Of a stretch of 64,000 nucleotides of DNA, positions 1-64,000 are shown in pieces; within the stretch, counting starts at the first letter, position 1; each line of letters opens with the position of its first letter. The DNA is from Coriobacteriia bacterium (GTDB lineage: Bacteria; Actinomycetota; Coriobacteriia; Coriobacteriales; RUG033), in contig JAATFL010000038.1 in the NCBI GenBank assembly GCA_015655215.1, forward strand, positions 2,157 through 66,156, in the 5' to 3' direction. The notes beneath the pieces were generated by a model, which was given only the letters and a program-made list of their open reading frames with translations, ran no database searches and had not been told where the DNA came from. The position numbers and the translations under genes are program-made.

Positions 1-581
1 ATGTCCTCGCCATGGGTACGCATCACACCTTTGGGCAACCCCGTGCTACCCCCCGTGAACTGTATGCGGGAGAGGGCGGTGGCATCTCGGAAGAGTGTTG
101 GCTCCAACGCCGCCGAATCCCCGATGACATCGGAGAAGAGATGCACCCACTCGGTCTGATTGTACTCATCCGCTGGCGCGAAACCGTCGACTTCGATGAA
201 TATCCCCGTATCAGCCATCTCGCCGTGCACCGCCGATATCCTATCGAGGAAACGCGAGTCGAAGAGAAGCATCTTCGATCCGCTCGCATGTACCAGACGG
301 GCTATCTCACACGGTATCAGACGGAAGTTCAGGGCAACCGCCACCGCACCGATCTTCTGGATGGCATAGTAGATCTCGATGAGTTCTGGACGGTTCGGAA
401 GCATGTAGGCGATCTTGTCACCAGGCCTGATGCCAAAGCCCTGCAACATGCGGACGATCCGATTGACACGATCGTTGAACTCACGGTACGTGAGGCGCTC
501 GGTCCCATAGACCATGGCGGTCTTGTCGGGATAGCGCCGCACGTTGAGCAGAAGGAGTTCCGCAACGTTCGCATAAAACAT
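1..581 (-). CDS. AMP-dependent acyl-CoA synthetase/ligase, N-terminal part (continues past left edge)
   Basis: Absent from the ORF track because it runs off the window. Reverse-strand translation from ATG 581-579 reads MFYANVAELLLLNVRRYPDKTAMVYGTERLTYREFNDRVNRIVRMLQGFGIRPGDKIAYMLPNRPELIEIYYAIQKIGAVAVALNFRL...RIQFTGGSTGLPKGVMRTHGED with no stop down to position 1. The TGGSTGLPKG AMP-binding loop is present. Plus-strand ORF 12..638 is its shadow. Confidence 0.85.
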   Translation of the reverse strand, partial: MFYANVAELLLLNVRRYPDKTAMVYGTERLTYREFNDRVNRIVRMLQGFGIRPGDKIAYMLPNRPELIEIYYAIQKIGAVAVALNFRLIPCEIARLVHASGSKMLLFDSRFLDRISAVHGEMADTGIFIEVDGFAPADEYNQTEWVHLFSDVIGDSAALEPTLFRDATALSRIQFTGGSTGLPKGVMRTHGED

Positions 582-589
582 GTCATCGC

Positions 590-1348
590 CTACTTACCGA
601 GGAATCTTGCGAGCATCTCCCTGTATTCAACCGTTTGAGTGCAAAACGGCGAGGCAGTCGATTCAGCTTCCATGACCATATCGAGGACGGGGTCGGCAGA
701 ACTGTTCATGATGCCCTTGGTGATACGCACCGACATCGCCGGAGCGAGAGAGATGCTCCTCGCCAGCGCGAACGTCTCCTCCTCCAACGCCTCCGGTTCG
801 CAGATCCGGTTGGCAAGACCCATGTCATATACCTGCTGTGCACTCAGCTCCCCTCCGAGGAAGAGCAGCTCCTTGGCACGTTGCGCACCGACGAGGTCGG
901 GCAGGAACTTCATCATCCCCATCTCGGGGATGATCCCGATCTTGCAGAACATCGTGATGAACCGGGCACGGTTCGAGACGCACACGAGGTCCGAGGCAAG
1001 CACCAGGCTGAACGCACCGCCGATCGCGAACCCATCGACCATCGCGACCACTGGCTTCGCGATCCCCCGCAACGTCCTCACGGCGCGGAGATAGCGCTTG
1101 AGGGTGTTGCGCGAATCCTCCATGGTCGAGGACCCTCCCTGATCGAGGTCCCCCCCGCTCGAGAAGACGTCACCGGCCCCACGGAGGACGATGACCCGCA
1201 CATCACCTTCCGCATCGAGGTCGACCAGGGACCGGTCGAGCATATCCATCATCCTCGCGGAGATGGCATTCCTCTTCTTCGGTTGGTTGAGGACGATGGA
1301 GGCGATGCCGTCTCCATGGCGCTCAACATATACGACATCGTGATCCAT
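590..1348 (-). CDS. enoyl-CoA hydratase/isomerase (crotonase) family protein
   Basis: Reads MDHDVVYVERHGDGIASIVLNQPKKRNAIS...VIVLRGAGDVFSSGGDL...FAIGGAFSLVLASDL, a typical crotonase fold signature. The start was moved from 1414 to ATG 1348, which has GAGGGAG 6 nt upstream. Confidence 0.85.
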   Translation of the reverse strand: MDHDVVYVERHGDGIASIVLNQPKKRNAISARMMDMLDRSLVDLDAEGDVRVIVLRGAGDVFSSGGDLDQGGSSTMEDSRNTLKRYLRAVRTLRGIAKPVVAMVDGFAIGGAFSLVLASDLVCVSNRARFITMFCKIGIIPEMGMMKFLPDLVGAQRAKELLFLGGELSAQQVYDMGLANRICEPEALEEETFALARSISLAPAMSVRITKGIMNSSADPVLDMVMEAESTASPFCTQTVEYREMLARFLGK

Positions 1349-1410
1349 GGCGTGCTCCCTCTCCATGGCCCACCCCGCACCACGGGGGTGCCAAGATGGG
1401 CATCGTTTTG

Positions 1411-3489
1411 TCACTTGATGGCACAGGCGGCCCGATACCCTGTCTTCGTGGCGTCGGCTATGCGATGCGGATCTGCGCAGTCGCCCACCGAGAACACCTG
1501 ACGGCCCGCCACCCGTATCGAGTCATACAACTCCGTGTTCGATTGAAGCCCCAGCGTCACGATGATGGTGTCCGCCTCGGCCACGATCTCATGGCCCTCG
1601 GCGTCCACGGCCCTGACACCGGTGTCGGTGAACTCCGTGATCGCGGTGAGGGGGTGCAGGTCGACCATCGGGGACTTCTTGAAGCTACTCGTCATGTAGA
1701 AACGATCGGATCCGCCGACGTCGTACCCGATCTTCTTTTGTTCCTCGAATATATCGAGCTTCCGGCCGTTCTCCATGAGGAGCATCCCGAGTTCGCATCC
1801 AGGCAGACCACCACCGATGATGGCGACCCGCTTTCCAAGGGGCCAGTGCATCTTCGCCGTCGCGGTTCGCGCGAAGGCAGGTGTGTAGTAGTGCTTGAGA
1901 AACCACGATCCACCACCCCACATGAAGCGATTGAAGACACCCTTCTTCTGAGGTGCATGCCCGTTGAGCATGTCGAGGAAATCGTGCGATGTCACCACGT
2001 TCCTGCCGTCGTTGCCCGACACATCGGCATCGATGGCGTTGCCTCCGACAGCCACGATCACAGCATCAGGATCCTTCTCCTCGACAAGCTCGGGGGTCAT
2101 ATACGTGTTGAGGACGACCTTGATCTCAGGGTGCTTCCGCAGTGCGACCGTATAGTAACCAAGCAGTCTCTCGTGAAGCGGGCTGAAGATCGAACTCATC
2201 TTCACACAACCGCCGATTCGCGGCCCCTGCTCGTAGATGGTGACGTCGCACCCCCGTTCCCGTGCCGCGAATGCCGCGCAGAGACCACCAGGGCCGGAAC
2301 CAATGACCATGACCTTGCGCTTGCCGGACACCACAGGGGTGGACGGCACATCGATCTCGGGCCCCAGACGTGGGTTGACACCACAGTATTCGAGGGGCTT
2401 TCCTTCGCTCACCACATCATCGATGCAGCGACAGCAGCAGATGCATCCACGGATATCCTCGGGTCGATCATCCATGACCTTACGAGGGAACTCCGGGTCG
2501 GCGATGCTGTAGCGCAGCCCGGCGATCATATCGGCCTTGTGGGACTCGAGTATCTGCTCCATGACCTTCGGGTCGGTCTCACGGTACCCGGTGGCGACAG
2601 GTTTCCTCGCGGCCGTCTTGATCTTCTCGGCGATGTAGGCCCAATGCCCGTCCTCGATCACCTTGGTCGTGAGGGGGACGCTGGACTCGTGCCAGCCAAC
2701 TGCCAGGTTATGCAGGTCGATGCCAGCGTCCTCCAGGTAGGGGACAACCTCAAGCGAGTCCTCCAGCGTCTGCCCTTTACCGTTGGGACTCTCGACGAAC
2801 TCGATTGGGGACCACCGCACCACTATCGGATAGTCTGGGCCAACCGCCGTGCTAATCATCGTGATGACCTCGACGGTAAGGCGGACACGGTTCTCCAGCG
2901 ACCCACCGTACCGATCGGTCCGGTTGTTCGTGGCACGTGACAGGAACCGGTTCAAGATACCCCCGACACCCGCCATGACCTCAACACCATCGAAACCCGC
3001 CTCCTTCATGACGACGGCGCAGTTGACGAACTGCTTCTTGAAGATATCGATCTGCTCAAGGTCCATAGCCTTGAATCCGCCCATGAACTTGAGGATCGCG
3101 ATATCCGAGGGACCCCACGGGCTTTCATCCTCGTCGGTCTTCGACTTCCAGTCGTGTACGAAATACGGCTGTCCGACGATCAGACCCCCGTGCCTATGCA
3201 CGACATCTGCCATGCGCTTGAGGCCGGGGACGCTCTCCTCGCCATAGCAACCGGGCAAGGGGGAGATGCCCGGATGTTCCACGGTACGCTTGAACGGCGC
3301 GAGCGTCTGGCAGATCATTCCCGTCTGTCCCGCCGCCTGCGCCTCCAGGTAGTTTATGAATCGGTCCGTCGGAGCGTTGTCGACCACGTAACCAACACCC
3401 GGTGACATCGACGTCGTCAACATCCTGTTCTTCACCATGACCCCGTTTATCCTGATGGGAGAACTCAGCACGGGAAACTTCGCACCCAT
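1411..3489 (-). CDS. NADH:flavin oxidoreductase of the Old-Yellow-Enzyme / 2,4-dienoyl-CoA reductase (FadH/BaiCD/BaiH-like) type
   Basis: 692 aa. N-terminal OYE TIM-barrel region, Cys cluster RGCICCCRCIDD, then two Rossmann motifs (VMVIGSGPGGLCAAFAARERG, VAIIGGGLPGCELG). AAGGAGG lies upstream of the ATG. Confidence 0.85.
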   Translation of the reverse strand: MGAKFPVLSSPIRINGVMVKNRMLTTSMSPGVGYVVDNAPTDRFINYLEAQAAGQTGMICQTLAPFKRTVEHPGISPLPGCYGEESVPGLKRMADVVHRHGGLIVGQPYFVHDWKSKTDEDESPWGPSDIAILKFMGGFKAMDLEQIDIFKKQFVNCAVVMKEAGFDGVEVMAGVGGILNRFLSRATNNRTDRYGGSLENRVRLTVEVITMISTAVGPDYPIVVRWSPIEFVESPNGKGQTLEDSLEVVPYLEDAGIDLHNLAVGWHESSVPLTTKVIEDGHWAYIAEKIKTAARKPVATGYRETDPKVMEQILESHKADMIAGLRYSIADPEFPRKVMDDRPEDIRGCICCCRCIDDVVSEGKPLEYCGVNPRLGPEIDVPSTPVVSGKRKVMVIGSGPGGLCAAFAARERGCDVTIYEQGPRIGGCVKMSSIFSPLHERLLGYYTVALRKHPEIKVVLNTYMTPELVEEKDPDAVIVAVGGNAIDADVSGNDGRNVVTSHDFLDMLNGHAPQKKGVFNRFMWGGGSWFLKHYYTPAFARTATAKMHWPLGKRVAIIGGGLPGCELGMLLMENGRKLDIFEEQKKIGYDVGGSDRFYMTSSFKKSPMVDLHPLTAITEFTDTGVRAVDAEGHEIVAEADTIIVTLGLQSNTELYDSIRVAGRQVFSVGDCADPHRIADATKTGYRAACAIK

Positions 3490-3507
3490 TGGTACCTCCT
3501 TGATCGT

Positions 3508-3792
3508 TTACCCCTGTCGGAATTCGACGCCCATACCGCCACGTGGATAGCTCCAAGACCGCACGACCCCACCGAGGCCAACGACGAGGCAGGTACCGCA
3601 TTCCAGACAGCCTGCATAGTCGAAGGTCAGCCTCCCCGTGCCATCGAGTCTGTAGAGCCCGGCGGGGCAGAGCTTCACCAATCGCTCGATCTCAGATGGG
3701 CTGGCGTCGGCATCGACGCAGATGTGCTCGTGACCCTCGTCGACATGGAACTTATCGACCGCCAACTTCTCATCGATGGTCATGTCCTCCAT
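3508..3792 (-). CDS. fixX: FixX-type ferredoxin-like protein
   Basis: MEDMTIDEKLAVDKFHVDEGHEHI...LCPAGLYRLDGTGRLTFDYAGCLECGTCLV...YPRGGMGVEFRQG closely parallels E. coli FixX. The start overlaps the fixC stop (TGATG). ATG 3783 is an alternative start. Confidence 0.8.
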   Translation of the reverse strand: MEDMTIDEKLAVDKFHVDEGHEHICVDADASPSEIERLVKLCPAGLYRLDGTGRLTFDYAGCLECGTCLVVGLGGVVRSWSYPRGGMGVEFRQG

Positions 3793-5114
3793 CACAAAGC
3801 CCCCATCCCATGTTTTACATCCATGGCTAGGTTCCAAAGACCCACCTTGCCGATGGCACCCTTGACCTTCGTCTTGAGCCTGACGGGGTCGCTCCCGTCC
3901 ACGGTGAACATGCCCATCATGATCTCCTCGACCATCTCGGGATACGAGGTGAACATGTTCCGGGTCCCCTCCATGAAGGAGGGGAACTTCCGGTAGAACC
4001 GCATGTCCTTCAAGATGAAGCTGCCCTCGAGTCTGGAGCGGTAGGAGGCAAGCGAGGCGGCCGAGAAATCACCTGCCCTCTTCGCGTCGCATACGGTCTC
4101 CGCGGCCAGGCGGCCCGACTCTATCGCAAGGTCCATGCCCCGCACGGCGTAACCGACGTTGATCCCGAACCCTGCGGAGTCGCCCAGCAACAGCACGCCG
4201 TCGTCCAACAGTTTGGGCAGGGCGTCAAAACCACCTTCGAGTATGAGACGCCCCGTGTATTCGATGACCTTCCCACCTTCGAGCAGCGGGGCGACGAGCG
4301 GATGGCCCTCCAGACGCCGAAGCATCTCGGGGACCGTGGTCGCGCTGTGGTCAACGTCGCCGATGGTGGTGACCACGCCCAGGGAGACGCTGTCTTCGTT
4401 CGTATAGAGGAAACCACCGCCGATATGCCCGTCCGTGACGTACCCGTCGAACATCCAGGCACATCCCTCACCCGATGCAAGGCCGAAGCGGTCCGTCACA
4501 GTCCTCTCGTCGAGGGAGATGACTTCCTTGGCACCCACGGCGGTCGCCTGCGGGGTCGGCGCAGGACGCATGCCTATCCTTTGGGCCAGCAGCGAGACCG
4601 CACCGTCGGCGAGGAGGACGACGTCTGCCTCCATCTCATCCTCGCCCGCGATGACTCCGCAGACCTTCCCTTCCCTCACGATGAGGTCATCGACGCAGAT
4701 GTCATAGATGAACATCGCGCCATTGCTCTCAGCCTGCTCGGCATACCAGGAATCGAACTTGCTCCGCAGCACCGTGTACGAGGCACGGCTCGGGTCCTTG
4801 AGGCTCTCGCTCGTGAAATCGATGGTGAAGCCGCTGTCCTCGGTAAGCAGCGATATCCTCTCCTTACTGACCCGACGTTCCACTGGGGCCCGTTCGGCGA
4901 AACCAGGTATCACCTTCTCGAGGCTGTGGCCGTAGAGCCTTCCACCCGTCATGTTCTTCGATCCGGCAAAGCTGCCACGTTCTATGACGACGACCTCAAG
5001 CCCCTTCTCCGCCAACAGATAGGCCGCGGTGCAGCCGGCCAGGCCGGCACCGACGATGATCGCATCGAATCTCTCGGTATCTTCGCTCACCTCTGACTTC
5101 CCTTCCTGACCCAT
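3792..5114 (-). CDS. fixC: FixC-type FAD-dependent oxidoreductase (ETF-quinone oxidoreductase-like)
   Basis: ERFDAIIVGAGLAGCTAAYLLAEKGLEVVVIERG dinucleotide motif and FixC-like sequence throughout. Start trimmed to ATG 5114, preceded by GAGGAG. Confidence 0.85.
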   Translation of the reverse strand: MGQEGKSEVSEDTERFDAIIVGAGLAGCTAAYLLAEKGLEVVVIERGSFAGSKNMTGGRLYGHSLEKVIPGFAERAPVERRVSKERISLLTEDSGFTIDFTSESLKDPSRASYTVLRSKFDSWYAEQAESNGAMFIYDICVDDLIVREGKVCGVIAGEDEMEADVVLLADGAVSLLAQRIGMRPAPTPQATAVGAKEVISLDERTVTDRFGLASGEGCAWMFDGYVTDGHIGGGFLYTNEDSVSLGVVTTIGDVDHSATTVPEMLRRLEGHPLVAPLLEGGKVIEYTGRLILEGGFDALPKLLDDGVLLLGDSAGFGINVGYAVRGMDLAIESGRLAAETVCDAKRAGDFSAASLASYRSRLEGSFILKDMRFYRKFPSFMEGTRNMFTSYPEMVEEIMMGMFTVDGSDPVRLKTKVKGAIGKVGLWNLAMDVKHGMGAL

Positions 5115-5195
5115 CCGTCTCCTCAAGACCAGACAGCAAAACGCGTGCCAAGGCGCAACCGAGCCTGGACGCGACATCGCGCCACCGACAGCTCC

Positions 5196-6452
5196 CTACT
5201 CGGCCCTCCAACTCCTCTTTGCGATCTTCAACATGATCGGAATCAAGATCGCGCACAGCAGATAGATGCCGATTACGAGCATGAAGCACATGTCATAGGA
5301 TCCCGTGCGATCGTAGATCTGCGCATAAACCATGAACGAGACGGCGGTGAAGAGGAATATCGAGGTCGAAACCCATGAATAGATCTGTGGATAGTTGCGA
5401 ATGCCAAAGCTTTCGCGAGCGAGCATCGGATTGATCACGGTAAGCGCCGCATACCCAAATCCAAAGATCGCCATGCCTACATAGAAAAGGGCCACGTTGC
5501 TTCCGGCAATGAAGGCGAGAAAGATGCCCAAGGCACCGCACAGCATGGCCGTCACACCGGTACCCGTCATCCCGACATGATCGCAAAGCCAGCCGAGGAC
5601 GAACTTCGCAGCCGTGCCCCCGATCATGACGATCGTCACAGCGAGGGCACCGGCGGCGGCTCCAAGCGATCCCATCGATGCGAATGCGGGAATCTGCTGG
5701 AAGAAGGCCGCAGCCATGACGATGAGCCCGGAGATGAGTATGAGTATGTAGAGAGCGGGGGACCTCATCGCCTGCCGCAGCGTTGCCCCCGCTTCCTCTC
5801 CTTGCGGTTCGTCGACCCCCGAAGCCGATTGCTCGTCCGTGCCATACGGGAGCAAGCCCATCGACTCGGGGTTCTTACGCGTGAAGACCACCGTAAGGAC
5901 CAGTGAGAGGACGGTCATTACACTCGACATGATGAGACGGGCCACCTGCCAACCATAGGCGACGATGAGCATGTTGCCGACGGGGCTCGCGATGGCCGCC
6001 GTGATGGACAGGGCCGCAGCGGATAGACCGAGGACAAGCCCCGTATCCCTTTTAAACCACGAGTTCACCAACGTGGGGACAGCCAGGTACATGAAGAATG
6101 CGGAGGAGATGCCGTACGCGACTCCATAGACGTTCCATATCCACAACAGGTCGCCGAAGGAACTCCAGATCGAAGTGACACCGAAAAGAGCGACGGCGAA
6201 GGTGAGCAGCCAACGAGGATCGTACTTGGCCATCAACCTGCCGGCGATTGGCGTGAAGATGGCAGCCACGAGAGGCTGAATGGTCCGATACATCAACGCA
6301 TCGGTTTGAGACCAGCCATACGCCTGCATGACCGGTGCGACGAAGATGCCCGCGGTGTTGCCGATGATTCCAATGGGCAGTGCGTAGAAACCTATGCAGG
6401 CGATGAGGATGAACCATGCATAGTGGATCTTGCGTGCGGGAGTGGTACCCAT
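5196..6452 (-). CDS. MFS transporter
   Basis: 418 aa, about 12 hydrophobic helices, AAAGGAGAG RBS. Roughly 60-65% identical by eye to the MFS at 9554-10813. Confidence 0.8.
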   Translation of the reverse strand: MGTTPARKIHYAWFILIACIGFYALPIGIIGNTAGIFVAPVMQAYGWSQTDALMYRTIQPLVAAIFTPIAGRLMAKYDPRWLLTFAVALFGVTSIWSSFGDLLWIWNVYGVAYGISSAFFMYLAVPTLVNSWFKRDTGLVLGLSAAALSITAAIASPVGNMLIVAYGWQVARLIMSSVMTVLSLVLTVVFTRKNPESMGLLPYGTDEQSASGVDEPQGEEAGATLRQAMRSPALYILILISGLIVMAAAFFQQIPAFASMGSLGAAAGALAVTIVMIGGTAAKFVLGWLCDHVGMTGTGVTAMLCGALGIFLAFIAGSNVALFYVGMAIFGFGYAALTVINPMLARESFGIRNYPQIYSWVSTSIFLFTAVSFMVYAQIYDRTGSYDMCFMLVIGIYLLCAILIPIMLKIAKRSWRAE

Positions 6453-6683
6453 CTTCTCTCCTTTGATCTCATGTCAGAGATAGCCCTACCCGGTCAGATT
6501 TTGCGTATCGCCCACCCGGCCCTGCCATCGAGAGCACCGGGAACCTGCATGTGCGGACGGCTATCCGGACATGCGGTCATGGTTCTTCCGGTGCGTGGAT
6601 CGGTCCCGGGTGACCAGATATCCTACGTGTACGCATGGCGATATGCGCAAGCGGGAGGGGAAGGGCAATCGGTCTCGAAGATC

Positions 6684-7901
6684 CTATTGGCCGGCTTTCA
6701 AGACACCCTTCTCATAGAGTTCATCGATGCTCGCCTCGTCATAGCCGAGGTCATCCAGGATGTCGCGCGTATCGTAGTCATACGGCTCACCGCCCCTGAT
6801 GAGCTCGGAGGGACGGTTCTTGAACTTGGGGAGCATGCCGATCCCCCTGACCCGCTTGCCGGCAAGCGGGTCATCCCACTCGACGACGTCCTGACGGGCT
6901 TGCCAATGGGAATTCTCCAGGATCCTGTCGTACGTCATGATGGGGCTGCATGCGACGCCCATCTGGCTCATGACGCCATCAACTTCCTCGATCGTGTGGG
7001 CTGCACACCAGGGTTCAAGCTTCTCGTTGAACTTGCGCGCACGTTCCGGATGATCGCGGGTGATGGACTGGTAGACGCCCTCGAAGTCCGGGTCGTCCTG
7101 AAGACCGAAGAACTCGACCATCTTCTTCACGGGCCCGAAGCCTCCTACCGAGATCCAAATCCATCCATCCTTACAGCGCTGACTGCCCTTGCAAGCACCC
7201 ACAAGGTCGAGGTTCCCGATGCGCGGAGGCTGGACGCCCCGATTGAGACCATCTGCCATCGTCGCCCCCTGGATACGGGCCATCGACTCGAACTGAGACA
7301 CGTCGATGCTCTCGCCGACCCCGCTCTCCCGTGCTCCGATGACCGCGGCGAGCGCTGCCCACGCCCCCATGAGGCCGGTTATGAAATCTGCCGTGAACGG
7401 TTTGACCCCATAGGGTGGATCGGGCTCGGGCATACCGTTGACGGCCATGAACCCCGAGAACGCCTGACCGATGCTGTCGAACGATGCGCGGCGAACGTAC
7501 TTGGGGTCGCCATTCTGTCCAAATCCTGATATATGCACGATGACGAGTTTGGGGTTGGCCCTCCAAAGCACCTCGTCGGTCAGTCCCCATTTCTCCCAGG
7601 TACCGCCTTTGGACACTTCCACGAGGAGGTCGCCCCATCTGCAAAGGTCGAAGAGAACCTCATGTCCTTCGGAAGTCGGGATGTTGAGCGTCATGAAACG
7701 CTGGTTACGGCGATCGACGGAAAAAGCGTCGGGCGCGTACATGCGGTACATATCGGGCACGCGTGTGCTCTCGACCTCGATGACGTCGGCACCTTGCTCC
7801 GCGAGCAGCTCGCAGAGAAACGGTCCGGCTATGACCGAACCGGCATTCACAACCTTCAGGTTCGAGAGGTTCCCGATCACAGGACGTTCGCTCGATTTCA
7901 T
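6684..7901 (-). CDS. type III CoA-transferase (CaiB/BaiF family)
   Basis: LKVVNAGSVIAGPFLCELLAEQGADVIEVES N-terminal signature of family III CoA-transferases. 405 aa. GGAAAGGGAG RBS. Confidence 0.85.
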   Translation of the reverse strand: MKSSERPVIGNLSNLKVVNAGSVIAGPFLCELLAEQGADVIEVESTRVPDMYRMYAPDAFSVDRRNQRFMTLNIPTSEGHEVLFDLCRWGDLLVEVSKGGTWEKWGLTDEVLWRANPKLVIVHISGFGQNGDPKYVRRASFDSIGQAFSGFMAVNGMPEPDPPYGVKPFTADFITGLMGAWAALAAVIGARESGVGESIDVSQFESMARIQGATMADGLNRGVQPPRIGNLDLVGACKGSQRCKDGWIWISVGGFGPVKKMVEFFGLQDDPDFEGVYQSITRDHPERARKFNEKLEPWCAAHTIEEVDGVMSQMGVACSPIMTYDRILENSHWQARQDVVEWDDPLAGKRVRGIGMLPKFKNRPSELIRGGEPYDYDTRDILDDLGYDEASIDELYEKGVLKAGQ

Positions 7902-8047
7902 GGCAACTCCCTTTCCGTGTCCATCGGCATCTCATATGCGGTCTTCCATCGTTGGGCGCCCGAACGTGGCTGCCCGTTCACCTACCCGTTCATCAGCAAA
8001 AACCGTGCCACACGGAAGCCCGCACCATCACGGGACCACAGCAGTGC

Positions 8048-9361
8048 CTAGGCTCCCATCTCGAAATACTCGTGCTTGCTCAGCTTTCCCTCGGCATACA
8101 TTCTCTGGATCACCTCAGGGGGAACACCGATCTCCCCCAGTACGTCCTCGTTGTCCATGCCGATGTCAGGGGCACCACGCCATATCTGACCTGGGTAGTT
8201 CTTGAGCTCGGGGACGATCTTCACTCCCGATACCTTTGTCTTCCCATCGACGGCCATCCAGTCGACGAATACCTTGCGGGCTTGGTAGTGCGGGTTCTTG
8301 ACCGCATCGGCATATGTCATCACACGCGAGCACGGAACGCCGTTGCTGGCGAATATCTCCTCCACTTCCATGGCCGATCTCGTCCCTATGAACTCCGCGA
8401 ACGCTCTCTCGGCCGCATCAGCCGCCGGGGTACCGAGAGGGATGAGGGAGGAACCATCTGGGAACAGGTCGGTCCCGTATTCAAGACCGATGATCCCAAG
8501 ACCACGGCGCACGGCGCCCGATCCGAGGAACAGGATGTAGATCTCCTCCCCATCCCCACACCCGTATGTCCCATAGATCGCACAGATGCGGCTATGCGTG
8601 CCCTCCTTCACATAGTCGACACCATAGCGGAGAAAATCGGTGGGATAGTTCGATTGGGTACGGATCATCGTCTCGAATTGCGCGACATCGATGCTCTCGC
8701 CCTTTCCGGTCTTCGCGCATTTGAGCAATGCGGCGCACGACACCCCGAATCCGTAGAACGCCGAGGTGTAGTCGGCCGGGAAGCACATCGCCGGAACCGA
8801 GGGTTGCTCCGGCAATCCATTCATATGCATCGTGCAACCGAAAGCCTGGGCGATGGGGTCGAAGCTTGCCCGATTCACGTATTCGGGCACCCCGGTTTGC
8901 CCAAACCCGGAGATATGGACGATGACCAACCGGGGATTGTGCTCCCATAGGAGCTCGTCCGTGAGGCCGATCCTCTCGTAGCGGCCACCGACCGACGCCT
9001 CTAAGAGTACGTCCGTCCTCTCGATCAATTTGAGGAAGGCCTCGTAGCCCTCGTCTCTCATGTAGTTCATCGCCAAGCTGCGCATATTGCGCCTATCCTG
9101 CTGCCAGGCACCGCTATGAACGGAATTCCTCACAGAATCGACCACCGAGGGGTTCTCCACCCAGATGACGTCGGCACCGTTTTCCGCATACAGCTCTCCT
9201 GCGAAAGGCGCAGCGACGGAAAGGCCTACCATGACCACGCGATACCCAGCCAAGAGTCCGAATACCGGTTCCTCCGATTGCTTCAAGCCAGTCACCCTCC
9301 CCATGCACATGGACAGATGGTCATGACATCGCATGGGATGTCCCATCGGTCCCACAAGCAA
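8048..9361 (-). CDS. type III CoA-transferase (CaiB/BaiF family), paralogue
   Basis: YRVVMVGLSVAAPFAGELYAENGADVIWVENP signature. The start is uncertain (9304-9361). Confidence 0.8.
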   Translation of the reverse strand: MLVGPMGHPMRCHDHLSMCMGRVTGLKQSEEPVFGLLAGYRVVMVGLSVAAPFAGELYAENGADVIWVENPSVVDSVRNSVHSGAWQQDRRNMRSLAMNYMRDEGYEAFLKLIERTDVLLEASVGGRYERIGLTDELLWEHNPRLVIVHISGFGQTGVPEYVNRASFDPIAQAFGCTMHMNGLPEQPSVPAMCFPADYTSAFYGFGVSCAALLKCAKTGKGESIDVAQFETMIRTQSNYPTDFLRYGVDYVKEGTHSRICAIYGTYGCGDGEEIYILFLGSGAVRRGLGIIGLEYGTDLFPDGSSLIPLGTPAADAAERAFAEFIGTRSAMEVEEIFASNGVPCSRVMTYADAVKNPHYQARKVFVDWMAVDGKTKVSGVKIVPELKNYPGQIWRGAPDIGMDNEDVLGEIGVPPEVIQRMYAEGKLSKHEYFEMGA

Positions 9362-9553
9362 GAAACGTGCCCGAACCGGGTCCGCCCCCGGTCGCGTTCA
9401 AGACCATGCGGTGGCGCACCACGATAGGCGGGACATCGCAGCGTGGAAGAAGAAGACGACGGACCCCCGCAGAAGAGACCGTCGGAGACCCGCCGTCAGC
9501 GGTTTCAAACCACGTTCTTCAGTGCGGATGCGTCCTCTGCCTCAGGAGCCACC

Positions 9554-10813
9554 CTATTTCTTCCAGCACTTCCGTGCCGTGGGGATGATGGCCATGCTCA
9601 GAACGGCGACGGCCACGTACAGGACGATGACCAGGATGAAGGCGGGGCCGAAGGAGCCGGTGCGGTCATAGATCTGCGCATAGATGAGGGGGGCGGCGGC
9701 GGCAAAGAGGTTAAGAACGGTCGCAGCCATCGCATAGATCGCGGTGAAGTTCGCCGTTCCAAAACCCTGACTCGCCAGCATCGGCGGGACCGTGCTCAGA
9801 GCGGAATAGCCGAATCCGAACAAGGCCATACCTATATAGAAGATCATGACGTTGCCACCCGAGATGAACGAGAGGGCGATGCCGACCGCACCGAGGATAC
9901 CTGCGATCAAGCCGGCGATGTTAGATCCGAACTGATCGCAGAACCAGCCGATGACGAACTTGCCGACAAGACCACCGATCATCACGATGGTGACGGCAAA
10001 CGCGCCAGCAGCCGCACCGAGGGCTCCCGTCGAGGCGAACGAGGGGATTTGCTGGAAGAACGATGCGCCCATGACGAACAAGCCCGCGACGAGCATCAGC
10101 AGGTAAAGGGCAGGGGATTTCCTCGCCTGTGCGACGGTTGCACCTTCCGACTGCGCAGCAGCCTGCGCGTTCTTGCCATCATCGGTCTCTTCCTCAGAAT
10201 AACCCCACGGCAGGACACCCATGGATTCGGGGCTCTCGCGTAGCAACAGGGCGGTGAGCACGACGGAGATGACGGTGCAAGCAAGGCTCATCCATATGCG
10301 GGCGGTCTGCCAACCATACGCGGTGATCCATGCCTGACCGATAGGACTCATGAATGCGGCGATTATGGAAATCGCGGCACCGGCGATACCGATGGCGAGA
10401 CCGTTGTTCTTCCTGTACCAGCGGTTCACCATGGTCGGTACCGCGATATACATGAAGAAGGCGGCGCAGGCACCGTAGATCACGCCATAGATATCCCACT
10501 GCCAGGCTTGCGTGAAGTATGCACACGCAAACGAGGAAAGACCGTAGACGAGGGAGGTGAGCACGAGAATCCAACGGGGGTTGTACTTCGTGATGATCCT
10601 GCCGGCAAAAGGCGTCAAGATGGCTGCGACCAATGGCTGGATGCTCATGTACAGCGTCGCATCGGTACGCGTCCATCCGAACTCGTTCATGACAGGTGTG
10701 ACAAAGATGCCAGCCGTATTCCCGATGATCCCGACCGGGACAGCATAGAATGCTATGCAGGCTATGAGAATCGCCCACGCATACGAACTGCCCTTCACTT
10801 TCTGGTTTTCCAT
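9554..10813 (-). CDS. MFS transporter, paralogue of 5196-6452
   Basis: Begins MENQKVKGSSYAWAILIACIAFYAVPVGIIGNTAGIFV. ATG 10813 has AAGGAGG 5 nt upstream. The longer ORF to 11002 is an unsupported extension. Confidence 0.8.
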   Translation of the reverse strand: MENQKVKGSSYAWAILIACIAFYAVPVGIIGNTAGIFVTPVMNEFGWTRTDATLYMSIQPLVAAILTPFAGRIITKYNPRWILVLTSLVYGLSSFACAYFTQAWQWDIYGVIYGACAAFFMYIAVPTMVNRWYRKNNGLAIGIAGAAISIIAAFMSPIGQAWITAYGWQTARIWMSLACTVISVVLTALLLRESPESMGVLPWGYSEEETDDGKNAQAAAQSEGATVAQARKSPALYLLMLVAGLFVMGASFFQQIPSFASTGALGAAAGAFAVTIVMIGGLVGKFVIGWFCDQFGSNIAGLIAGILGAVGIALSFISGGNVMIFYIGMALFGFGYSALSTVPPMLASQGFGTANFTAIYAMAATVLNLFAAAAPLIYAQIYDRTGSFGPAFILVIVLYVAVAVLSMAIIPTARKCWKK

Positions 10814-11008
10814 TTCGTCCTCCTTGAAGCATCGAATGACTCTGACAACCTGATTACGTATCAGCAAAATCTGTGCCACGTTAATTTGACGAGAAGTTGT
10901 CGCAGCGGTGACACACGCTGTGTCACCGCTGCGCATCCATCCAGCACGGCAACGGACCAGGTTCGGATCCCGATCCCTGCCCATGCAAAGAGCATCTGGC
11001 ATACCCCC

Positions 11009-11653
11009 TCAACCCATGGGCGGGAATCCCATGGGAAGGGGATTGCACGAATCGATGCGTGAACACGTGACGCAGTCCCTTGAGATCGATGCATCTATCA
11101 TCTCCCAGGGCATGGGTACGGCACCGAGATGCGCGTAGAACGGCACGGACGAACCACGTGAGACGAAGCGCAACTCCCCATACCTCCCTCTCGCCAACTC
11201 GATGAGCGCCTTCCCGACATGGAGCCTTCGCCAAACGGGGAGGACGATTATCGGATTGACATAGTAGATGCCGGTGCGGACGTGCAGCATGATGAGACCC
11301 ACCACCTCCTCGTTGGAAGCGACGGCGACGATCACATGTTCGAAGTCGTGCAGTTCGCCCATGCCCTCTGAGCATGAGAGCAGGTTGATATCACGCCGGT
11401 CGGAATCGAGGAAGTCCCGTAAGACGCATGCATCCTGGGTCATCAGCCATCTCCCATCCCACATCCATCCCTCTCCCGCTTCGCTCAGCAAATTCCATGC
11501 CAGCGCGACGGATGGCGTCGCGTTGCCCGCGCCTCGCACGCAGATGAAAGTAGGCTGTAGCCGAGAGGACATCAGGCGAGCGAAGCATGCCAACCTGGCT
11601 GACTTGGTCGCAGCACCATCATCATCGCCCCCTCGTGTTCCACCATCGACCAT
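11009..11653 (-). CDS. GNAT-family N-acetyltransferase (start uncertain, 11443-11653)
   Basis: C-terminal ~145 aa carry a GNAT motif-A-like stretch (VVGLIMLHV...IIVLPVWRRLHVGKALIELA...FYAHLG). The N-terminal part of the ORF looks non-coding. Confidence 0.5.
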   Translation of the reverse strand: MVDGGTRGGDDDGAATKSARLACFARLMSSRLQPTFICVRGAGNATPSVALAWNLLSEAGEGWMWDGRWLMTQDACVLRDFLDSDRRDINLLSCSEGMGELHDFEHVIVAVASNEEVVGLIMLHVRTGIYYVNPIIVLPVWRRLHVGKALIELARGRYGELRFVSRGSSVPFYAHLGAVPMPWEMIDASISRDCVTCSRIDSCNPLPMGFPPMG

Positions 11654-12278
11654 GGCTGATATGGGATGATGGCGGCGGACAAGGGATGTAGGGCAATCCC
11701 CGCTCGTTTACCAACCAGAGGAAGTCATGGACGGTCGGACGGCAGCACCACGAAGGGGAGTCGGAGCGACGCACCACGATTTTCAAGCTCCAACGAGATG
11801 GCGCTCGTCGCCGCCGAACCCTTCGCCACCCACCATGCAGCAAACGTCCACCTCGGCATCATGTGGGATTCGCTCACACCCTACTGCCATTGCTCCGAGC
11901 CGCTGGAATGTGCCGGTACCTTCTGGGCAGCCTCATGCCCTTCCTCGTGTTGGGCCTCGGCGCATCGTCGCTGGGCATCGCCCTGCACAGTCTTTTGCTG
12001 ATAGCGCTGGACTGCTTCAACGTCTTCGCGGCCGGGAGTGACACCACCGTCGTGGGAAAGCTCCTCCCCCTATGTGGGCAGGCATACCCTCTTCCTCGAC
12101 CACTCCACCGAGTGCGGCTTCGTCGGCTTCACGCGAGGCACGGACTGCTAGCATGGAACGGGAACGTGGTCGAGGGAACGAACGTCCAGACGTCTTCGAG
12201 CCTTGCGCTCCTCCTCTAGAAGGGGCCACGAGCAGCACGTCGTCTACCCAAACCATCCGCAAAGGAAAGGGAGCATCC

Positions 12279-13535
12279 ATGGAAGCACCGCAAAGAACCA
12301 CCTCGTTCGAGGATGACCTTGCGAAGTACACGCACCTCATCATCCACTCCGGCGTCAACCTGCAGCCAGGTCAGGAGCTGTTCATCGGCTCCGACATCGC
12401 CAACGCACAGCTGGTGCGCCTGCTGGTGGCCGAGGCATACGCAACCGGTGCCAGCGACGTCACCGTGCGCTGGACCGACGAGCAGGTGAGCCGCATGACC
12501 TATGACAATCGACCACTCGAATCCTTCAAGGAGTTCCCGGAGTGGCGCGCCCTGCAGCAGAACAGCGTCGCGAAGCGTGGAGCTGCCCTTCTCTTCATCG
12601 ACTCCGAGGATCCGATGGGTATGGCTGGCGTCGATCCCCGCAAGTTCATGGAGTTCTCCAAGGCAGCCAACGCGGCCTGCACGGACTGGCGTCGGGGCAT
12701 GGACTTTGGCCTGAACGTATGGTGCATCGTGGGAGCCTCCGCTCCTCGCTGGGCCACGCGCGTGTTCCCCGAACTGCCCACAGGCGAGGCCGTCTCCCGC
12801 CTATGGGGTCTGATCTTCAAGACCGTCTTCGTGGACACCCCCGACCCCGACGCCACCTGGGCAGCGCGACGCGATGCGTTCAAGCATCACATGGACCACC
12901 TCAACGACCTGCACCTGGACCGCCTGCACTACGTCAACGGCATCGGCACCGACATCACCGTGGGCCTCAACGAGAAGGGCCTATGGGAAGGCGGCGGCGC
13001 GACGACGCAAGGCGGTACGTTCTTCTTCCCCAACATGCCCACCGAGGAGGTCTTCACATCACCGGACTTCCGCCGAGTCGATGGCACGGTGCACTCCTCT
13101 ATGCCCCTCAACCACGACGGTTCGCTCATCGACGACTTCTCCATCACGTTCGAGGGAGGGCGCGTGACGAGCTTCTCCGCCAAGGAGGGACGAGACGTGC
13201 TCGAGCAGATCATCGCGACAGACGAAGGCTCCCACCATCTGGGCGAGTGCGCCCTCGTCCCCAAGGAATCGCCCATCCACCAAAGCGGGACGCTCTTCCT
13301 CTCCACGCTCTACGACGAGAACGCCGCCTGCCACTTCGCACTGGGCATGGGCTTCCCCGACTGCTATGCCGGCGGCTTCGACATGAGCAAGGACGAACTC
13401 GAGGAGGCCGGCGTCAACCAGAGCGCCACCCATGTCGACTTCATGCTCGGCACCGATGACCTCACCGTCATCGGCTACACCACCGGGGGAATCGCCGTAC
13501 CCATCTTCGAGAATGGCACGTGGGCGTTGACGTGA
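12279..13535 (+). CDS. M29-family aminopeptidase (AmpS/PepS, aminopeptidase II-like)
   Basis: MEAPQRTTSFEDDLAKYTHLIIHSGVNLQPGQELFIGSDI...EEVFTSPD...CHFALGMGFPD. ATG 12279 is preceded by AAAGGAAAGGGAG. The ORF-track extension back to 12072 is Ser/Pro/Arg-rich junk. Confidence 0.85.
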   Translation: MEAPQRTTSFEDDLAKYTHLIIHSGVNLQPGQELFIGSDIANAQLVRLLVAEAYATGASDVTVRWTDEQVSRMTYDNRPLESFKEFPEWRALQQNSVAKRGAALLFIDSEDPMGMAGVDPRKFMEFSKAANAACTDWRRGMDFGLNVWCIVGASAPRWATRVFPELPTGEAVSRLWGLIFKTVFVDTPDPDATWAARRDAFKHHMDHLNDLHLDRLHYVNGIGTDITVGLNEKGLWEGGGATTQGGTFFFPNMPTEEVFTSPDFRRVDGTVHSSMPLNHDGSLIDDFSITFEGGRVTSFSAKEGRDVLEQIIATDEGSHHLGECALVPKESPIHQSGTLFLSTLYDENAACHFALGMGFPDCYAGGFDMSKDELEEAGVNQSATHVDFMLGTDDLTVIGYTTGGIAVPIFENGTWALT

Positions 13536-13701
13536 CCGCGACCGATGAGCGAAGCGCTGTCCACATGGACGAGACAGGTGGCAACGCACTCACGTCTGAA
13601 ACATGTCAATCGAATGACGTCTCACCAAAGAGTCGGCGATACGGTACAATGCACACGAGGTGCAAACGCACCGCAAACCGCAACCGCAAGGGAGCCATCT
13701 C

Positions 13702-14253
13702 ATGATTGCGCTGATAGTCATCCTGGTCATCGTCGTGTTGCTCGTCCTTTGGGGCGTTGGAGCATACAACACCTTCATCAAGCTGCGCACGCGCGTCGAG
13801 AACGCCTGGGCGCAGATCGAGGTGCAACTGCAGCGACGCCATGACCTCATCCCCAACCTCGTCTCAACCGTCAAGGGCTATGCCGAGCACGAGAAGTCGA
13901 CGTTTGACGCCGTGGTGAAGGCACGCCAGGTCGCGGTCGACGCGAAGGGCATCGCCGAGCAGGCAGCGGCGGAGAACATGCTCTCCCAGACACTCCGCAG
14001 CCTCTTCGCCGTAGCCGAGGCCTATCCCGACCTCAAGGCGAACCAGAACTTCCTCGATCTGCAAAGGCAACTGCAGGACACGGAGGACAAACTCTCCTAC
14101 TCCCGCCAGTCCTACAACGATGTCGTGATGAAGTTCAACACGGCCCTGCAGGTGTTCCCATCCAACATCATCGCCGGCATGTTCCACTTCGGGCAAAAGG
14201 ACATGTACGATGCGGCTCCCGAAGCCGATGCGGCTCCGCAGGTCCAGTTCTAA
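13702..14253 (+). CDS. lemA: LemA family protein
   Basis: MIALIVILVIVVLLVLWGVGAYNTFIKLRTRVENAWAQIEVQLQRRHDLIPNLV... is the canonical LemA N-terminus. AAGGGAG RBS. Confidence 0.9.
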   Translation: MIALIVILVIVVLLVLWGVGAYNTFIKLRTRVENAWAQIEVQLQRRHDLIPNLVSTVKGYAEHEKSTFDAVVKARQVAVDAKGIAEQAAAENMLSQTLRSLFAVAEAYPDLKANQNFLDLQRQLQDTEDKLSYSRQSYNDVVMKFNTALQVFPSNIIAGMFHFGQKDMYDAAPEADAAPQVQF

Positions 14254-14348
14254 GCTCGTCGCTGATTGATCCCACCACACAGCACACGCATCACGATGAG
14301 GGCCGGTCGATGATTCCCATCGACCGGCCCTCATCGATATCCGATGGA

Positions 14349-16280
14349 TCAGCCCGCACCGCCACCGCCACCGCCACCGAAGCCTCCGCCTCCGCCTCCG
14401 GAGAACCCGCCGCCGAAGCCACCGCCGCTACTCATCGACGAACCCGAGATCGCAGCCTGCGAAAGATGCACGGTATCGGCCATCGTCGTTGCGAACGCAG
14501 CGGACGGCGATCCCATCCCCACCCACGGGTACACCCACATGTACGTATAGGCGAATCCGGGATCGGCCAGAACCTCGGGCACCTTGATGCTCATCTGCTT
14601 GATGACCTCGTCGGCCACACCGAAGACGACGGCCATCACCATGAACTTGTCCCACAACTCGACATCGGTGGGTATCGACTCATCGAGTGCCGAGAAATCC
14701 GTGAGCCAACGCTTGAGTGCGACGCAGCGGGCATACGTCTCGGCAGCGGCAGGTGAGCGTCGCTTCATCCGCCTGGCGATGACGATGATGGCGATGGCAC
14801 ATGGAATGCCCACGATCGCGGGGATGAACGACGAGGTCACGAATGCCATACCCACGGCGAGCACCCCGAGAGCGACGCCCCATATGCCGTAGGTGACGAA
14901 TCGCGTGGCACCCTTCTGTTCGAAGAAGTCCTTGACGAGAGCCTGAGCACCCACCTCGCCCTTCCAGGCGTCCATGGCGTCGATGAACTCCTGAGGGTTC
15001 GCCTTGCCAAACGCCTTTATCTGTGAGAAGTACAGGTGGTCCGCACCTTGCGCGATGGTGGTGAACAGCAGATCGTAGGCCGCGGCGTCGATGGAATCGA
15101 CCGGTCGGGAAGCATCGGTGCGGGACAGCAGGAAGTCGTCGACGAGCTTGCTGCCGAACACCCCGGGTTGCTCGACCTGCACCTTCTCCAGCTTGATCTC
15201 CCGCTGGTCGGTGAGTCTCATGAGCGTCGCCGTGAAGTCCTGGTCGGTCGGGTCTCCCCAGCGCCACAGCGCCCCCAACACCGCCGGATGGTCGTCACTT
15301 GGCATCTCGCGCAGGTATTCGTCTTGGAATTTTGGCTTGTACTCCCGACCGTACTTGAGGTAACCACGGATGACGAGGATGAGGGAGAGCAAGCTGAGGA
15401 CGATGGCAAGGGCGATGCCACCCCACACGAGGATGCGCGCTTGGGTGCGCTGCGCGTTTGCCGTATCGGCGTAGCCGGTCTCCTCGGTGATGATGCTGTC
15501 GAGCTGGGAGGTTGAACTGGGTGTCATCCCCGTGAGCCAGTCGACGGGGAACGCCACTCGGGCCTCGAGGTAGGTGTTCGAGCTCACAGCCGGACACGTG
15601 AAGCTGATGGTACCATTGCTGTTGAACGTGACGTCACCATCCAGGGGACCGTGTCCCCATGCGCGGACGTTATCGCCGGCCACCACGGTCTGGCCCTGTG
15701 CCACGGGCAGCGTGAGCGTCATCGTGATGTCGCTCGCGCTCTTATCCCAGTTGCTTCCCACGTACTTCCAGTAGAGTTCCCCCGTGTCGGCCCAGGCGGT
15801 CACGGCACCGGTGACGGTGTAATCGAGCTGCAGGGTGACCTTGGTCGACGATGCCCTGAAATACGCGTAGACCCGCACGATGCTGTTCGCTTCGTTCTCG
15901 ACGTAGTAATACCCGGATGGATGACTGGATGTGGAGCTGGCGTCCGTCGTCTCGGTGTAGGCGGAGACGCTGCCATCGACCGAGCCGACACCCGTCACGT
16001 TCACTCCCTGGACGGAGCTGGCATCGATGTCCCAGTAGACATAGGTGTAGTCGCCGTCGAAATCATAGGTACGCTGCTCGCTCACCGCCATCGAACCATC
16101 GGTGCTCACGGTAGCGGCGATGTCGACGGGACCCATGGTGTAGTCCTTTGCCAAGGCCACATGGGGGATGGCGAGAGCATATCCCAAGAAGAGCGTGATG
16201 AAGAACAGGAGAAGGAACCCGGCGTTGCGATAGGTCCTCGTTGCGATGGGCGACGCTGTTGGGGCAAGGGGACGGTTCAT
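14349..16280 (-). CDS. DUF2207-type membrane protein with C-terminal Gly-rich tail
   Basis: Signal/TM segment, then an extracellular beta-rich domain (YTMGPVDIAATVSTDGSMAVSEQRTYDFDGDYTYVYWDI). Internal TM helices, and a terminal GGGFGGGFSGGGGGGFGGGGGGGAG. Convergent with lemA. Confidence 0.8.
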   Translation of the reverse strand: MNRPLAPTASPIATRTYRNAGFLLLFFITLFLGYALAIPHVALAKDYTMGPVDIAATVSTDGSMAVSEQRTYDFDGDYTYVYWDIDASSVQGVNVTGVGSVDGSVSAYTETTDASSTSSHPSGYYYVENEANSIVRVYAYFRASSTKVTLQLDYTVTGAVTAWADTGELYWKYVGSNWDKSASDITMTLTLPVAQGQTVVAGDNVRAWGHGPLDGDVTFNSNGTISFTCPAVSSNTYLEARVAFPVDWLTGMTPSSTSQLDSIITEETGYADTANAQRTQARILVWGGIALAIVLSLLSLILVIRGYLKYGREYKPKFQDEYLREMPSDDHPAVLGALWRWGDPTDQDFTATLMRLTDQREIKLEKVQVEQPGVFGSKLVDDFLLSRTDASRPVDSIDAAAYDLLFTTIAQGADHLYFSQIKAFGKANPQEFIDAMDAWKGEVGAQALVKDFFEQKGATRFVTYGIWGVALGVLAVGMAFVTSSFIPAIVGIPCAIAIIVIARRMKRRSPAAAETYARCVALKRWLTDFSALDESIPTDVELWDKFMVMAVVFGVADEVIKQMSIKVPEVLADPGFAYTYMWVYPWVGMGSPSAAFATTMADTVHLSQAAISGSSMSSGGGFGGGFSGGGGGGFGGGGGGGAG

Positions 16281-16505
16281 GTAGGCTCCTCAAGACGGTG
16301 ACGGTGCAATTCTAGCTGATACTGCCGCTCTATGACAGGACAATGCAAGGTGGCAACGGAAGATACCGGTCTTTGCGGCCCGCTGCCCTGCCACCCCCCT
16401 CTCCTGCCAAGTTGGCGCCACCTGGCACTCTTGCGTTGCACCGCCTTGTCGGAACCGTTACCATCATTCCTTGCCGAGTGCGATAGCATGCGCATTCAGG
16501 CCAAC

Positions 16506-16598
16506 GGAGAGCTGACCGAGAGGCCGAAGGTGCTCGCCTGCTAAGCGAGTAAGGGAGCAAAACTCCCTTCTGGGGTTCGAATCCCCAGCTCTCCGCCA
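16506..16598 (+). tRNA. tRNA-Ser (anticodon GCT), CCA encoded
   Basis: GGAGAGC acceptor arm pairs with GCTCTCC. Anticodon stem-loop is CTCGC-CTGCTAA-GCGAG. Long variable arm and GGTTCGAATCC T-loop are present. Ends GCCA. Confidence 0.9.
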
Positions 16599-16610
16599 GA
16601 AGGTATCCTG

Positions 16611-16641
16611 GGAGCCCTGCGGGAGCAGGGCTCCTTGTTTT
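16611..16641 (+). terminator. rho-independent terminator after tRNA-Ser
   Basis: Perfect 10-bp stem GGAGCCCTGC / GCAGGGCTCC with GGGA loop, followed by TTGTTTT. Confidence 0.75.
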
Positions 16642-16712
16642 GGAGCCGATGATTGCCAACGGGGCGTTTGAAAGAAAGAACAGCCGCTCAGCCTGCTCTC
16701 CCCTCTGGTCAT

Positions 16713-16741
16713 TTGACACGCCAGGTGGACAATGGCATTAT
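16713..16741 (+). promoter_or_regulatory. candidate sigma70-type promoter for tRNA-Arg
   Basis: TTGACA (16713-16718), a 17-nt spacer, then CATTAT (16736-16741), about 22 nt upstream of the tRNA 5' end. Confidence 0.5.
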
Positions 16742-16763
16742 GAGCAAGCTGTTTACAGCATCT

Positions 16764-16840
16764 GCGCCATTACCTCAGCTGGATAGAGGGACTGACTACG
16801 AATCAGTACGTCGAGGGTTCGAATCCCCCATGGCGCACCA
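16764..16840 (+). tRNA. tRNA-Arg (anticodon ACG), CCA encoded
   Basis: GCGCCAT acceptor arm pairs with ATGGCGC. Anticodon stem-loop is ACTGA-CTACGAA-TCAGT. GGTTCGAATCC T-loop. Ends ACCA. Confidence 0.9.
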
Positions 16841-16850
16841 TCGAATTTGA

Positions 16851-16879
16851 AAAGGCCACCCTTGGAGGTGGCCTTTTTC
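16851..16879. terminator. bidirectional rho-independent terminator
   Basis: AAAGGCCACC / GGTGGCCTTT 10-bp stem with a 6-nt loop, an A-run on the left and a T-run on the right. It sits between tRNA-Arg (+) and the convergent 16937-17410 gene (-). Confidence 0.75.
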
Positions 16880-16936
16880 ATGCACGTCGAGAATCCGGGC
16901 GCACCTACACGCAACGCCCTGCGCACCGGCGATGGG

Positions 16937-17410
16937 CTAGTCGCTCGCCACGTTGACGTTCGTGGTGGGTGATGCCGACGTGCTGCTCGATATCTTGACG
17001 AGCACCGTGGTCACCGATGCATCACTCGACGAGGACGCCCCCGACGCGGTATCCTCCCCTTCGATGAGCGTGAGAGTCTCCTCATCCTTCGAAAACGAGT
17101 AGAGGGCGCTGCCGCTATGGCCGGCGGCCGTATACGTGACCGTGCCCGTAGAGGTGTCGAGGGTGTAGGAGTACGACGCGTTGTCAGGCAGGTGAATGGT
17201 ATCCCCGTCGATGACCACGGTCATATCGGTACCCTCCACGCGCCACTCCCCCTGAACGGCTTGAGCATCGGGGACGCGCGTCTGTTCCCGATAGTAACGG
17301 TACCCGAATATGCCACCAGCCACCAACACGCCGATGACCAGGATGCCGATGATGACCTTGCGTCCTACTCCCAAAGAGAACCTCCGATGATCGAGATGCC
17401 CGTACGCCAT
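16937..17410 (-). CDS. hypothetical membrane-anchored protein
   Basis: 157 aa with one N-terminal TM helix (VIIGILVIGVLVAGGIFGY), a small beta-rich domain and a Ser/Thr-rich tail. Lies 57 nt downstream of serS on the same strand. No family recognised. Confidence 0.5.
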   Translation of the reverse strand: MAYGHLDHRRFSLGVGRKVIIGILVIGVLVAGGIFGYRYYREQTRVPDAQAVQGEWRVEGTDMTVVIDGDTIHLPDNASYSYTLDTSTGTVTYTAAGHSGSALYSFSKDEETLTLIEGEDTASGASSSSDASVTTVLVKISSSTSASPTTNVNVASD

Positions 17411-17467
17411 CGGCGTGCTGGCATCGTCGACAGCGACCTCGCACCCGATACGTGGAAACTAGAGGCC

Positions 17468-18754
17468 CTACGCCTGCTTGCCGATGACCGTACGCCCTCC
17501 CATGTAGGAGACGAGCGCGTCGGGAACCTCGATGGTGCCGTCGGCTTGCTGGTAGTTCTCCATGACGGCAGCCATGCAGCGTCCCACGGCTAACCCGGAG
17601 CCGTTGAGCGTGTGCACGTAGCGCGTGCCCTTGAAGCTCTCGGGGTCACGATAGCGGATGTTGGCCCGACGCGCCTGGAAATCCTCGCAGTTGGAGCAGG
17701 AGGATATCTCCTTGTACGTGCGATAGGAGGGCAACCACACCTCAAGGTCATAACATCTTGCCGCGGAGAACCCGATGTCGCCGGTGCACAGCGAGATCAC
17801 ACGATAGGGTAGTCCAAGACCCTGCAGCACCGACTCGGCCTCGGCCACCATGCTCTCGAGCTCGCCATAGGACTCCTCGGGCTTGGTTAACTTGACCATC
17901 TCCACCTTGTCGAACTGGTGCACGCGAATGATGCCGCGCGTGTCGCGTCCCGCCGAACCGGCCTCCTCGCGAAAGCACGGGGTGAAGGCGCAGTAGCGCA
18001 GGGGGAGTTGGGCGGCGTCGAGAATCTCGTCACGGTGAAGGTTCGTGAGCGGCACCTCGGCCGTGGGGATGAGGTACATGCCCTCGGTGGACGTCTTGAA
18101 AAGGTCCTCCTCGAACTTGGGGAGTTGACCTGTCCCCTGCAGCGAGTCGTGGTTGAGGATGACGGGCGGCCACCATTCCTTGAAGCCCTGGGAGAGATGG
18201 AGGTCGAGCATGTAGTGGATGAGGGCGCGCTCCAGCATGGCGCCCTCGCCGGCGAGCAGCACGAAACGCGAGCCCGACAGCTTCACGGAACGCTCGAAGT
18301 CGATGAGGCCCAGGTCGGCACCGATATCCCAGTGGGCCTTGTCCTCGAAATCGAACGTGCGGGGAGTGCCCCAACGGCGTACCTCGGGGTTATCGTCTTC
18401 GCCATCGCCCAGCGGTGTCTGGTCCGAGGGGATGTTGGGACCGGCGAGAAGCAGCGTGGTGAGGTCGGCCTCGGCTGCGGTGAGCTGGTCCTGCAGCACG
18501 GCGAGCCGGTCCTTGATCGAGGCGACCTGCTCCCTGGCGGCCGTTGCCTCCTCGTGCTTGCCGTCCTTGAGCAGAGAGCCAATCCGCTTGGAAGCGGAGT
18601 TCCGCTCGGCCTGGAGCGCCTCGACCTGCGAGATGAGCGACCTGCGGGTCCCCTCGATCGAGAGGAACGCATCGACATCCCAGGTGGCATGGCGCGACTT
18701 CATCGCCGCACGCACCGCATCGGGATTCTCGCGGACGAATTTGGCATCAAGCAT
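17468..18754 (-). CDS. serS: seryl-tRNA synthetase
   Basis: [31 protein letters not shown]..., followed by class II motifs ([46 protein letters not shown]). ATG 18754 is preceded by GGAGG. Confidence 0.95.
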
Positions 18755-19001
18755 GATGGCCTCCAGGTCTCTTGACACACGAACAGGTTCGACTCGCATC
18801 TGACGTACCGGTCGCTCTCGTTCCCGAATCAGATGAGCGCATGCTAACGGTGACTTGCAGTATACCTTTGAGCCCTTTCCATCACCGCTGGAACATGCCT
18901 TTGATGGTCGCACGGACGCTCTCGTGCGCTAGAATGCCGTTAGCTCGATTACCCGGCAAAGCCCGGCATCGGCCTGGGCAGGCGACCGCACGACGTATGG
19001 G

Positions 19002-19475
19002 ATGAGGGGCATGATGGATATCGGTACCTTCCTTTTCTCCACCAGGGCAGGGATGTTTGTCGTCGTCATCGGCGGCATGGCGCTCTTCCTCCTCATCGCC
19101 TTCCTCCTGGAGCGCAACACACGCAAGAAGTATCACAACCATAAGAAGACAAAGGCCGACAGCGACGGTTTCTTCAGCTTCATGGACAGCGACGACGAGG
19201 AGGAAAGCCCGGAATCGTCGAGGACCTCTCGGAAGGGGACCTCGGCAGGCGGTGGTGCGAAGACGGGATCGGGCGAGAAGGGAACCGACCCCGCAGAGGA
19301 TCGCGCGGCGATAAAGACCACCATCGCCGAGGACGGCATCGCCGGTCTCTTCGGCTTCTCGTTCGATGACGAGGACGAGGAGAAGCCCCGGAAGAAGGCG
19401 GCCGCCAAGAAGACGGCAAAGCCCAAGGTCACCTCCGAGCCAGAGAGTCAGGACGACGCGAAGGACGAGAGGTAG
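19002..19475 (+). CDS. hypothetical small membrane protein with charged low-complexity tail
   Basis: One TM helix (MFVVVIGGMALFLLIAFLL), then a K/E/D/S-rich region. Ends 7 nt before the formamidase start. Coding status is only moderately supported. Confidence 0.4.
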   Translation: MRGMMDIGTFLFSTRAGMFVVVIGGMALFLLIAFLLERNTRKKYHNHKKTKADSDGFFSFMDSDDEEESPESSRTSRKGTSAGGGAKTGSGEKGTDPAEDRAAIKTTIAEDGIAGLFGFSFDDEDEEKPRKKAAAKKTAKPKVTSEPESQDDAKDER

Positions 19476-19482
19476 GGACACC

Positions 19483-20385
19483 ATGCTTCATATCTCAGAC
19501 GACAGGGTCCTGTTCGCGTTCTCGAAGGACTTGGAGCCGATAGCGCACGTTCGGCCAGGCGAGACGGTGACGATCACGACGAAGGACTGCTTCTCGAATC
19601 AGCTTCAAACCCCCGAGGACAGCTTCGACAACCTCGATTGGGATGCGACCAACCCCGCCACCGGCCCCATCTTCATCGAGGGAGCGCATCCGGGCGACGT
19701 GCTCAAGGTGCGCATCGATGCGATCGAGCTTGCCCATCAGATGGCGGCCTGCACCGGAAGGGGCGAGGGGGTTTGCGGGGACCTCTTCCCCCAGGACGGC
19801 ATGTCCAGCATGCTGGCGCCCATCATCGATGGCAAGCTGCACTTCGACGACAAGCTCGCACTCGACCTCAAACCCATGATCGGCGTCATCGGCGTCGCCC
19901 CAGAGGGCGCTCCCATCAACTGCGGCACGCCCGGACATCACGGCGGCAACATGGATGACACGATGATCGGCGAGGGCGCGACGCTCTACCTCCCCGTCGC
20001 CACCGAAGGCGCTCTCTTCGCCTGTGGCGATCTCCACGCCGTCATGGGAGACGGTGAGATAGGCGTCTCCGGTGCGGAGATCGCGGCAACCGTCACGCTC
20101 ACGTTCGACGTGCTCACCGACCGCACCGTCGAGGATCCCGTTCTCGAGAACGACAGGTCATTCTCAACCATCGCCTCCGCACCCACCATGGACGAGGCTG
20201 CCGACATGGCCGTGCATGCGATGGTCGACATCCTGCGTGACAGGACCGGCCTACCGCTCGACAGGCTCATCATGCTGCTCTCCCTCACCGGGGACGTGCA
20301 GGTCTGCCAGATGGTGGACCCGCTGCGCACCATGCGCTTCGTCGTACCCAAACGAGTGCTGAGGACATACGGGTTCACCTGGTAG
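19483..20385 (+). CDS. acetamidase/formamidase family protein
   Basis: MLHISDDRVLFAFSKDLEPIAHVRPGETVTITTKDCF...NPATGPIFIEGAHPGDVLKVRIDAIEL...GNMD is FmdA/AmdA-like. ATG at 19483. Confidence 0.8.
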   Translation: MLHISDDRVLFAFSKDLEPIAHVRPGETVTITTKDCFSNQLQTPEDSFDNLDWDATNPATGPIFIEGAHPGDVLKVRIDAIELAHQMAACTGRGEGVCGDLFPQDGMSSMLAPIIDGKLHFDDKLALDLKPMIGVIGVAPEGAPINCGTPGHHGGNMDDTMIGEGATLYLPVATEGALFACGDLHAVMGDGEIGVSGAEIAATVTLTFDVLTDRTVEDPVLENDRSFSTIASAPTMDEAADMAVHAMVDILRDRTGLPLDRLIMLLSLTGDVQVCQMVDPLRTMRFVVPKRVLRTYGFTW

Positions 20386-21835
20386 GACATCCACACGCCC
20401 GCGCCAAGCAGGCAACCGCCTCCTCCACGCTGCCTGCGGGTATCCCGGAGTAGTTCACGACCAGCACATGTTCGCCGCGACCATCGGGATGGTGCTGGTA
20501 ATCGGAAAGGCATGAGATACGGACACCCTGCGCCCTCGCGCGCCTGACGAGCACCTCGTCCGGCATCCCGGTGTCGATGCGCATGAGGAAATGCAACCCC
20601 GCCCCCTCCTCGGTGATGGTCACCTTCGACGCGAGGGGACTCGCCTCGATCGAGGCGAGCAACTCGTCGCGGAGCATGCGGTAGTGGCGACGCATGCGGT
20701 TGATGTGCTTTTCGAAGTACCCTTGTGTGATGAAGCGCGCCAAGGTGCACTGCTCGAAGTTCGACACCGTGCAGGCATAGAATCCCATCTCGCGATCGAA
20801 CCGCTCGAGCAACGCCGGCGGCAGCACCAGATAGCTGATGCGAATCGTGGAGGCGAGCGACTTGGTGAACGTGTTGAGGTAGATGACCTTCCCGGCACCG
20901 TCGATGCTCTGCAACGAGGGAATGGGTCTGCCGGCAAGGCGAAACTCCGAGTCGTAATCGTCCTCGATGATGTAGCGAGAGGCGGACGACGCCGCCCATG
21001 CCATGAGCTCGTATCGCCTGCTGATGGGCATGGCGATGCCCGTGGGATAGTGGTGCGACGGGGATATGTGCACGATGTCGGCCCCACTCTCGGCCAGCGA
21101 CGCGATGCCGATCCCCTGTGCATCGAGGGGGATGTGCCGGCAGACGACCCCGTTGCCCTCATACACCTTGGATATCTTCGAATACCCGGGGTCCTCGACC
21201 GCGTACACCCCGTCGCGTCCGAGCAACTGGAGAAGCAACCCGTAGAGGTACTCCGTTCCCGCCCCCACGATGACCTGCTCGGGTGCCACCGACATCCCGC
21301 GAAACTCATGCAGATGATCGCAGATGGCCTGGCGCAACTCGAGTATGCCCCCTGCGGGCGAATTGGCCATCAACACGTCGCGATCCTCTGCGATGACCCG
21401 ACGCATGAGCCGTGCCCAGGTTGAGAAGGGGAAGTTGTCGGGGTCGGTCTGGTTGCTCGAGAAGTCAACGAGAAGGTGCTGGTCGGACGAAGGGGGAGGC
21501 TCGACCGCGAAGCGGGAGCGCACGTCTTCGGGGTGCGGTAAACGACCGACATCGATGGGATGCATGCGCAGGTGGGAGTCCTCGAGAAGCTTTGGAGCGT
21601 CGGCGACGTAGAAGCCCTTTTGGGGCGCCGAGTAGATGTAGCCCTCCGCCACGAGCTGGGAATACGCGTTCTCCACCGTGATGGTGCTCACGCCCATGTT
21701 TCGAGCGAAGGCGCGCTTTGAGGGCAGCTTCGTCTCGGGAGCCAGCGCGCCGGCAACGATGTCGTGCCGTATACAATCGTAGAGATAGCGGTAGAGCGGC
21801 TCGTCACCCCGACCGTCAAGCGGATACGTTAGCAT
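20375..21835 (-). CDS. pdxR: MocR/PdxR-type GntR regulator with aminotransferase-like domain
   Basis: [67 protein letters not shown] forms a wHTH, followed by a fold-type-I PLP domain. Divergent from pdxST. ATG 21835 has GGAGGAG 4 nt upstream. Confidence 0.85.
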
Positions 21836-22001
21836 GCGCTCCTCCGAACCACTGGCACTGACCTTAGCATCTGGCATAATATTTCTGCGTATATTGAACA
21901 TTTTAATATATCCAGTTGTGAGTATACTTCTCTCGGAAGTTCCCTGGAGGACCTCCATGGAAACGATGTGGATTGCCCGGCAGGCGGGTGGGAAGAGGTG
22001 C

Positions 22002-22898
22002 ATGAGGATGGCTGAGGTAGAGGTCGAGAGGACACAGTACCAGCTCAACAAGGAGCTCGCTCAGATGCTCAAGGGTGGCGTGATCATGGATGTCACCAAC
22101 CCGGAGCAAGCGCGCATCGCCGAAGCTGCGGGGGCGTGCGCCGTCATGGCGCTCGAACGCATCCCCGCCGACATCCGCGCGGCGGGCGGCGTCTCACGTA
22201 TGAGCGATCCCAAGATGATCAAGGGCATCCAAGATGCCGTCTCCATCCCCGTCATGGCCAAATGCCGCATCGGGCACTTCGTCGAGGCGCAGATCCTCGA
22301 GGCCATCGACATCGACTACATCGACGAGAGCGAGGTCCTCTCACCCGCCGACGATACGTACCACATCGACAAGACGCGCTTCAGGGTGCCCTTCGTCTGC
22401 GGGGCGAAGGACCTGGGAGAAGCCCTGCGTCGCATCGCCGAGGGTGCGTCGATGATCCGCACCAAGGGGGAGCCCGGTACGGGTGACGTGGTGCAGGCCG
22501 TGCGCCACATGCGCATGGTGAACGCCGAGATCGCCCGCATCGCCAGCCTGCGCGACGACGAGTTGTTCCAGGCAGCCAAGGATCTGCAGGTGCCCTACGA
22601 GCTCGTACAGCTCGTACACGACGAGAGGCGCTTACCCGTGGTCAACTTCGCGGCAGGTGGTATCGCGACTCCAGCCGATGCCGCCCTGATGATGCAGCTG
22701 GGCGCCGAGGGTGTGTTCGTGGGATCGGGCATCTTCAAGTCGGGCGATCCTGCCAAACGCGCAGATGCCATCGTCAAGGCGGTCATCCACTATCAGGAGC
22801 CCACCGTCATCGCCCAGCTCTCCGAAGACCTCGGTGAGGCGATGGTAGGCATCAACGAGCAGGAGATCGACCTCCTCATGGCCGAGAGGGGCAAGTGA
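22002..22898 (+). CDS. pdxS: pyridoxal 5'-phosphate synthase lyase subunit PdxS
   Basis: [52 protein letters not shown] is near-canonical PdxS. The start is ATG 22002 or 22008. Confidence 0.95.
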
Positions 22899-22899
22899 C

Positions 22900-23481
22900 G
22901 TGAACGTCGCCGTACTCGCCATCCAAGGGGCCTTCGTCGAGCATGAGAACATGTTGCGACGCCTTGGCGTCACCTGCGTCGAGCTGCGCGGAGCCTCCGA
23001 CTTGCGCAAGCCCTTCGACGCGCTGGTGCTGCCGGGAGGCGAGAGCACCGTACAGGGCAAGCTCTTGCGCGAACTGGGGATGTCCGACGACATCAAACAG
23101 CGCATCGCAGACGGCATGCCGGTGCTCGCCACCTGCGCCGGACTCATCCTGCTGGCCGATAGGGTGGTCAACGACCCTCGCACCTACCTGCGCACGCTCC
23201 CGATCGTCGTGCGGAGAAACGCCTACGGACGTCAGCTGGGAAGCTTCCGCACGCTGGGGGATGTCCACGGTATCGATGCCCATGGCAAGGGGGCCTTCCC
23301 CATGGAGTTCATCCGTGCACCGTACGTGGAGGAGGTGGGCGACGACGTCGAGGTCCTCGCAAAGATCGATACCCACGTCGTGGCCGTGAGATACCACAAC
23401 CAGGTGGCGACGGCATTTCACCCCGAGCTCACCGGTGACACCCGCGTGCACGAGCTGTTCCTCGACATGATCGAGAAGTAG
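22900..23481 (+). CDS. pdxT: pyridoxal 5'-phosphate synthase glutaminase subunit PdxT
   Basis: VNVAVLAIQGAFVEHENMLRRLG...LVLPGGESTV...ATCAGLILLA...FHPELT. GTG start lies 1 nt after the pdxS stop. Confidence 0.95.
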   Translation: MNVAVLAIQGAFVEHENMLRRLGVTCVELRGASDLRKPFDALVLPGGESTVQGKLLRELGMSDDIKQRIADGMPVLATCAGLILLADRVVNDPRTYLRTLPIVVRRNAYGRQLGSFRTLGDVHGIDAHGKGAFPMEFIRAPYVEEVGDDVEVLAKIDTHVVAVRYHNQVATAFHPELTGDTRVHELFLDMIEK

Positions 23482-23523
23482 GGGCACCGCTGGAAAAGGA
23501 CCTATCACGTGAGCATCTCGGAT

Positions 23524-23558
23524 AAAAAAATCAGGGCATCCTCGAGAGGATGCCCTGA
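23524..23558 (-). terminator. rho-independent terminator downstream of tRNA-Leu (may also stop pdxT read-through)
   Basis: TCAGGGCATCCTC / GAGGATGCCCTGA inverted repeat (23531-23558). It is flanked by AAAAAAA at 23524-23530, which is a U-tract on the minus strand. Confidence 0.75.
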
Positions 23559-23569
23559 TCGCATTCGGA

Positions 23570-23655
23570 TGGTGCGGGCGAGAAGATTTGAACTTCCACG
23601 AGGTTGCCCCCACATGGACCTGAACCATGCGCGTCTGCCATTCCGCCACGCCCGC
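23570..23655 (-). tRNA. tRNA-Leu (anticodon CAG), CCA encoded
   Basis: The reverse complement reads GCGGGCGTGGCGGAATGGCAGACGCGCATGGTTCAGGTCCATGTGGGGGCAACCTCGTGGAAGTTCAAATCTTCTCGCCCGCACCA. It has a long variable arm, and the anticodon loop is TTCAGGT. Confidence 0.9.
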
Positions 23656-23990
23656 ACGTAAACACGTGGGAATCTTACACGAGCCACATCAGGTAAACAA
23701 GTCCTATCCGCACGGCGTCCGGTCGAGCGGGGAAGGGATGAGGCAGACGCTTGCGTACCTTGGACAAGCAGATGATATGACACAAGGGCCATGATGGTGA
23801 AAGCACGACGCAATGCAGAAAGAAACCACGTTATACGTACCCAAATGAGGGGCTCTTCCCCTCGTTCCAGAGTATAATGATCGCGATGGTCCCCCTTGGG
23901 AAAAGATATGTACGTCGTTTTGGGTTTTCCCATCGACACCTCGGATGAACTTGCGCCAGTTTGTGTCGTATGGTTTTCGTGAGGAGCCCT

Positions 23991-25502
23991 ATGGCCAACC
24001 GAGACCAAGCCCAGGGCCATATGGCCAACATCGCCCATGCCAGTGCCACCGCGGGTGTCGCCCTCTATTACACGTGGATGCTCTCTCTCATCCACGTCCT
24101 CGACGTAAGCATCAACCCCTCACTCGGTATCTCCTGGAATCGCCTGTTCATCCTACTCGGAATCGTCCTCGTCATGCTCTTCTCCGTGTTCATATCGAGA
24201 AAGACGATCGGCGCATCCAGGCTCCTCAGCATCGGCTTTCTCCCCTTCGCGATGCTCGGAACGTTCATGGCAGGCTTCACTACGGCCTTTGGACCAGCCG
24301 GCGTGACATTGCTCGCTGCTTGCGAGCTACTCATCGGCATCGAGTTTGGATGGTTCACCCTGAGCTTCGGCGAACTCTACGGACTGGTCGACACCGCGGA
24401 TGCCCTTAAGTCGTATCTGCTTGCAACGGTGATAGTCATCGTACCCGTCTACCTCATCTCCCTGCTGCCTTCGCTTTGGATCCTCACCGTCGACGCGCTT
24501 CTCCCCGCACTTGCAGCCGTCGCCCTCAACGTCACCATCAGCATCGATGAAGGTGAGTCGAGAATCATAGAACGCAAGGCAAAGCAGAGGAAAAGCCCCC
24601 TCACCTCCCCCACCTTCCGTCTCCCCTGGAAGACCTCCGACCTTTACGGGCTGCTTACCCCCGTGAGTGTGACTGCGGGCCTGTTCACCTTCATCTTCAC
24701 CTTAGGTAACGTCTATTACGGCTCACAGCTCCTCGTCATCATCGGTCTCTGCCTTGCAAGCACCCTCATCTTCGTTGGGTTCACATTCTTCAAGCATGCG
24801 TTCTCGGTGCGTAACATGTACCGCCTCGGGGAGGTGGTAATGGTCGGTGGCCTTGCCTTGATGCCCGTGTCGACATCGGCAGGTACCATCTTCACCTGTA
24901 TGTCGATGTGCATGATCTGCACACTGCTCGTACTCACTCTGAGCGAGGTTGCCGTACGATTCAACATCTCACCGATCCGCCTCACGAGCTTTACCAATGC
25001 TGCGGCGTTTGGCGGTGCGTGGCTTGGAACATTGGCAGGCAGCATTCTTATCTTTGGCAGAGCATCGTACGGTACCCTCGGGCTTTCCGCCACCACCGCA
25101 CTTATCATCATCGTCGTCGTTGCCTATAACGCATTCGGTACCGACAACGGGGGCTTTATCTTCGAGATACACGATAATCCTGAGAGCATCGAACTTAGAG
25201 GGGTTGTATACGACAACGACGACAGCAGGGAGATGATCATCAAGAAACTCGCATACTTTGAGACGCTCAACCGGCGCTGCGCTGAATTAGCCGCCGAATA
25301 CCGGCTCTCGGCCCGCGAGGAGGAGGTGTTCACGCTCCTCGAACAGGACTACAGCATCTCCAAGGTGGCCGAGAGGCTCTGCATCTCCCAAGGTACGGTA
25401 AAGACGCACGTCCATCACATCTACGATAAACTTGACATCCATACCCGCGACGAATTAATGGCCCTGTTGGACCCCTTCGAGAAACGAACCGTCTCTCCAT
25501 AA
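23991..25502 (+). CDS. LuxR-family transcriptional regulator with polytopic N-terminal membrane domain
   Basis: About 10 hydrophobic helices, then a C-terminal LuxR HTH (LSAREEEVFTLLEQDYSISKVAERLCISQGTVKTHVHHIYDKLDIHTRDELMALL). ATG 23991 is preceded by GAGGAG. Confidence 0.8.
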   Translation: MANRDQAQGHMANIAHASATAGVALYYTWMLSLIHVLDVSINPSLGISWNRLFILLGIVLVMLFSVFISRKTIGASRLLSIGFLPFAMLGTFMAGFTTAFGPAGVTLLAACELLIGIEFGWFTLSFGELYGLVDTADALKSYLLATVIVIVPVYLISLLPSLWILTVDALLPALAAVALNVTISIDEGESRIIERKAKQRKSPLTSPTFRLPWKTSDLYGLLTPVSVTAGLFTFIFTLGNVYYGSQLLVIIGLCLASTLIFVGFTFFKHAFSVRNMYRLGEVVMVGGLALMPVSTSAGTIFTCMSMCMICTLLVLTLSEVAVRFNISPIRLTSFTNAAAFGGAWLGTLAGSILIFGRASYGTLGLSATTALIIIVVVAYNAFGTDNGGFIFEIHDNPESIELRGVVYDNDDSREMIIKKLAYFETLNRRCAELAAEYRLSAREEEVFTLLEQDYSISKVAERLCISQGTVKTHVHHIYDKLDIHTRDELMALLDPFEKRTVSP

Positions 25503-25588
25503 CGCTTCGAGACGGCGCACGCCCATCGTGTGGGTGAACACCGTCTCGAGATTCGTCCCTCGCGCATATACGCCGTTTCCTACCGCTC

Positions 25589-26437
25589 CTACTTATACGA
25601 GTAGAACCCTTCCCCGGTTGCGATACCGAGTTTGCCCTCATCGAGGTACTTCTCCTTGACGATTCTGGAGAAGTTCTGCACATCCGGGTCCTTTGACATC
25701 GACATGATGTGGTAAGCGGTCTTCAAGCCAACGATGTCAAGGTACTGGAACGGCCCTTTGGGGGAACCGGTGCCGATGCGCCAGATAGCGTCGATATCAG
25801 TGGGCTCCGCATATCCACCACCGTACAGCTTTGAGGCGGCATCGAGGAAGGGGACGGAAAGCGAGTTGAGCAGCCATCCGGCCTTCTCCTTCTTGAGGGG
25901 CACGGCGACCATGCCGGTGTCCGTGGCGAACCGTACGACCTGATCGTAGACGGCTGGGTCGGTCTTGGAGGTGGCCATGACCTCGGCGCAGTTCATGGTC
26001 CAGATATGGTTGGCATAATGGAGGCCGAGGAACCTCTCGGGGCATCCCGTCGCATCCATCATGTCGCTCGGGAGCAGTGTGGAGGAGTTCGTGCAGACGA
26101 TGGTCCGATCAGGCAGGACACCTGCGATGCTTCGGTACAATGCACGTTTCTGCTCAAGGTCCTCGGTGATGGCCTCGATGACCATGTCCGCATCCGCGAC
26201 GGCAGCGATGTGGTCCGTGGTGTAGCTGATGTTGGCAAGCCCGTGCGCAATCTGATCGTCCGTGGTGCCGAGTATCTCAGCCTGGTACATGGTGGCGATC
26301 CCCTCGATGGCCTTCTTCGAGGCACTGAGGATGTCATCACTCAAATCGCAAGCCGTGACATTGAAGCCATGCACGGCGGTTTGGAACGTTATCTGCGACC
26401 CGAGAACGCCCACGCCGATGACGGTGATGTTCTTCAT
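25589..26437 (-). CDS. 3-hydroxyacyl-CoA dehydrogenase (Hbd-like), copy 1
   Basis: MKNITVIGVGVLGSQITFQTAVHGFNVTACD NAD Rossmann motif. The C-terminal domain has KEKAGWLLNSL and GPFQYLDIVGL. Confidence 0.85.
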   Translation of the reverse strand: MKNITVIGVGVLGSQITFQTAVHGFNVTACDLSDDILSASKKAIEGIATMYQAEILGTTDDQIAHGLANISYTTDHIAAVADADMVIEAITEDLEQKRALYRSIAGVLPDRTIVCTNSSTLLPSDMMDATGCPERFLGLHYANHIWTMNCAEVMATSKTDPAVYDQVVRFATDTGMVAVPLKKEKAGWLLNSLSVPFLDAASKLYGGGYAEPTDIDAIWRIGTGSPKGPFQYLDIVGLKTAYHIMSMSKDPDVQNFSRIVKEKYLDEGKLGIATGEGFYSYK

Positions 26438-26488
26438 AGTTCCCTCTTCCCAGATTATGAGCATGGATATGCGCTGATGCGCGGAATA

Positions 26489-27349
26489 CTACTTTCTATA
26501 GCTGTAGAAACCCTCACCCGTTGCAATGCCGAGCTTGCCTTCGTCGATGTAATCCGATTTGAGGACCGCGGCGAACTCCTTCGCGCCTGATACCTGGGCC
26601 ATCATGAGCACCTGGTACACGGTCTTGAGACCGATGACGTCCATGATCTCGAACGGACCACGGGGGGCACCGGTGCCGATGCGCCATATCGAGTCGATGT
26701 CCTTGGGTTCTGCATAGCCGCCAGCGTAGAGCAGGCAACCGGAGACGCACAACGGGACCAAGAGCGAGTTGAGCAGCCATCCGGCCTTCTCCTTCTTGAG
26801 CGGCACGGCGACCATGCCGGTGTCCGCGGCGAACTGCACGACCTCGGCAAACGCCGCCGGGTCCGTCTGGTCGGTACCCATGATCTCGGCGGAGTTCTGG
26901 ATCCAGATGTGGTTGGCATAATGGAGGCCGAGGAACTTCCCGGGGCGTCCGGTAAACGCGGCCATATCGCTGGGCAGAAGCGTGGAGGAGTTCGTGCACA
27001 CGATGGTCTTCTCGGGAAGGAGACCCGAGATGTCCTTATAGAACGTCTGCTTCTCCTTGAGGTCCTCGATGATCGCTTCGATCACCAGGTCGGCATCGGC
27101 GACTGCCAGTGCCCGGTCGGTCGTGTAGGTGATGTTGGCGAGCCCGCGTGCGATCTGCTCGGCGCTCGTGCCAGGGATCTCCTTCTGATAGCGCTCGGCG
27201 ATGCCAGCGATACTCTTCTTGGCACGATCGAGACTCTCCGCGCTCCTGCCGCATACGGTGACCCTGAACCCGTGCACCGCCGTCTGGAAGACGATCTGCG
27301 AGCCGAGCACCCCGTTGCCGAATACCGTCACGTTCTTCATGACCGTCAC
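26489..27349 (-). CDS. 3-hydroxyacyl-CoA dehydrogenase (Hbd-like), copy 2
   Basis: MTVMKNVTVFGNGVLGSQIVFQTAVHGFRVTVCG. A tandem paralogue of copy 1. Confidence 0.85.
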   Translation of the reverse strand: MTVMKNVTVFGNGVLGSQIVFQTAVHGFRVTVCGRSAESLDRAKKSIAGIAERYQKEIPGTSAEQIARGLANITYTTDRALAVADADLVIEAIIEDLKEKQTFYKDISGLLPEKTIVCTNSSTLLPSDMAAFTGRPGKFLGLHYANHIWIQNSAEIMGTDQTDPAAFAEVVQFAADTGMVAVPLKKEKAGWLLNSLLVPLCVSGCLLYAGGYAEPKDIDSIWRIGTGAPRGPFEIMDVIGLKTVYQVLMMAQVSGAKEFAAVLKSDYIDEGKLGIATGEGFYSYRK

Positions 27350-27430
27350 TGCCTTCCCTTGGATTTGCCCTTACACACTTACAGCCGCCACGATCCGCAT
27401 CCGACTGGATGCCCGCATGGCGGCATCTGC

Positions 27431-27730
27431 CTAACCGCATCGGTAACTGACGCCAAAGGTCCCTCGCGGATACGTCCACGTAGCCACGCCGCTGTTGCCC
27501 AACTGCCGGCATGCAAGACGGCATGTACCGCATTCGAGGCACCCAACATAATCGAACGCAAGTTTTCCATCGAGAAGCTTGTAGCACTGGGCGGGGCATA
27601 TGTAGAGGCAGGGCTTGTCACTGCACTCAAGGCAACACTCGCATTTGACTACGATATGGGCCTCGCCCTCATCCACGTTGAACTTATCGACCCCGAGCAA
27701 CTCCTCTGCACTCATCCTCTCGATGCTCAT
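27431..27730 (-). CDS. fixX: FixX-type ferredoxin with an additional N-terminal Cys motif
   Basis: MSIERMSAEELLGVDKFNVDEGEAHIVVKCECCLECSDKPCLYICPAQCYKL...FDYVGCLECGTCRLAC...YPRGTFGVSYRCG. ATG 27730 overlaps the fixC stop (ATGA). Confidence 0.8.
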   Translation of the reverse strand: MSIERMSAEELLGVDKFNVDEGEAHIVVKCECCLECSDKPCLYICPAQCYKLLDGKLAFDYVGCLECGTCRLACRQLGNSGVATWTYPRGTFGVSYRCG

Positions 27731-29046
27731 GATCCGTCCCCCTGCCGTAGAACCCGCCTGATCTTCCTGACATCCTTGAGGATTGCACCGAAACCGGTGT
27801 CCCCTTTGATACACGCCTTCAACTTTGGGTAGAGCGGTCTCCTCGAATCGGGGTCGAGGTGGTAGACCGTGGAGAAGATATCGTTTGCCAGTTTCGGGTA
27901 GATCGCAAAGATGCGGGGGTCATCCTCTATCTCGGGAAAGCGCGAGGCCATCTGCATCGCACGGTGTACTCCGAGTGCGTCGAGCTGCTCAGTGTAGACG
28001 GCACCTACATCTTCTGGGACACTGGTGGAGATGATCGCGTTGGCCGCCGCAAGGCCCGACAGGATGGCGAGGTCGATGCCCCGCACCGTGTAACCCTGGT
28101 TGACGGCAAAACCCGCCGCGTCCCCCGCCATGAGGAATCCGGTGCGGAACAGCTTCTCTGGCACAGCTTTGAGGCCGGCTTCGGGACAGAGATGCGCTGA
28201 GTACTCGATGGTGGTCCCGCCTTCGAGCAACGGTCGGATGGCCGGATGCATCTTCACATCCTGAAGCAGGTCGTGCACCGAAAGATGCTTTTGTGCAAGC
28301 ACGCTCGGGAGCAGCACGCACCCGAAGGAGATGCTCTCCCGATTGGTGTAGATGAACACGCCACCGTTGACACCCCTTGCTCCGCCAAGGGCCAGACGCG
28401 ACGCCCCCTCCCCTGCGGCGAGGGCGAAGCGGTCCTCGATGGTCCGTGCCGGCAGCGCAATCGTCTCCTTCGCCCCCACGAGCATATGCTCGACGCGAAC
28501 GTCGTCGATGAGACCGGCCTTCTGCCCCATGAGTGAGTTGGCACCGTCGGCTGCGACGACGATATCCGCAAACATCTCATCTCCGCCGGCACGCACGCCC
28601 ACGATCCCCCCGTCCCTCTCGATCAACTCATCGACGCGGATGCCACAGACGAGCATGGCACCTTTCTCCTCAGCCTGTCCGGAAAGCCACTCGTCGAACG
28701 TGGCACGCAGGACCGTATAGGACTCAGGAACCTTCCCCTCCTCGGCAAATGATGGGTCACCGTAGTCGATGCACAACGATCGTTCGCCATCGAGCATCAT
28801 CATCTGCTCATGGGTCACCTTGCGCTCGAGGGCTTCCTCCGCTTTGGCGGTAAGACCGTTATCGAGCATCTCGAGCGCGTAGGTATAGAACCTTCCACCG
28901 GTCACGTTCTTCGCCCCCGGCGTATCGGCCCTCTCTATCATCAGGACCTGCTTACCAGCCCGTGCCAGGGCATAGGCGCATGCCGCACCAGCCGGACCGG
29001 CACCGATGATGATTGCATCGAAGCGGTCGGATTCCTCCTCGTCCAC
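27727..29046 (-). CDS. fixC: FixC-type FAD-dependent oxidoreductase, copy 2
   Basis: DRFDAIIIGAGPAGAACAYALARAGKQVLMIERADTPGAKNVTGGRFY. Paralogue of 3792-5114. GTG start. Confidence 0.85.
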   Translation of the reverse strand: MDEEESDRFDAIIIGAGPAGAACAYALARAGKQVLMIERADTPGAKNVTGGRFYTYALEMLDNGLTAKAEEALERKVTHEQMMMLDGERSLCIDYGDPSFAEEGKVPESYTVLRATFDEWLSGQAEEKGAMLVCGIRVDELIERDGGIVGVRAGGDEMFADIVVAADGANSLMGQKAGLIDDVRVEHMLVGAKETIALPARTIEDRFALAAGEGASRLALGGARGVNGGVFIYTNRESISFGCVLLPSVLAQKHLSVHDLLQDVKMHPAIRPLLEGGTTIEYSAHLCPEAGLKAVPEKLFRTGFLMAGDAAGFAVNQGYTVRGIDLAILSGLAAANAIISTSVPEDVGAVYTEQLDALGVHRAMQMASRFPEIEDDPRIFAIYPKLANDIFSTVYHLDPDSRRPLYPKLKACIKGDTGFGAILKDVRKIRRVLRQGDGS

Positions 29047-29153
29047 TGCCTCTCACCTCTTCCCTGACCTTGATGGTATTCCTCATGCCGTCCGGGAGGG
29101 ACCGGCACCGTTGTGCCCAGGCCCCTCCCGACATAGAGTGCCTCACGGGGTCT

Positions 29154-30020
29154 TCAGAAGATGCGGTTTGGCTGACCGAAGATCGATGAATCGTACTTGC
29201 CCACGAGCAGCTTGGGAACGATGTCGTTTGCCTGGTCACCCATCGGAGTGAGCCCGAGGAACTTCAGGAGGCCGATGTCAAGCTTGGTCCAGCCACCGCC
29301 CAGGGACTGCACGACCGGCAAAGATGCCCACGGATCGTTGACGGAGGGCTGCAGGTTGACCTTGACGGACATCTTCTCCCAGCTCTTGTATGCCATGCGG
29401 CCGAGGACCTTGATCAGGAAGACGTTCGCGAATACGGGCGCGCCCTTCTCGTTGAACGAGGTACCGTACTTGTAGAAGTATTCGTTGCCATCGTTGACCG
29501 TACCTTCCTTGATGTCGCCGAATATCTGTGCGGCCATGGGGCTGTCGTACTCCCCGAGGTCGCACTCGACGTCGAAGACCTTGACACCCATGCGCTCGAC
29601 GCTCGCATATGCCTTATCGCCCAAGCGGCGCAGGTCGATCTTGTCGGCCGTCTTCTTGGGGATGCCCATACCCTCGCGTCCCTCGAAGACCGCGTTGTCA
29701 CCGCCCGTGAGAAGCATCTCGAACGGATACAGACCCACCTCCTTGCCGTCGGTGACGGGAGTGAGGATGGCCGACTCGAAGTACGAGGTGCAGAAGGTGG
29801 GGTCGTGCACCTCGATGACGTAGGAGGTGACGACGGGTGCGACCATCTGCAGAGGGGCCGGCAGTGCGGCCTTGAGCGCCTCGGGGTCGGTCGCCCAGGT
29901 GACGAACATGCCCTCGCAATCGTGCATCCACGAAGGATTGGCCCTCGTGCTGAGATAGTACTCGATCTCGTCCGGTGTCTTCACAAAACTGCAGTTTCCC
30001 ATGGTCCATGTTCCTTTCAT
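29154..30020 (-). CDS. acetoacetate decarboxylase (ADC) family protein
   Basis: FEGREGMGIPKK matches the ADC-family GRE-x-x-G-x-PKK catalytic-lysine region. The size (~285 aa) and beta-rich composition fit. The start is 30020 or 30002. Confidence 0.55.
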   Translation of the reverse strand: MKGTWTMGNCSFVKTPDEIEYYLSTRANPSWMHDCEGMFVTWATDPEALKAALPAPLQMVAPVVTSYVIEVHDPTFCTSYFESAILTPVTDGKEVGLYPFEMLLTGGDNAVFEGREGMGIPKKTADKIDLRRLGDKAYASVERMGVKVFDVECDLGEYDSPMAAQIFGDIKEGTVNDGNEYFYKYGTSFNEKGAPVFANVFLIKVLGRMAYKSWEKMSVKVNLQPSVNDPWASLPVVQSLGGGWTKLDIGLLKFLGLTPMGDQANDIVPKLLVGKYDSSIFGQPNRIF

Positions 30021-30111
30021 TTCGCTTTCCCGATAAGCCCGTATCGTCCACACGTGCACGTACGCTGCGCATGCGTCCCATGCTGCGCCGTACGGAAACA
30101 CCCTTGCCTCG

Positions 30112-30852
30112 CTATTGCCGCTCCTCGCGTTGCCGGCGATGCATGGCCCTCAACTCACCAACCTCGTCGCACACGTCCTGGAAGTCGCAGTTATTGCAGT
30201 CGTATGCAAGGTGTTCGAGCATCTTGTCCATCGCGACGACTGCCCGGGCCACCTTGTCACCTAATGGCTTGAAACGCCTCACCTCCTCTGCCGAGGAGGT
30301 GACCATGATCACCTCCGCCGCATCGACGTATGGCAAGACCTTGAGTGCTCGGATGAGCTCGTTGCCCAGCACATCGAGCGAGAACCCCTCGTCCAGCGCC
30401 TGTTCGCTCACCCGCCCCCACTCCCTGTTTTGCTGCGGTGCAGCGTGCAGCATGTATCCGGACAGGTCGAGCTTGAGCTTAAGCCGGTCCATCTCCGAAT
30501 AACGGGAGTAAGCGTTTCCCTCGTCGAACCCATGGCCGGAGACGAGCACGACCTTACCGAAGGGGAGCTCCTGCGCATGCGTTTCACGCAGGTCAGGACC
30601 GATAAGCCTGATACGCCCATCGACGACCCGTTGGGCAGCATCGCTCCCCACGTCGGTCCACATGAGGAACGATGTGGACTCGCTTCCTGGCGCTCCCAGC
30701 TCCATGGCCATGTCCCCTGCCAAAATGATCTGGCGTTTGACCCTGGGCCACGAAATCTGGGTGTTGTAGGCAAACGTTCGAGTGCGATCGGCAAGGTCCT
30801 CTGCGCTTACGAGCTTGAGCATCTCATCGATGTAGGTGCTGAACATGGTCAC
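30112..30852 (-). CDS. hypothetical protein resembling the N-terminal/central domain of acetyl-CoA synthase (CdhC/AcsB), truncated before the Ni-binding Cys-Gly-Cys
   Basis: ILAGDMAMELGAPGSE, VVDGRIRLIGPDLRE, REWGRVSEQALDEGF and the C-terminal YDCNNCDFQDVCDEV appear in the same order as remembered CdhC motifs (GMFVELGGPKS, KVTIIGPDLKD, WMRVSKDTAAK, YGCTLCQSFAPTNVC). This recognition is from memory and needs an HMM check. Confidence 0.5.
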   Translation of the reverse strand: MTMFSTYIDEMLKLVSAEDLADRTRTFAYNTQISWPRVKRQIILAGDMAMELGAPGSESTSFLMWTDVGSDAAQRVVDGRIRLIGPDLRETHAQELPFGKVVLVSGHGFDEGNAYSRYSEMDRLKLKLDLSGYMLHAAPQQNREWGRVSEQALDEGFSLDVLGNELIRALKVLPYVDAAEVIMVTSSAEEVRRFKPLGDKVARAVVAMDKMLEHLAYDCNNCDFQDVCDEVGELRAMHRRQREERQ

Positions 30853-30959
30853 CTTCTCTCAAGGTCCGAGTCTCCCTCGGTCTGGCCGTAGACCCTGGTC
30901 TTTGGTATAGGACACCCCGGAGACACTGTGCGCCCACACCGCTCTTGTGAAAGCCCCGG

Positions 30960-31169
30960 TTACACCGTTGCCTCAGGCGCCACCCTCGTGGCAGCCTGAG
31001 CCTGATCCCTCGCCGCATACTCGCTTGCCTTGCGCAGGGCGGCGACCTTCTTGAGGGTGGGTGTCATCCTGGCGACCATCACGTCGTCGAGGTCGAACCA
31101 GTAGATCAACCCCACGGCGATGCCCACGACGCCCAGAGCCGCCGTCACGTTCCCGAAGATGTTCTTCAT
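30960..31169 (-). CDS. small single-TM protein (69 aa), paralogue of 31197-31382
   Basis: MKNIFGNVTAALGVVGIAVGLIYWFDLDDVMVARMTPTLKK... AAGGAGG lies 7 nt upstream of the ATG. Confidence 0.55.
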   Translation of the reverse strand: MKNIFGNVTAALGVVGIAVGLIYWFDLDDVMVARMTPTLKKVAALRKASEYAARDQAQAATRVAPEATV

Positions 31170-31196
31170 CTCGCTACCTCCTTCTTGGACTCGCGC

Positions 31197-31382
31197 CTAC
31201 ATCTGCTTGGAGAGCATGGATTGCGCGACGCGCCTCTCGGTATCCTTCTTGATGTCGTCGAGCTTGAACTTGATGGGAAGTGCCGCCATCTGGAACTTGT
31301 CGTCCAAGTCGTACCGCTCGACCAGGATCGTGACCGCAAAGAGCACTCCGATGATCGAAAGCACTGACTTCAGATCCTTCAT
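31197..31382 (-). CDS. small single-TM protein (61 aa)
   Basis: MKDLKSVLSIIGVLFAVTILVERYDLDDKFQMAALPIKFK... GAGAGGGTGAG RBS. Shares the MK start, the TM helix, the DLDD motif and a downstream Pro/Lys pattern with the 69-aa neighbour. Confidence 0.55.
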   Translation of the reverse strand: MKDLKSVLSIIGVLFAVTILVERYDLDDKFQMAALPIKFKLDDIKKDTERRVAQSMLSKQM

Positions 31383-31495
31383 AGTGACTCACCCTCTCTC
31401 TCGTGTTTCGAACACCCGTCACCGACGCCCGCATCGACACGCGTCCGACCAATCCGCACCCACTCTCCCATCCCGCATGTCTCGTGGTGCAAACC

Positions 31496-32323
31496 TCATG
31501 TGAACTTGCTGGCCAGAGCTTTCCTACGAGCGAACTCACAAGCCCCGATGGCACCCATGAGCTGGGGGTCCGTGTCCAACGTGACGAGCTCGAACCCGAG
31601 CATCCGGTCCATGGCCCGTTTGAGACCCCTGTTCTTGGCGCATCCACCCGCCATCGTGACCTCGCGTTCGATACCCGCGGTCTTGAGCAGGGTGTAGCAG
31701 CGCTTCGACACCGACGCCTGTATCCCGGCTGCGATATCCGCAGGCCGCTTCTTCTGCGCCAGAAGGCTGATGACCTCGCTTTCGGCGAACACCGTGCACT
31801 GCGATGAGATCGGGGTTGGACTGTTGGACTGGAGCGCGAGTTCGCAGAACGCGGGCAGGTCCATCTCGAACGCGCGAGCCATGTTCTCGAAGTAGCGTCC
31901 CGTACCAGCTGCGCACTTGTCGTTCATGGAGAAGTGCCGAACCGAACCATCCCCGTCGACCATGATGCCCTTGATGTCCTGGCCTCCGATGTCGATGATG
32001 GTGCGCACCGCGGGGTTGGTGAGGTGGACGCCCATCGCATGGCAACTGATCTCGGAGACGTTCAGGTCGCAGGTGGGGACGTAATTGCGCCCATATCCGG
32101 TTCCCACGAGATACGCGAGCCCACCTATCGAGGAGAACGCCTCGACCTCCTCACCCGCCGTCTCGATGGCGAGCTGAGCCGTCGACTCGGGGTCCATCTT
32201 GCTGCGCACGATCGACGAGCCCAGGATCGCTCCCGTCGAATCCATGATCACGGCCTTGCCGTAGGTCGACCCCACATCACACCCGCATACCAGTTCGGTC
32301 ACCACGACCGTCTCCCTTCGCAT
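31496..32323 (-). CDS. BcrAD/BadFG-type ATPase, activator of 2-hydroxyacyl-CoA dehydratase-like enzymes (HgdC/HadI-like)
   Basis: CDVGSTYGKAV, IIDIGGQDIKG, NDKCAAGTGRYFE and SQCTVFAESEVISL motifs. The two Cys residues sit at positions typical of the bridging [4Fe-4S]. The start is uncertain (32302-32356). Confidence 0.9.
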   Translation of the reverse strand: MRRETVVVTELVCGCDVGSTYGKAVIMDSTGAILGSSIVRSKMDPESTAQLAIETAGEEVEAFSSIGGLAYLVGTGYGRNYVPTCDLNVSEISCHAMGVHLTNPAVRTIIDIGGQDIKGIMVDGDGSVRHFSMNDKCAAGTGRYFENMARAFEMDLPAFCELALQSNSPTPISSQCTVFAESEVISLLAQKKRPADIAAGIQASVSKRCYTLLKTAGIEREVTMAGGCAKNRGLKRAMDRMLGFELVTLDTDPQLMGAIGACEFARRKALASKFT

Positions 32324-32349
32324 CGGCACGATGGCCGAGAGTCCTTCTC

Positions 32350-34026
32350 CTACCACGCTTGCGAGTCGTCGAATTCGAGAAGGCTCGGATCGAGGGGGTC
32401 GGCGTGCATGACGTTGAACATGAAGTTGTTGATCTGGGTGCGCATGCCCTGGCGGCTGACGACACGCGTGTCGAAGAAGTTGTAATCACACACGCAGACG
32501 GGCACGTGATCCTTGCCCCACTCGTTGAGGAACCCGGTAAGGCTCGTATACCCGCGGCAATTGAGATGGTTCATGTCGAGGATGAAGTCGGGCTGGTACA
32601 TGTCGTTGAGCGTGTTGAGACCATCGATCCAGTTCTCCGCGGGACCACGCATGTGGCGTGCCATCGCCGCGTCGCACCAGCAGTTCGCGAGACCCTCGAG
32701 CATCGTGTCGGGCGTCGACGTGTCGATGGTGTACGCGGTGCCGAACTCCTCCATGTCGTTGACGATCTCGATTCCCCAGCACCGCTCGACCCAACCGTAG
32801 ATGCCCGCGTAATCGAAGGGGGGCGTGCTCCACATGACGGTGCGATAGCGGATGTTCTCGAAACAGGGGGTCTGTGACGCGTAGTTTCGCAACGCGAGTG
32901 CGGTGATGCGCTTGTAGAGATCGACGTCCTCCTGCGTCGAGGCCGCCAGGTGAAACGCCGGCATGTATGCGTAATAGAGTGCATCGCCGGTAAGGGGCGG
33001 GTTCAAGGCGCGGTTGAGGTCCCACAGCTGCGTCCTCATCTTCGTGAGTTCGTTCTTGCGCTCGCACACCTCCTTGAGCCTCACCCAGTTCATCTTCTTA
33101 CCGGTATGCTCTTCGAGGAAGGCGACCATGCCCTTGATGTCCTCCACGAACGTCTTTGCGCCGGGATCCCCTGGATGGAAGTTGTAGGGGACGTCGAGCC
33201 AGTAGGTGGGGATGCCCATCTCCTTGATCATCATGCTGTAACCCTCGAAGTGCGCCTCGCACGGCATGTTGGTGGCGATGAGGCAGGACGCCTTCTTGAA
33301 GTACTCGTCCACCGCGAACATCCCGGGTGTCTGCGTGGAGTACGTGCAGGTGTTGTCGGGAAGACCTTGGGCGTACATCGCGTCGAGGTACTTCTCGGGA
33401 GCATGCTGGTCGTCGAGGCCGATCACGTTAGCCGCCGCCTCGACGAGGAACACCTTGATGCCCATGGCCTGCGTGATCTCGGAGGGGATCATGTCATGGG
33501 TCATGACGGTGTGCTCGGGGTCGGTGATGATGTTCTGCAGGCCTTCGACCGCCGCCTTCGTGGTGAGGACGAGTTCGCGGTACAACGCCTCCTTCGACGC
33601 ACCGGTGCGCCCGCGAGCAAGCGTCTTGGCCAGATGGGTCGTCTTGAGCTCGTCGAGGATCCATGGATAACGGAACATGGCGTCGGTCGTCTTACCTGAC
33701 TCCACCTTGGTGAGTGACATGGAGGCGGCCCACATCTTGAGCCAGTACTTGAAATCGATCCACTGGTCATGTAGGTTCGCCTGCTTATTCTTGTCGAGCG
33801 CAGCCTTGAAGGCAGCCTGTCCCTGGGGACTCGACGCCTTGGCGGCGAACTCCCCCACCTTGCCCACGCCCTTCATCACCGTCTTGTTGATGACCGCTGC
33901 CTTCACCCTGTCATCGACCATGTACGCACTCACGGCCCCGACACCCTTCATGAGCAGAGCGTTCCTGGTCCGCTCGTCGACGAGCGCCCTCTTGAGCGTC
34001 GCCTTGGTCTCCTCTTTCATCTTCAA
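32350..34026 (-). CDS. 2-hydroxyacyl-CoA dehydratase / benzoyl-CoA reductase BcrBC-family (HGD-D) large subunit
   Basis: 558 aa. The core from about residue 150 (VMTHDMIPSEITQAMGIKVFLVE...CLIATNMPCEAHFEGYSMMIKEMGIPTYWLDVPY...) is HgdA/BcrC-like. A ~110-aa Lys/Ala-rich N-terminal extension is present. The start lies 3 nt after the upstream stop. Confidence 0.8.
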   Translation of the reverse strand: MKMKEETKATLKRALVDERTRNALLMKGVGAVSAYMVDDRVKAAVINKTVMKGVGKVGEFAAKASSPQGQAAFKAALDKNKQANLHDQWIDFKYWLKMWAASMSLTKVESGKTTDAMFRYPWILDELKTTHLAKTLARGRTGASKEALYRELVLTTKAAVEGLQNIITDPEHTVMTHDMIPSEITQAMGIKVFLVEAAANVIGLDDQHAPEKYLDAMYAQGLPDNTCTYSTQTPGMFAVDEYFKKASCLIATNMPCEAHFEGYSMMIKEMGIPTYWLDVPYNFHPGDPGAKTFVEDIKGMVAFLEEHTGKKMNWVRLKEVCERKNELTKMRTQLWDLNRALNPPLTGDALYYAYMPAFHLAASTQEDVDLYKRITALALRNYASQTPCFENIRYRTVMWSTPPFDYAGIYGWVERCWGIEIVNDMEEFGTAYTIDTSTPDTMLEGLANCWCDAAMARHMRGPAENWIDGLNTLNDMYQPDFILDMNHLNCRGYTSLTGFLNEWGKDHVPVCVCDYNFFDTRVVSRQGMRTQINNFMFNVMHADPLDPSLLEFDDSQAW

Positions 34027-34029
34027 CCT

Positions 34030-35211
34030 CTATTCCGCCCGAAGTGACAGGTCTGCGTTGAGCCTCTTCATGACGACGCTTTCGACGAACGCCTGGACAC
34101 GTGTCCTCAGTTGCCCTTCGCCACTCAGTTGGTACTCGCGCTCGAAGCGGACTGTTGGTATGCCCGCTTCCTGGCACGCCTTGTCGAGCTTGATGACCTC
34201 CCAACCCCACAGGTCACAGAACTTCATGACCTCGAGCATCACCCCGTCGACCTCGTAGGCGGCGGCCCAGTCGAGCATGTGCTCGATGCGATCGTCGAAC
34301 ATCTCGATCATGCGAGGGCAGTCGCTGTGCTCCATGAAGTGATGCGCGAGGTTGGCGTAGGGGTTGCCGTCCTCGGGGATCGGTTCGAGACCGGGCAGCG
34401 AGCCAAAGCAGTAGCGGTCCGCTACGACGATGCATCCCTGATCCTCGATGAGCTGCGTGAACGCGGGATTGTCGAACCGCGAGCCCATGACCATCACGCG
34501 TGGCACATCTTCCATGAATCCATCGCGTTTATCCAATGCCGTCTTGAGGCTTTTGAGAGGTTTGAGGAGAAGGTCGCGCGGAACAGCCTGGCAGGCGGTG
34601 AATACCGTGTGCCACTCGGTTCCGGAGATCTTGGGGTGGGCGTCGAGACGGAGGTCGGCGATCGACTTGAGCACGGCGTTGAACTCGTTGTACTCCCCGA
34701 TGGCCACGGCGACTGCCGCGTCGGACGTATCGACGCCGTAGTGCTCGGAAAGAGCCCCTCCCAATGTGCGCAGATCCTCCTCGAGCGCGTACATACCCGC
34801 CGGGAAGACCTTGCGGGGGGTGTCGATCACGTAGGAGAGGTAGTTCCGCTTCTCCCCGTTGACCCCTAGGAGCTTGAGATTGTGCTCGACGCGCTGGGTG
34901 TGAACGCAGCTTGCCGCGAACACCACCCCGTCCAGCCAATCGTAGACCCCGTCTAGGCCGGCTTGCAGGATGCAACGTGAATACGAGCAGTTGAACTGCG
35001 ACAGGTAGAAGTCGGCCAACTCGGTGCTCTGAACCTCAGGAGCCCTCAGGTGGATCGGAAACAACCTCCCCACGCTGAGCAACGGAGCGGGGACCATGCA
35101 GCAGTTGTATCCGATGGGCACCCCACCTTCCTCTATCGCCTGTTGCACGAGCGGGTTCTTCGAAGACGCGATAACGTCCTGAAAGACCTTCATCTCCTTC
35201 AACCGTTCCAT
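34030..35211 (-). CDS. 2-hydroxyacyl-CoA dehydratase / BcrBC-family (HGD-D) small subunit
   Basis: MERLKEMKVFQDVIASSKNPLVQQAIEEGGVPIGYNCCMVPAPLL...VFAASCVHTQR...VADRYCFGS...MKFCDLWGWE is HgdB/BcrB-like. ATG 35211 has an AGAGGAAGGGG RBS. The ORF-track extension to 35580 is spurious. Confidence 0.8.
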   Translation of the reverse strand: MERLKEMKVFQDVIASSKNPLVQQAIEEGGVPIGYNCCMVPAPLLSVGRLFPIHLRAPEVQSTELADFYLSQFNCSYSRCILQAGLDGVYDWLDGVVFAASCVHTQRVEHNLKLLGVNGEKRNYLSYVIDTPRKVFPAGMYALEEDLRTLGGALSEHYGVDTSDAAVAVAIGEYNEFNAVLKSIADLRLDAHPKISGTEWHTVFTACQAVPRDLLLKPLKSLKTALDKRDGFMEDVPRVMVMGSRFDNPAFTQLIEDQGCIVVADRYCFGSLPGLEPIPEDGNPYANLAHHFMEHSDCPRMIEMFDDRIEHMLDWAAAYEVDGVMLEVMKFCDLWGWEVIKLDKACQEAGIPTVRFEREYQLSGEGQLRTRVQAFVESVVMKRLNADLSLRAE

Positions 35212-35257
35212 ATGCGCACCACCCCTTCCTCTTGTACGACACCTCACGCGACACGTG

Positions 35258-36136
35258 CTACACGAGCACCCCGAACCTCTTGAGCGCCTGCGCCACCGCG
35301 ACCACCGACGGGTCCGTATCGGGTAGCTCGAGCAAGCTTCTGCCGGCGATGTCGAGTTTTCTGATGGGAGAATCCTCGATGACGCAACCCACCTGGTCGA
35401 TATCCCCCAGGTCGACCAGGTGGGCATCGGCCGGATCGACCACGCGGTTGAGCAGGACACCCACATGCTCGTAGTGCATGACCCCGCCATCGGCGACATC
35501 CCGTATCGTCCTGATGACGTTGATGCCCTTGAGACTGCAATCGGAGACGAGCAGCAGGTGCGTGACCGTCTCGAGCACACGACGGTTGACCTGCTCGATC
35601 CCGGCCTCGCCGTCGATCACGACGTAGTCGAAGCTGGCGACGAGCTCCTCGATGACCTCCTTGAGGTAATCGTTCACCTTGCAATAGCACCCTTCGGTCT
35701 CCGGGCGACCGATGGCGAGAAACGCGAAGTGCTCCCGCTCGGCCATCGCCTCGTACACTCGGTAGTCGAGTTCCTCAAGAATCGCCGCCACGTCCCCGGC
35801 CTCGCCCGTGCGACTGCTCCTGATGACGTCGTTCCTGATCTCATCGACGGTGTGCACCACGTCGACGCCCAACGCCGTGGCAAGGCCCACCGCCGGATCC
35901 GCATCGATGACGAGCACCTTCGCATCCGGACGCTCGGCGAGCAGGATCTTGGTGACCATGGCGGAGACGGAGGTCTTGCCCACGCCACCCTTGCCACATA
36001 TGGCCATGACCGTAGGTCTTGGACCGCCGGTGCCCTGGTGGGAGGCGCAACCGTGTCCGTGCCCATGCTCCTGATCCTGATCATGTTCATGGTCGTGCTC
36101 CTGGTGATGCTGATGCGCCCCACACTCCTCGCACAT
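35258..36136 (-). CDS. CooC/AcsF-like P-loop metallochaperone ATPase with Cys- and His-rich N-terminus
   Basis: MCEECGAHQHHQEHDHEHDQDQEHGHGHGCASHQ, then ICGKGGVGKTSVSAM (deviant Walker A), VIDADP, GCYCKVN (CooC CxC metal site) and IDGEAGIEQ. ATG 36136 has GGAGAGGAGGGA upstream. The alternative GTG 36166 overlaps the fixB stop. Confidence 0.75.
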   Translation of the reverse strand: MCEECGAHQHHQEHDHEHDQDQEHGHGHGCASHQGTGGPRPTVMAICGKGGVGKTSVSAMVTKILLAERPDAKVLVIDADPAVGLATALGVDVVHTVDEIRNDVIRSSRTGEAGDVAAILEELDYRVYEAMAEREHFAFLAIGRPETEGCYCKVNDYLKEVIEELVASFDYVVIDGEAGIEQVNRRVLETVTHLLLVSDCSLKGINVIRTIRDVADGGVMHYEHVGVLLNRVVDPADAHLVDLGDIDQVGCVIEDSPIRKLDIAGRSLLELPDTDPSVVAVAQALKRFGVLV

Positions 36137-36162
36137 AAGACATCCCTCCTCTCCGTGCAACG

Positions 36163-37077
36163 TCACCGTGCCGTGACGAGTGCGTCAGTAAGCAAGGGGA
36201 CCACGGCATACAGGTCACCTACGATGCCAAAATCCGCTTCCCTGAAAATGGGAGCCTTTTCATTCTTGTCGATTGCGACGATCACCTTCGCATCGCGTAC
36301 GCCCACCATGTGCTGCACTTGCCCGGAGACACCCACGGAGAGGTACAGGTCGGGTGCCACACTCACGCCGGATATGCCCACGTACTGCTCAGCGGGAACC
36401 CAGCCCCGCTCCTCGGCGATGCCGCGGGTACAGCCGATCCGTGCATCCAAAGCCGCTGCCAGACCCTCGATCAACGCCATGTCCTCACGCTTCGAGACAC
36501 CCATGCCCACAGAGACGATCCGCGGAGCGCATGACAGGTCGGCCCCCTCTTGCGAGAGCGGCTCCCTCTCCACCAGGTGGACGCGCATATCTGGTTGGAT
36601 GACAATGGTCTCAAGTGGGGAGTCCACACCCCGTACCGCCTCGAAACGCCCTGATGGTATGGTGACGACAACCGGTGTGGAGAATTCCTCCGACCGCACC
36701 ATGGCACCCCCGTACATGAGGCGTTCGGTTGAAAGCTTGCCATCCAGGAGATGCACGGCAGAAACGTCACTGGCCATCCCACACCCGAGATAACCAGCCA
36801 CACGTGCCGCTAGGTCACGACCACGCGGCGTTGCACCTACGGCGAAGAGACTCACTCCCCACTCATCGATCAAACCTGCCAGGGCCCTCGCGTTATTTTC
36901 GGGGATATCACTATCCCCATCGAGCAGAACGACCTTTGATGCGCCACATCCCACAAGCTCGGAAGCTTCCTCGGGACTGAACGTGACGATGGTGACGTCG
37001 TGCTCTTCCTCACGGGCAAAACCTACCAGCTCTGCGGCAAGCGAGGGCTTATCGCTGTAGATGAGAACTTCGTTCAT
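36163..37077 (-). CDS. fixB: electron transfer flavoprotein alpha subunit, FixB type
   Basis: 304 aa. The C-terminus EQYVGISGVSVAPDLYLSVGVSGQVQHMVGVRDAKVIVAIDKNEKAPIFREADFGIVGDLYAVVPLLTDAL parallels E. coli FixB. Confidence 0.9.
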   Translation of the reverse strand: MNEVLIYSDKPSLAAELVGFAREEEHDVTIVTFSPEEASELVGCGASKVVLLDGDSDIPENNARALAGLIDEWGVSLFAVGATPRGRDLAARVAGYLGCGMASDVSAVHLLDGKLSTERLMYGGAMVRSEEFSTPVVVTIPSGRFEAVRGVDSPLETIVIQPDMRVHLVEREPLSQEGADLSCAPRIVSVGMGVSKREDMALIEGLAAALDARIGCTRGIAEERGWVPAEQYVGISGVSVAPDLYLSVGVSGQVQHMVGVRDAKVIVAIDKNEKAPIFREADFGIVGDLYAVVPLLTDALVTAR

Positions 37078-37844
37078 GAGAGCATCCCCTCCTTCTTGAG
37101 CGCGCTCACAAGTGAGGTGACCTTATCGGACGCATCGCCGTCAACAAAGATGACATTCCTCCGGTTGGCGATGAAACCTTGCGATGAGAGAACCTTCGCT
37201 GCGGGTGCAGGGTCGCACCCGAGCTCGGCAATGCCAAGCTCATGCAGTGGCTTCTTTCCGGCGGAGAGAACCGCCTTGAGCCCAGGGATGGGGGGTTCAT
37301 AGCCAGCCGGTAACACTGCGATCACGCAAGGACGGTTCACCGTGACGGTCTCAAGGCAACCGTCGAGCTTGCGCGTCGCGGTGATTGAGTCGCCTTCCAC
37401 CTTCATCTCGATGACCGAGGTGACCGTCGGCCAATCAAGCAGGGCACCGACCCTGGGAGCTATCTGCCGTGCATAGGTATCACTCGCACCCTCGGCGCAG
37501 ATGACGAGCGATGTGCCGTCGATCGTCCGTATCGCGCTTGCGAGCACCTGACTCGTAACCAGGGCGTCAGCGTCGCACGCCGCCGCATCACCGACCCAGT
37601 ACCCCGTCGCCGGCCCACGGCTCAGTGCATCCTTGAGGGATTTGCGCACGTCTGGGGTCCCGAAGGTCAGCGTCGCCGTCGCGTCGCCCGTCTGCGCGGC
37701 GACCTGCATGGTCGCCTCGATGGCACTCTTGTCGAATTCCGAGATCTTGCCACGTGCGTGGCTCACATCGATGGACCGATCCGGGTTGATTACCAGGTCC
37801 TCTTCATCGAGAACCCATTTATAGCAGGCGACGATCGTTGCCAT
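37074..37844 (-). CDS. fixA: electron transfer flavoprotein beta subunit, FixA type
   Basis: MATIVACYKWVLDEEDLVINPDRSIDVSHARGKISEFDKSAIEA (compare E. coli FixA MKIITCYKCVPDEQDI...). GAGGAGGA RBS. 4-nt overlap with fixB. Confidence 0.9.
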   Translation of the reverse strand: MATIVACYKWVLDEEDLVINPDRSIDVSHARGKISEFDKSAIEATMQVAAQTGDATATLTFGTPDVRKSLKDALSRGPATGYWVGDAAACDADALVTSQVLASAIRTIDGTSLVICAEGASDTYARQIAPRVGALLDWPTVTSVIEMKVEGDSITATRKLDGCLETVTVNRPCVIAVLPAGYEPPIPGLKAVLSAGKKPLHELGIAELGCDPAPAAKVLSSQGFIANRRNVIFVDGDASDKVTSLVSALKKEGMLS

Positions 37845-38021
37845 CGGCCATCCTCCTCTTCTTGACGGCATCGTCCTCGACACGGGCTCCCGACCGATGG
37901 GGCCAGTCAGGTCGCACCTGCCATCTGCGACACCATATGTGTTGTCCTTCGAGACATCTCGGCCATCCAGACGTTCTCGGATCGCCGCCGGGAAAGCTCG
38001 CGTGCGCTCTCGCCGATGGAT

Positions 38022-39185
38022 TCACGCCAACGGGTACTTGCCATACCTCATCATCGTGCCGATGAAGTCCTGTAGAGCCTCGATGGAGGCGCCACCGATG
38101 GCAAGGACCTTCGCGTCACGCCAGAAGCGTTCGACTCCGGTCTCGTCGATGCAGCCGACACCGCCGTATATCTGGATGGCCTCGCGAGCGACCTCCTCGG
38201 CCACCTCGGCACCGCGGATCTTGAGCATGCGGCCCTCGCACAGCTCGAGGTTGCCGGCGTCCTTGTCGGCGAGGGTGCCGTAGACGAATGCGCGAAGTTC
38301 CTCGATCATCGTGCGCATCTTCACGAGCTTGAACTTGGTCACCTGGAAACGGTCGTACATGGGCACTCCGTGCTGGATGCGGCTCATGCTGTAGTCGAAG
38401 GCCATCTGGTAGGCGGCCTCGGCCATGCCCAACCCTACCGGACCGCAGATGAGGAACTCGTTGGTGCAGCTCACAGCCGTCGCCTGCATGCACTTTCCCT
38501 CGGGGCCCAAGAGGTGATCCTTGGGGATACGCATGTCGCTGAAGGAGATGGTCCCGGTTGCGGAGCCGTGCCATCCCAGCTTGCGCTCGTAGGAGCCGAT
38601 CGTGAGACCTGAGGTGTTCTTGTCCACGATGAACGCGCTGATGCCGTCACGGGTGATGGGGTCCACCTCGGAGGTCTTGATGAAGATGATGTAGACGTCG
38701 GCGACACCGATGTTGCTCACGAGGACCTTGTTGCCGTTGATGACGTATTCGTCCCCATCGAGCACGGCGTTGGCGGCATGCTCGACATGGTTGTCGCCTC
38801 CTTCGGGTCCAGTCGAACCACAGGCGAAGATGTACTCCCCGCTGCAGAGCTTGGTAAGGTACTTCTCCTTCTGCTCGGGAGTGCCCAGCATGTTGAGCAG
38901 ACCGCCGGCCAACTCCGCGTGCGCGCCCATGTTGACGGTGAGCACCGGAAGCGATTTGGCGATCTCCTCGTAGATGAGCGCGGCGGTGGTGAAGTCCAGA
39001 CCGAGACCGCCGTACTGCTCGGGCATGGTGATGCCGAGGAACCCCAGCTCGCCCGCTCGCTTGAACAGCTGTCCCGGGAATTCGCCCGTCTCGTCGACCT
39101 GCAGCGCAACCGGGGCGACCTCCTTCTCCACGAACTTCTTCGCCGTGTTGACCATCAGTTGGCGATCCTCATTCATGTACCACAC
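38022..39185 (-). CDS. acyl-CoA dehydrogenase
   Basis: 387 aa. MNEDRQLMVNTAKKFVEKEVAP...GITMPEQYGGLGLDF...IQIYGGVGCIDETGVERFWRDAKVLAIGGASIEAL. GTG 39185 has GGAGAGGA upstream. Confidence 0.9.
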   Translation of the reverse strand: MWYMNEDRQLMVNTAKKFVEKEVAPVALQVDETGEFPGQLFKRAGELGFLGITMPEQYGGLGLDFTTAALIYEEIAKSLPVLTVNMGAHAELAGGLLNMLGTPEQKEKYLTKLCSGEYIFACGSTGPEGGDNHVEHAANAVLDGDEYVINGNKVLVSNIGVADVYIIFIKTSEVDPITRDGISAFIVDKNTSGLTIGSYERKLGWHGSATGTISFSDMRIPKDHLLGPEGKCMQATAVSCTNEFLICGPVGLGMAEAAYQMAFDYSMSRIQHGVPMYDRFQVTKFKLVKMRTMIEELRAFVYGTLADKDAGNLELCEGRMLKIRGAEVAEEVAREAIQIYGGVGCIDETGVERFWRDAKVLAIGGASIEALQDFIGTMMRYGKYPLA

Positions 39186-39360
39186 AGTCGACCATCCTCT
39201 CCGTCGCGGATGGGCAGGGCGCCCATCGACCGCATGGGCCGGATGATGCTCGGATCGGTGGTGCTATGCCATTGTTTATCAGTGGTGAAATCAAGGTCAC
39301 GGGTCCATCGCGTACGGGTATGGCATAAGACCGACATCCACCAGATGGGTAGAGAGAGGA

Positions 39361-40884
39361 CTATCCGTGCAGTTCAGAGGAGGTAGGGTGCCGGTGCCCG
39401 CCCCTCTTGGCCCATAGCGGCAGGCGCACGGTGAACACCGTCCCCGCCTGCTCGGAACTGGTGACGTCGATGGTGCCATGATGGGCCTCGACGATCGACT
39501 TGGCGATGGCGAGCCCCAATCCGAAGCCATCCTCCACGTCAGACCCCTCACCGTGCAGACGCGCCTTATCGCTGCGATAGAACCGCTCGAAGACATGAGG
39601 CAGATCGGCCGAGTCGATGACCTTGCCCGTATTGCGCACCGTGAAGACGGCGCTCCCCTGTTTCGCGACGAGCGTGATGCTCACGTCGCCCCCGGCCCCG
39701 GCGTACTTGCACGCGTTCTCCACCAGTGCCCGAAGCAGGCTCTCCAGCTGGGCCTCCTCGCCCCGCACCACCACCCCAGCGGCGATATCCTCCTCGAAGG
39801 ACACCGCCTGCTCGAAGGCGACGGCCTCGAACTGCAGCACCGTCTTCTCGGCAAGTTGGGAGAAATCGACCTGCTGGGCCTCTCTCGGAACCGGAGGAGC
39901 TTCCTCGACCTTTGCCATCGAGAGCAGGTCCTCCGTGAGGATCCGCATCCCCTGCGCCTCATCGCACGTGCTTTGCACCCACTTGCGGTGGTCAGGACTG
40001 AGACCATCTCGGTCCTTGAGCAATATCTCGCTGTTGGCGAGAATGACGGTGAGGGGCGTCTTGAGCTCATGCGATGCATCCGCTATGAACTGACGCTGAC
40101 GTTTCCACGCCTCCTCGACCGGACGAAGGGCCTGACGAGCGAGAAGGATGCTGATGAGGAGGAAAGCGGCAAGCGCACCGACGCCGATGATCAGCGACTT
40201 GAGCACGATGTTCGTAAGCGAGGAGACGATGACCGAGCGATCGGCGAAGGCGAGCGTGATGCTCCCATCGTCGCTGGCATGGCGTTCGTAATAGAGGCTG
40301 AGGTCAGCCAGCACCCCGGAGTCGGAACTGCTGGCCAGCGCCTCGCTGATGGCCGAGGCGGCGATGTCACTCGACATGGAGACGCTCGAATCGTTGGTCG
40401 CGGTGATGGTGCCGCTATCGTCGACCGTCACGCAGTAGACCGGTACGTAGGAGTTCTGATATCCCTGGGTCGCCGTCGTCGAGTTCTTGTCCACCCCGTT
40501 ATCGGCGGTCTTGCTGCCATCGGTGGTGTCGGATCCCGCGGTAAGGTCCTGGGTGGACGAGTCGTTCGACCCAATCGTGGCCGAGGATGACCCGATCCCC
40601 CCCACCGTGGGAATCGCAAAGGACTTGGGGCCGGTGCCAACCGCCTCTTCGAGGGCATGGTCGACCTCGGTGCGCAACCCCTGGTAGGTGATCGTCATCA
40701 CCACTGTGAACACGACGAGCAGCACGGCGGTCACAAGCGCCATGTTGGTGAGGATGAAACCCCGTCGCAGTTTCCTGAGCACGCCTCCGCCTTCCCGCAC
40801 GTCGAGCGGTGGGTCTTGGCGAGAACCGCCCCGGTGTGGCCATCTTACAGCGCGTGGGCCATGTTGGTCGCTCTTGTCGGCCAT
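39361..40884 (-). CDS. sensor histidine kinase
   Basis: Two TM segments flank a Ser/Thr/Asp-rich extracytoplasmic region. H-box FIADASHELKTPLT. HATPase region GLGLAIAKSIVEAHHGTIDVTS. Confidence 0.85.
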   Translation of the reverse strand: MADKSDQHGPRAVRWPHRGGSRQDPPLDVREGGGVLRKLRRGFILTNMALVTAVLLVVFTVVMTITYQGLRTEVDHALEEAVGTGPKSFAIPTVGGIGSSSATIGSNDSSTQDLTAGSDTTDGSKTADNGVDKNSTTATQGYQNSYVPVYCVTVDDSGTITATNDSSVSMSSDIAASAISEALASSSDSGVLADLSLYYERHASDDGSITLAFADRSVIVSSLTNIVLKSLIIGVGALAAFLLISILLARQALRPVEEAWKRQRQFIADASHELKTPLTVILANSEILLKDRDGLSPDHRKWVQSTCDEAQGMRILTEDLLSMAKVEEAPPVPREAQQVDFSQLAEKTVLQFEAVAFEQAVSFEEDIAAGVVVRGEEAQLESLLRALVENACKYAGAGGDVSITLVAKQGSAVFTVRNTGKVIDSADLPHVFERFYRSDKARLHGEGSDVEDGFGLGLAIAKSIVEAHHGTIDVTSSEQAGTVFTVRLPLWAKRGGHRHPTSSELHG

Positions 40885-40890
40885 GGGAAC

Positions 40891-41571
40891 CTACTTCGCC
40901 TCGTTGAAGTTGAAACGATACCCGATCTTGCGCAGCGTCACGATCTCGGACCTTGAGCCCACGAAGCTGAGCTTCTTGCGGAGGAAGGAGATGTAGGCCT
41001 CGACGTTATTGTCCGCCGCATCGCTGTCGACCCCCCATACCTTGTCGATGAGCATGTCCTTCGTCACGGTGGTGCGTGCGTTCGCCATGAGGAGGTTGAG
41101 TACCGAGAACTCCTTGTAACTCAGGTGCACGACCTTGCCCACGCAGGTCAGGTCGTGGGTTTGCAGGTCGAGCATCAGATCACCGACCTTGAGTTCATCG
41201 AGCACCACCGCCCCCTCACGTCGCATGAGCGCACGAAGGCGGGCAAGAAGCTCTGCTGGCTGGAACGGCTTGGTCATATAGTCGTCGGCGCCGCTATCGA
41301 GACCCTGTACCTTATCGGAGAGCTCTCCTTTCGCGGTGAGCATGATGGTCGGGGTCGCAATCCCCTTGTGACGCAACTCGCGGACGATGGAGAACCCATC
41401 CCGCCCGGGAAGCATCACATCGCACACGAAGACGTCGTAGTCGCCCATCTCCGCGTAGATGAGGCCGTCGCTTCCGTTGTACACCGCATCGACCTGGTAG
41501 TGGGCGTCCTCGAGGATGCGGACGAGGGCATCCGAGAGACGCCGCTCATCCTCTGCGATCAGAACCTTCAT
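40891..41571 (-). CDS. OmpR-family response regulator
   Basis: MKVLIAEDERRLSDALVRILEDAHYQVDAVYNGSDGL...DVMLPGRDG receiver domain. C-terminal winged helix (LSYKEFSVLNLL...VTLRKIGYRF). ATG 41571 is preceded by GGAGG. Confidence 0.9.
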   Translation of the reverse strand: MKVLIAEDERRLSDALVRILEDAHYQVDAVYNGSDGLIYAEMGDYDVFVCDVMLPGRDGFSIVRELRHKGIATPTIMLTAKGELSDKVQGLDSGADDYMTKPFQPAELLARLRALMRREGAVVLDELKVGDLMLDLQTHDLTCVGKVVHLSYKEFSVLNLLMANARTTVTKDMLIDKVWGVDSDAADNNVEAYISFLRKKLSFVGSRSEIVTLRKIGYRFNFNEAK

Positions 41572-41794
41572 GATAGCCTCCGTCTTCGCGTCGCCATGCA
41601 TCGTCGCCACGCATGTCTCATACCCGTCGCACACCCACGCTTGCGTGCGAGGATGATACCCGACGAGCCTGAAGCTAACCTGAAAAACCCTCACACTCAC
41701 TCCACAACCACCGAGCCCGTCAGGGAGCAGCCATCTTTCAGGGCCTTTTCAGGTTACATCCCTAGGATACGTTCGGCGACACTTCTTCGCCACG

Positions 41795-42646
41795 ATGGCT
41801 TTGGCCTTTCGGGAGGCAACGATGGACTACCACGATACGACGACACCAACCCAACCCAGCCAGATGCGGCCAGTCGCATGCGCATCTTGCAGCATGCCTT
41901 CGTCAAGCGGCTCCTCCAGCGTCTTCAAGCGACGCGAGAAGAAGTACCGGCTCGATGAGGACGGCTACCGCAGCATCCTCGCCAGGATGGCGGATCGGAC
42001 CGTCGAGGCCGATTACCCGTACGGCCACATCAGAAGCCTCTACTACGACCGGCCCGACAGCCTCCTCGCGCAGCGAAGCATCAGGAAACCGGTGTTCAAG
42101 GAGAAGCTCCGTGTGCGCAGCTATGGTATCCCCGGCCCCGACGACATCATCTTCGTCGAGGTCAAGCGCAAGTTCAAGGGTGTCGTCTACAAGCGCCGGG
42201 TACCGATGCCCCGCGACGCGGCGATGCGGTACCTCGCCGGAGAGTGGCGCGTAAGCCCGCCGCCATGCCCGCGAGGACAGGGCAACGCACGGCAGATCAC
42301 GCGGGAGATCACCTGGATGCTCGACTCATACGAGTCACTGCAACCGACGATGCTCATCACGTACGACCGCTACTCCCTCGTTGCCGCCGATGACCCGACC
42401 TTGCGTATCACCTTCGATTCGGAGGTGCGCTGGCAAACCGAGGACCCTCGTCTCGAATCCCCCGTGGCGGGCGAATTGCTCGATGCCCCCGGCACGTACC
42501 TCATGGAGGTGAAGGCGAACGGCGCCATGCCGCTCTGGCTGGTGCGGACCATGTCGAGGCTCGACATACTCCCCACGTCGGTGTCCAAGTATGGGGACTC
42601 GTACCGCAGCACCCAGACAGCCGGCCATCTCGGCAACATCCGCTAG
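41795..42646 (+). CDS. VTC-domain (polyphosphate-polymerase-like, CYTH/triphosphate-tunnel) protein
   Basis: FKRREKKYRLDEDGYRSILARM...IRSLYYD...KLRVRSYG...VEVKRKFKGVVYKRRV...YLMEVKANGAMPLWL...SKYG. The start is uncertain (41795-41894). Confidence 0.7.
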   Translation: MALAFREATMDYHDTTTPTQPSQMRPVACASCSMPSSSGSSSVFKRREKKYRLDEDGYRSILARMADRTVEADYPYGHIRSLYYDRPDSLLAQRSIRKPVFKEKLRVRSYGIPGPDDIIFVEVKRKFKGVVYKRRVPMPRDAAMRYLAGEWRVSPPPCPRGQGNARQITREITWMLDSYESLQPTMLITYDRYSLVAADDPTLRITFDSEVRWQTEDPRLESPVAGELLDAPGTYLMEVKANGAMPLWLVRTMSRLDILPTSVSKYGDSYRSTQTAGHLGNIR

Positions 42647-42676
42647 CCGCACGTCCCCACGCAGAAAGGCACCTCC

Positions 42677-43369
42677 ATGGACTCCCTGTTCTCCAGCGTT
42701 CTCACCACCTCCACCACCACGATGGACTTCTCGTTCTCCGGATTCCTCCTCTGCACGGCCGTCTCGCTCATCCTGGGCCTTGCCACGGCTTGGATCTACC
42801 GGTACCGCGGGCACTACCCAAAGAACTTCCTCATGACCTTGGCCTTGCTGCCCGCCATCGTGCAGCTCGTCATCACCATCGTCAACGGGAATCTGGGCGT
42901 GGGCATGGCGGTCCTCGGCGCCTTCTCCCTCATCCGCTTCCGTTCCACCCCAGGCTCGGCGCGTGACATCGCCGCCATCTTCTTCTCCATGGCCATCGGC
43001 CTGGCCACCGGTATGGGCTACATCGCCATCGCCTGCGTCTTCGTCGTGATCGTCGGCGGCATGACGCTGCTCTACAGCCGCCTCGACTTCGGCGAGAGCC
43101 GCCACGTCGAACGCCAGCTGCGCATCACCATTCCCGAGGACCTGGACTACGAGGATATGTTCGACGACCTTTTCGAATCGGCGACGACGAACGCCCATCT
43201 CGTCTCCGCGCGCACCACCAACATGGGCAGCCTCTTCCAGTTGCGCTACGTCGTCACGCTCAGGCAGGGAGTGAGCGAGAAGGCCTTTCTCGACGAGATA
43301 CGTCGTCGCAACGGCAATCTCGAAGTCGCCTTCGGGCACGAGCTCTTCACCCGAGAGGAATCCCTCTAA
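42677..43369 (+). CDS. DUF4956-type membrane protein
   Basis: FLMTLALLPAIVQLVITIVNGNLGVGMAVLGAFSLIRFRSTPGSARDIAAIFFSMAIGLATGMG is characteristic of DUF4956, the usual partner of bacterial VTC-domain genes. Confidence 0.7.
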   Translation: MDSLFSSVLTTSTTTMDFSFSGFLLCTAVSLILGLATAWIYRYRGHYPKNFLMTLALLPAIVQLVITIVNGNLGVGMAVLGAFSLIRFRSTPGSARDIAAIFFSMAIGLATGMGYIAIACVFVVIVGGMTLLYSRLDFGESRHVERQLRITIPEDLDYEDMFDDLFESATTNAHLVSARTTNMGSLFQLRYVVTLRQGVSEKAFLDEIRRRNGNLEVAFGHELFTREESL

Positions 43370-43402
43370 CCCACCGAGGATGCCTCGCACCCCTTCATCC
43401 TC

Positions 43403-45487
43403 GTGACCACGTACGTTCGCACACGACAGGAGCACCTCATGAGCCCCCAACGCCCCAACGCATCCGTCTATCGATGCACCCCGGACGACCCTTCGACCCG
43501 CAAGCACGGGTCAGGCCACATCCATCCGCGCCGAAGCGACATGCCCCCGGTCGCCCGTATGCGCACGGCGGCCATCTGCGCGCTCGCGAGCGCGGTCGTC
43601 GCGGTGACGCTTGTTCTCGGACCGCTGTCCGGCTGCACGAGCGCGACCTCGAGCTCTACGGCCTCCACGAGCACCGATGCGGCCGCAACGATTGACGCCG
43701 CCTCGAGCGACATGGACTTCACCTACACGAGTCGTGACCAGGACGCAAGCTACGACGCCTCTACCGCCACGGCCATCGCACTCTCCGACAGCGGGTCGAC
43801 CGTGTCAGGCGACGGGGCAAGTGGGGTGAGCGTGAGCGATGACGGCACGGTGACGATCACCGCCGAGGGAACCTACGTCGTCTCCGGCACCGTCTCCAAC
43901 GGGCAGATCGTGATCGATGCGACGGATGCCAAGGTGCAACTTGTACTCGATGGTGCCAACGTCACCTGCAGTGATGATGCCGCCATCCTCGTAGAGAATG
44001 CCGACAAGGTCTTCATCACCCTCGCCGACGGATCGGACAACACCGTCTCGGACGGCACCTCACACGTCACCGCCTCCGACGGCAGCGACCATGATGGAGC
44101 GATCTTCTCGCACGCCGACCTGGCCATCAACGGCTCGGGTCTCCTCACCGTCAAGGGCAACTACGCCAACGGGATCGTCTCCAAGGATGACCTCATCATC
44201 TGTGGCGGCACATACGACGTCACCGCACAAAACGACGGGATACAGGGCAAGGACTGCATCAAGATATCAAGCGGCACCTTCACCATCGACGCATCGGGAG
44301 ACGGCATCGTCTCAACCAACACCGAGGACTCCTCCAAAGGCTACGTGGGGATTGATGGCGGCACCTTCACCATCGACGCGGGAAACGATGGGGTTCAAGC
44401 CGAGACGGTCCTCCATATCAATGGAGGAACCTTTGACATCACCACCAATGGCGGCGCGTCCGCCAACACGTCGTCAAGTTCCAAGGAGAGCCAAACGACC
44501 ATGGGTGGCGGCACGCAGAGCGGTACGCGCAGCAGCCCGCAGTCGATGGGTACCTCGGGGGTCTCGGTCACCTCCACCACCAACAACGACACGAACACCG
44601 AGACGGAATCGACCAGCTACAAGGGTATCAAGGCGGGGGATGGCATCACCATCACCGGCGGCAACCTCGATATCTATGCCTACGATGATGCGGTGCACTC
44701 GAACGGTGCCATCGAGGTGAGCGGGGGCACGATAACCGCCGCCTCCGGCGACGACGGCATGCATGCCGATGGGGCGCTCACCATCGACGGCGGCGAGGTC
44801 ACCATCACGAGTAGCTACGAGGGCATCGAGGGAGCCTCGATCACCGTCAACGCCGGAACCATCGACGTCGCCTCAAGCGATGACGGCTTCAACGCATCGA
44901 GCAGCACCAGCACGCCCGTGCTCACCTTCACCGGCGGCACGACCTACGTGAACGCCTCGGGTGACGGACTCGACTCCAACGGCAACATCGCCATTTCCGG
45001 AGGCACCATCGTGGTGAGCGGGCCTACGAATAACAGCAACGCCGCCATCGACTACGGTGATGGAACCTATACCTCGACCATCACCGGCGGAACCATCATC
45101 GCCCTCGGCACGACAGGCATGGCCACCACGTTCACCAGCGGCTCCACGCAGGCGTCGCTGCTCTACGGCTTCTCGTCCACTCAGGCGACGGGAACCATCG
45201 TGACGGTGACCGACGGCAACGGCAACGTGATATGCCAGTTCGAGGCGCCCAAGAGCTTCAACTGCATCAACCTCAGCTCATCCTCGATGAGCAGCGGCAG
45301 CTCCGTCTCCATCTACACCGGCGGTACACTCTCCGCCACGGCCGTGAACAACTATGACACCGACGGCTCGACGAGCGGGGCAACGCTCGTGGTGACGGTA
45401 AGCCTCTCGGGGACCTCCACCACATCGGGCACCGCAAGTTCGAGCGGTGGCATGAGCACCGGAGGGACGGGCGGAGGACGGGCATAG
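43403..45487 (+). CDS. secreted/lipoprotein beta-helix repeat protein (Cthe_2159-like carbohydrate-binding-domain family)
   Basis: LVLGPLSGC lipobox, a Ser/Thr linker, then more than 10 degenerate repeats of the type (D)DG(I/M)x(S/A)xxx(L/I)xIxGGT(F/I)xIxA. The true start is probably 43541 or 43559. Confidence 0.6.
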   Translation: MTTYVRTRQEHLMSPQRPNASVYRCTPDDPSTRKHGSGHIHPRRSDMPPVARMRTAAICALASAVVAVTLVLGPLSGCTSATSSSTASTSTDAAATIDAASSDMDFTYTSRDQDASYDASTATAIALSDSGSTVSGDGASGVSVSDDGTVTITAEGTYVVSGTVSNGQIVIDATDAKVQLVLDGANVTCSDDAAILVENADKVFITLADGSDNTVSDGTSHVTASDGSDHDGAIFSHADLAINGSGLLTVKGNYANGIVSKDDLIICGGTYDVTAQNDGIQGKDCIKISSGTFTIDASGDGIVSTNTEDSSKGYVGIDGGTFTIDAGNDGVQAETVLHINGGTFDITTNGGASANTSSSSKESQTTMGGGTQSGTRSSPQSMGTSGVSVTSTTNNDTNTETESTSYKGIKAGDGITITGGNLDIYAYDDAVHSNGAIEVSGGTITAASGDDGMHADGALTIDGGEVTITSSYEGIEGASITVNAGTIDVASSDDGFNASSSTSTPVLTFTGGTTYVNASGDGLDSNGNIAISGGTIVVSGPTNNSNAAIDYGDGTYTSTITGGTIIALGTTGMATTFTSGSTQASLLYGFSSTQATGTIVTVTDGNGNVICQFEAPKSFNCINLSSSSMSSGSSVSIYTGGTLSATAVNNYDTDGSTSGATLVVTVSLSGTSTTSGTASSSGGMSTGGTGGGRA

Positions 45488-45497
45488 CGCGCAGGTC

Positions 45498-47027
45498 CTA
45501 CTCCTCGGCCTCGCCCGTGTCATCGGCGACAGCCTCGATCCCCAACAGTGCGAACAGCTCGCCACGCGCGTGGATGTCCAGCTTGGTGTATATATGGTAG
45601 ATGTGGGCTTTCGCCGTCCCGCGGGCGATGAACAGCTCACGCTCCACCTCGGTGATCGACTTTCGTTGGGCGAGGAGGACGAGCACCTCACCCTCACGCT
45701 GGGTAAGGTTGTACTCATGTTGCAGCTGCGCGCAACGCCTGGTGAGACGGCCACGCCCAGCGGACTCACCGCCGTCCGCACCGTCGACGAGCTTCACACC
45801 CCATGCCGAGGCGATATCCCTCTCCCCGATGAGCAGCATGGTCACCACCACCACGAGCGCGATGGTGACGGCATCGAACAGGAGCGCCTGCGAACCTGTA
45901 TCGATCCCACTGGCCGTGACCGTCGAGGTGACGGCGCGCCCCAGCTCCATGGCGAGCGCACGTACGCCCCGTTCGATGCCGAAAAGCCACACGGCACCCA
46001 CGCCCCAGTGGTACGACATCGAGCTCAGGATGATCATGATGAGTATGGAGAACGCGGTGTAGCTCGCGATGATGCACTCGTTGGAGAAACGTGAGTTCGA
46101 TCCCGTCAGCAACGGCGCCAGCAACAGACCACCTACCATGAGCGGCATGCCCACGCGGTACAGGATGGAGAAGTCGAAACGCTCGGAGCGCCACAGGACA
46201 CCCACCACCACGATCGCCGCCACGATGACGCAGCCGATGGACGAATGTGCGCCCGAGGTGGCGTACGCTTCCTGCTCGTGTAACCCGAATGCCAGCGCAT
46301 ACGCCGCCATGAGCAGCGTGGGCTTCCAGGGGAACGAGAAGCGCCCCCAGTTGGTGCTGGGAAGCTCGCCAGGGGGAATCCGCCGGTAACTGGCCCTGAG
46401 GCACAGCAGCGAGACGATGGGCATCGCCGACGTGTAGACAGCGAGATAGATCGGAGAGAAGCCCCACCCTATCCAGATGAGCACCGCGCCGAAGATGAGC
46501 GAAAGCGAGTAGTAGAGCGCGACGCGCAGCGGGCTCAGGCACCCGAACAACTCGGACCACAACAGGATCATGAGTGCCGTGCCGGCACCGGCCGTGATCG
46601 CAGCCGGATAGGCGAGAAGTCCAGCCGCTCCCGGCTCGAAGAAAGAGACGTACTCGGCGACCGCACCCACGATCATCAAACCGACGGCACCCCACAGCGC
46701 CCATCTTCTTCGGAAGAGCGGCACCAACCGGCGCGAGAAGATGGCGCATGACAGCAACACGACCACCATGGCGATATCGTATGGGTTGTGTCCGGCAGAC
46801 ACATTCGCCGGTAGGTCATAGACTGGCTTGAGGAACAGCAGTTCTATGTAGACACGATAGATGCCGATGCCGAGAAACATGAGGGGCACCGCCGAGAGCC
46901 CTTGCAGGGCGACTCCTATGCGCACCGGCGATGGCGTCGGCCTCTCCGCCTCTTCAGGCGAGTTCCTCACACGCGTCTCCTCTCGTGCCTCCCCCGGTGA
47001 AACCCAGGCACGGTCCTCTTCTACCAC
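45498..47027 (-). CDS. LuxR-family regulator with polytopic membrane domain
   Basis: About 10 TM helices, then LTQREGEVLVLLAQRKSITEVERELFIARGTAKAHIYHIYTKLDIHARGELFALL. Divergent from the reductase at 47257. Confidence 0.8.
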   Translation of the reverse strand: MVEEDRAWVSPGEAREETRVRNSPEEAERPTPSPVRIGVALQGLSAVPLMFLGIGIYRVYIELLFLKPVYDLPANVSAGHNPYDIAMVVVLLSCAIFSRRLVPLFRRRWALWGAVGLMIVGAVAEYVSFFEPGAAGLLAYPAAITAGAGTALMILLWSELFGCLSPLRVALYYSLSLIFGAVLIWIGWGFSPIYLAVYTSAMPIVSLLCLRASYRRIPPGELPSTNWGRFSFPWKPTLLMAAYALAFGLHEQEAYATSGAHSSIGCVIVAAIVVVGVLWRSERFDFSILYRVGMPLMVGGLLLAPLLTGSNSRFSNECIIASYTAFSILIMIILSSMSYHWGVGAVWLFGIERGVRALAMELGRAVTSTVTASGIDTGSQALLFDAVTIALVVVVTMLLIGERDIASAWGVKLVDGADGGESAGRGRLTRRCAQLQHEYNLTQREGEVLVLLAQRKSITEVERELFIARGTAKAHIYHIYTKLDIHARGELFALLGIEAVADDTGEAEE

Positions 47028-47256
47028 ATCCCATCATACCCATTTATCCGGAACACCAAAGGGGGTTTAGAGAGGGTTTATCAATATAGGCACCCCAAAA
47101 CCCCTCGTTCCCGATGTGCTCGACCCGACTCCCCGGCAAACTCACCCCAGTTGCTCCACATGCCCCCCCACAACAACATCACCGTGCGGGCATGTGGAGC
47201 GTTCACCAATGATGTGCTGGCACAAGTCCAGCGCATCCCAAGGAAAAGGGAGAACC

Positions 47257-48870
47257 ATGGGCAACCACACTATCAGCAGACGCGACCTTCTCACGTACGG
47301 CGGTCTCGCCGCCGCCGGAGCCATCGGCGTCAGCGCCCTCACCGCATGCGGCAGCACCTCGTCAAACACGACCACGGACAGCTCGTCAGACGCGGCAAGC
47401 GACGACACCCCCAGCTTCCTCGCCAAGCCCACGGCCATCACCGACATCAAGGAGACCAAGACCTATGACGTCGTGGTGGTGGGTGCCGGCGCCGCAGGCG
47501 TCCCGGCCGCCCTTTCAGCCCTCGAGGCCGGAGCCAGTGTCGCCGTGGTCCAGAAGGAGAGCACAGCGGTCTCGCAAGGCAACTCGGGCTCTGCCATCGA
47601 TCTTGACAACAGCGAGCCGGCGGGCGTCGAGGCACTGGTCAGTCAGTTGATGTATGACAACAACAACCGCTCGCAGCGCGCCTTCCTCGAGCTTTGGGCA
47701 AGAAACGGCGCCGAGGCGGTCAGATGGGTCATCGACCGTTCCGCCAAAGGCGGTGCCCAGGTCGTCGACCAGGGTAACCTGCAGCAGAAGAGCATCCTGA
47801 CCGTCAACGGATACACGCTGAACTACATCACCTCGTTCTTCGGTCCCAAACCATACGGGACCGGCGATGGGATGAAGGCGTTGGCCGACTACGCCGCGAA
47901 ACAGGGCGTGGAGTTCTTCTACAGCACTCCCGCGCAGCAGCTCGTCATGGACGGCACGAGGGTCAAGGGCGTCATCTGTCAGAACAGCGATGAGACCTAT
48001 ACCGAATTCGATGCGGACAAGGGCGTCATCCTCGCAACCGGAGATTACCAGAACGACGAGGAGATGTGCGACTACTACATCCCCGACCTCACGTACTTTG
48101 AGCGCAAGCAGTACAACAAGACCGGCGACGGCCATAAGATGGGCGTGTGGGCAGGCGGGTACATCGAGCCACTCAACCACACGAAGATGCTCCACGACTT
48201 CGACGCCGGCCCTGCCAGCATGTGCGACATGCCCTTCCTCGCCGTCGACGACAAGGCCGTCCGCTTCGTGAACGAGACCACCCCGATGTCCTATCTCAAC
48301 AACTACCTCCGTCAGGAGGAGCGCACCGGATGGTACTCCCAGGTCTTCGACTCGGACTATATGACACAGGCCGCCAACTGGCCCGGTGCGCTCGTCGACC
48401 CCGATGGCCTCAAGAACTACATGCCCGAGGAGGCCGGCACCAAGACCGGCGTCACCGAGGCCCAGATACGCACCTTCAAGGCCGACACGCTCGAAGATCT
48501 TGCCGGGAAACTCGAGATCGACCCCACCACGTTCGTCAAGACGGTCGACGAATACAACACGATAGTCGAAGCCGGAGCCGACACCGCCTTTGGTAAACCC
48601 GCCAAATACCTCGCGCCCGTCAAGACGGCACCGTTCTACGGCATCCACCGGCACGTGCGCATCTCGGCGACCTGCTCAGGTTTGGCCGTCGACGCGAACT
48701 TCCAGGTGCTCGACTCCAGCGATGCTCCCATCGACGGGCTGTTCGCCGTAGGTGAGTGCGCCGGCTACTTCTACGGTGGCGTCGACTACCCGCTGACCGT
48801 CTATGGATTGAACCTCGGGCACTGCTACACATTCGGCTACCTTACCGGCAAGCACGTCGCAACCCTCTAG
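47257..48870 (+). CDS. Tat-exported FAD-dependent oxidoreductase (fumarate reductase / flavocytochrome-c flavoprotein family), lipoprotein-type signal
   Basis: MGNHTISRRDLLTYGGLAAAGAIGVSALTACGS (twin-Arg plus lipobox). YDVVVVGAGAAGVPAALSALEAGASVAVVQKE FAD motif. C-terminal GLFAVGECAG. ATG 47257 is preceded by AAGGAAAAGGGAG. Confidence 0.85.
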   Translation: MGNHTISRRDLLTYGGLAAAGAIGVSALTACGSTSSNTTTDSSSDAASDDTPSFLAKPTAITDIKETKTYDVVVVGAGAAGVPAALSALEAGASVAVVQKESTAVSQGNSGSAIDLDNSEPAGVEALVSQLMYDNNNRSQRAFLELWARNGAEAVRWVIDRSAKGGAQVVDQGNLQQKSILTVNGYTLNYITSFFGPKPYGTGDGMKALADYAAKQGVEFFYSTPAQQLVMDGTRVKGVICQNSDETYTEFDADKGVILATGDYQNDEEMCDYYIPDLTYFERKQYNKTGDGHKMGVWAGGYIEPLNHTKMLHDFDAGPASMCDMPFLAVDDKAVRFVNETTPMSYLNNYLRQEERTGWYSQVFDSDYMTQAANWPGALVDPDGLKNYMPEEAGTKTGVTEAQIRTFKADTLEDLAGKLEIDPTTFVKTVDEYNTIVEAGADTAFGKPAKYLAPVKTAPFYGIHRHVRISATCSGLAVDANFQVLDSSDAPIDGLFAVGECAGYFYGGVDYPLTVYGLNLGHCYTFGYLTGKHVATL

Positions 48871-49173
48871 GCACCTGGGCCTCCGTTTCGTCACGTGCAC
48901 CCTGCGGCTGAATCCTCCGCGGGGTGCACGTCCCTCACCCCTATCGCCTTTCAAGCCCCGCATCACCACGCATCACCCCTTCGGTGTCATCAGCGGCTTT
49001 CATTGCGCATGCTCGCCATCCTTCTGCAAAACCACACCCTGGGTGGTAAGGCGCCCCCACGAGGTCTATCATCGTGTTCGGCCAGCGTCGGGCATCGGAG
49101 CGCCGTCCGTCCGTGCTGTCGAAGCCGTGCGTCCATGGATTGACGTACGTCCCTGCACGAAAGGGGTTGGGAC

Positions 49174-50823
49174 ATGCCCTGCACGCGAGAGGAGCGCATC
49201 CTATCGATCCTCAGGCAACTCACGGCGATCCCGAGCGTCTCGCAGACCCCAAGCGAGAAGCTCGCCGGGCAGACCATCGAGGAGCTGTTCGAGGGACTTC
49301 CCTACTTCAAGGCGCATCCCGGGCAAACCGGTGCCCACGTCCTTCCCGGCGACTCGCTTGGCCGCACCATCCCCTATGCCCTTCTACGTGGAGAATCTGC
49401 GAGGACACTCGTGCTCATGGGCCATTACGATGTCGTCGAAACCACCTCCTACGGCAACCTCGAACCGGTCGCCTGCCTTCCCGACTAGTTGGCCGCCGCC
49501 CTTGAAGAGGAGCCGCTCCCACCGCACGTCATGGCCGACCTCAAGAGCGGGGAGTGGCTCTTCGGCCGTGGCACCGCCGACATGAAAGGTGGCCTCGCCG
49601 TGGCGATCGCCTACCTGGAGGAGCAGTGCGCCCTCCCCGACCCCATCGGGAGCCTGCTGGTTATCGCGGTGCCCGACGAGGAGGCCTTCTCGGAGGGAGC
49701 ACGCGACGCAGCGAGGCTGCTCACGACGCTACGGGAGCGCTATGGTCTGAGGTATGAGTTCCTCATCGACCCAGAACCTACCGCCCGTGCCCACGGGGTG
49801 CAGACGGTACCGATCGGCTCGGCGGGCAAGTGCCTGCCCGTCGTGGTGGTGCAGGGCGCGACGGCACACGTCGACCACGGATTCGAGGGCCTCAATCCCC
49901 TGGGGATACTGAGCTCGCTCATCCTTCGCACCGAACTCGAACCCGAGCTGTGCGACATCGACCACGGCGAGGCATGCGTTCCGCCGGTGTGGCTCTCGGC
50001 CGCAGACCAGACGTCGGGCTACTCCGCCTCGGTGCCCTCGCGGGCCAGCGGCTACCTCAACTTCCTCACCTTCACGTCGTCCCCTGCCGAGGTGCTTCGA
50101 AAGCTGAAGATGGAGGCACGTGCCGCGGTTGACGCCTATCTCGCGCAGATGGACCTCAACTACGACGAGTACGTCTCCCTCGCCGGAGAGGATGGGCAGG
50201 AGCCGTCGGGCCTCTTCGTGGAGGTGCTCACGTTCGGTGAGCTTTCCGCAGGGCTGCGCGAATCCCATGGCTCCCGATACGACGCGTTCTTCTCCACGGC
50301 GTACAACCGATGCGCCGCCGCGTTGCAACGTCACGAGATGGCCTATCCACAGGCCACCATCCAACTGATGAACGAGGTGCTCACCTGGTCAGGGCGTCGC
50401 ACCCCCACCGTGCTCCTCGGCTTTGCGCCACCGTTCTATCCCGCCATGCACAGCGACGACGTCCCCGGCAAGGAGGGCATCGGCTCACGTTATGCGGCCC
50501 TCGTCGCGCAGGCACTGAGCGGGTTTGGCCTGAACGTACGGGTACAGCATCACTTCACCGGCATCTCGGACCTGAGCTATTGCGCCGTCACCGTCGACCT
50601 CGATGAGCAGGCACTCGCCTCGGAGATGCCGCTGTGGGGCGACGCATATGCCGTCGACGTCCCCGCCATCGCCTCGCTGGGGATCCCCGGCATGCTACTG
50701 GGGCCGTGGGGCTGCGACTATCACCGCATGACCGAGCGGGTCAACGTCAAGAGCCTCACCCAGGAGCTCCCCGCGGCCATCGATGCCGTCGCCCATGCCG
50801 TATGGGCACAGCCCGAATCCTGA
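49174..50823 (+). pseudogene. M20-family metallopeptidase (RocB-like) interrupted by an in-frame TAG at 49486-49488
   Basis: ORFs 49174-49488 and 49489-50823 are in the same frame and read through as ...LVLMGHYDVVETTSYGNLEPVACLPD*LAAALEEEPLP...GRGTADMKGG...AVPDEE. This is one continuous M20 domain split by a single amber codon. Confidence 0.7.
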
Positions 50824-50897
50824 GATCGTCAAAGCCGGTCGAGTCGATCCCCTCCTCACCGCATGCGCATCGCGATGCCGAAGCACCCGTGAGAGCG

Positions 50898-50930
50898 GGG
50901 AGAGGGAGCCACCTTCGCGCTCCCTCTCCC
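50898..50930. terminator. GC-rich hairpin between convergent genes (possible bidirectional terminator)
   Basis: GGGAGAGGGAGC (50898-50909) / GCTCCCTCTCCC (50919-50930), a perfect 12-bp stem with a 9-nt loop. There is no clear U-tract. Confidence 0.4.
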
Positions 50931-50975
50931 GTCACTGGATCCGGTTTCCCCTCTCGGGGACCATCGGCAGAAGCC

Positions 50976-52463
50976 CTACTCGGCCGGATAGAACCCGGAG
51001 GGAGCCTCCGAGAGGTTGATCATGATGTTCTTGACCTGGGTGTAGTGCTCGAGGATGACCTCGTCGGTCTCACGGCCGATGCCAGACTCCTTGTAACCGC
51101 CGAACGGGGACTTCTCCGGAATCTGGTTGTAGGTGTTGACCCACATCCGTCCGGTGCGCACACCACGGGCCACTCGAATCGCACGGTTGATGTCCTTGGT
51201 CCACACGGCGCCCCCCAGGCCATACACCGAGTCGTTCGCCATGGCGATGACCTCGTCCTCGTCGTGGAACTTGATGACGACGCCCACGGGCCCGAATATC
51301 TCCTCCTGGGCGACGCGCATCCTGTTGTCGACGTCGACGAGCAGCGTGGGCTTCATGAACGCACCTTTCGCCAACTCGCCCTCGGTGAAGCGCTCGCCAC
51401 CGGTCAGGACCCGAGCGCCCTCCTGTTTGCCGATCTCCACATAGCTGAGAATCTTGTTGAGCTGACGCTCGTCGATTTGCGCACCCATCTGCGTATCGTC
51501 TTTCCACGGCAAGCCTACGTTGACCCTCTCGAAGGCGTCCTTGAGCTGTGCGACGAACGCGTCGTAGATGGTATCCTGGACGAAGATGCGGGAGCCGGCG
51601 CAGCAGACCTGTCCCTGGTTGAAGAGGATGCCCAGTTGTACACCGTCAAGAGCCTGATCCCAGCGGCAATCGTCAAAGTAGATGTTGGCCGATTTACCGC
51701 CTAGCTCCAACGTGGAGGGGATGATCTTCTGCGCGGCTGCCAGGGCGACGTTGCGCCCCACCTCCGTCGAACCCGTGAAGGCGAGCTTCGAGAGGTCGGG
51801 ATGGTCGAGCAGGTACTGACCGGACCTCGATCCACGACCGGTGATGACGTTGAAGACGCCCGCAGGCAAGATGCCGTCGATGAGACGGGCGAACTCGAGG
51901 ATCGAAAGCGACGTCAGGCTCGATGGCTTGAACACGGTGCAATCGCCGGCGGCGAGCACGGGGGCGAGTTTCCAGGCGCCCATCAGGAAGGGAAAGTTCC
52001 AGGGAACGATCTGTCCGACGACACCGAGGGGTTCACGCAACTCGATGGAGAGGAACTGCTCGTCGAGAACGACCGCCTTGCCCTTCATCTCCAGGATGAC
52101 CCCGGCGAAGTAACGGAAGTGCTCGGCAGCGAGGGCGATATCGACCGCGCGGGTCTCGCGAATGGGCTTGCCGTTGTCAAGCGATTCGAGCAGGGCCAGC
52201 TGCTCGGCGTTCTCGTCGATCACGTCGGCGATCCTGTTGAGGAGGGCGGCGCGCTCCTTGGGGGTGGTGTCCTTCCAGGTGCCGAAAGCCTTCCAGGCGG
52301 CCCCGACGGCCCTGTCCACATCTTCCTTCGTCGCCTCGGCGCACGTCGAGAGAGCTTCGCCGTTGGCTGGACAATACGACGTGAACGTTGAAGCGTCGCC
52401 TGAGTCGACCCACTGTCCGTCGATGTAGAGCTTGTAAGATGTCTGAGCTGGGTTGTTGTTCAT
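50976..52463 (-). CDS. NAD(P)-dependent aldehyde dehydrogenase
   Basis: MNNNPAQTSYKLYIDGQWVDS...FTGSTEVGR...ELGGKSANIYF...NQGQVCCAGSR (catalytic Glu and Cys motifs). ATG 52463 is preceded by GAAAGGTG. Confidence 0.9.
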   Translation of the reverse strand: MNNNPAQTSYKLYIDGQWVDSGDASTFTSYCPANGEALSTCAEATKEDVDRAVGAAWKAFGTWKDTTPKERAALLNRIADVIDENAEQLALLESLDNGKPIRETRAVDIALAAEHFRYFAGVILEMKGKAVVLDEQFLSIELREPLGVVGQIVPWNFPFLMGAWKLAPVLAAGDCTVFKPSSLTSLSILEFARLIDGILPAGVFNVITGRGSRSGQYLLDHPDLSKLAFTGSTEVGRNVALAAAQKIIPSTLELGGKSANIYFDDCRWDQALDGVQLGILFNQGQVCCAGSRIFVQDTIYDAFVAQLKDAFERVNVGLPWKDDTQMGAQIDERQLNKILSYVEIGKQEGARVLTGGERFTEGELAKGAFMKPTLLVDVDNRMRVAQEEIFGPVGVVIKFHDEDEVIAMANDSVYGLGGAVWTKDINRAIRVARGVRTGRMWVNTYNQIPEKSPFGGYKESGIGRETDEVILEHYTQVKNIMINLSEAPSGFYPAE

Positions 52464-52759
52464 CTCACACCTTTCTCGTCCTGATGCCACACGTCGCGAA
52501 GCCAACGTGACAGAAACTCGCCCGGACAGATCGCTCGCGAGCAGATATCATTCCGGACCCCGTTAGTATCTCCGATTACGATATATCTTAAATATGGACT
52601 CCGGGAAGGAACCTTTCTCTTCGGTGGGCACGACACGACGTGCATGCAGCCAGAACATACGGTATCTATCCACCGGTGAAAGGTCGTGCACTCACGCCAC
52701 CCTCATGGCGTCGACCGGGTGAGGTGAGCCACCACCCCCGTGAAACGGAAGGGACATCA

Positions 52760-52772
52760 CCTGTTTGCGCGA
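52760..52772. repeat. 13-nt direct repeat copy 1 (CCTGTTTGCGCGA)
   Basis: Exact 13-mer, repeated at 52868-52880. Lies in the 556-nt divergent intergenic region upstream of the reductase gene at 53020. Confidence 0.6.
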
Positions 52773-52867
52773 CCCCCGTGCGATACCTTCTAGGGATGTC
52801 GCCCACGACTCGTCACCCCAGACCCTCACATCGTGTCCCATCCGACGTCACGCAATCGAGAGAATAC

Positions 52868-52880
52868 CCTGTTTGCGCGA
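52868..52880. repeat. 13-nt direct repeat copy 2 (CCTGTTTGCGCGA)
   Basis: Exact copy of 52760-52772, 108 nt downstream of it and 140 nt upstream of ATG 53020. Confidence 0.6.
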
Positions 52881-53019
52881 TGGGCAGGCAGGGGTCAATG
52901 CAATAAGGTCTTGCCATGCGGGGTGGAAAAGCCGACAGGACCCACCTTCGCGGGGACGCATCGCGCGACCATGAGCAAAAGGCCTTGGCCGCCCGTGCGA
53001 GGACGAGAGGAGCATTGCC

Positions 53020-54621
53020 ATGAGAACGTTTGACCGCAGGAACTTCCTCAAGGGCGCACTGGCAGCCGGGGGCGTCGCCGTGGCCGGAGCGGCCCTCGGG
53101 CCGCTCGACGGATGCAGCTCGTCATCGACCACCTCGGGGTCGAACGCCTCGAGCGCGTCGTCCACCGTCGGTACCGTGACGACACCAACCAGCACCGAGA
53201 CCTGTGACGTCGTCGTGGTTGGTAGCGGCATGGGCGGCATGTGCGCGGCCATCACCGGCGCGCAAGCCGGCGCGCAGGTCGTCATGCTCGAGAAGAACGC
53301 CACCTATGGTGGTGCCACGATGTTCGCCGAGTGTCCCATGCCCGCCGGGTTCACCCAGATTCAGAGCAGCTACGCCGATCCCATCTGCCGGACCGCTGCG
53401 CAAGACGCCCTCGAGGCGACCAACTACATGGCCGACCCGATGCTGCGCTACCAGATGGCCCTCGATGGTCCTGACACCAACTCGTTCCTCTTCGACCAGT
53501 GCGGCGTCCAGACGAAGGTCGTAAGCCCCCAGGCCCCGCTCTTCTACGCCGACGGCAACGGTACCTCCGCCATCAAGACCCTCACACCCATCTGCCAGGG
53601 CGCCGGTGTCGACATGCGCCTCTCCACCACCGCCACGGCACTCGTGATGGACGGCTCCGACGAGTACCTCTGCACGGGCATCCAGGCAACGGACGAGAGC
53701 GGCTCCGTCATCCAGTTCAACACCAAGGCAATCATCCTCTGCACCGGTGGCCTCTCCACGAACCGCGACCTCCTCGCCCAGTACACGAGCCAGGACCTCG
53801 ACAAGGTCATCACCGACGGCGTGACCTCAGGGCAGGACGGCGACGGCCACATGATGGTGGAGAGGACCGTGCACGGCAAGGTCGGGCACCTCTGCGTCTC
53901 ATCGCTGTTCATCAACGTCGAGGGGTTCGCCTATGCCAGCTCACTCGGCGTGGTGTGCGGTATGCAACCCACGAACCTCTGGGTCAACCAGGACGGATAT
54001 CGACCGGTGGACGAGGAGGTCGTCTCCGACACCACCAACTGCAACAAGGTCGTCGAGGAGCAGGGGCGCTGCATCTCCGTCATCGACCAGGCCAGTTGGG
54101 ACCAGTACAAGGCGACTGGCACGTTCACGCACTACTCGGGATTCGCAGACGTGCACATCGGTGCGGCGATCGCCGACCTCGACTCGGATTGGGAGACGTA
54201 CAAGGGACTCGACCCGTGCTACTACGGCACGACGATCGACGAGCTCGCCAAGGACATCTATGGCGACGACACCGATGCCGTCTCCACGTTCGAGGAGACC
54301 GTCAAGGAGTACAACGCCTCCTGCACGTCGGGCACCGACGCGGCATGGGGCAAGAGCGCCGACTACCTGCGTCCCGTCTCGACCGGTCCCTTCTATGCCT
54401 TCCAGCTCTCGAGTGGCATGGTCAACACGAACGGTGGCATCCGCATCAACATCCACTCGCAGGTGTGCGATGAGCGCAACCGGCCCATCGTCGGTCTCTA
54501 CGCGGCCGGCATCTGCACCTCTGGATGGCAGGGAGAGACCTACTACATGGGTTCCTGCCAGCCAGCGGCAGCGTGGGGAGGTCGCACTGCCGCGAAGCAC
54601 GTGGCGAAGACCTTGCTGTAG
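53020..54621 (+). CDS. Tat-exported FAD-dependent oxidoreductase (fumarate reductase flavoprotein family), lipoprotein-type signal
   Basis: MRTFDRRNFLKGALAAGGVAVAGAALGPLDGCSS. CDVVVVGSGMGGMCAAITGAQAGAQVVMLEKN. C-terminal GLYAAGICTSG. GAGAGGAG RBS. Confidence 0.85.
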   Translation: MRTFDRRNFLKGALAAGGVAVAGAALGPLDGCSSSSTTSGSNASSASSTVGTVTTPTSTETCDVVVVGSGMGGMCAAITGAQAGAQVVMLEKNATYGGATMFAECPMPAGFTQIQSSYADPICRTAAQDALEATNYMADPMLRYQMALDGPDTNSFLFDQCGVQTKVVSPQAPLFYADGNGTSAIKTLTPICQGAGVDMRLSTTATALVMDGSDEYLCTGIQATDESGSVIQFNTKAIILCTGGLSTNRDLLAQYTSQDLDKVITDGVTSGQDGDGHMMVERTVHGKVGHLCVSSLFINVEGFAYASSLGVVCGMQPTNLWVNQDGYRPVDEEVVSDTTNCNKVVEEQGRCISVIDQASWDQYKATGTFTHYSGFADVHIGAAIADLDSDWETYKGLDPCYYGTTIDELAKDIYGDDTDAVSTFEETVKEYNASCTSGTDAAWGKSADYLRPVSTGPFYAFQLSSGMVNTNGGIRINIHSQVCDERNRPIVGLYAAGICTSGWQGETYYMGSCQPAAAWGGRTAAKHVAKTLL

Positions 54622-54806
54622 CGGTTTCCATCTCAGAGGGTGGTGCCCCGTGTGGTTTACATGACCACCTGGGCGCATCGCCCTCTTTCGCGTGCACGAT
54701 ATGGGTTTCTCGCTTACCATATGCCTGTCAATGACGTTGCTCGCCGTTCGGCCACCTCCCAGGGAGTGCGTGACCGATACGTATTCGGCTGACGGGGAGG
54801 TGCCCT

Positions 54807-56354
54807 ATGGACGAGACCCTCAACGCCCCCTCATCGCGAAGGCCGCTCGGGCTCCACCCGCAACTCCTCGGTTGCGCAGCCCTCGTCTTCTCCTTCGCCG
54901 TCTCCATCCAGGACGTCAACCCCCTGCGGCGAAGCCCGGTCGCCACGCAGAACCTCCATGCAGTCCTCCCCTACATCCTCCTCGGCATCGCCTTCGCCGG
55001 AGCCCTCGTGAACCTTCTTGCACGATGGGAGCACCCGGTGCCCAAGGGTCCCGTCGGGACCGGCCTGGGCCCGATGTCGGTGGTCGTCGTCACCATCCTC
55101 CTCGTCTCCTCGCTCGTCTTCCTCCATCAATTCGTGCCGACCGATGCCGCCATGTCCCCGTATCGGGAACTCGCCGGACTCTTCGCGGGCTTTGCGGCCG
55201 CATGGCTCAGCGCTCGTTGGGTCGACGTGTTCTCGCGCTACGATGGGGTCGAACTCATGGGGAATCTGGCCTTTTGCGGATGCATCGGCATTCCCGCCTA
55301 CGTGCTGACCACCCTCGTGCCCACGCATACGACCCAGACGGTGATGCTTGCCGCCGCCGCCCTCGCCTCTGGGGTGCTGCTCATCATCGCGCAGGATCTC
55401 CGTCCCACCGAGGGTCCCATCGCCGGGGAGGCGACTTCTCCCCGCATCGGCGCCGATGATGGGCGGTTCGTCGTGCGTCGAACGGTGGCACTCCTGTGGC
55501 GACCCCTCGCGGGCACCCTGTTCTGCATCTACATGGCCGGGCTCATCTGGGATCCGATCGTCTCCAGCTTCTCCACCGCGCAGCTGGAGCAATGGAGTTG
55601 GGGGGTCTTGATAGGGCCGCTCGTCGTGTTCGCCGGCGCCCTCGCCGTGGCATCCTCCTTCCACTCCCGCCATATCGCGTCCCTCGCCATCTCCCTTCCC
55701 ATCGCCGCGGCCATCCTCCTCATGCTCCCCCTGTTCGAGCTGTACGATTCGACGATGTTGGACATCGTCTGGGATGCCTTGCGCGAGGGGTGCTTCGCGT
55801 TCTTCTTCCTCACCTCCGCCATCGCCGTCGCCGAGGCCACGCATGCCACGGGAGGGCGAGGTGTGACCGGAGTGGTACTCGTGCTCGCCGCCGCGGCCTT
55901 CCTCGTCGGAGACCTCGTGGTGGAGAGCGTGGGTACCGGAGCCCGTTCGGTCTCGATCGTTCTCCTCACCATCTACCTCGTCGCGCTGTGCTGGGGCATG
56001 GCGATGCAAATGGGTCGAGCCCCAGCCCTCCCCCCGGCACCGCGGGGAAGGGCTCTGCCCGAGGCCCTGCTCGCATCGCTGAGCCGCCGATGCGATGAGT
56101 TGGCGCACATCTCGCACCTCTCGCCACGTGAGGCCGAGGTGCTCGTGCTGCTGGCAGGAGGGCACACGCAGGCGTTTGTCGCCGACCAACTCCAGATATC
56201 GAGGAACACCGTGCATACGCACACGAAGAACATCTATGCCAAGATGGGCGTGGACTCACGCGAGGATCTCCTCTCGCTTGTCGAGTCCGACACGTCAGGT
56301 AGCACGTCGAGCTCGCCCGACGTTATCGGGCAGTCACCCAACCGTCCCACGTGA
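54807..56354 (+). CDS. LuxR-family regulator with polytopic membrane domain
   Basis: About 10 TM helices, then LSPREAEVLVLLAGGHTQAFVADQLQISRNTVHTHTKNIYAKMGVDSREDLLSLV. GGGGAGG RBS. Confidence 0.8.
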   Translation: MDETLNAPSSRRPLGLHPQLLGCAALVFSFAVSIQDVNPLRRSPVATQNLHAVLPYILLGIAFAGALVNLLARWEHPVPKGPVGTGLGPMSVVVVTILLVSSLVFLHQFVPTDAAMSPYRELAGLFAGFAAAWLSARWVDVFSRYDGVELMGNLAFCGCIGIPAYVLTTLVPTHTTQTVMLAAAALASGVLLIIAQDLRPTEGPIAGEATSPRIGADDGRFVVRRTVALLWRPLAGTLFCIYMAGLIWDPIVSSFSTAQLEQWSWGVLIGPLVVFAGALAVASSFHSRHIASLAISLPIAAAILLMLPLFELYDSTMLDIVWDALREGCFAFFFLTSAIAVAEATHATGGRGVTGVVLVLAAAAFLVGDLVVESVGTGARSVSIVLLTIYLVALCWGMAMQMGRAPALPPAPRGRALPEALLASLSRRCDELAHISHLSPREAEVLVLLAGGHTQAFVADQLQISRNTVHTHTKNIYAKMGVDSREDLLSLVESDTSGSTSSSPDVIGQSPNRPT

Positions 56355-56393
56355 AGGGGTATACTTTCCTCTTAACCGTCGAAAGAAGAAAGC

Positions 56394-58145
56394 TTGGAGC
56401 GCCAGCTCATCCTCAACCGCTATCGCCCCCTCGCCGTATCTGGCGAGGGAGGGTCGGGTATCGTCGAACTTGCCTGGGACACGCGCATCCAGCGACGCGT
56501 CGCCATCAAGCGCCTACCTTTGGGCGAGGACCGCAGCCTCGCGGAGGAGGGCCTCTCCGAGGCGCGCACGGCTGCCATGCTCTCGCACCCCTCCATCGTG
56601 CAGGTACTCGACTTCGAGACCGATGCCGATGGGGCCCTGCTCATCATGGAGAGCGTCGACGGCGAGTCGCTTGCAGCGCTGCTCGACGAGAACGGTCCCC
56701 TCTCCATCGACGCCGTGGCCGCCGTGGCACGCGCCGTGGCCGACGCGCTCTCATACGCGCACGAGAACCAGGTGCTGCACCTCGACATCAAACCCGAGAA
56801 CATCCTCATCAGTCGCACCGGCATCGTGAAGGTGGCCGATTTCGGGCTCGCATCGCTTTCCACCCTTGAGGGTTTTGCCCAGGCGCGCGGAGGCACCATC
56901 GGCTATATGCCCCCGGAGCAGATCGACGGCGGCATCGTCGACCAGCGCACCGACGAGTGGGCCTTCGCCTCCGTGGTCTACGAGATGCTCACCCGGGAGA
57001 ACCCCTTCCTCGCGGCCAACCTCAAGCGCGCCCGCGTACTGGCCGAGACCGGGGACGTCATACCACCCTCTCAGACTCGCCTCGACGTCGACCCTGGCAT
57101 CGATGCCGTGCTGCTCGACGCGCTCTCGCCCGACCCCGACATCCGCCCCGGCACCGTGGACTCGTTCTGGGAGCACCTCGAGCCCTTCCTCGGCTCCGCA
57201 AAGCGAGGACGACGCGAGTTGCGCGAGTTGACCGATCCCGTCGACGAGCTTCCCGCCAACCCACCGGACACCTTCCCCGACGGATTCGGCATCGGGGTAT
57301 GGGATCGCATCCCCGATCGCATGCTCGTCGTCGGAACCCGTGCCGTGACCGGCATCGGATGCGCCTGGCTCTCGTGGGTTGGCATGTCCGCCGCCTCCCT
57401 CGACGCCATGCCCCTGGGGATCATCGTGCTCGCCGTCGCCATCGCCGCCGTGTTCGCGCCAACGCTGGGAAGCGCACTCGCGCTGATCGCCCTGGGTGTG
57501 GGCACCATCATCTCGGGCCTGCCGCTTGCCGGTGCCGCCATCATCGCGGTCAGTGCGCTTTGGTGGCTGCTCTTTGGACGGAGGGACCCCGAGGCCGCGG
57601 CCTTTCTCGTCATCGCCCCCGTGCTGGGCATCGTGCATCTCTCGTGTCTTCTACCCCTGCTGGCCGGCTTCTGCCTGCCGTGGCGACGTGCCATACCCAC
57701 GGCGGCGTTCGGGTCGCTCGCCGTCCTCGCCGCCGCCTCGCTCACCGGCTCCGAGATGCTCTACGCCTGCGGGCCGGCGTATGTGGGGGCCCAGGGCGGC
57801 TCCACGCTCATCGCACCCTTCATGGTCCTTGTCGGTCACCCCGGCACCTGGGTCGTCATCGGCGCATGGGTCCTGGCTGCCGCGCTCATGTCGGCGCTCT
57901 GCCAGTATGCCACCCGCCTTCTTGCAGCCTTGGGCCTTCTGGGTGCCGGTGGCGTCATGGTGCTCGGTCAGCTTTCCGCCCAACGCGTGGCGAGCGGCGG
58001 CGTTTGGAGCTTGCCCCATCTCGCGCCGACGATATCGCTTGCAGTGTCATTTATACTGTTGGCAGTCCTAATCGCATTGGGTGCGCCCCGACGCGCCCAG
58101 GCCGAGGCGTCCTCGACGGACCCCGACCCCTATCAGGCAAGGTGA
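56394..58145 (+). CDS. Ser/Thr protein kinase fused to a polytopic C-terminal membrane domain
   Basis: GEGGSGIVELAWD...VAIKRL...VLHLDIKPENILI...VADFGLAS...GTIGYMPPE Hanks-type catalytic motifs, followed by about 8 hydrophobic helices (residues ~310-570). TTG start. Confidence 0.85.
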   Translation: MERQLILNRYRPLAVSGEGGSGIVELAWDTRIQRRVAIKRLPLGEDRSLAEEGLSEARTAAMLSHPSIVQVLDFETDADGALLIMESVDGESLAALLDENGPLSIDAVAAVARAVADALSYAHENQVLHLDIKPENILISRTGIVKVADFGLASLSTLEGFAQARGGTIGYMPPEQIDGGIVDQRTDEWAFASVVYEMLTRENPFLAANLKRARVLAETGDVIPPSQTRLDVDPGIDAVLLDALSPDPDIRPGTVDSFWEHLEPFLGSAKRGRRELRELTDPVDELPANPPDTFPDGFGIGVWDRIPDRMLVVGTRAVTGIGCAWLSWVGMSAASLDAMPLGIIVLAVAIAAVFAPTLGSALALIALGVGTIISGLPLAGAAIIAVSALWWLLFGRRDPEAAAFLVIAPVLGIVHLSCLLPLLAGFCLPWRRAIPTAAFGSLAVLAAASLTGSEMLYACGPAYVGAQGGSTLIAPFMVLVGHPGTWVVIGAWVLAAALMSALCQYATRLLAALGLLGAGGVMVLGQLSAQRVASGGVWSLPHLAPTISLAVSFILLAVLIALGAPRRAQAEASSTDPDPYQAR

Positions 58146-58159
58146 GCACCGTGGGATTC

Positions 58160-59155
58160 ATGTCCAATCTCGAGGGTCATATGGAAGATGCGTTCGAGGG
58201 CAACGCCGCCGCGGTCTTTCGCGCATCGATCAGCCCCGTGCAGATAACGAAGCGCGCGGGAAAGGAGATGCGCCGCAACCGGCTCGTCGGGGCAGGACGT
58301 CAATATGCCCCCACCCTCTACAACGTGCTGGTGAACCGGACCGATGACTCGAAGCTCAACGGATACTACCCCACGCTCGCCCGAGAGATCGAGACGTACA
58401 TCACCGGCAAGGCCGAGGAGGCCAACCTCACGCTCGACGGCGCCCCACTCGTGCGCTTCATCGTCGATGACAACCTGCGCAAGGGCAAGTTCGACGTCAT
58501 CGCCGAGAACGTTGCCGCACCCATCATCGGCAAACTGCGCGATGAGGAGATGCGGCGCTACGGGCTTCTCGCCGAGGAGCCCGCGGAAATGGTCGCGGAC
58601 TATCCGGCGGCGAGCGCTCCCGGGGGCGCTGCGTATCCACCGGCCTCCGGACAGCCCATTGCCTCGCAGGCGGGAAGGTATGCGGCCAACGAATACCCGC
58701 CAGGGTCCCCCGTGGCCGATTCGGCGGTGCCCATGGCACGCGACGACCAGCCGTACGGCAGCTATGCCGATGGGCCGTTCCCGATGGCCGCCGACCAGAG
58801 CTACCCTTCCTACACCGGCGGCAGCCCCACGACCACCGACTTCACGGTGCCACCGCTCACGAAGCGCGACGCCGTGGGGGCAAAGCTCATCGACACCGTC
58901 GACGGCAAGCAGTACAAGCTGACCCCGCCTCTCACCGTCGTGGGCCGTGGATCGGAGGCGGGAATCGTCATCAAGGATGTGAACATCTCGCGCCGCCATG
59001 CCAGCTTTAACCTTACGGACGGTCGCTGGAGCATCAAGGACCTCAATTCGACCAATGGCACGTTCGTCAACAACCGCAGGGTCAACACCGAGGCGCTCCA
59101 CGGTGGCGATGTCCTCACCTTAGGGATCACCAAGCTCGAGTTCCTGGAGGATTAG
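58160..59155 (+). CDS. fhaA: FhaA-type protein (DUF3662 N-terminal domain + C-terminal FHA domain)
   Basis: MSNLEGHMEDAFEGNAAAVFRASISPVQITKRAGKEM..., a Pro/Tyr-rich linker, then VVGRGSEAGIVIKDVNISRRHASFNLTDGRWSIKDLNSTNGTFVNN. This is only the 3' third of ORF 56957-59155. GTG 58151 is an alternative start. Confidence 0.85.
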   Translation: MSNLEGHMEDAFEGNAAAVFRASISPVQITKRAGKEMRRNRLVGAGRQYAPTLYNVLVNRTDDSKLNGYYPTLAREIETYITGKAEEANLTLDGAPLVRFIVDDNLRKGKFDVIAENVAAPIIGKLRDEEMRRYGLLAEEPAEMVADYPAASAPGGAAYPPASGQPIASQAGRYAANEYPPGSPVADSAVPMARDDQPYGSYADGPFPMAADQSYPSYTGGSPTTTDFTVPPLTKRDAVGAKLIDTVDGKQYKLTPPLTVVGRGSEAGIVIKDVNISRRHASFNLTDGRWSIKDLNSTNGTFVNNRRVNTEALHGGDVLTLGITKLEFLED

Positions 59156-59156
59156 C

Positions 59157-59570
59157 GTGATCGACATCATCTTGCTCGCCGGGCGCCTGCTGCTTGTCGC
59201 ATTGCTGTACCTCTTCCTCTTCGTCGCGATCAAGACGGGAGTCGGACTGGTGAAGGGACAACGCGCGGCGCGGAGGGCATGGACGATCGAGGTGGTCCAA
59301 GGACCCCGGGAGCTGGAGGATGTCAAGCTGCGCGTGACCAAGCCGCTCATCGTCGGACGTCATCCGGATGCCGACATCGTCATAGGAGCCGGGTATGTTT
59401 CCGGCCATCATGCGCGCTTCTCTCCCATCGGCTCGAACCTTGAGGTTGAAGATCTGGGATCGACCAACGGCACGCTCCTCAACGACCGGCCCATCACGAG
59501 CGCCGCGGGCCTCCACGTCAATGACATCGTCACCATCGGCGACGTCGCCATCAAGGTAGGACGTGAATAG
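59157..59570 (+). CDS. fhaB: FhaB/FipA-type membrane-anchored FHA-domain protein
   Basis: N-terminal TM helix (IILLAGRLLLVALLYLFLFVAI), then IVGRHPDADIVIGAGYVSGHHARFSPIGSNLEVEDLGSTNGTLLN. Confidence 0.85.
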   Translation: MIDIILLAGRLLLVALLYLFLFVAIKTGVGLVKGQRAARRAWTIEVVQGPRELEDVKLRVTKPLIVGRHPDADIVIGAGYVSGHHARFSPIGSNLEVEDLGSTNGTLLNDRPITSAAGLHVNDIVTIGDVAIKVGRE

Positions 59571-59571
59571 C

Positions 59572-60792
59572 ATGACCGAGATCATCTCGCCCAAAATGGC
59601 CGCCTCTCGGAACGGGATGCCCATCCCATCCTTTGGCGCCGGCACCAACATCGGACTCGTGCGCGAGCAGAACGAGGACTCTCTCATCGCGATGCCACCC
59701 CTCTTCGCCCTATGCGATGGGATGGGTGGCCACGAGGCTGGCGAGGTGGCGAGCGGCATCGCCGTCAAGTCCCTGCTCGACGAGGCCCCCATCCACGCCG
59801 ACGGCAAGGCGCTCGGACGCGCGGTCATCGCCGCGAATCGAGCCGTGCTCGCAGGGGCAGAGCAGGAGAAGGGCCGTCCCGGCATGGGGACCACCTGCAC
59901 CGCCGCCATCGTGGAAGGCGACCACCTTGTCGTCGCGCAGGTCGGCGATTCGCGTGCCTACCTCCTCCACGAAGGATCCCTGCAGCAGATCACCCGCGAC
60001 CACTCGCTCGTCGCCGACCTCGTCGATGCGGGTCGCATCACGGAAGACGAGGCGCGCGTGCATCCCCAGCGCTCCATCATCACCCGCGCGTTGGGCAACG
60101 ACCCCGACATGGTCCCGGACATCTACGAGCTTGCCGTCGAGCCGGGCGACCGCCTCATGCTTTGCTCCGATGGCCTGTACGGCATGGTGGTGGATCCGGT
60201 CATCGAGAAGGTCACCAAGGAGACTCCCGATCCGTCCGAATGCGTTGACGAGCTCATCAAGGCCGCCCTCGACGCAGGAGGTGCCGACAACGTCAGCGTC
60301 ATCGTCGTCGACATCTCCTCGTCCGATGAGGGCAAGGGAGGGGGCCAGACCGCAGATGCCACTTCCGGTGCCAACACCAAGCGTCGACGCAAGCGCATCA
60401 TCGGGTTCGTCATCGCCTTCATCCTCGTCGTGGGTGGCGTCGTGGGCGGCACCTACGCTTACGCGCAGCACAGCGCCTACCTCATCGACCAGAACGGCTA
60501 CGTCACCGTGTACCGTGGCCTCAGGGGGCACATCGGCGAGTTGAGCTTCTCGTGGTACGAGAAGACCACCGACATCAAGGTGAGCGACCTCAGCGCGAGC
60601 GTCGCCTCTCGCCTCGCGTCGGGAATCCAGGTGGACTCGGTCGCCAGTGCCGACGAGCTGCTCACCTCCTATCGTCAGCAGGTCTTCGATTCCCAATCGT
60701 CCACGGCAGGGGCACCCTCCAACACCACCGTCAATGCGAACAACCCCATCGCCAACTCGTCGGGCGACGCCGCCTCCACGGAGGGCGCGTGA
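59572..60792 (+). CDS. PP2C-family Ser/Thr phosphatase (PstP/Stp-like) with C-terminal TM anchor
   Basis: GLVREQNEDS...ALCDGMGGHEAGEVAS...GMGTTCTAA...VGDSRAYL...LCSDGL...GGADNVSVIVVD, then a TM helix and an extracellular tail. GTG 59563 is an alternative start. Confidence 0.9.
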   Translation: MTEIISPKMAASRNGMPIPSFGAGTNIGLVREQNEDSLIAMPPLFALCDGMGGHEAGEVASGIAVKSLLDEAPIHADGKALGRAVIAANRAVLAGAEQEKGRPGMGTTCTAAIVEGDHLVVAQVGDSRAYLLHEGSLQQITRDHSLVADLVDAGRITEDEARVHPQRSIITRALGNDPDMVPDIYELAVEPGDRLMLCSDGLYGMVVDPVIEKVTKETPDPSECVDELIKAALDAGGADNVSVIVVDISSSDEGKGGGQTADATSGANTKRRRKRIIGFVIAFILVVGGVVGGTYAYAQHSAYLIDQNGYVTVYRGLRGHIGELSFSWYEKTTDIKVSDLSASVASRLASGIQVDSVASADELLTSYRQQVFDSQSSTAGAPSNTTVNANNPIANSSGDAASTEGA

Positions 60793-63566
60793 TGCCGCGC
60801 GACGCACCCAAAGTCAAGACGTTCCTCAGCAACCGGCGCAACACCGAGCTGCTGCTGCTCATCGCCGCCACACCCATCGTGCTCCTGCTCTTCATCATGG
60901 ACCTCGTCAACCAGGGCACGGCCCTCTCGTTCAGCACGCTCATCGTACCCATAGGGTTGGTCATCGCCTTCGGCATCTCGCATATCGCGGTGCGGATATT
61001 CGCCCCAAACGCCGATGCGGTCATCCTGCCCATCGTGTTCCTGCTTGCCGGCATCGGCATAACCTTCGTCATGCGCCTCTCCCCCGACCTGGCAGTGAGG
61101 CAGGTCATGTGGCTCTTCCTCGCCATCGCGTTCATGGTGGCCGTCCTCGTCGTGGTCAAGCGCCTCGACGTGTTCTCGCACTACAAGTACATCATCGGCC
61201 TTGCCGGCCTCATCCTGCTCCTCCTGCCCGCCTTGGTGGGCACCTCGCAATACGGGTCCAAGATATGGCTCTCCTTCGGCGGTTTCTCCATCCAGCCGGG
61301 CGAGTTCGCGAAAATCCTCATCGTGCTGTTCCTCGCATCCTATCTCTCCGAGAACCGCGAGCTGCTCACGGTGGGACAGGGGCGCTTCAACCTCCCGAGC
61401 CTCTCCACCCTGCTCCCCATGCTCGTCATGTGGGGAATCGCCATCATCATCATGGTCGCCGAGAACGACCTGGGAAGTGCCCTGCTCTTCTTCGGTCTGT
61501 TCACCATCATGCTCTATGGCGCCACGGGTCGGAAGTTCTACGTGTTCGTCGCCATCGCCCTCATCGGCATCGCGGCAGTTGGCGCCTACTTCACCTTCTC
61601 CCACGTGCAGGTCCGCTTCCAGATCTGGCTGAACCCCTTCGAATATGCGCAGACCTCGGGCTACCAGCTCGTGCAGGCCATCTACTCCATGGCCGACGGT
61701 GGCCTTGTGGGATGCGGCATCGGCCGAGGCTTTCCCACCCTCATCCCCGTCGTGGCCTCCGACTTCATCTTCGCGGCGATCGCCGAGGAGATGGGTCTGC
61801 TGGGCGCCGCCGGCGTGCTGATCGCCTTCCTCGTCTTCACCGTGCGCGGCTATGTCACCTCTGCCCGGGCGACCAATGACTTCACGGCGCTCGCCGCGCT
61901 CGGCCTCACCAGCGCCATCGCACTCCAGGCGTTCGTCATCGTGGGGGGGATCACCCGGGTCATACCCCTCACCGGGCTCACGCTGCCCTTCATGAGCCAG
62001 GGCGGCACCTCCCTTCTCGCCAGCTTCATCATCGTCGGGCTGCTTCTCCGTGCGGGCGATGAGGGCGTTCGTCCAGGTAGCGAGCTCGAGCTCGCGCATT
62101 CGTTTTCCGGTGACAAGCTCGGGCGCAGCGCGCTGGGCCATCGTCTCACCGTGCTGATGGTGGGGTTCGCCCTCCTCTTCTCTATCCTCATCGCCGCACT
62201 CACCTACATCCAGGTCATCCGAGCCGACTACTATCAGAGCCTCTCCAGCAACAACCATACGATCGCCCGGGACGCGCAGAAGCAGCGTGGGTCCATCCTC
62301 ACCTCGGACAACGTGATCCTCGCCGAATCGGTGGAGAACTCCGACGGCACGTACTCGCGCGTGTACCCCGAGGGTTCGCTCGCCGCCCACGTGCTGGGAT
62401 ACACCAGCACGCAGTACGGCTCGACAGGCGTCGAGGCGTCGATGGAGAGTCAGCTCGTGGGCACCAGCGGCTACACCACCTGGAGCGATGCGATCAACTC
62501 CCTTGCCGGCACCCCCACCGCCGGCAACGACGTGACGCTCACCATCAACTCCAAGATACAGACCGTCGCCGAGCAGCAGCTCGAGGGCTATACCGGGGCG
62601 ATCGTCGTGATGAATCCTGAGACCGGTGCGGTTCTGGCCGAAGCCAGCTCGCCCACCTATGACGTATCGCAGGTGGATTCCATCCTGAGCGGTTCATCAT
62701 CCTCCGGAGCGCTCTACAACCGGGCGACCCAGGCGCTCTACGCCCCCGGCTCCTCCTTCAAGGTGGTGACCCTCGCCTCGGCGCTCACCAACGGGACCGT
62801 CACCGCGGACACCTCGTTCTCAGCACCCGCGAGCATCGATATAGGTGGGGCCGCGGTCACGAACTTCAACAGCGAGTCCTGGTCCACGCTCACCGTACGC
62901 GAGGCAACGTGGTACTCTGCCAACACCGTCTACGGTCAGATCGCCGACAAACTCGGTGCCAGTGCCCTCGTCTCGACCGCCAAGGCCTTCGGGTTCGAGG
63001 ATTCCTCCATCGCCCAGGACTTCTCGCTTACCACATCCCTCATGCCCGATGCCTCGGAGATGACCGAATGGGAGACGGCATGGGCTGGTGACGGGCAGCC
63101 CGTCGGACAGCACACGAGTCCTTCCGGACCGCAGGCGACCGTCATGCAGATGGCTCTGGTCGCAAGTGCCGTCGCCAACGACGGGGTGCTCGTGCACCCG
63201 TATCTGGTGCAAAGCGTTTCAAGCCCGGCGGGCGAGTTGATCTCGACCACCCAGACGGAGGTCTACGGTACCGTGATGTCTTCGACCGTCGCCTCCGAGA
63301 TACGCGACATCCTCACCGGCGTCGTCACCAACGGAACCGGCACGCTCGCGGCAGTGGATGGCACGACGGTTGCCGGTAAGACCGGCACAGCCGAGACGTC
63401 CTCCACGTCGTACGATGCGTGGTTCATCGGCATGGCCCCAGCCGATGACCCCAAGGTCGTCGTCGCCGTCATCATCGAGGACGCCGGTAGCGATGCGAGC
63501 ACCGCGGCAGCACCCCTGGCCGGAGCCTGCATCCAGGAGGCGCTGCAGGAAGAGGGTCTGCTATGA
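60792..63566 (+). CDS. single-ORF fusion of a SEDS glycosyltransferase (RodA/FtsW) and a class B penicillin-binding protein (PbpA-like transpeptidase)
   Basis: ATG 60792 overlaps the PP2C stop. Residues 1 to ~420 are FtsW/RodA-like (SIQPGEFAKILIVLFLASYL...GLTLPFMSQGGTSLLASFIIVGLLL). The frame continues without a stop through a new TM (LTVLMVGFALLFSILIAALTY). It then runs into a PBP dimerisation and transpeptidase domain (APGSSFKV, SANT, KTGTAE). Confidence 0.8.
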   Translation: MPRDAPKVKTFLSNRRNTELLLLIAATPIVLLLFIMDLVNQGTALSFSTLIVPIGLVIAFGISHIAVRIFAPNADAVILPIVFLLAGIGITFVMRLSPDLAVRQVMWLFLAIAFMVAVLVVVKRLDVFSHYKYIIGLAGLILLLLPALVGTSQYGSKIWLSFGGFSIQPGEFAKILIVLFLASYLSENRELLTVGQGRFNLPSLSTLLPMLVMWGIAIIIMVAENDLGSALLFFGLFTIMLYGATGRKFYVFVAIALIGIAAVGAYFTFSHVQVRFQIWLNPFEYAQTSGYQLVQAIYSMADGGLVGCGIGRGFPTLIPVVASDFIFAAIAEEMGLLGAAGVLIAFLVFTVRGYVTSARATNDFTALAALGLTSAIALQAFVIVGGITRVIPLTGLTLPFMSQGGTSLLASFIIVGLLLRAGDEGVRPGSELELAHSFSGDKLGRSALGHRLTVLMVGFALLFSILIAALTYIQVIRADYYQSLSSNNHTIARDAQKQRGSILTSDNVILAESVENSDGTYSRVYPEGSLAAHVLGYTSTQYGSTGVEASMESQLVGTSGYTTWSDAINSLAGTPTAGNDVTLTINSKIQTVAEQQLEGYTGAIVVMNPETGAVLAEASSPTYDVSQVDSILSGSSSSGALYNRATQALYAPGSSFKVVTLASALTNGTVTADTSFSAPASIDIGGAAVTNFNSESWSTLTVREATWYSANTVYGQIADKLGASALVSTAKAFGFEDSSIAQDFSLTTSLMPDASEMTEWETAWAGDGQPVGQHTSPSGPQATVMQMALVASAVANDGVLVHPYLVQSVSSPAGELISTTQTEVYGTVMSSTVASEIRDILTGVVTNGTGTLAAVDGTTVAGKTGTAETSSTSYDAWFIGMAPADDPKVVVAVIIEDAGSDASTAAAPLAGACIQEALQEEGLL

Positions 63567-63844
63567 CGACGGAGGATGATCGTGGCAAGGGCACGAGAGT
63601 GAGACCAGGTCCCGCTCGATATCTCCCCGCCACGACGTATCATAGAGGGGTTCTGCAGAGAATCCTCCTTGGGTTTCAACACGAAGGAAACGTCTTGTCG
63701 CAGGAACCCGGTTTCATCCGCAAAGCACCACAGAACGGCAGTCAGAGGAGCAACCGAGCGGCATCAGTACGCTAGAATGAAGGATGTCGGCCGCGGTGGG
63801 TACGGCGTCGATTGTTCCATGAGGGTCCAGAGTAGGGAGAAGAT

Positions 63845-64000
63845 GTGGACGAGCATAGGGTTTTTGGAGGACGATACCGGGTAGCCGAGAAGATCGGCGT
63901 CGGTGGCATGGCCGAGGTGTACAAGGCACAGGATGAGGTGCTCGGCAGAACCCTCGCCATCAAGGTCATGCTCCCACAGTATGCCGCAGACCCGTCGTTC
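63845..64000 (+). CDS. pknB: Ser/Thr protein kinase PknB-like, N-terminal 52 codons (continues past right edge)
   Basis: Absent from the ORF track (open at the edge). GTG 63845, preceded by AGGGAGAAG, reads VDEHRVFGGRYRVAEKIGVGGMAEVYKAQDEVLGRTLAIKVMLPQYAADPSF, which contains the canonical G-loop and VAIK-type motif. Confidence 0.8.
   Translation, partial: MDEHRVFGGRYRVAEKIGVGGMAEVYKAQDEVLGRTLAIKVMLPQYAADPSF

Follow-up and report, generated by a model that had tools for sequence, protein, structure and literature searches.

To our knowledge, the ATPase superfamily of CooC and AcsF has no other characterised members, and these two both insert nickel (Ni). CooC1 of Carboxydothermus hydrogenoformans, which was reportedly crystallised with Zn (3kje series), and CooC of Rhodospirillum rubrum are Ni insertases for the C-cluster of Ni-CODH. 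Insertion of Ni for CODH by CooC has been described (PMC6006190), and AcsF of Moorella and Carboxydothermus inserts Ni into the A-cluster of acetyl-CoA synthase, ACS (Gregg et al. 2016, as cited in PMC10134865). Ni is also stored and delivered by the His-rich proteins CooJ, UreE, SlyD and Hpn, in which a disordered His-rich segment with acidic residues belongs to a separate protein or forms a C-terminal tail. HypB, the Ni chaperone of [NiFe]-hydrogenase, carries His-rich stretches in Bradyrhizobium and Rhizobium, and His/Cys tails bind Zn and Co as well as Ni. The C-terminal domain of CooJ contains 16 His (PMC6006190), and in E. coli HypB the residues Cys2, Cys5 and Cys7 together with the N-terminal amine form a sub-picomolar Ni site (PMC7055735).

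In this study, we analysed a window of 64,000 nucleotides from a Coriobacteriia genome, which encodes a CooC/AcsF-like ATPase with a Cys/His-rich N-terminal tail in one operon with a small ACS relative (mini-ACS) and HgdAB/BcrBC-like subunits (Table 1). On balance, we lean towards reading this protein as a metallochaperone ATPase in which a cis-acting metal-capture tail loads the mini-ACS/radical-enzyme module, most likely with Ni.

Table 1. Features of the ATPase gene and its operon (positions within the window)
Feature	Position	Strand	Basis and remarks
Acyl-CoA dehydrogenase gene	38022-39185	minus	Pfam; upstream, same operon
etfB	37074-37883	minus	Pfam; upstream, same operon
etfA	36163-37077	minus	Pfam; upstream, same operon
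In-frame stretch upstream of the ATG, back to a GTG overlapping the etfA stop	36137-36166	minus	Sequence read; probably untranslated
CooC/AcsF-like P-loop ATPase gene, 292 aa from ATG	35258-36136, stop codon included	minus	ORF list and translation; gene callers' P0002 also 292 aa
Motif M-C-E-E-C-G-A-H (Cys2, Cys5, His8)	36113-36136	minus	Kept as M-C-[ED]-x-C-x-A-H in 13 orthologue sequences
His/Asp/Glu/Gln-rich tract, residues 8-34	36035-36115	minus	10 His of 27 residues; predicted disordered
Cys47, then deviant Walker A GKGGVGKT	35972-35998	minus	Cys47 in 92% of 121 closest relatives
G-C-Y-C, CxC metal-binding motif of the CooC family	35681-35692	minus	Invariant in 121 relatives; aligned with CooC1 CxC
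Switch II region DGEAGIEQ	35591-35614	minus	Invariant or near-invariant columns; aligned to MDMGAGIEH of CooC1
HGD-D family subunit (HgdB/BcrC-like), 395 aa	34030-35217	minus	Pfam HGD-D E=2e-72
HGD-D family large subunit, 558 aa	32350-34026	minus	Pfam HGD-D E=1e-45
BcrAD/BadFG-type ATP-dependent activase	31496-32356	minus	Pfam PF01869 E=1e-52
Two small ORFs (61, 69 aa) between activase and mini-ACS	30960-31382	minus	ORF list
Mini-ACS, 246 aa, C219-x2-C222-x5-C228 (and H238) at C-terminal end	30112-30852	minus	Pfam CdhC E=1e-10

The preliminary description placed the ATPase at 35258-36166. An open reading frame is present at these coordinates on the minus strand, where the translation contains MCEECGAHQHHQEHDHEHDQDQEHGHGHGCASHQ; the plus-strand translation of 35258-36166 is interrupted by stops. 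The extent of the gene had to be revised. A strong Shine-Dalgarno sequence (GGAGAGGAGGG, 36144-36154, minus strand) ends 8 nt upstream of the ATG at 36136, gene callers pick this ATG (P0002), every orthologue begins with M-C-[ED]-x-C, and the closest orthologues (L124 and L001) have in-frame stops 3-6 codons upstream of their own ATG. For these reasons the ATG is preferred over the GTG at 36166, whose extension the orthologues exclude, and the gene most likely has the 292-aa extent given in Table 1. Therefore, the real N-terminal motif is M-C-x-x-C-x-A-H and not the CxxCxxC proposed previously: the third Cys (CLMCEEC) occurs only in the GTG-extended frame, and MCEECG itself is a CxxC. The His/Asp/Glu tract proposed together with it was confirmed.

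The core carries both motifs that had been claimed for it, GKGGVGKTS at residues 48-56 (of which GKGGVGKT, 48-55, is invariant in relatives) and GCYC at residues 149-152. The latter aligns with sqCYC of CooC1 (PDB 3kje), and all relatives keep G-C-[YF]-C. CooC1 is the best sequence match among solved structures (E=1.8e-12, 29% identity over about 200 residues), the other matches to ArsA, McdA and MinD being at 1e-7 or worse (2e-4 or worse for MinD PDB entries), and it shares with the query the MinD-type SIMIBI fold, GKGGVGKT, CxC and switch II. The scores of the MinD, ParA and Mrp models of NCBIfam, and of the ArsA models, were far below their cut-offs (minD_arch, 42 bits versus 202; ParA_partition, 32 versus 180; MrpORP, 16 versus 450). 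Pfam ParA/NUBPL, at 20.9 bits, was below its cut-off of 27.1. Pfam matches were AAA_31, CbiA and ArsA_ATPase, with cobW not among them, and the Mrp protein of the same genome groups with the outgroups in the tree. The AF2 model of the ATPase had a pLDDT of 87 and a pTM of 0.84. In a Foldseek comparison with the PDB, CooC1 was not separable from MinD, BchL or NifH by fold; since fold comparison does not discriminate, family placement rests on sequence, motifs and tree. Judged by these, the ATPase is a member of the CxC-bearing CooC/AcsF superfamily rather than of MinD, Mrp or ArsA. Clustering with generic ParA/MinD or Mrp/NBP35 proteins, which the preliminary description had named as contrary evidence, was not observed.

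The designation CooC-type holds for the core, but the protein does not fall inside the CooC1/AcsF clade. In a tree whose backbone between clades is without resolution and whose only characterised reference is a long-branched CooC1 fragment of 195 residues, the query belongs to a 24-row clade (support 99/94, ultrafast bootstrap/SH-aLRT), and CooC1 belongs to a separate 30-row clade (99/92) with the AcsF-type genes of class relatives. These genes, located between RACo and CdhD/FolD in Wood-Ljungdahl clusters, are 33-36% identical to the query and have neither its tail nor its Cys before Walker A. The query's clade, separate from CooC1 and the Wood-Ljungdahl AcsF-type proteins, is well supported. 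The pre-Walker Cys47 is also extra relative to CooC1, and many members from gut Clostridia have A, T or S in its place. Candidate stretches with relatives numbered at least 554 in species-representative genomes, and a 50%-identity library contained 140 representatives of relatives at E 1e-30 or better; P0152 and P0175 are known from 1-1.6 kb contigs only.

Residues 8-34 of the ATG-started protein contain 10 His, 5 Gln, 3 Asp and 3 Glu, a His content far above that of the 252-residue core (2.4% His; binomial P 3e-10), and residues 1-32 are predicted to be disordered (pLDDT < 50 in the AF2 model). All seven orthologue clusters keep M-C-x-x-C-x-A-H followed by 3-11 His; absence of the tract from all orthologues, the other contrary evidence named in the preliminary description, was thus not observed. 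The N-terminal motif is conserved among them and the remainder of the tail diverges. The tract ranges from 29 to 59 residues, and P0006, P0009 and P0016 have only 3-4 His in it. Between the two closest orthologues dN was 0.18 in the tail versus 0.063 in the core, with the H/D/E composition of the tail kept. In agreement with the earlier statement that CooC usually lacks a His tract, the tail was absent from all rows of the CooC1/Wood-Ljungdahl clade and from 80/80 species-representative loci outside the tail clades. His-rich-tract scans in this 62% GC genome were dominated by Arg/His-rich off-frame ORFs.

The sequences with this tail form a monophyletic group (100/97) that arises within tail-less Firmicutes sequences. 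The genome also encodes a second paralogue, C28, which is 36-40% identical and lies in its own HGD-D/activase/mini-ACS cluster; like its clade, it carries a Cys/His-rich tail of a different form from that of the query. Together, these observations imply that a Cys/His tail was gained twice independently, in the orthologue clade of the query and in the C28 clade. Weaker matches in class relatives were considered as orthologues of C28 and rejected, as they are ordinary tail-less CooC genes. Since most clade members work without any tail, the tail is accessory to the ATPase.

The tail resembles the N-terminus of HypB. E. coli HypB starts with MCTTCG, the same M-C-x-x-C-G pattern over residues 1-6 as MCEECG in the query, and the third Cys of the high-affinity HypB site (M-C-x-x-C-G-C, residues 1-7), Cys7, is replaced in the query by Ala7, followed by His8. 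Both proteins combine this N-terminus with a flexible metal-binding stretch and a dimerising SIMIBI NTPase with a Cys metal site at the interface. By analogy, the ATPase probably works like HypB, through capture, hand-over and nucleotide-gated release. However, HypB is a G3E GTPase and the query a MinD-type ATPase, and their NTPase domains have no homology beyond the P-loop class. A homology search with the tail only (residues 1-42) returned the query alone, low complexity having probably defeated the search, and because it found no relatives the resemblance is taken to be convergent. In contrast to CooJ, UreE, SlyD and Hpn, the query has its His-rich tract fused N-terminally to an insertase-type ATPase.

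The constant neighbour of these ATPases is the mini-ACS, a relative of the ACS middle domain that matches residues about 325-475 of ACS in the PDB. Among 31 loci, each from a different species and flanked by 7 kb or more on either side, a mini-ACS of ~245 aa was found beside the ATPase-clade member in 31/31, and both HGD-D subunits with the activase in 29/31; the ATPase and mini-ACS occur without HGD-D genes in the other two (L082 and L084). The 395-aa HGD-D subunit scored under the cut-off with the NCBIfam double-cubane, HadC and BzdN models. Upstream, the order of etfA, etfB and the acyl-CoA dehydrogenase gene is the same in L124, L001, L005 and L125, and small genes lie at the place of the two small ORFs in L001, L003, L005, L124 and L125. 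A Zn-type alcohol dehydrogenase gene adjoins the ATPase gene in L001, L005 and L125.

The preliminary description held that no known Ni enzyme is encoded nearby. This needs qualification, since the mini-ACS gene of the operon is ACS-derived, but the encoded fragment has no Ni-binding domain: its matches end at about residue 475-489 of ACS, before the Cys-Gly-Cys Ni site. Its C219, C222 and C228 are kept in 62/62 sequences and H238 in 79%. This Cys loop would be homologous to the cubane loop of the A-cluster; a PDB search with the loop gave no ACS match. The query therefore resembles AcsF in being a CooC-family ATPase paired with an ACS-derived protein, whereas its partner comprises only the ACS middle domain with a Cys3 loop. 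It differs from CooC in that a Pfam scan of the operon revealed no cooS or acsB and its partners are the mini-ACS and an HgdAB/BcrBC-like enzyme. The mini-ACS is the probable client or partner of the ATPase. Benzoyl-CoA-reductase/2-hydroxyacyl-CoA-dehydratase-type enzymes are thought to require Fe-S clusters only.

Use of Ni by this organism is indicated by genes for the large subunit of a [NiFe]-hydrogenase, together with two hypA/hypB pairs and hypCDE; the true HypB proteins of the genome are encoded elsewhere than the ATPase gene. Ni-CODH was rejected as a client, as the only Prismane-family gene found in the assembly (79% complete) encodes a 522-aa Hcp, and the only CdhC-family genes are two fragments of ~245-277 aa. 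Because the mini-ACS has no Cys-Gly-Cys site and the genome no Ni-CODH, no established Ni site is available as the client. The Ni importers to which the preliminary description looked for support were likewise not found: searches for NiCoT, HupE/UreJ and NikA in the same 79% complete assembly were negative, and the only candidate, CbiMNQO, was rejected as a dedicated Ni importer because it sits in a cobalamin biosynthesis cluster. In other genomes, hypB lies within 10 kb of the module in three loci (L077, L079 and L105) and hypA in those three and L051. This proximity cannot be credited to the CooC-like module, because the same loci also carry an IsrA-like reductase (~950 aa; 10/87 loci), and co-occurrence of this reductase family with HypA/HypB has been reported before.

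Several other explanations have to be weighed. It is conceivable, though we consider it unlikely, that the ATPase and its tail handle a metal other than Ni (Zn or Co), or that the ATPase assists in assembling or inserting an Fe-S cluster, such as an unusual one in the HGD-D enzyme or one at the Cys3 site of the mini-ACS, the tail then being a general divalent-metal buffer. The candidate clients are Fe-S proteins, namely the HGD-D family and a mini-ACS with only a Cys3(His) loop, and NifH and BchL, in which a [4Fe-4S] cluster bridges the dimer interface, equal CooC1 in fold closeness. The frequency of the pre-Walker A Cys among close relatives, the neighbouring Zn-type alcohol dehydrogenase genes and the lack of a detected Ni importer point in the same direction. 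However, this Cys is replaced in many gut Clostridia members that have the same partners, and the operon already holds its own ATP-dependent electron-donating activase. Moreover, the M-C-x-x-C-G N-terminus copies a HypB site characterised for Ni, and where function has been characterised in the superfamily, it is Ni insertion only, by CooC for CODH and by AcsF for ACS.

There is also a small chance that the ATPase, rather than being a maturase, stays permanently with the mini-ACS/HGD-D complex in a regulatory or structural role, such as that of an ATP-gated switch, and that the tail is a metal sensor or docking peptide. The ATPase is always in cis with the mini-ACS, a tighter linkage than the 59-68% reported for CooC and CODH in operons of clades A, E and F (PMC13056359), and the pair persists in the two loci without HGD-D genes. 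Yet dedicated maturases also usually show tight operon linkage, and the CxC and switch regions of the metal-delivering CooC are invariant. We also think it improbable that the tract has expanded neutrally as low-complexity sequence and has no function, the core alone being of importance. Its variable length and His number, its non-synonymous evolution at about three times the rate of the core, its predicted disorder and its absence from most of the family would fit such an expansion. Nevertheless, the first eight residues are kept as M-C-x-x-C-x-A-H in every orthologue, the H/D/E composition survives sequence turnover, and the paralogue clade, also represented in the same genome, evolved a second Cys/His-rich tail independently.

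We therefore return to metal delivery by the tailed ATPase. Taking the observed features, their placement, the partner linkage and the distribution of the tail as given, we infer the metal, the direction of its transfer and its client as follows. We read the ATPase as a dimerising SIMIBI-class member of the CooC/AcsF superfamily with its CxC metal site at the dimer interface. Its constant partner is the mini-ACS, and the genes of the pair mostly lie in the operon of an HgdAB/BcrBC-type iron-sulfur radical enzyme that is activated by ATP. The Coriobacteriia lineage studied here has gained on this ATPase a disordered N-terminal tail of two parts, a M-C-x-x-C-x-A-H motif with HypB-like placement of Cys2 and Cys5 and a variable His/Asp/Glu tract. 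The tail would capture and store a divalent metal, most likely Ni(II), and pass it to the CxC site, and ATP binding and hydrolysis would then drive the metal either onto the mini-ACS, at its Cys3(His) site, or to a cluster of the HGD-D enzyme. Ni is favoured by analogy; Zn or Co is also possible for His/Cys tails.

A broader proposal is more tentative, and we regard it as possible but doubtful. The CooC-like ATPase and the mini-ACS might form the maturation or metal-holding unit of a so far unrecognised class of Ni-dependent (or Ni-Fe-S), ATP-driven HgdAB/BcrBC-type radical enzymes, which would be common among gut Clostridia, syntrophs and sulfate reducers. The HypB-like tail, twice gained in Coriobacteriia, would then be a convergent Ni-capture device and the first sequence-level sign of the metal need.

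These results describe a large sister clade of CooC/AcsF tied to an ACS fragment as well as to enzymes of the benzoyl-CoA-reductase/2-hydroxyacyl-CoA-dehydratase type. The tail is the most direct sequence evidence that mini-ACS/HGD-D modules traffic a His/Cys-binding metal, and its presence on the ATPase of a radical-enzyme operon hints that the enzyme system needs Ni or a similar metal. Residues 1-40 offer an easy experimental handle. If the metal is Zn, or the client only an Fe-S protein, the tail would still make a good example of convergent evolution with HypB. If Ni is confirmed, a new family would join the short list of Ni enzymes, and the result would also matter for which trace metals common gut anaerobes need.

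The ATPase gene lies on the minus strand, in the open reading frame of the preliminary description, and the plus-strand reading is interrupted by stops. The coordinates of this frame stand, but its most likely start is a different one. The ATG (N-terminus MCEECGAHQHHQEHDHEHDQDQEHGHGHGCASHQ) appears better than the GTG because GGAGAGGAGGG was read upstream of it with its end 8 nt away, the gene callers' record (P0002) has the 292-aa form, all orthologues begin M-C-[ED]-x-C, and in L001 and L124, the latter being the closest orthologue, the frame is interrupted by a stop 3-6 codons before the ATG. The CxxCxxC motif earlier assigned to the N-terminus (CLMCEEC) is therefore confined to the unlikely GTG form, and the true N-terminal motif is predicted to be M-C-x-x-C-G-A-H. 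The His/Asp/Glu tract is present: residues 8-34 contain 10 His, 3 Asp, 3 Glu and 5 Gln, a His enrichment over the core (2.4% His) with a binomial P of 3e-10. The GKGGVGKT and GCYC motifs were likewise found.

Coordinates of the features discussed (window positions unless a residue, contig or locus is named)
Feature	Location	Strand	Remark
ATPase frame from GTG 36166	35258-36166	-	302 aa
ATPase start at ATG (better)	36136	-	292 aa
GKGGVGKT	residues 48-55		ATPase
GCYC	residues 149-152		ATPase
DGEAGIEQ	residues 175-182		ATPase
Mini-ACS	30112-30852	-	246 aa, CdhC family
Second module copy	C28:~21700-28700 (L010:3685-10703)		same genome, outside the window
Hybrid-cluster protein Hcp	C24:9107-10642; L007:1486-3054		522 aa
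Second hypA/hypB pair and adjoining gene	C9:22344-24408		same genome
Zn-type alcohol dehydrogenase	L001:8935-9990; L005:8938-9993; L125:6943-7998		between etfA and ATPase gene
Isolated ATPase/mini-ACS pair	L082:9983-11504; L084		
IsrA-like reductase/hyp loci	L077:6034-9982; L079:9343-10014 and 15733-18989; L105:2648-6569		
Further IsrA-like loci	L051, L097, L119, L114, L069, L048, L095		

The CooC-type identity proposed for this protein holds at the level of the CooC/AcsF superfamily and fails at that of the clade. CooC1 (3kje) is the top match among all PDB sequences (E=1.8e-12, 29% identity), and its CxC and switch II align with those of the query. The next matches, ArsA, McdA and MinD, reach E 1e-7 or worse, mostly over the P-loop only, and the query scores far under the cut-offs of the NCBIfam models for MinD, ParA, ArsA and Mrp. 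The AlphaFold model has a pLDDT of 87 overall, above 90 over most of residues 41-292 and below 50 for residues 1-32; Foldseek ranked MinD, CooC1, BchL and NifH at one level against it, so the fold by itself cannot discriminate the family. A tree was built from close homologues, 50%-identity representatives, the CooC1 fragment from the PDB match and the AcsF-type genes of class relatives, flanked by RACo and CdhD/FolD in their Wood-Ljungdahl clusters, with the NifH-like, ArsA and Mrp paralogues of the same genome as outgroups. One clade unites CooC1 with the Wood-Ljungdahl genes (ultrafast bootstrap/SH-aLRT 99/92) and the query falls in another (99/94); both are supported but the order of deep branching between them is not, and CooC1, the sole characterised reference, enters the tree as a fragment of 195 residues with a long branch. 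This separation points to a superfamily member outside the characterised CooC and AcsF clades.

A Cys- and His-bearing N-terminal extension occurs in just 7 of the 120 closest homologue clusters. These seven form one clade (100/97), sister (99/95) to tail-less sequences of Desulfosporosinus, Syntrophomonas and other Firmicutes. The tract is thus kept among orthologues, and, as had been stated of ordinary CooC, no row of the CooC1/AcsF clade carries it; it is also absent from the best 80 of at least 554 species-representative loci. Within the tail clade the N-terminus M-C-[ED]-x-C-x-A-H-x-[HR] is invariant and the remainder varies (29 to 59 residues, 3 to 11 His). Against the closest orthologue, the window gene has a dN of 0.18 in the tail and 0.063 in the core (core omega 0.09), and the H/D/E composition and first 16 tail residues are retained.

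The minus-strand operon runs acyl-CoA dehydrogenase, etfB, etfA, ATPase, two HGD-D-family subunits, BcrAD-type activase, two small ORFs, mini-ACS and an ADC-family protein. Metagenomic orthologues repeat this order, and Desulfosporosinus fructosivorans has it in rearranged form. In three more distant orthologous operons a Zn-type alcohol dehydrogenase gene separates etfA from the ATPase gene; it is absent at this junction from the window (36163-36166) and from the closest orthologue. With each species represented by one genome, a scan gave at least 554 stretches with ATPase relatives, from gut Lachnospiraceae, Oscillospiraceae, Acutalibacteraceae, Pseudobutyrivibrio, Gemmiger and Tepidibacter to Desulfobacterales, Smithella, Spirochaetota and Myxococcota, among others; the best 80 loci were retained. 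When counts were restricted to the 31 loci flanked by 7 kb or more on each side, mini-ACS was present in all 31, both HGD-D subunits and the activase in 29, and ATPase with mini-ACS alone in two (L082, L084). In these two, HGD-D genes are absent within 10 kb, and since the pair stands alone there, it looks like the core unit of the module. In L082, thiamine genes and an [FeFe]-hydrogenase-like gene of divergent orientation are the neighbours of the pair.

The part of ACS to which mini-ACS aligns is the middle domain (about residues 325-475), and the Ni-binding C-terminal domain is missing from mini-ACS. The earlier statement that no Ni enzyme is encoded nearby is therefore only half correct: the obligate partner is derived from ACS, yet it is not a known Ni site. 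C219, C222 and C228 are kept in 62/62 sequences and H238 in 79%. The spacing of residues 219-238, C-x2-C-x5-C-x9-H, resembles the A-cluster cubane loop of ACS, C-x2-C-x8-C-x9-C, with the fourth Cys replaced by His; when this segment was searched directly against the PDB, no match to ACS was obtained.

The second module copy, on contig C28, encodes, in this order, a Tat-signal flavoprotein, two HGD-D subunits, activase, mini-ACS (277 aa) and a CooC-like ATPase, P0122, which is 36-40% identical to the query. Its N-terminus is Cys/His-rich but unlike the query's (CFDC...HH...HEH...C..SHEGH), and on the tree it counts as a separate gain. In its relatives P0151, P0152, P0165 and P0281 the N-termini are His-rich and the genes stand in the same order, as they also do in locus L133. 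By its RpoB the organism belongs to Coriobacteriia, close to Eggerthellaceae. No orthologue of either module copy was found in 300 other genomes sampled from Coriobacteriia, where the matches were ordinary CooC/AcsF genes; on this distribution both modules look laterally acquired and their tails subsequent additions. Many loci from other orders of the class (L012-L040) carry the canonical Wood-Ljungdahl order, in which an AcsF-type ATPase gene lies between RACo and either FolD or CdhD. The genomes sampled from the order to which the window belongs gave no CooC-family gene at E <=1e-20.

The N-terminus of E. coli HypB is MCTTCGCG, in which a square-planar Ni(II) site of sub-picomolar affinity is made up of the N-terminal amine and Cys2, Cys5 and Cys7 (PMC7055735). 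In MCEECGAH of the query, Cys2, Cys5 and Gly6 are identical, and His8 lies near the position of HypB Cys7. Some HypB proteins have His-rich stretches after the N-terminal Ni site. CooJ is His-rich as well, with 16 His (PMC6006190). By these analogies a CooC-type ATPase appears to have the architecture of HypB: a thiolate/amine site at the N-terminus, then a flexible stretch rich in His and acidic residues, then a dimerising NTPase with a Cys site at its interface. A search with the low-complexity tail alone (residues 1-42) found no relatives, so the resemblance would be convergent.

The genome encodes a [NiFe]-hydrogenase large subunit, two hypA/hypB pairs and hypCDE, but NiCoT, HupE/UreJ and NikA were not found in the 79%-complete assembly, and the single CbiMNQO system sits within a cobalamin cluster. 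Judged by these genes the cell is a nickel user for which no dedicated importer was seen. Its own HypB lacks both the CxxCGC motif and a His stretch. Ni-CODH was not found in the same assembly; the sole Prismane-family gene, considered as a candidate, encodes the hybrid-cluster protein Hcp (N-terminus CFQCEQTAGCPAC), and the next ORF is Cys-rich and ferredoxin-like.

Of 87 module loci, 10 (gut Clostridia) have an IsrA-like reductase of ~950 aa beside the module. Its N-terminal region bears two CxC motifs and is followed by Fer4_20, Pyr_redox_2 and Fer4 domains. Four of these ten loci also have hypA and/or hypB; in L079 the CooC-like gene directly adjoins hypB. Since a co-occurrence of IsrA homologues with HypA/HypB has been reported (PMC10134865), these loci bring together two putative Ni-linked units. 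The gene adjoining the second hypA/hypB pair of our genome resembles the IsrA-specific N-terminal region (30% identity to residues 170-348 of the L077 protein).

We propose, with somewhat more confidence than doubt, that the protein is a maturation ATPase. The tail would capture a divalent metal and pass it to the CxC site, and ATP turnover would hand the metal to the Cys3(His) loop of mini-ACS or to the HGD-D enzyme. Nickel is favoured as this metal by analogy, from the HypB-like motif and the only known functions of the superfamily. It is unlikely, though worth weighing, that the ATPase serves a different metal or Fe-S assembly: the candidate clients are Fe-S in nature and a Cys before Walker A is frequent, but this position is A, T or S in many members with identical partners. 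That the ATPase acts as a permanent regulatory subunit seems improbable. We give still less credence to the tail as a functionless low-complexity expansion, given that its first eight residues are conserved and that a second Cys/His-rich tail appears to have been gained independently.

Full-text literature searches turned up no paper that connects HGD-D or benzoyl-CoA-reductase-type operons with CooC-type ATPases, and none on a His-rich CooC. A metallochaperone with a His/Cys tail is a known theme; the fusion of such a tail to a CooC-type ATPase appears to be a new form of it.
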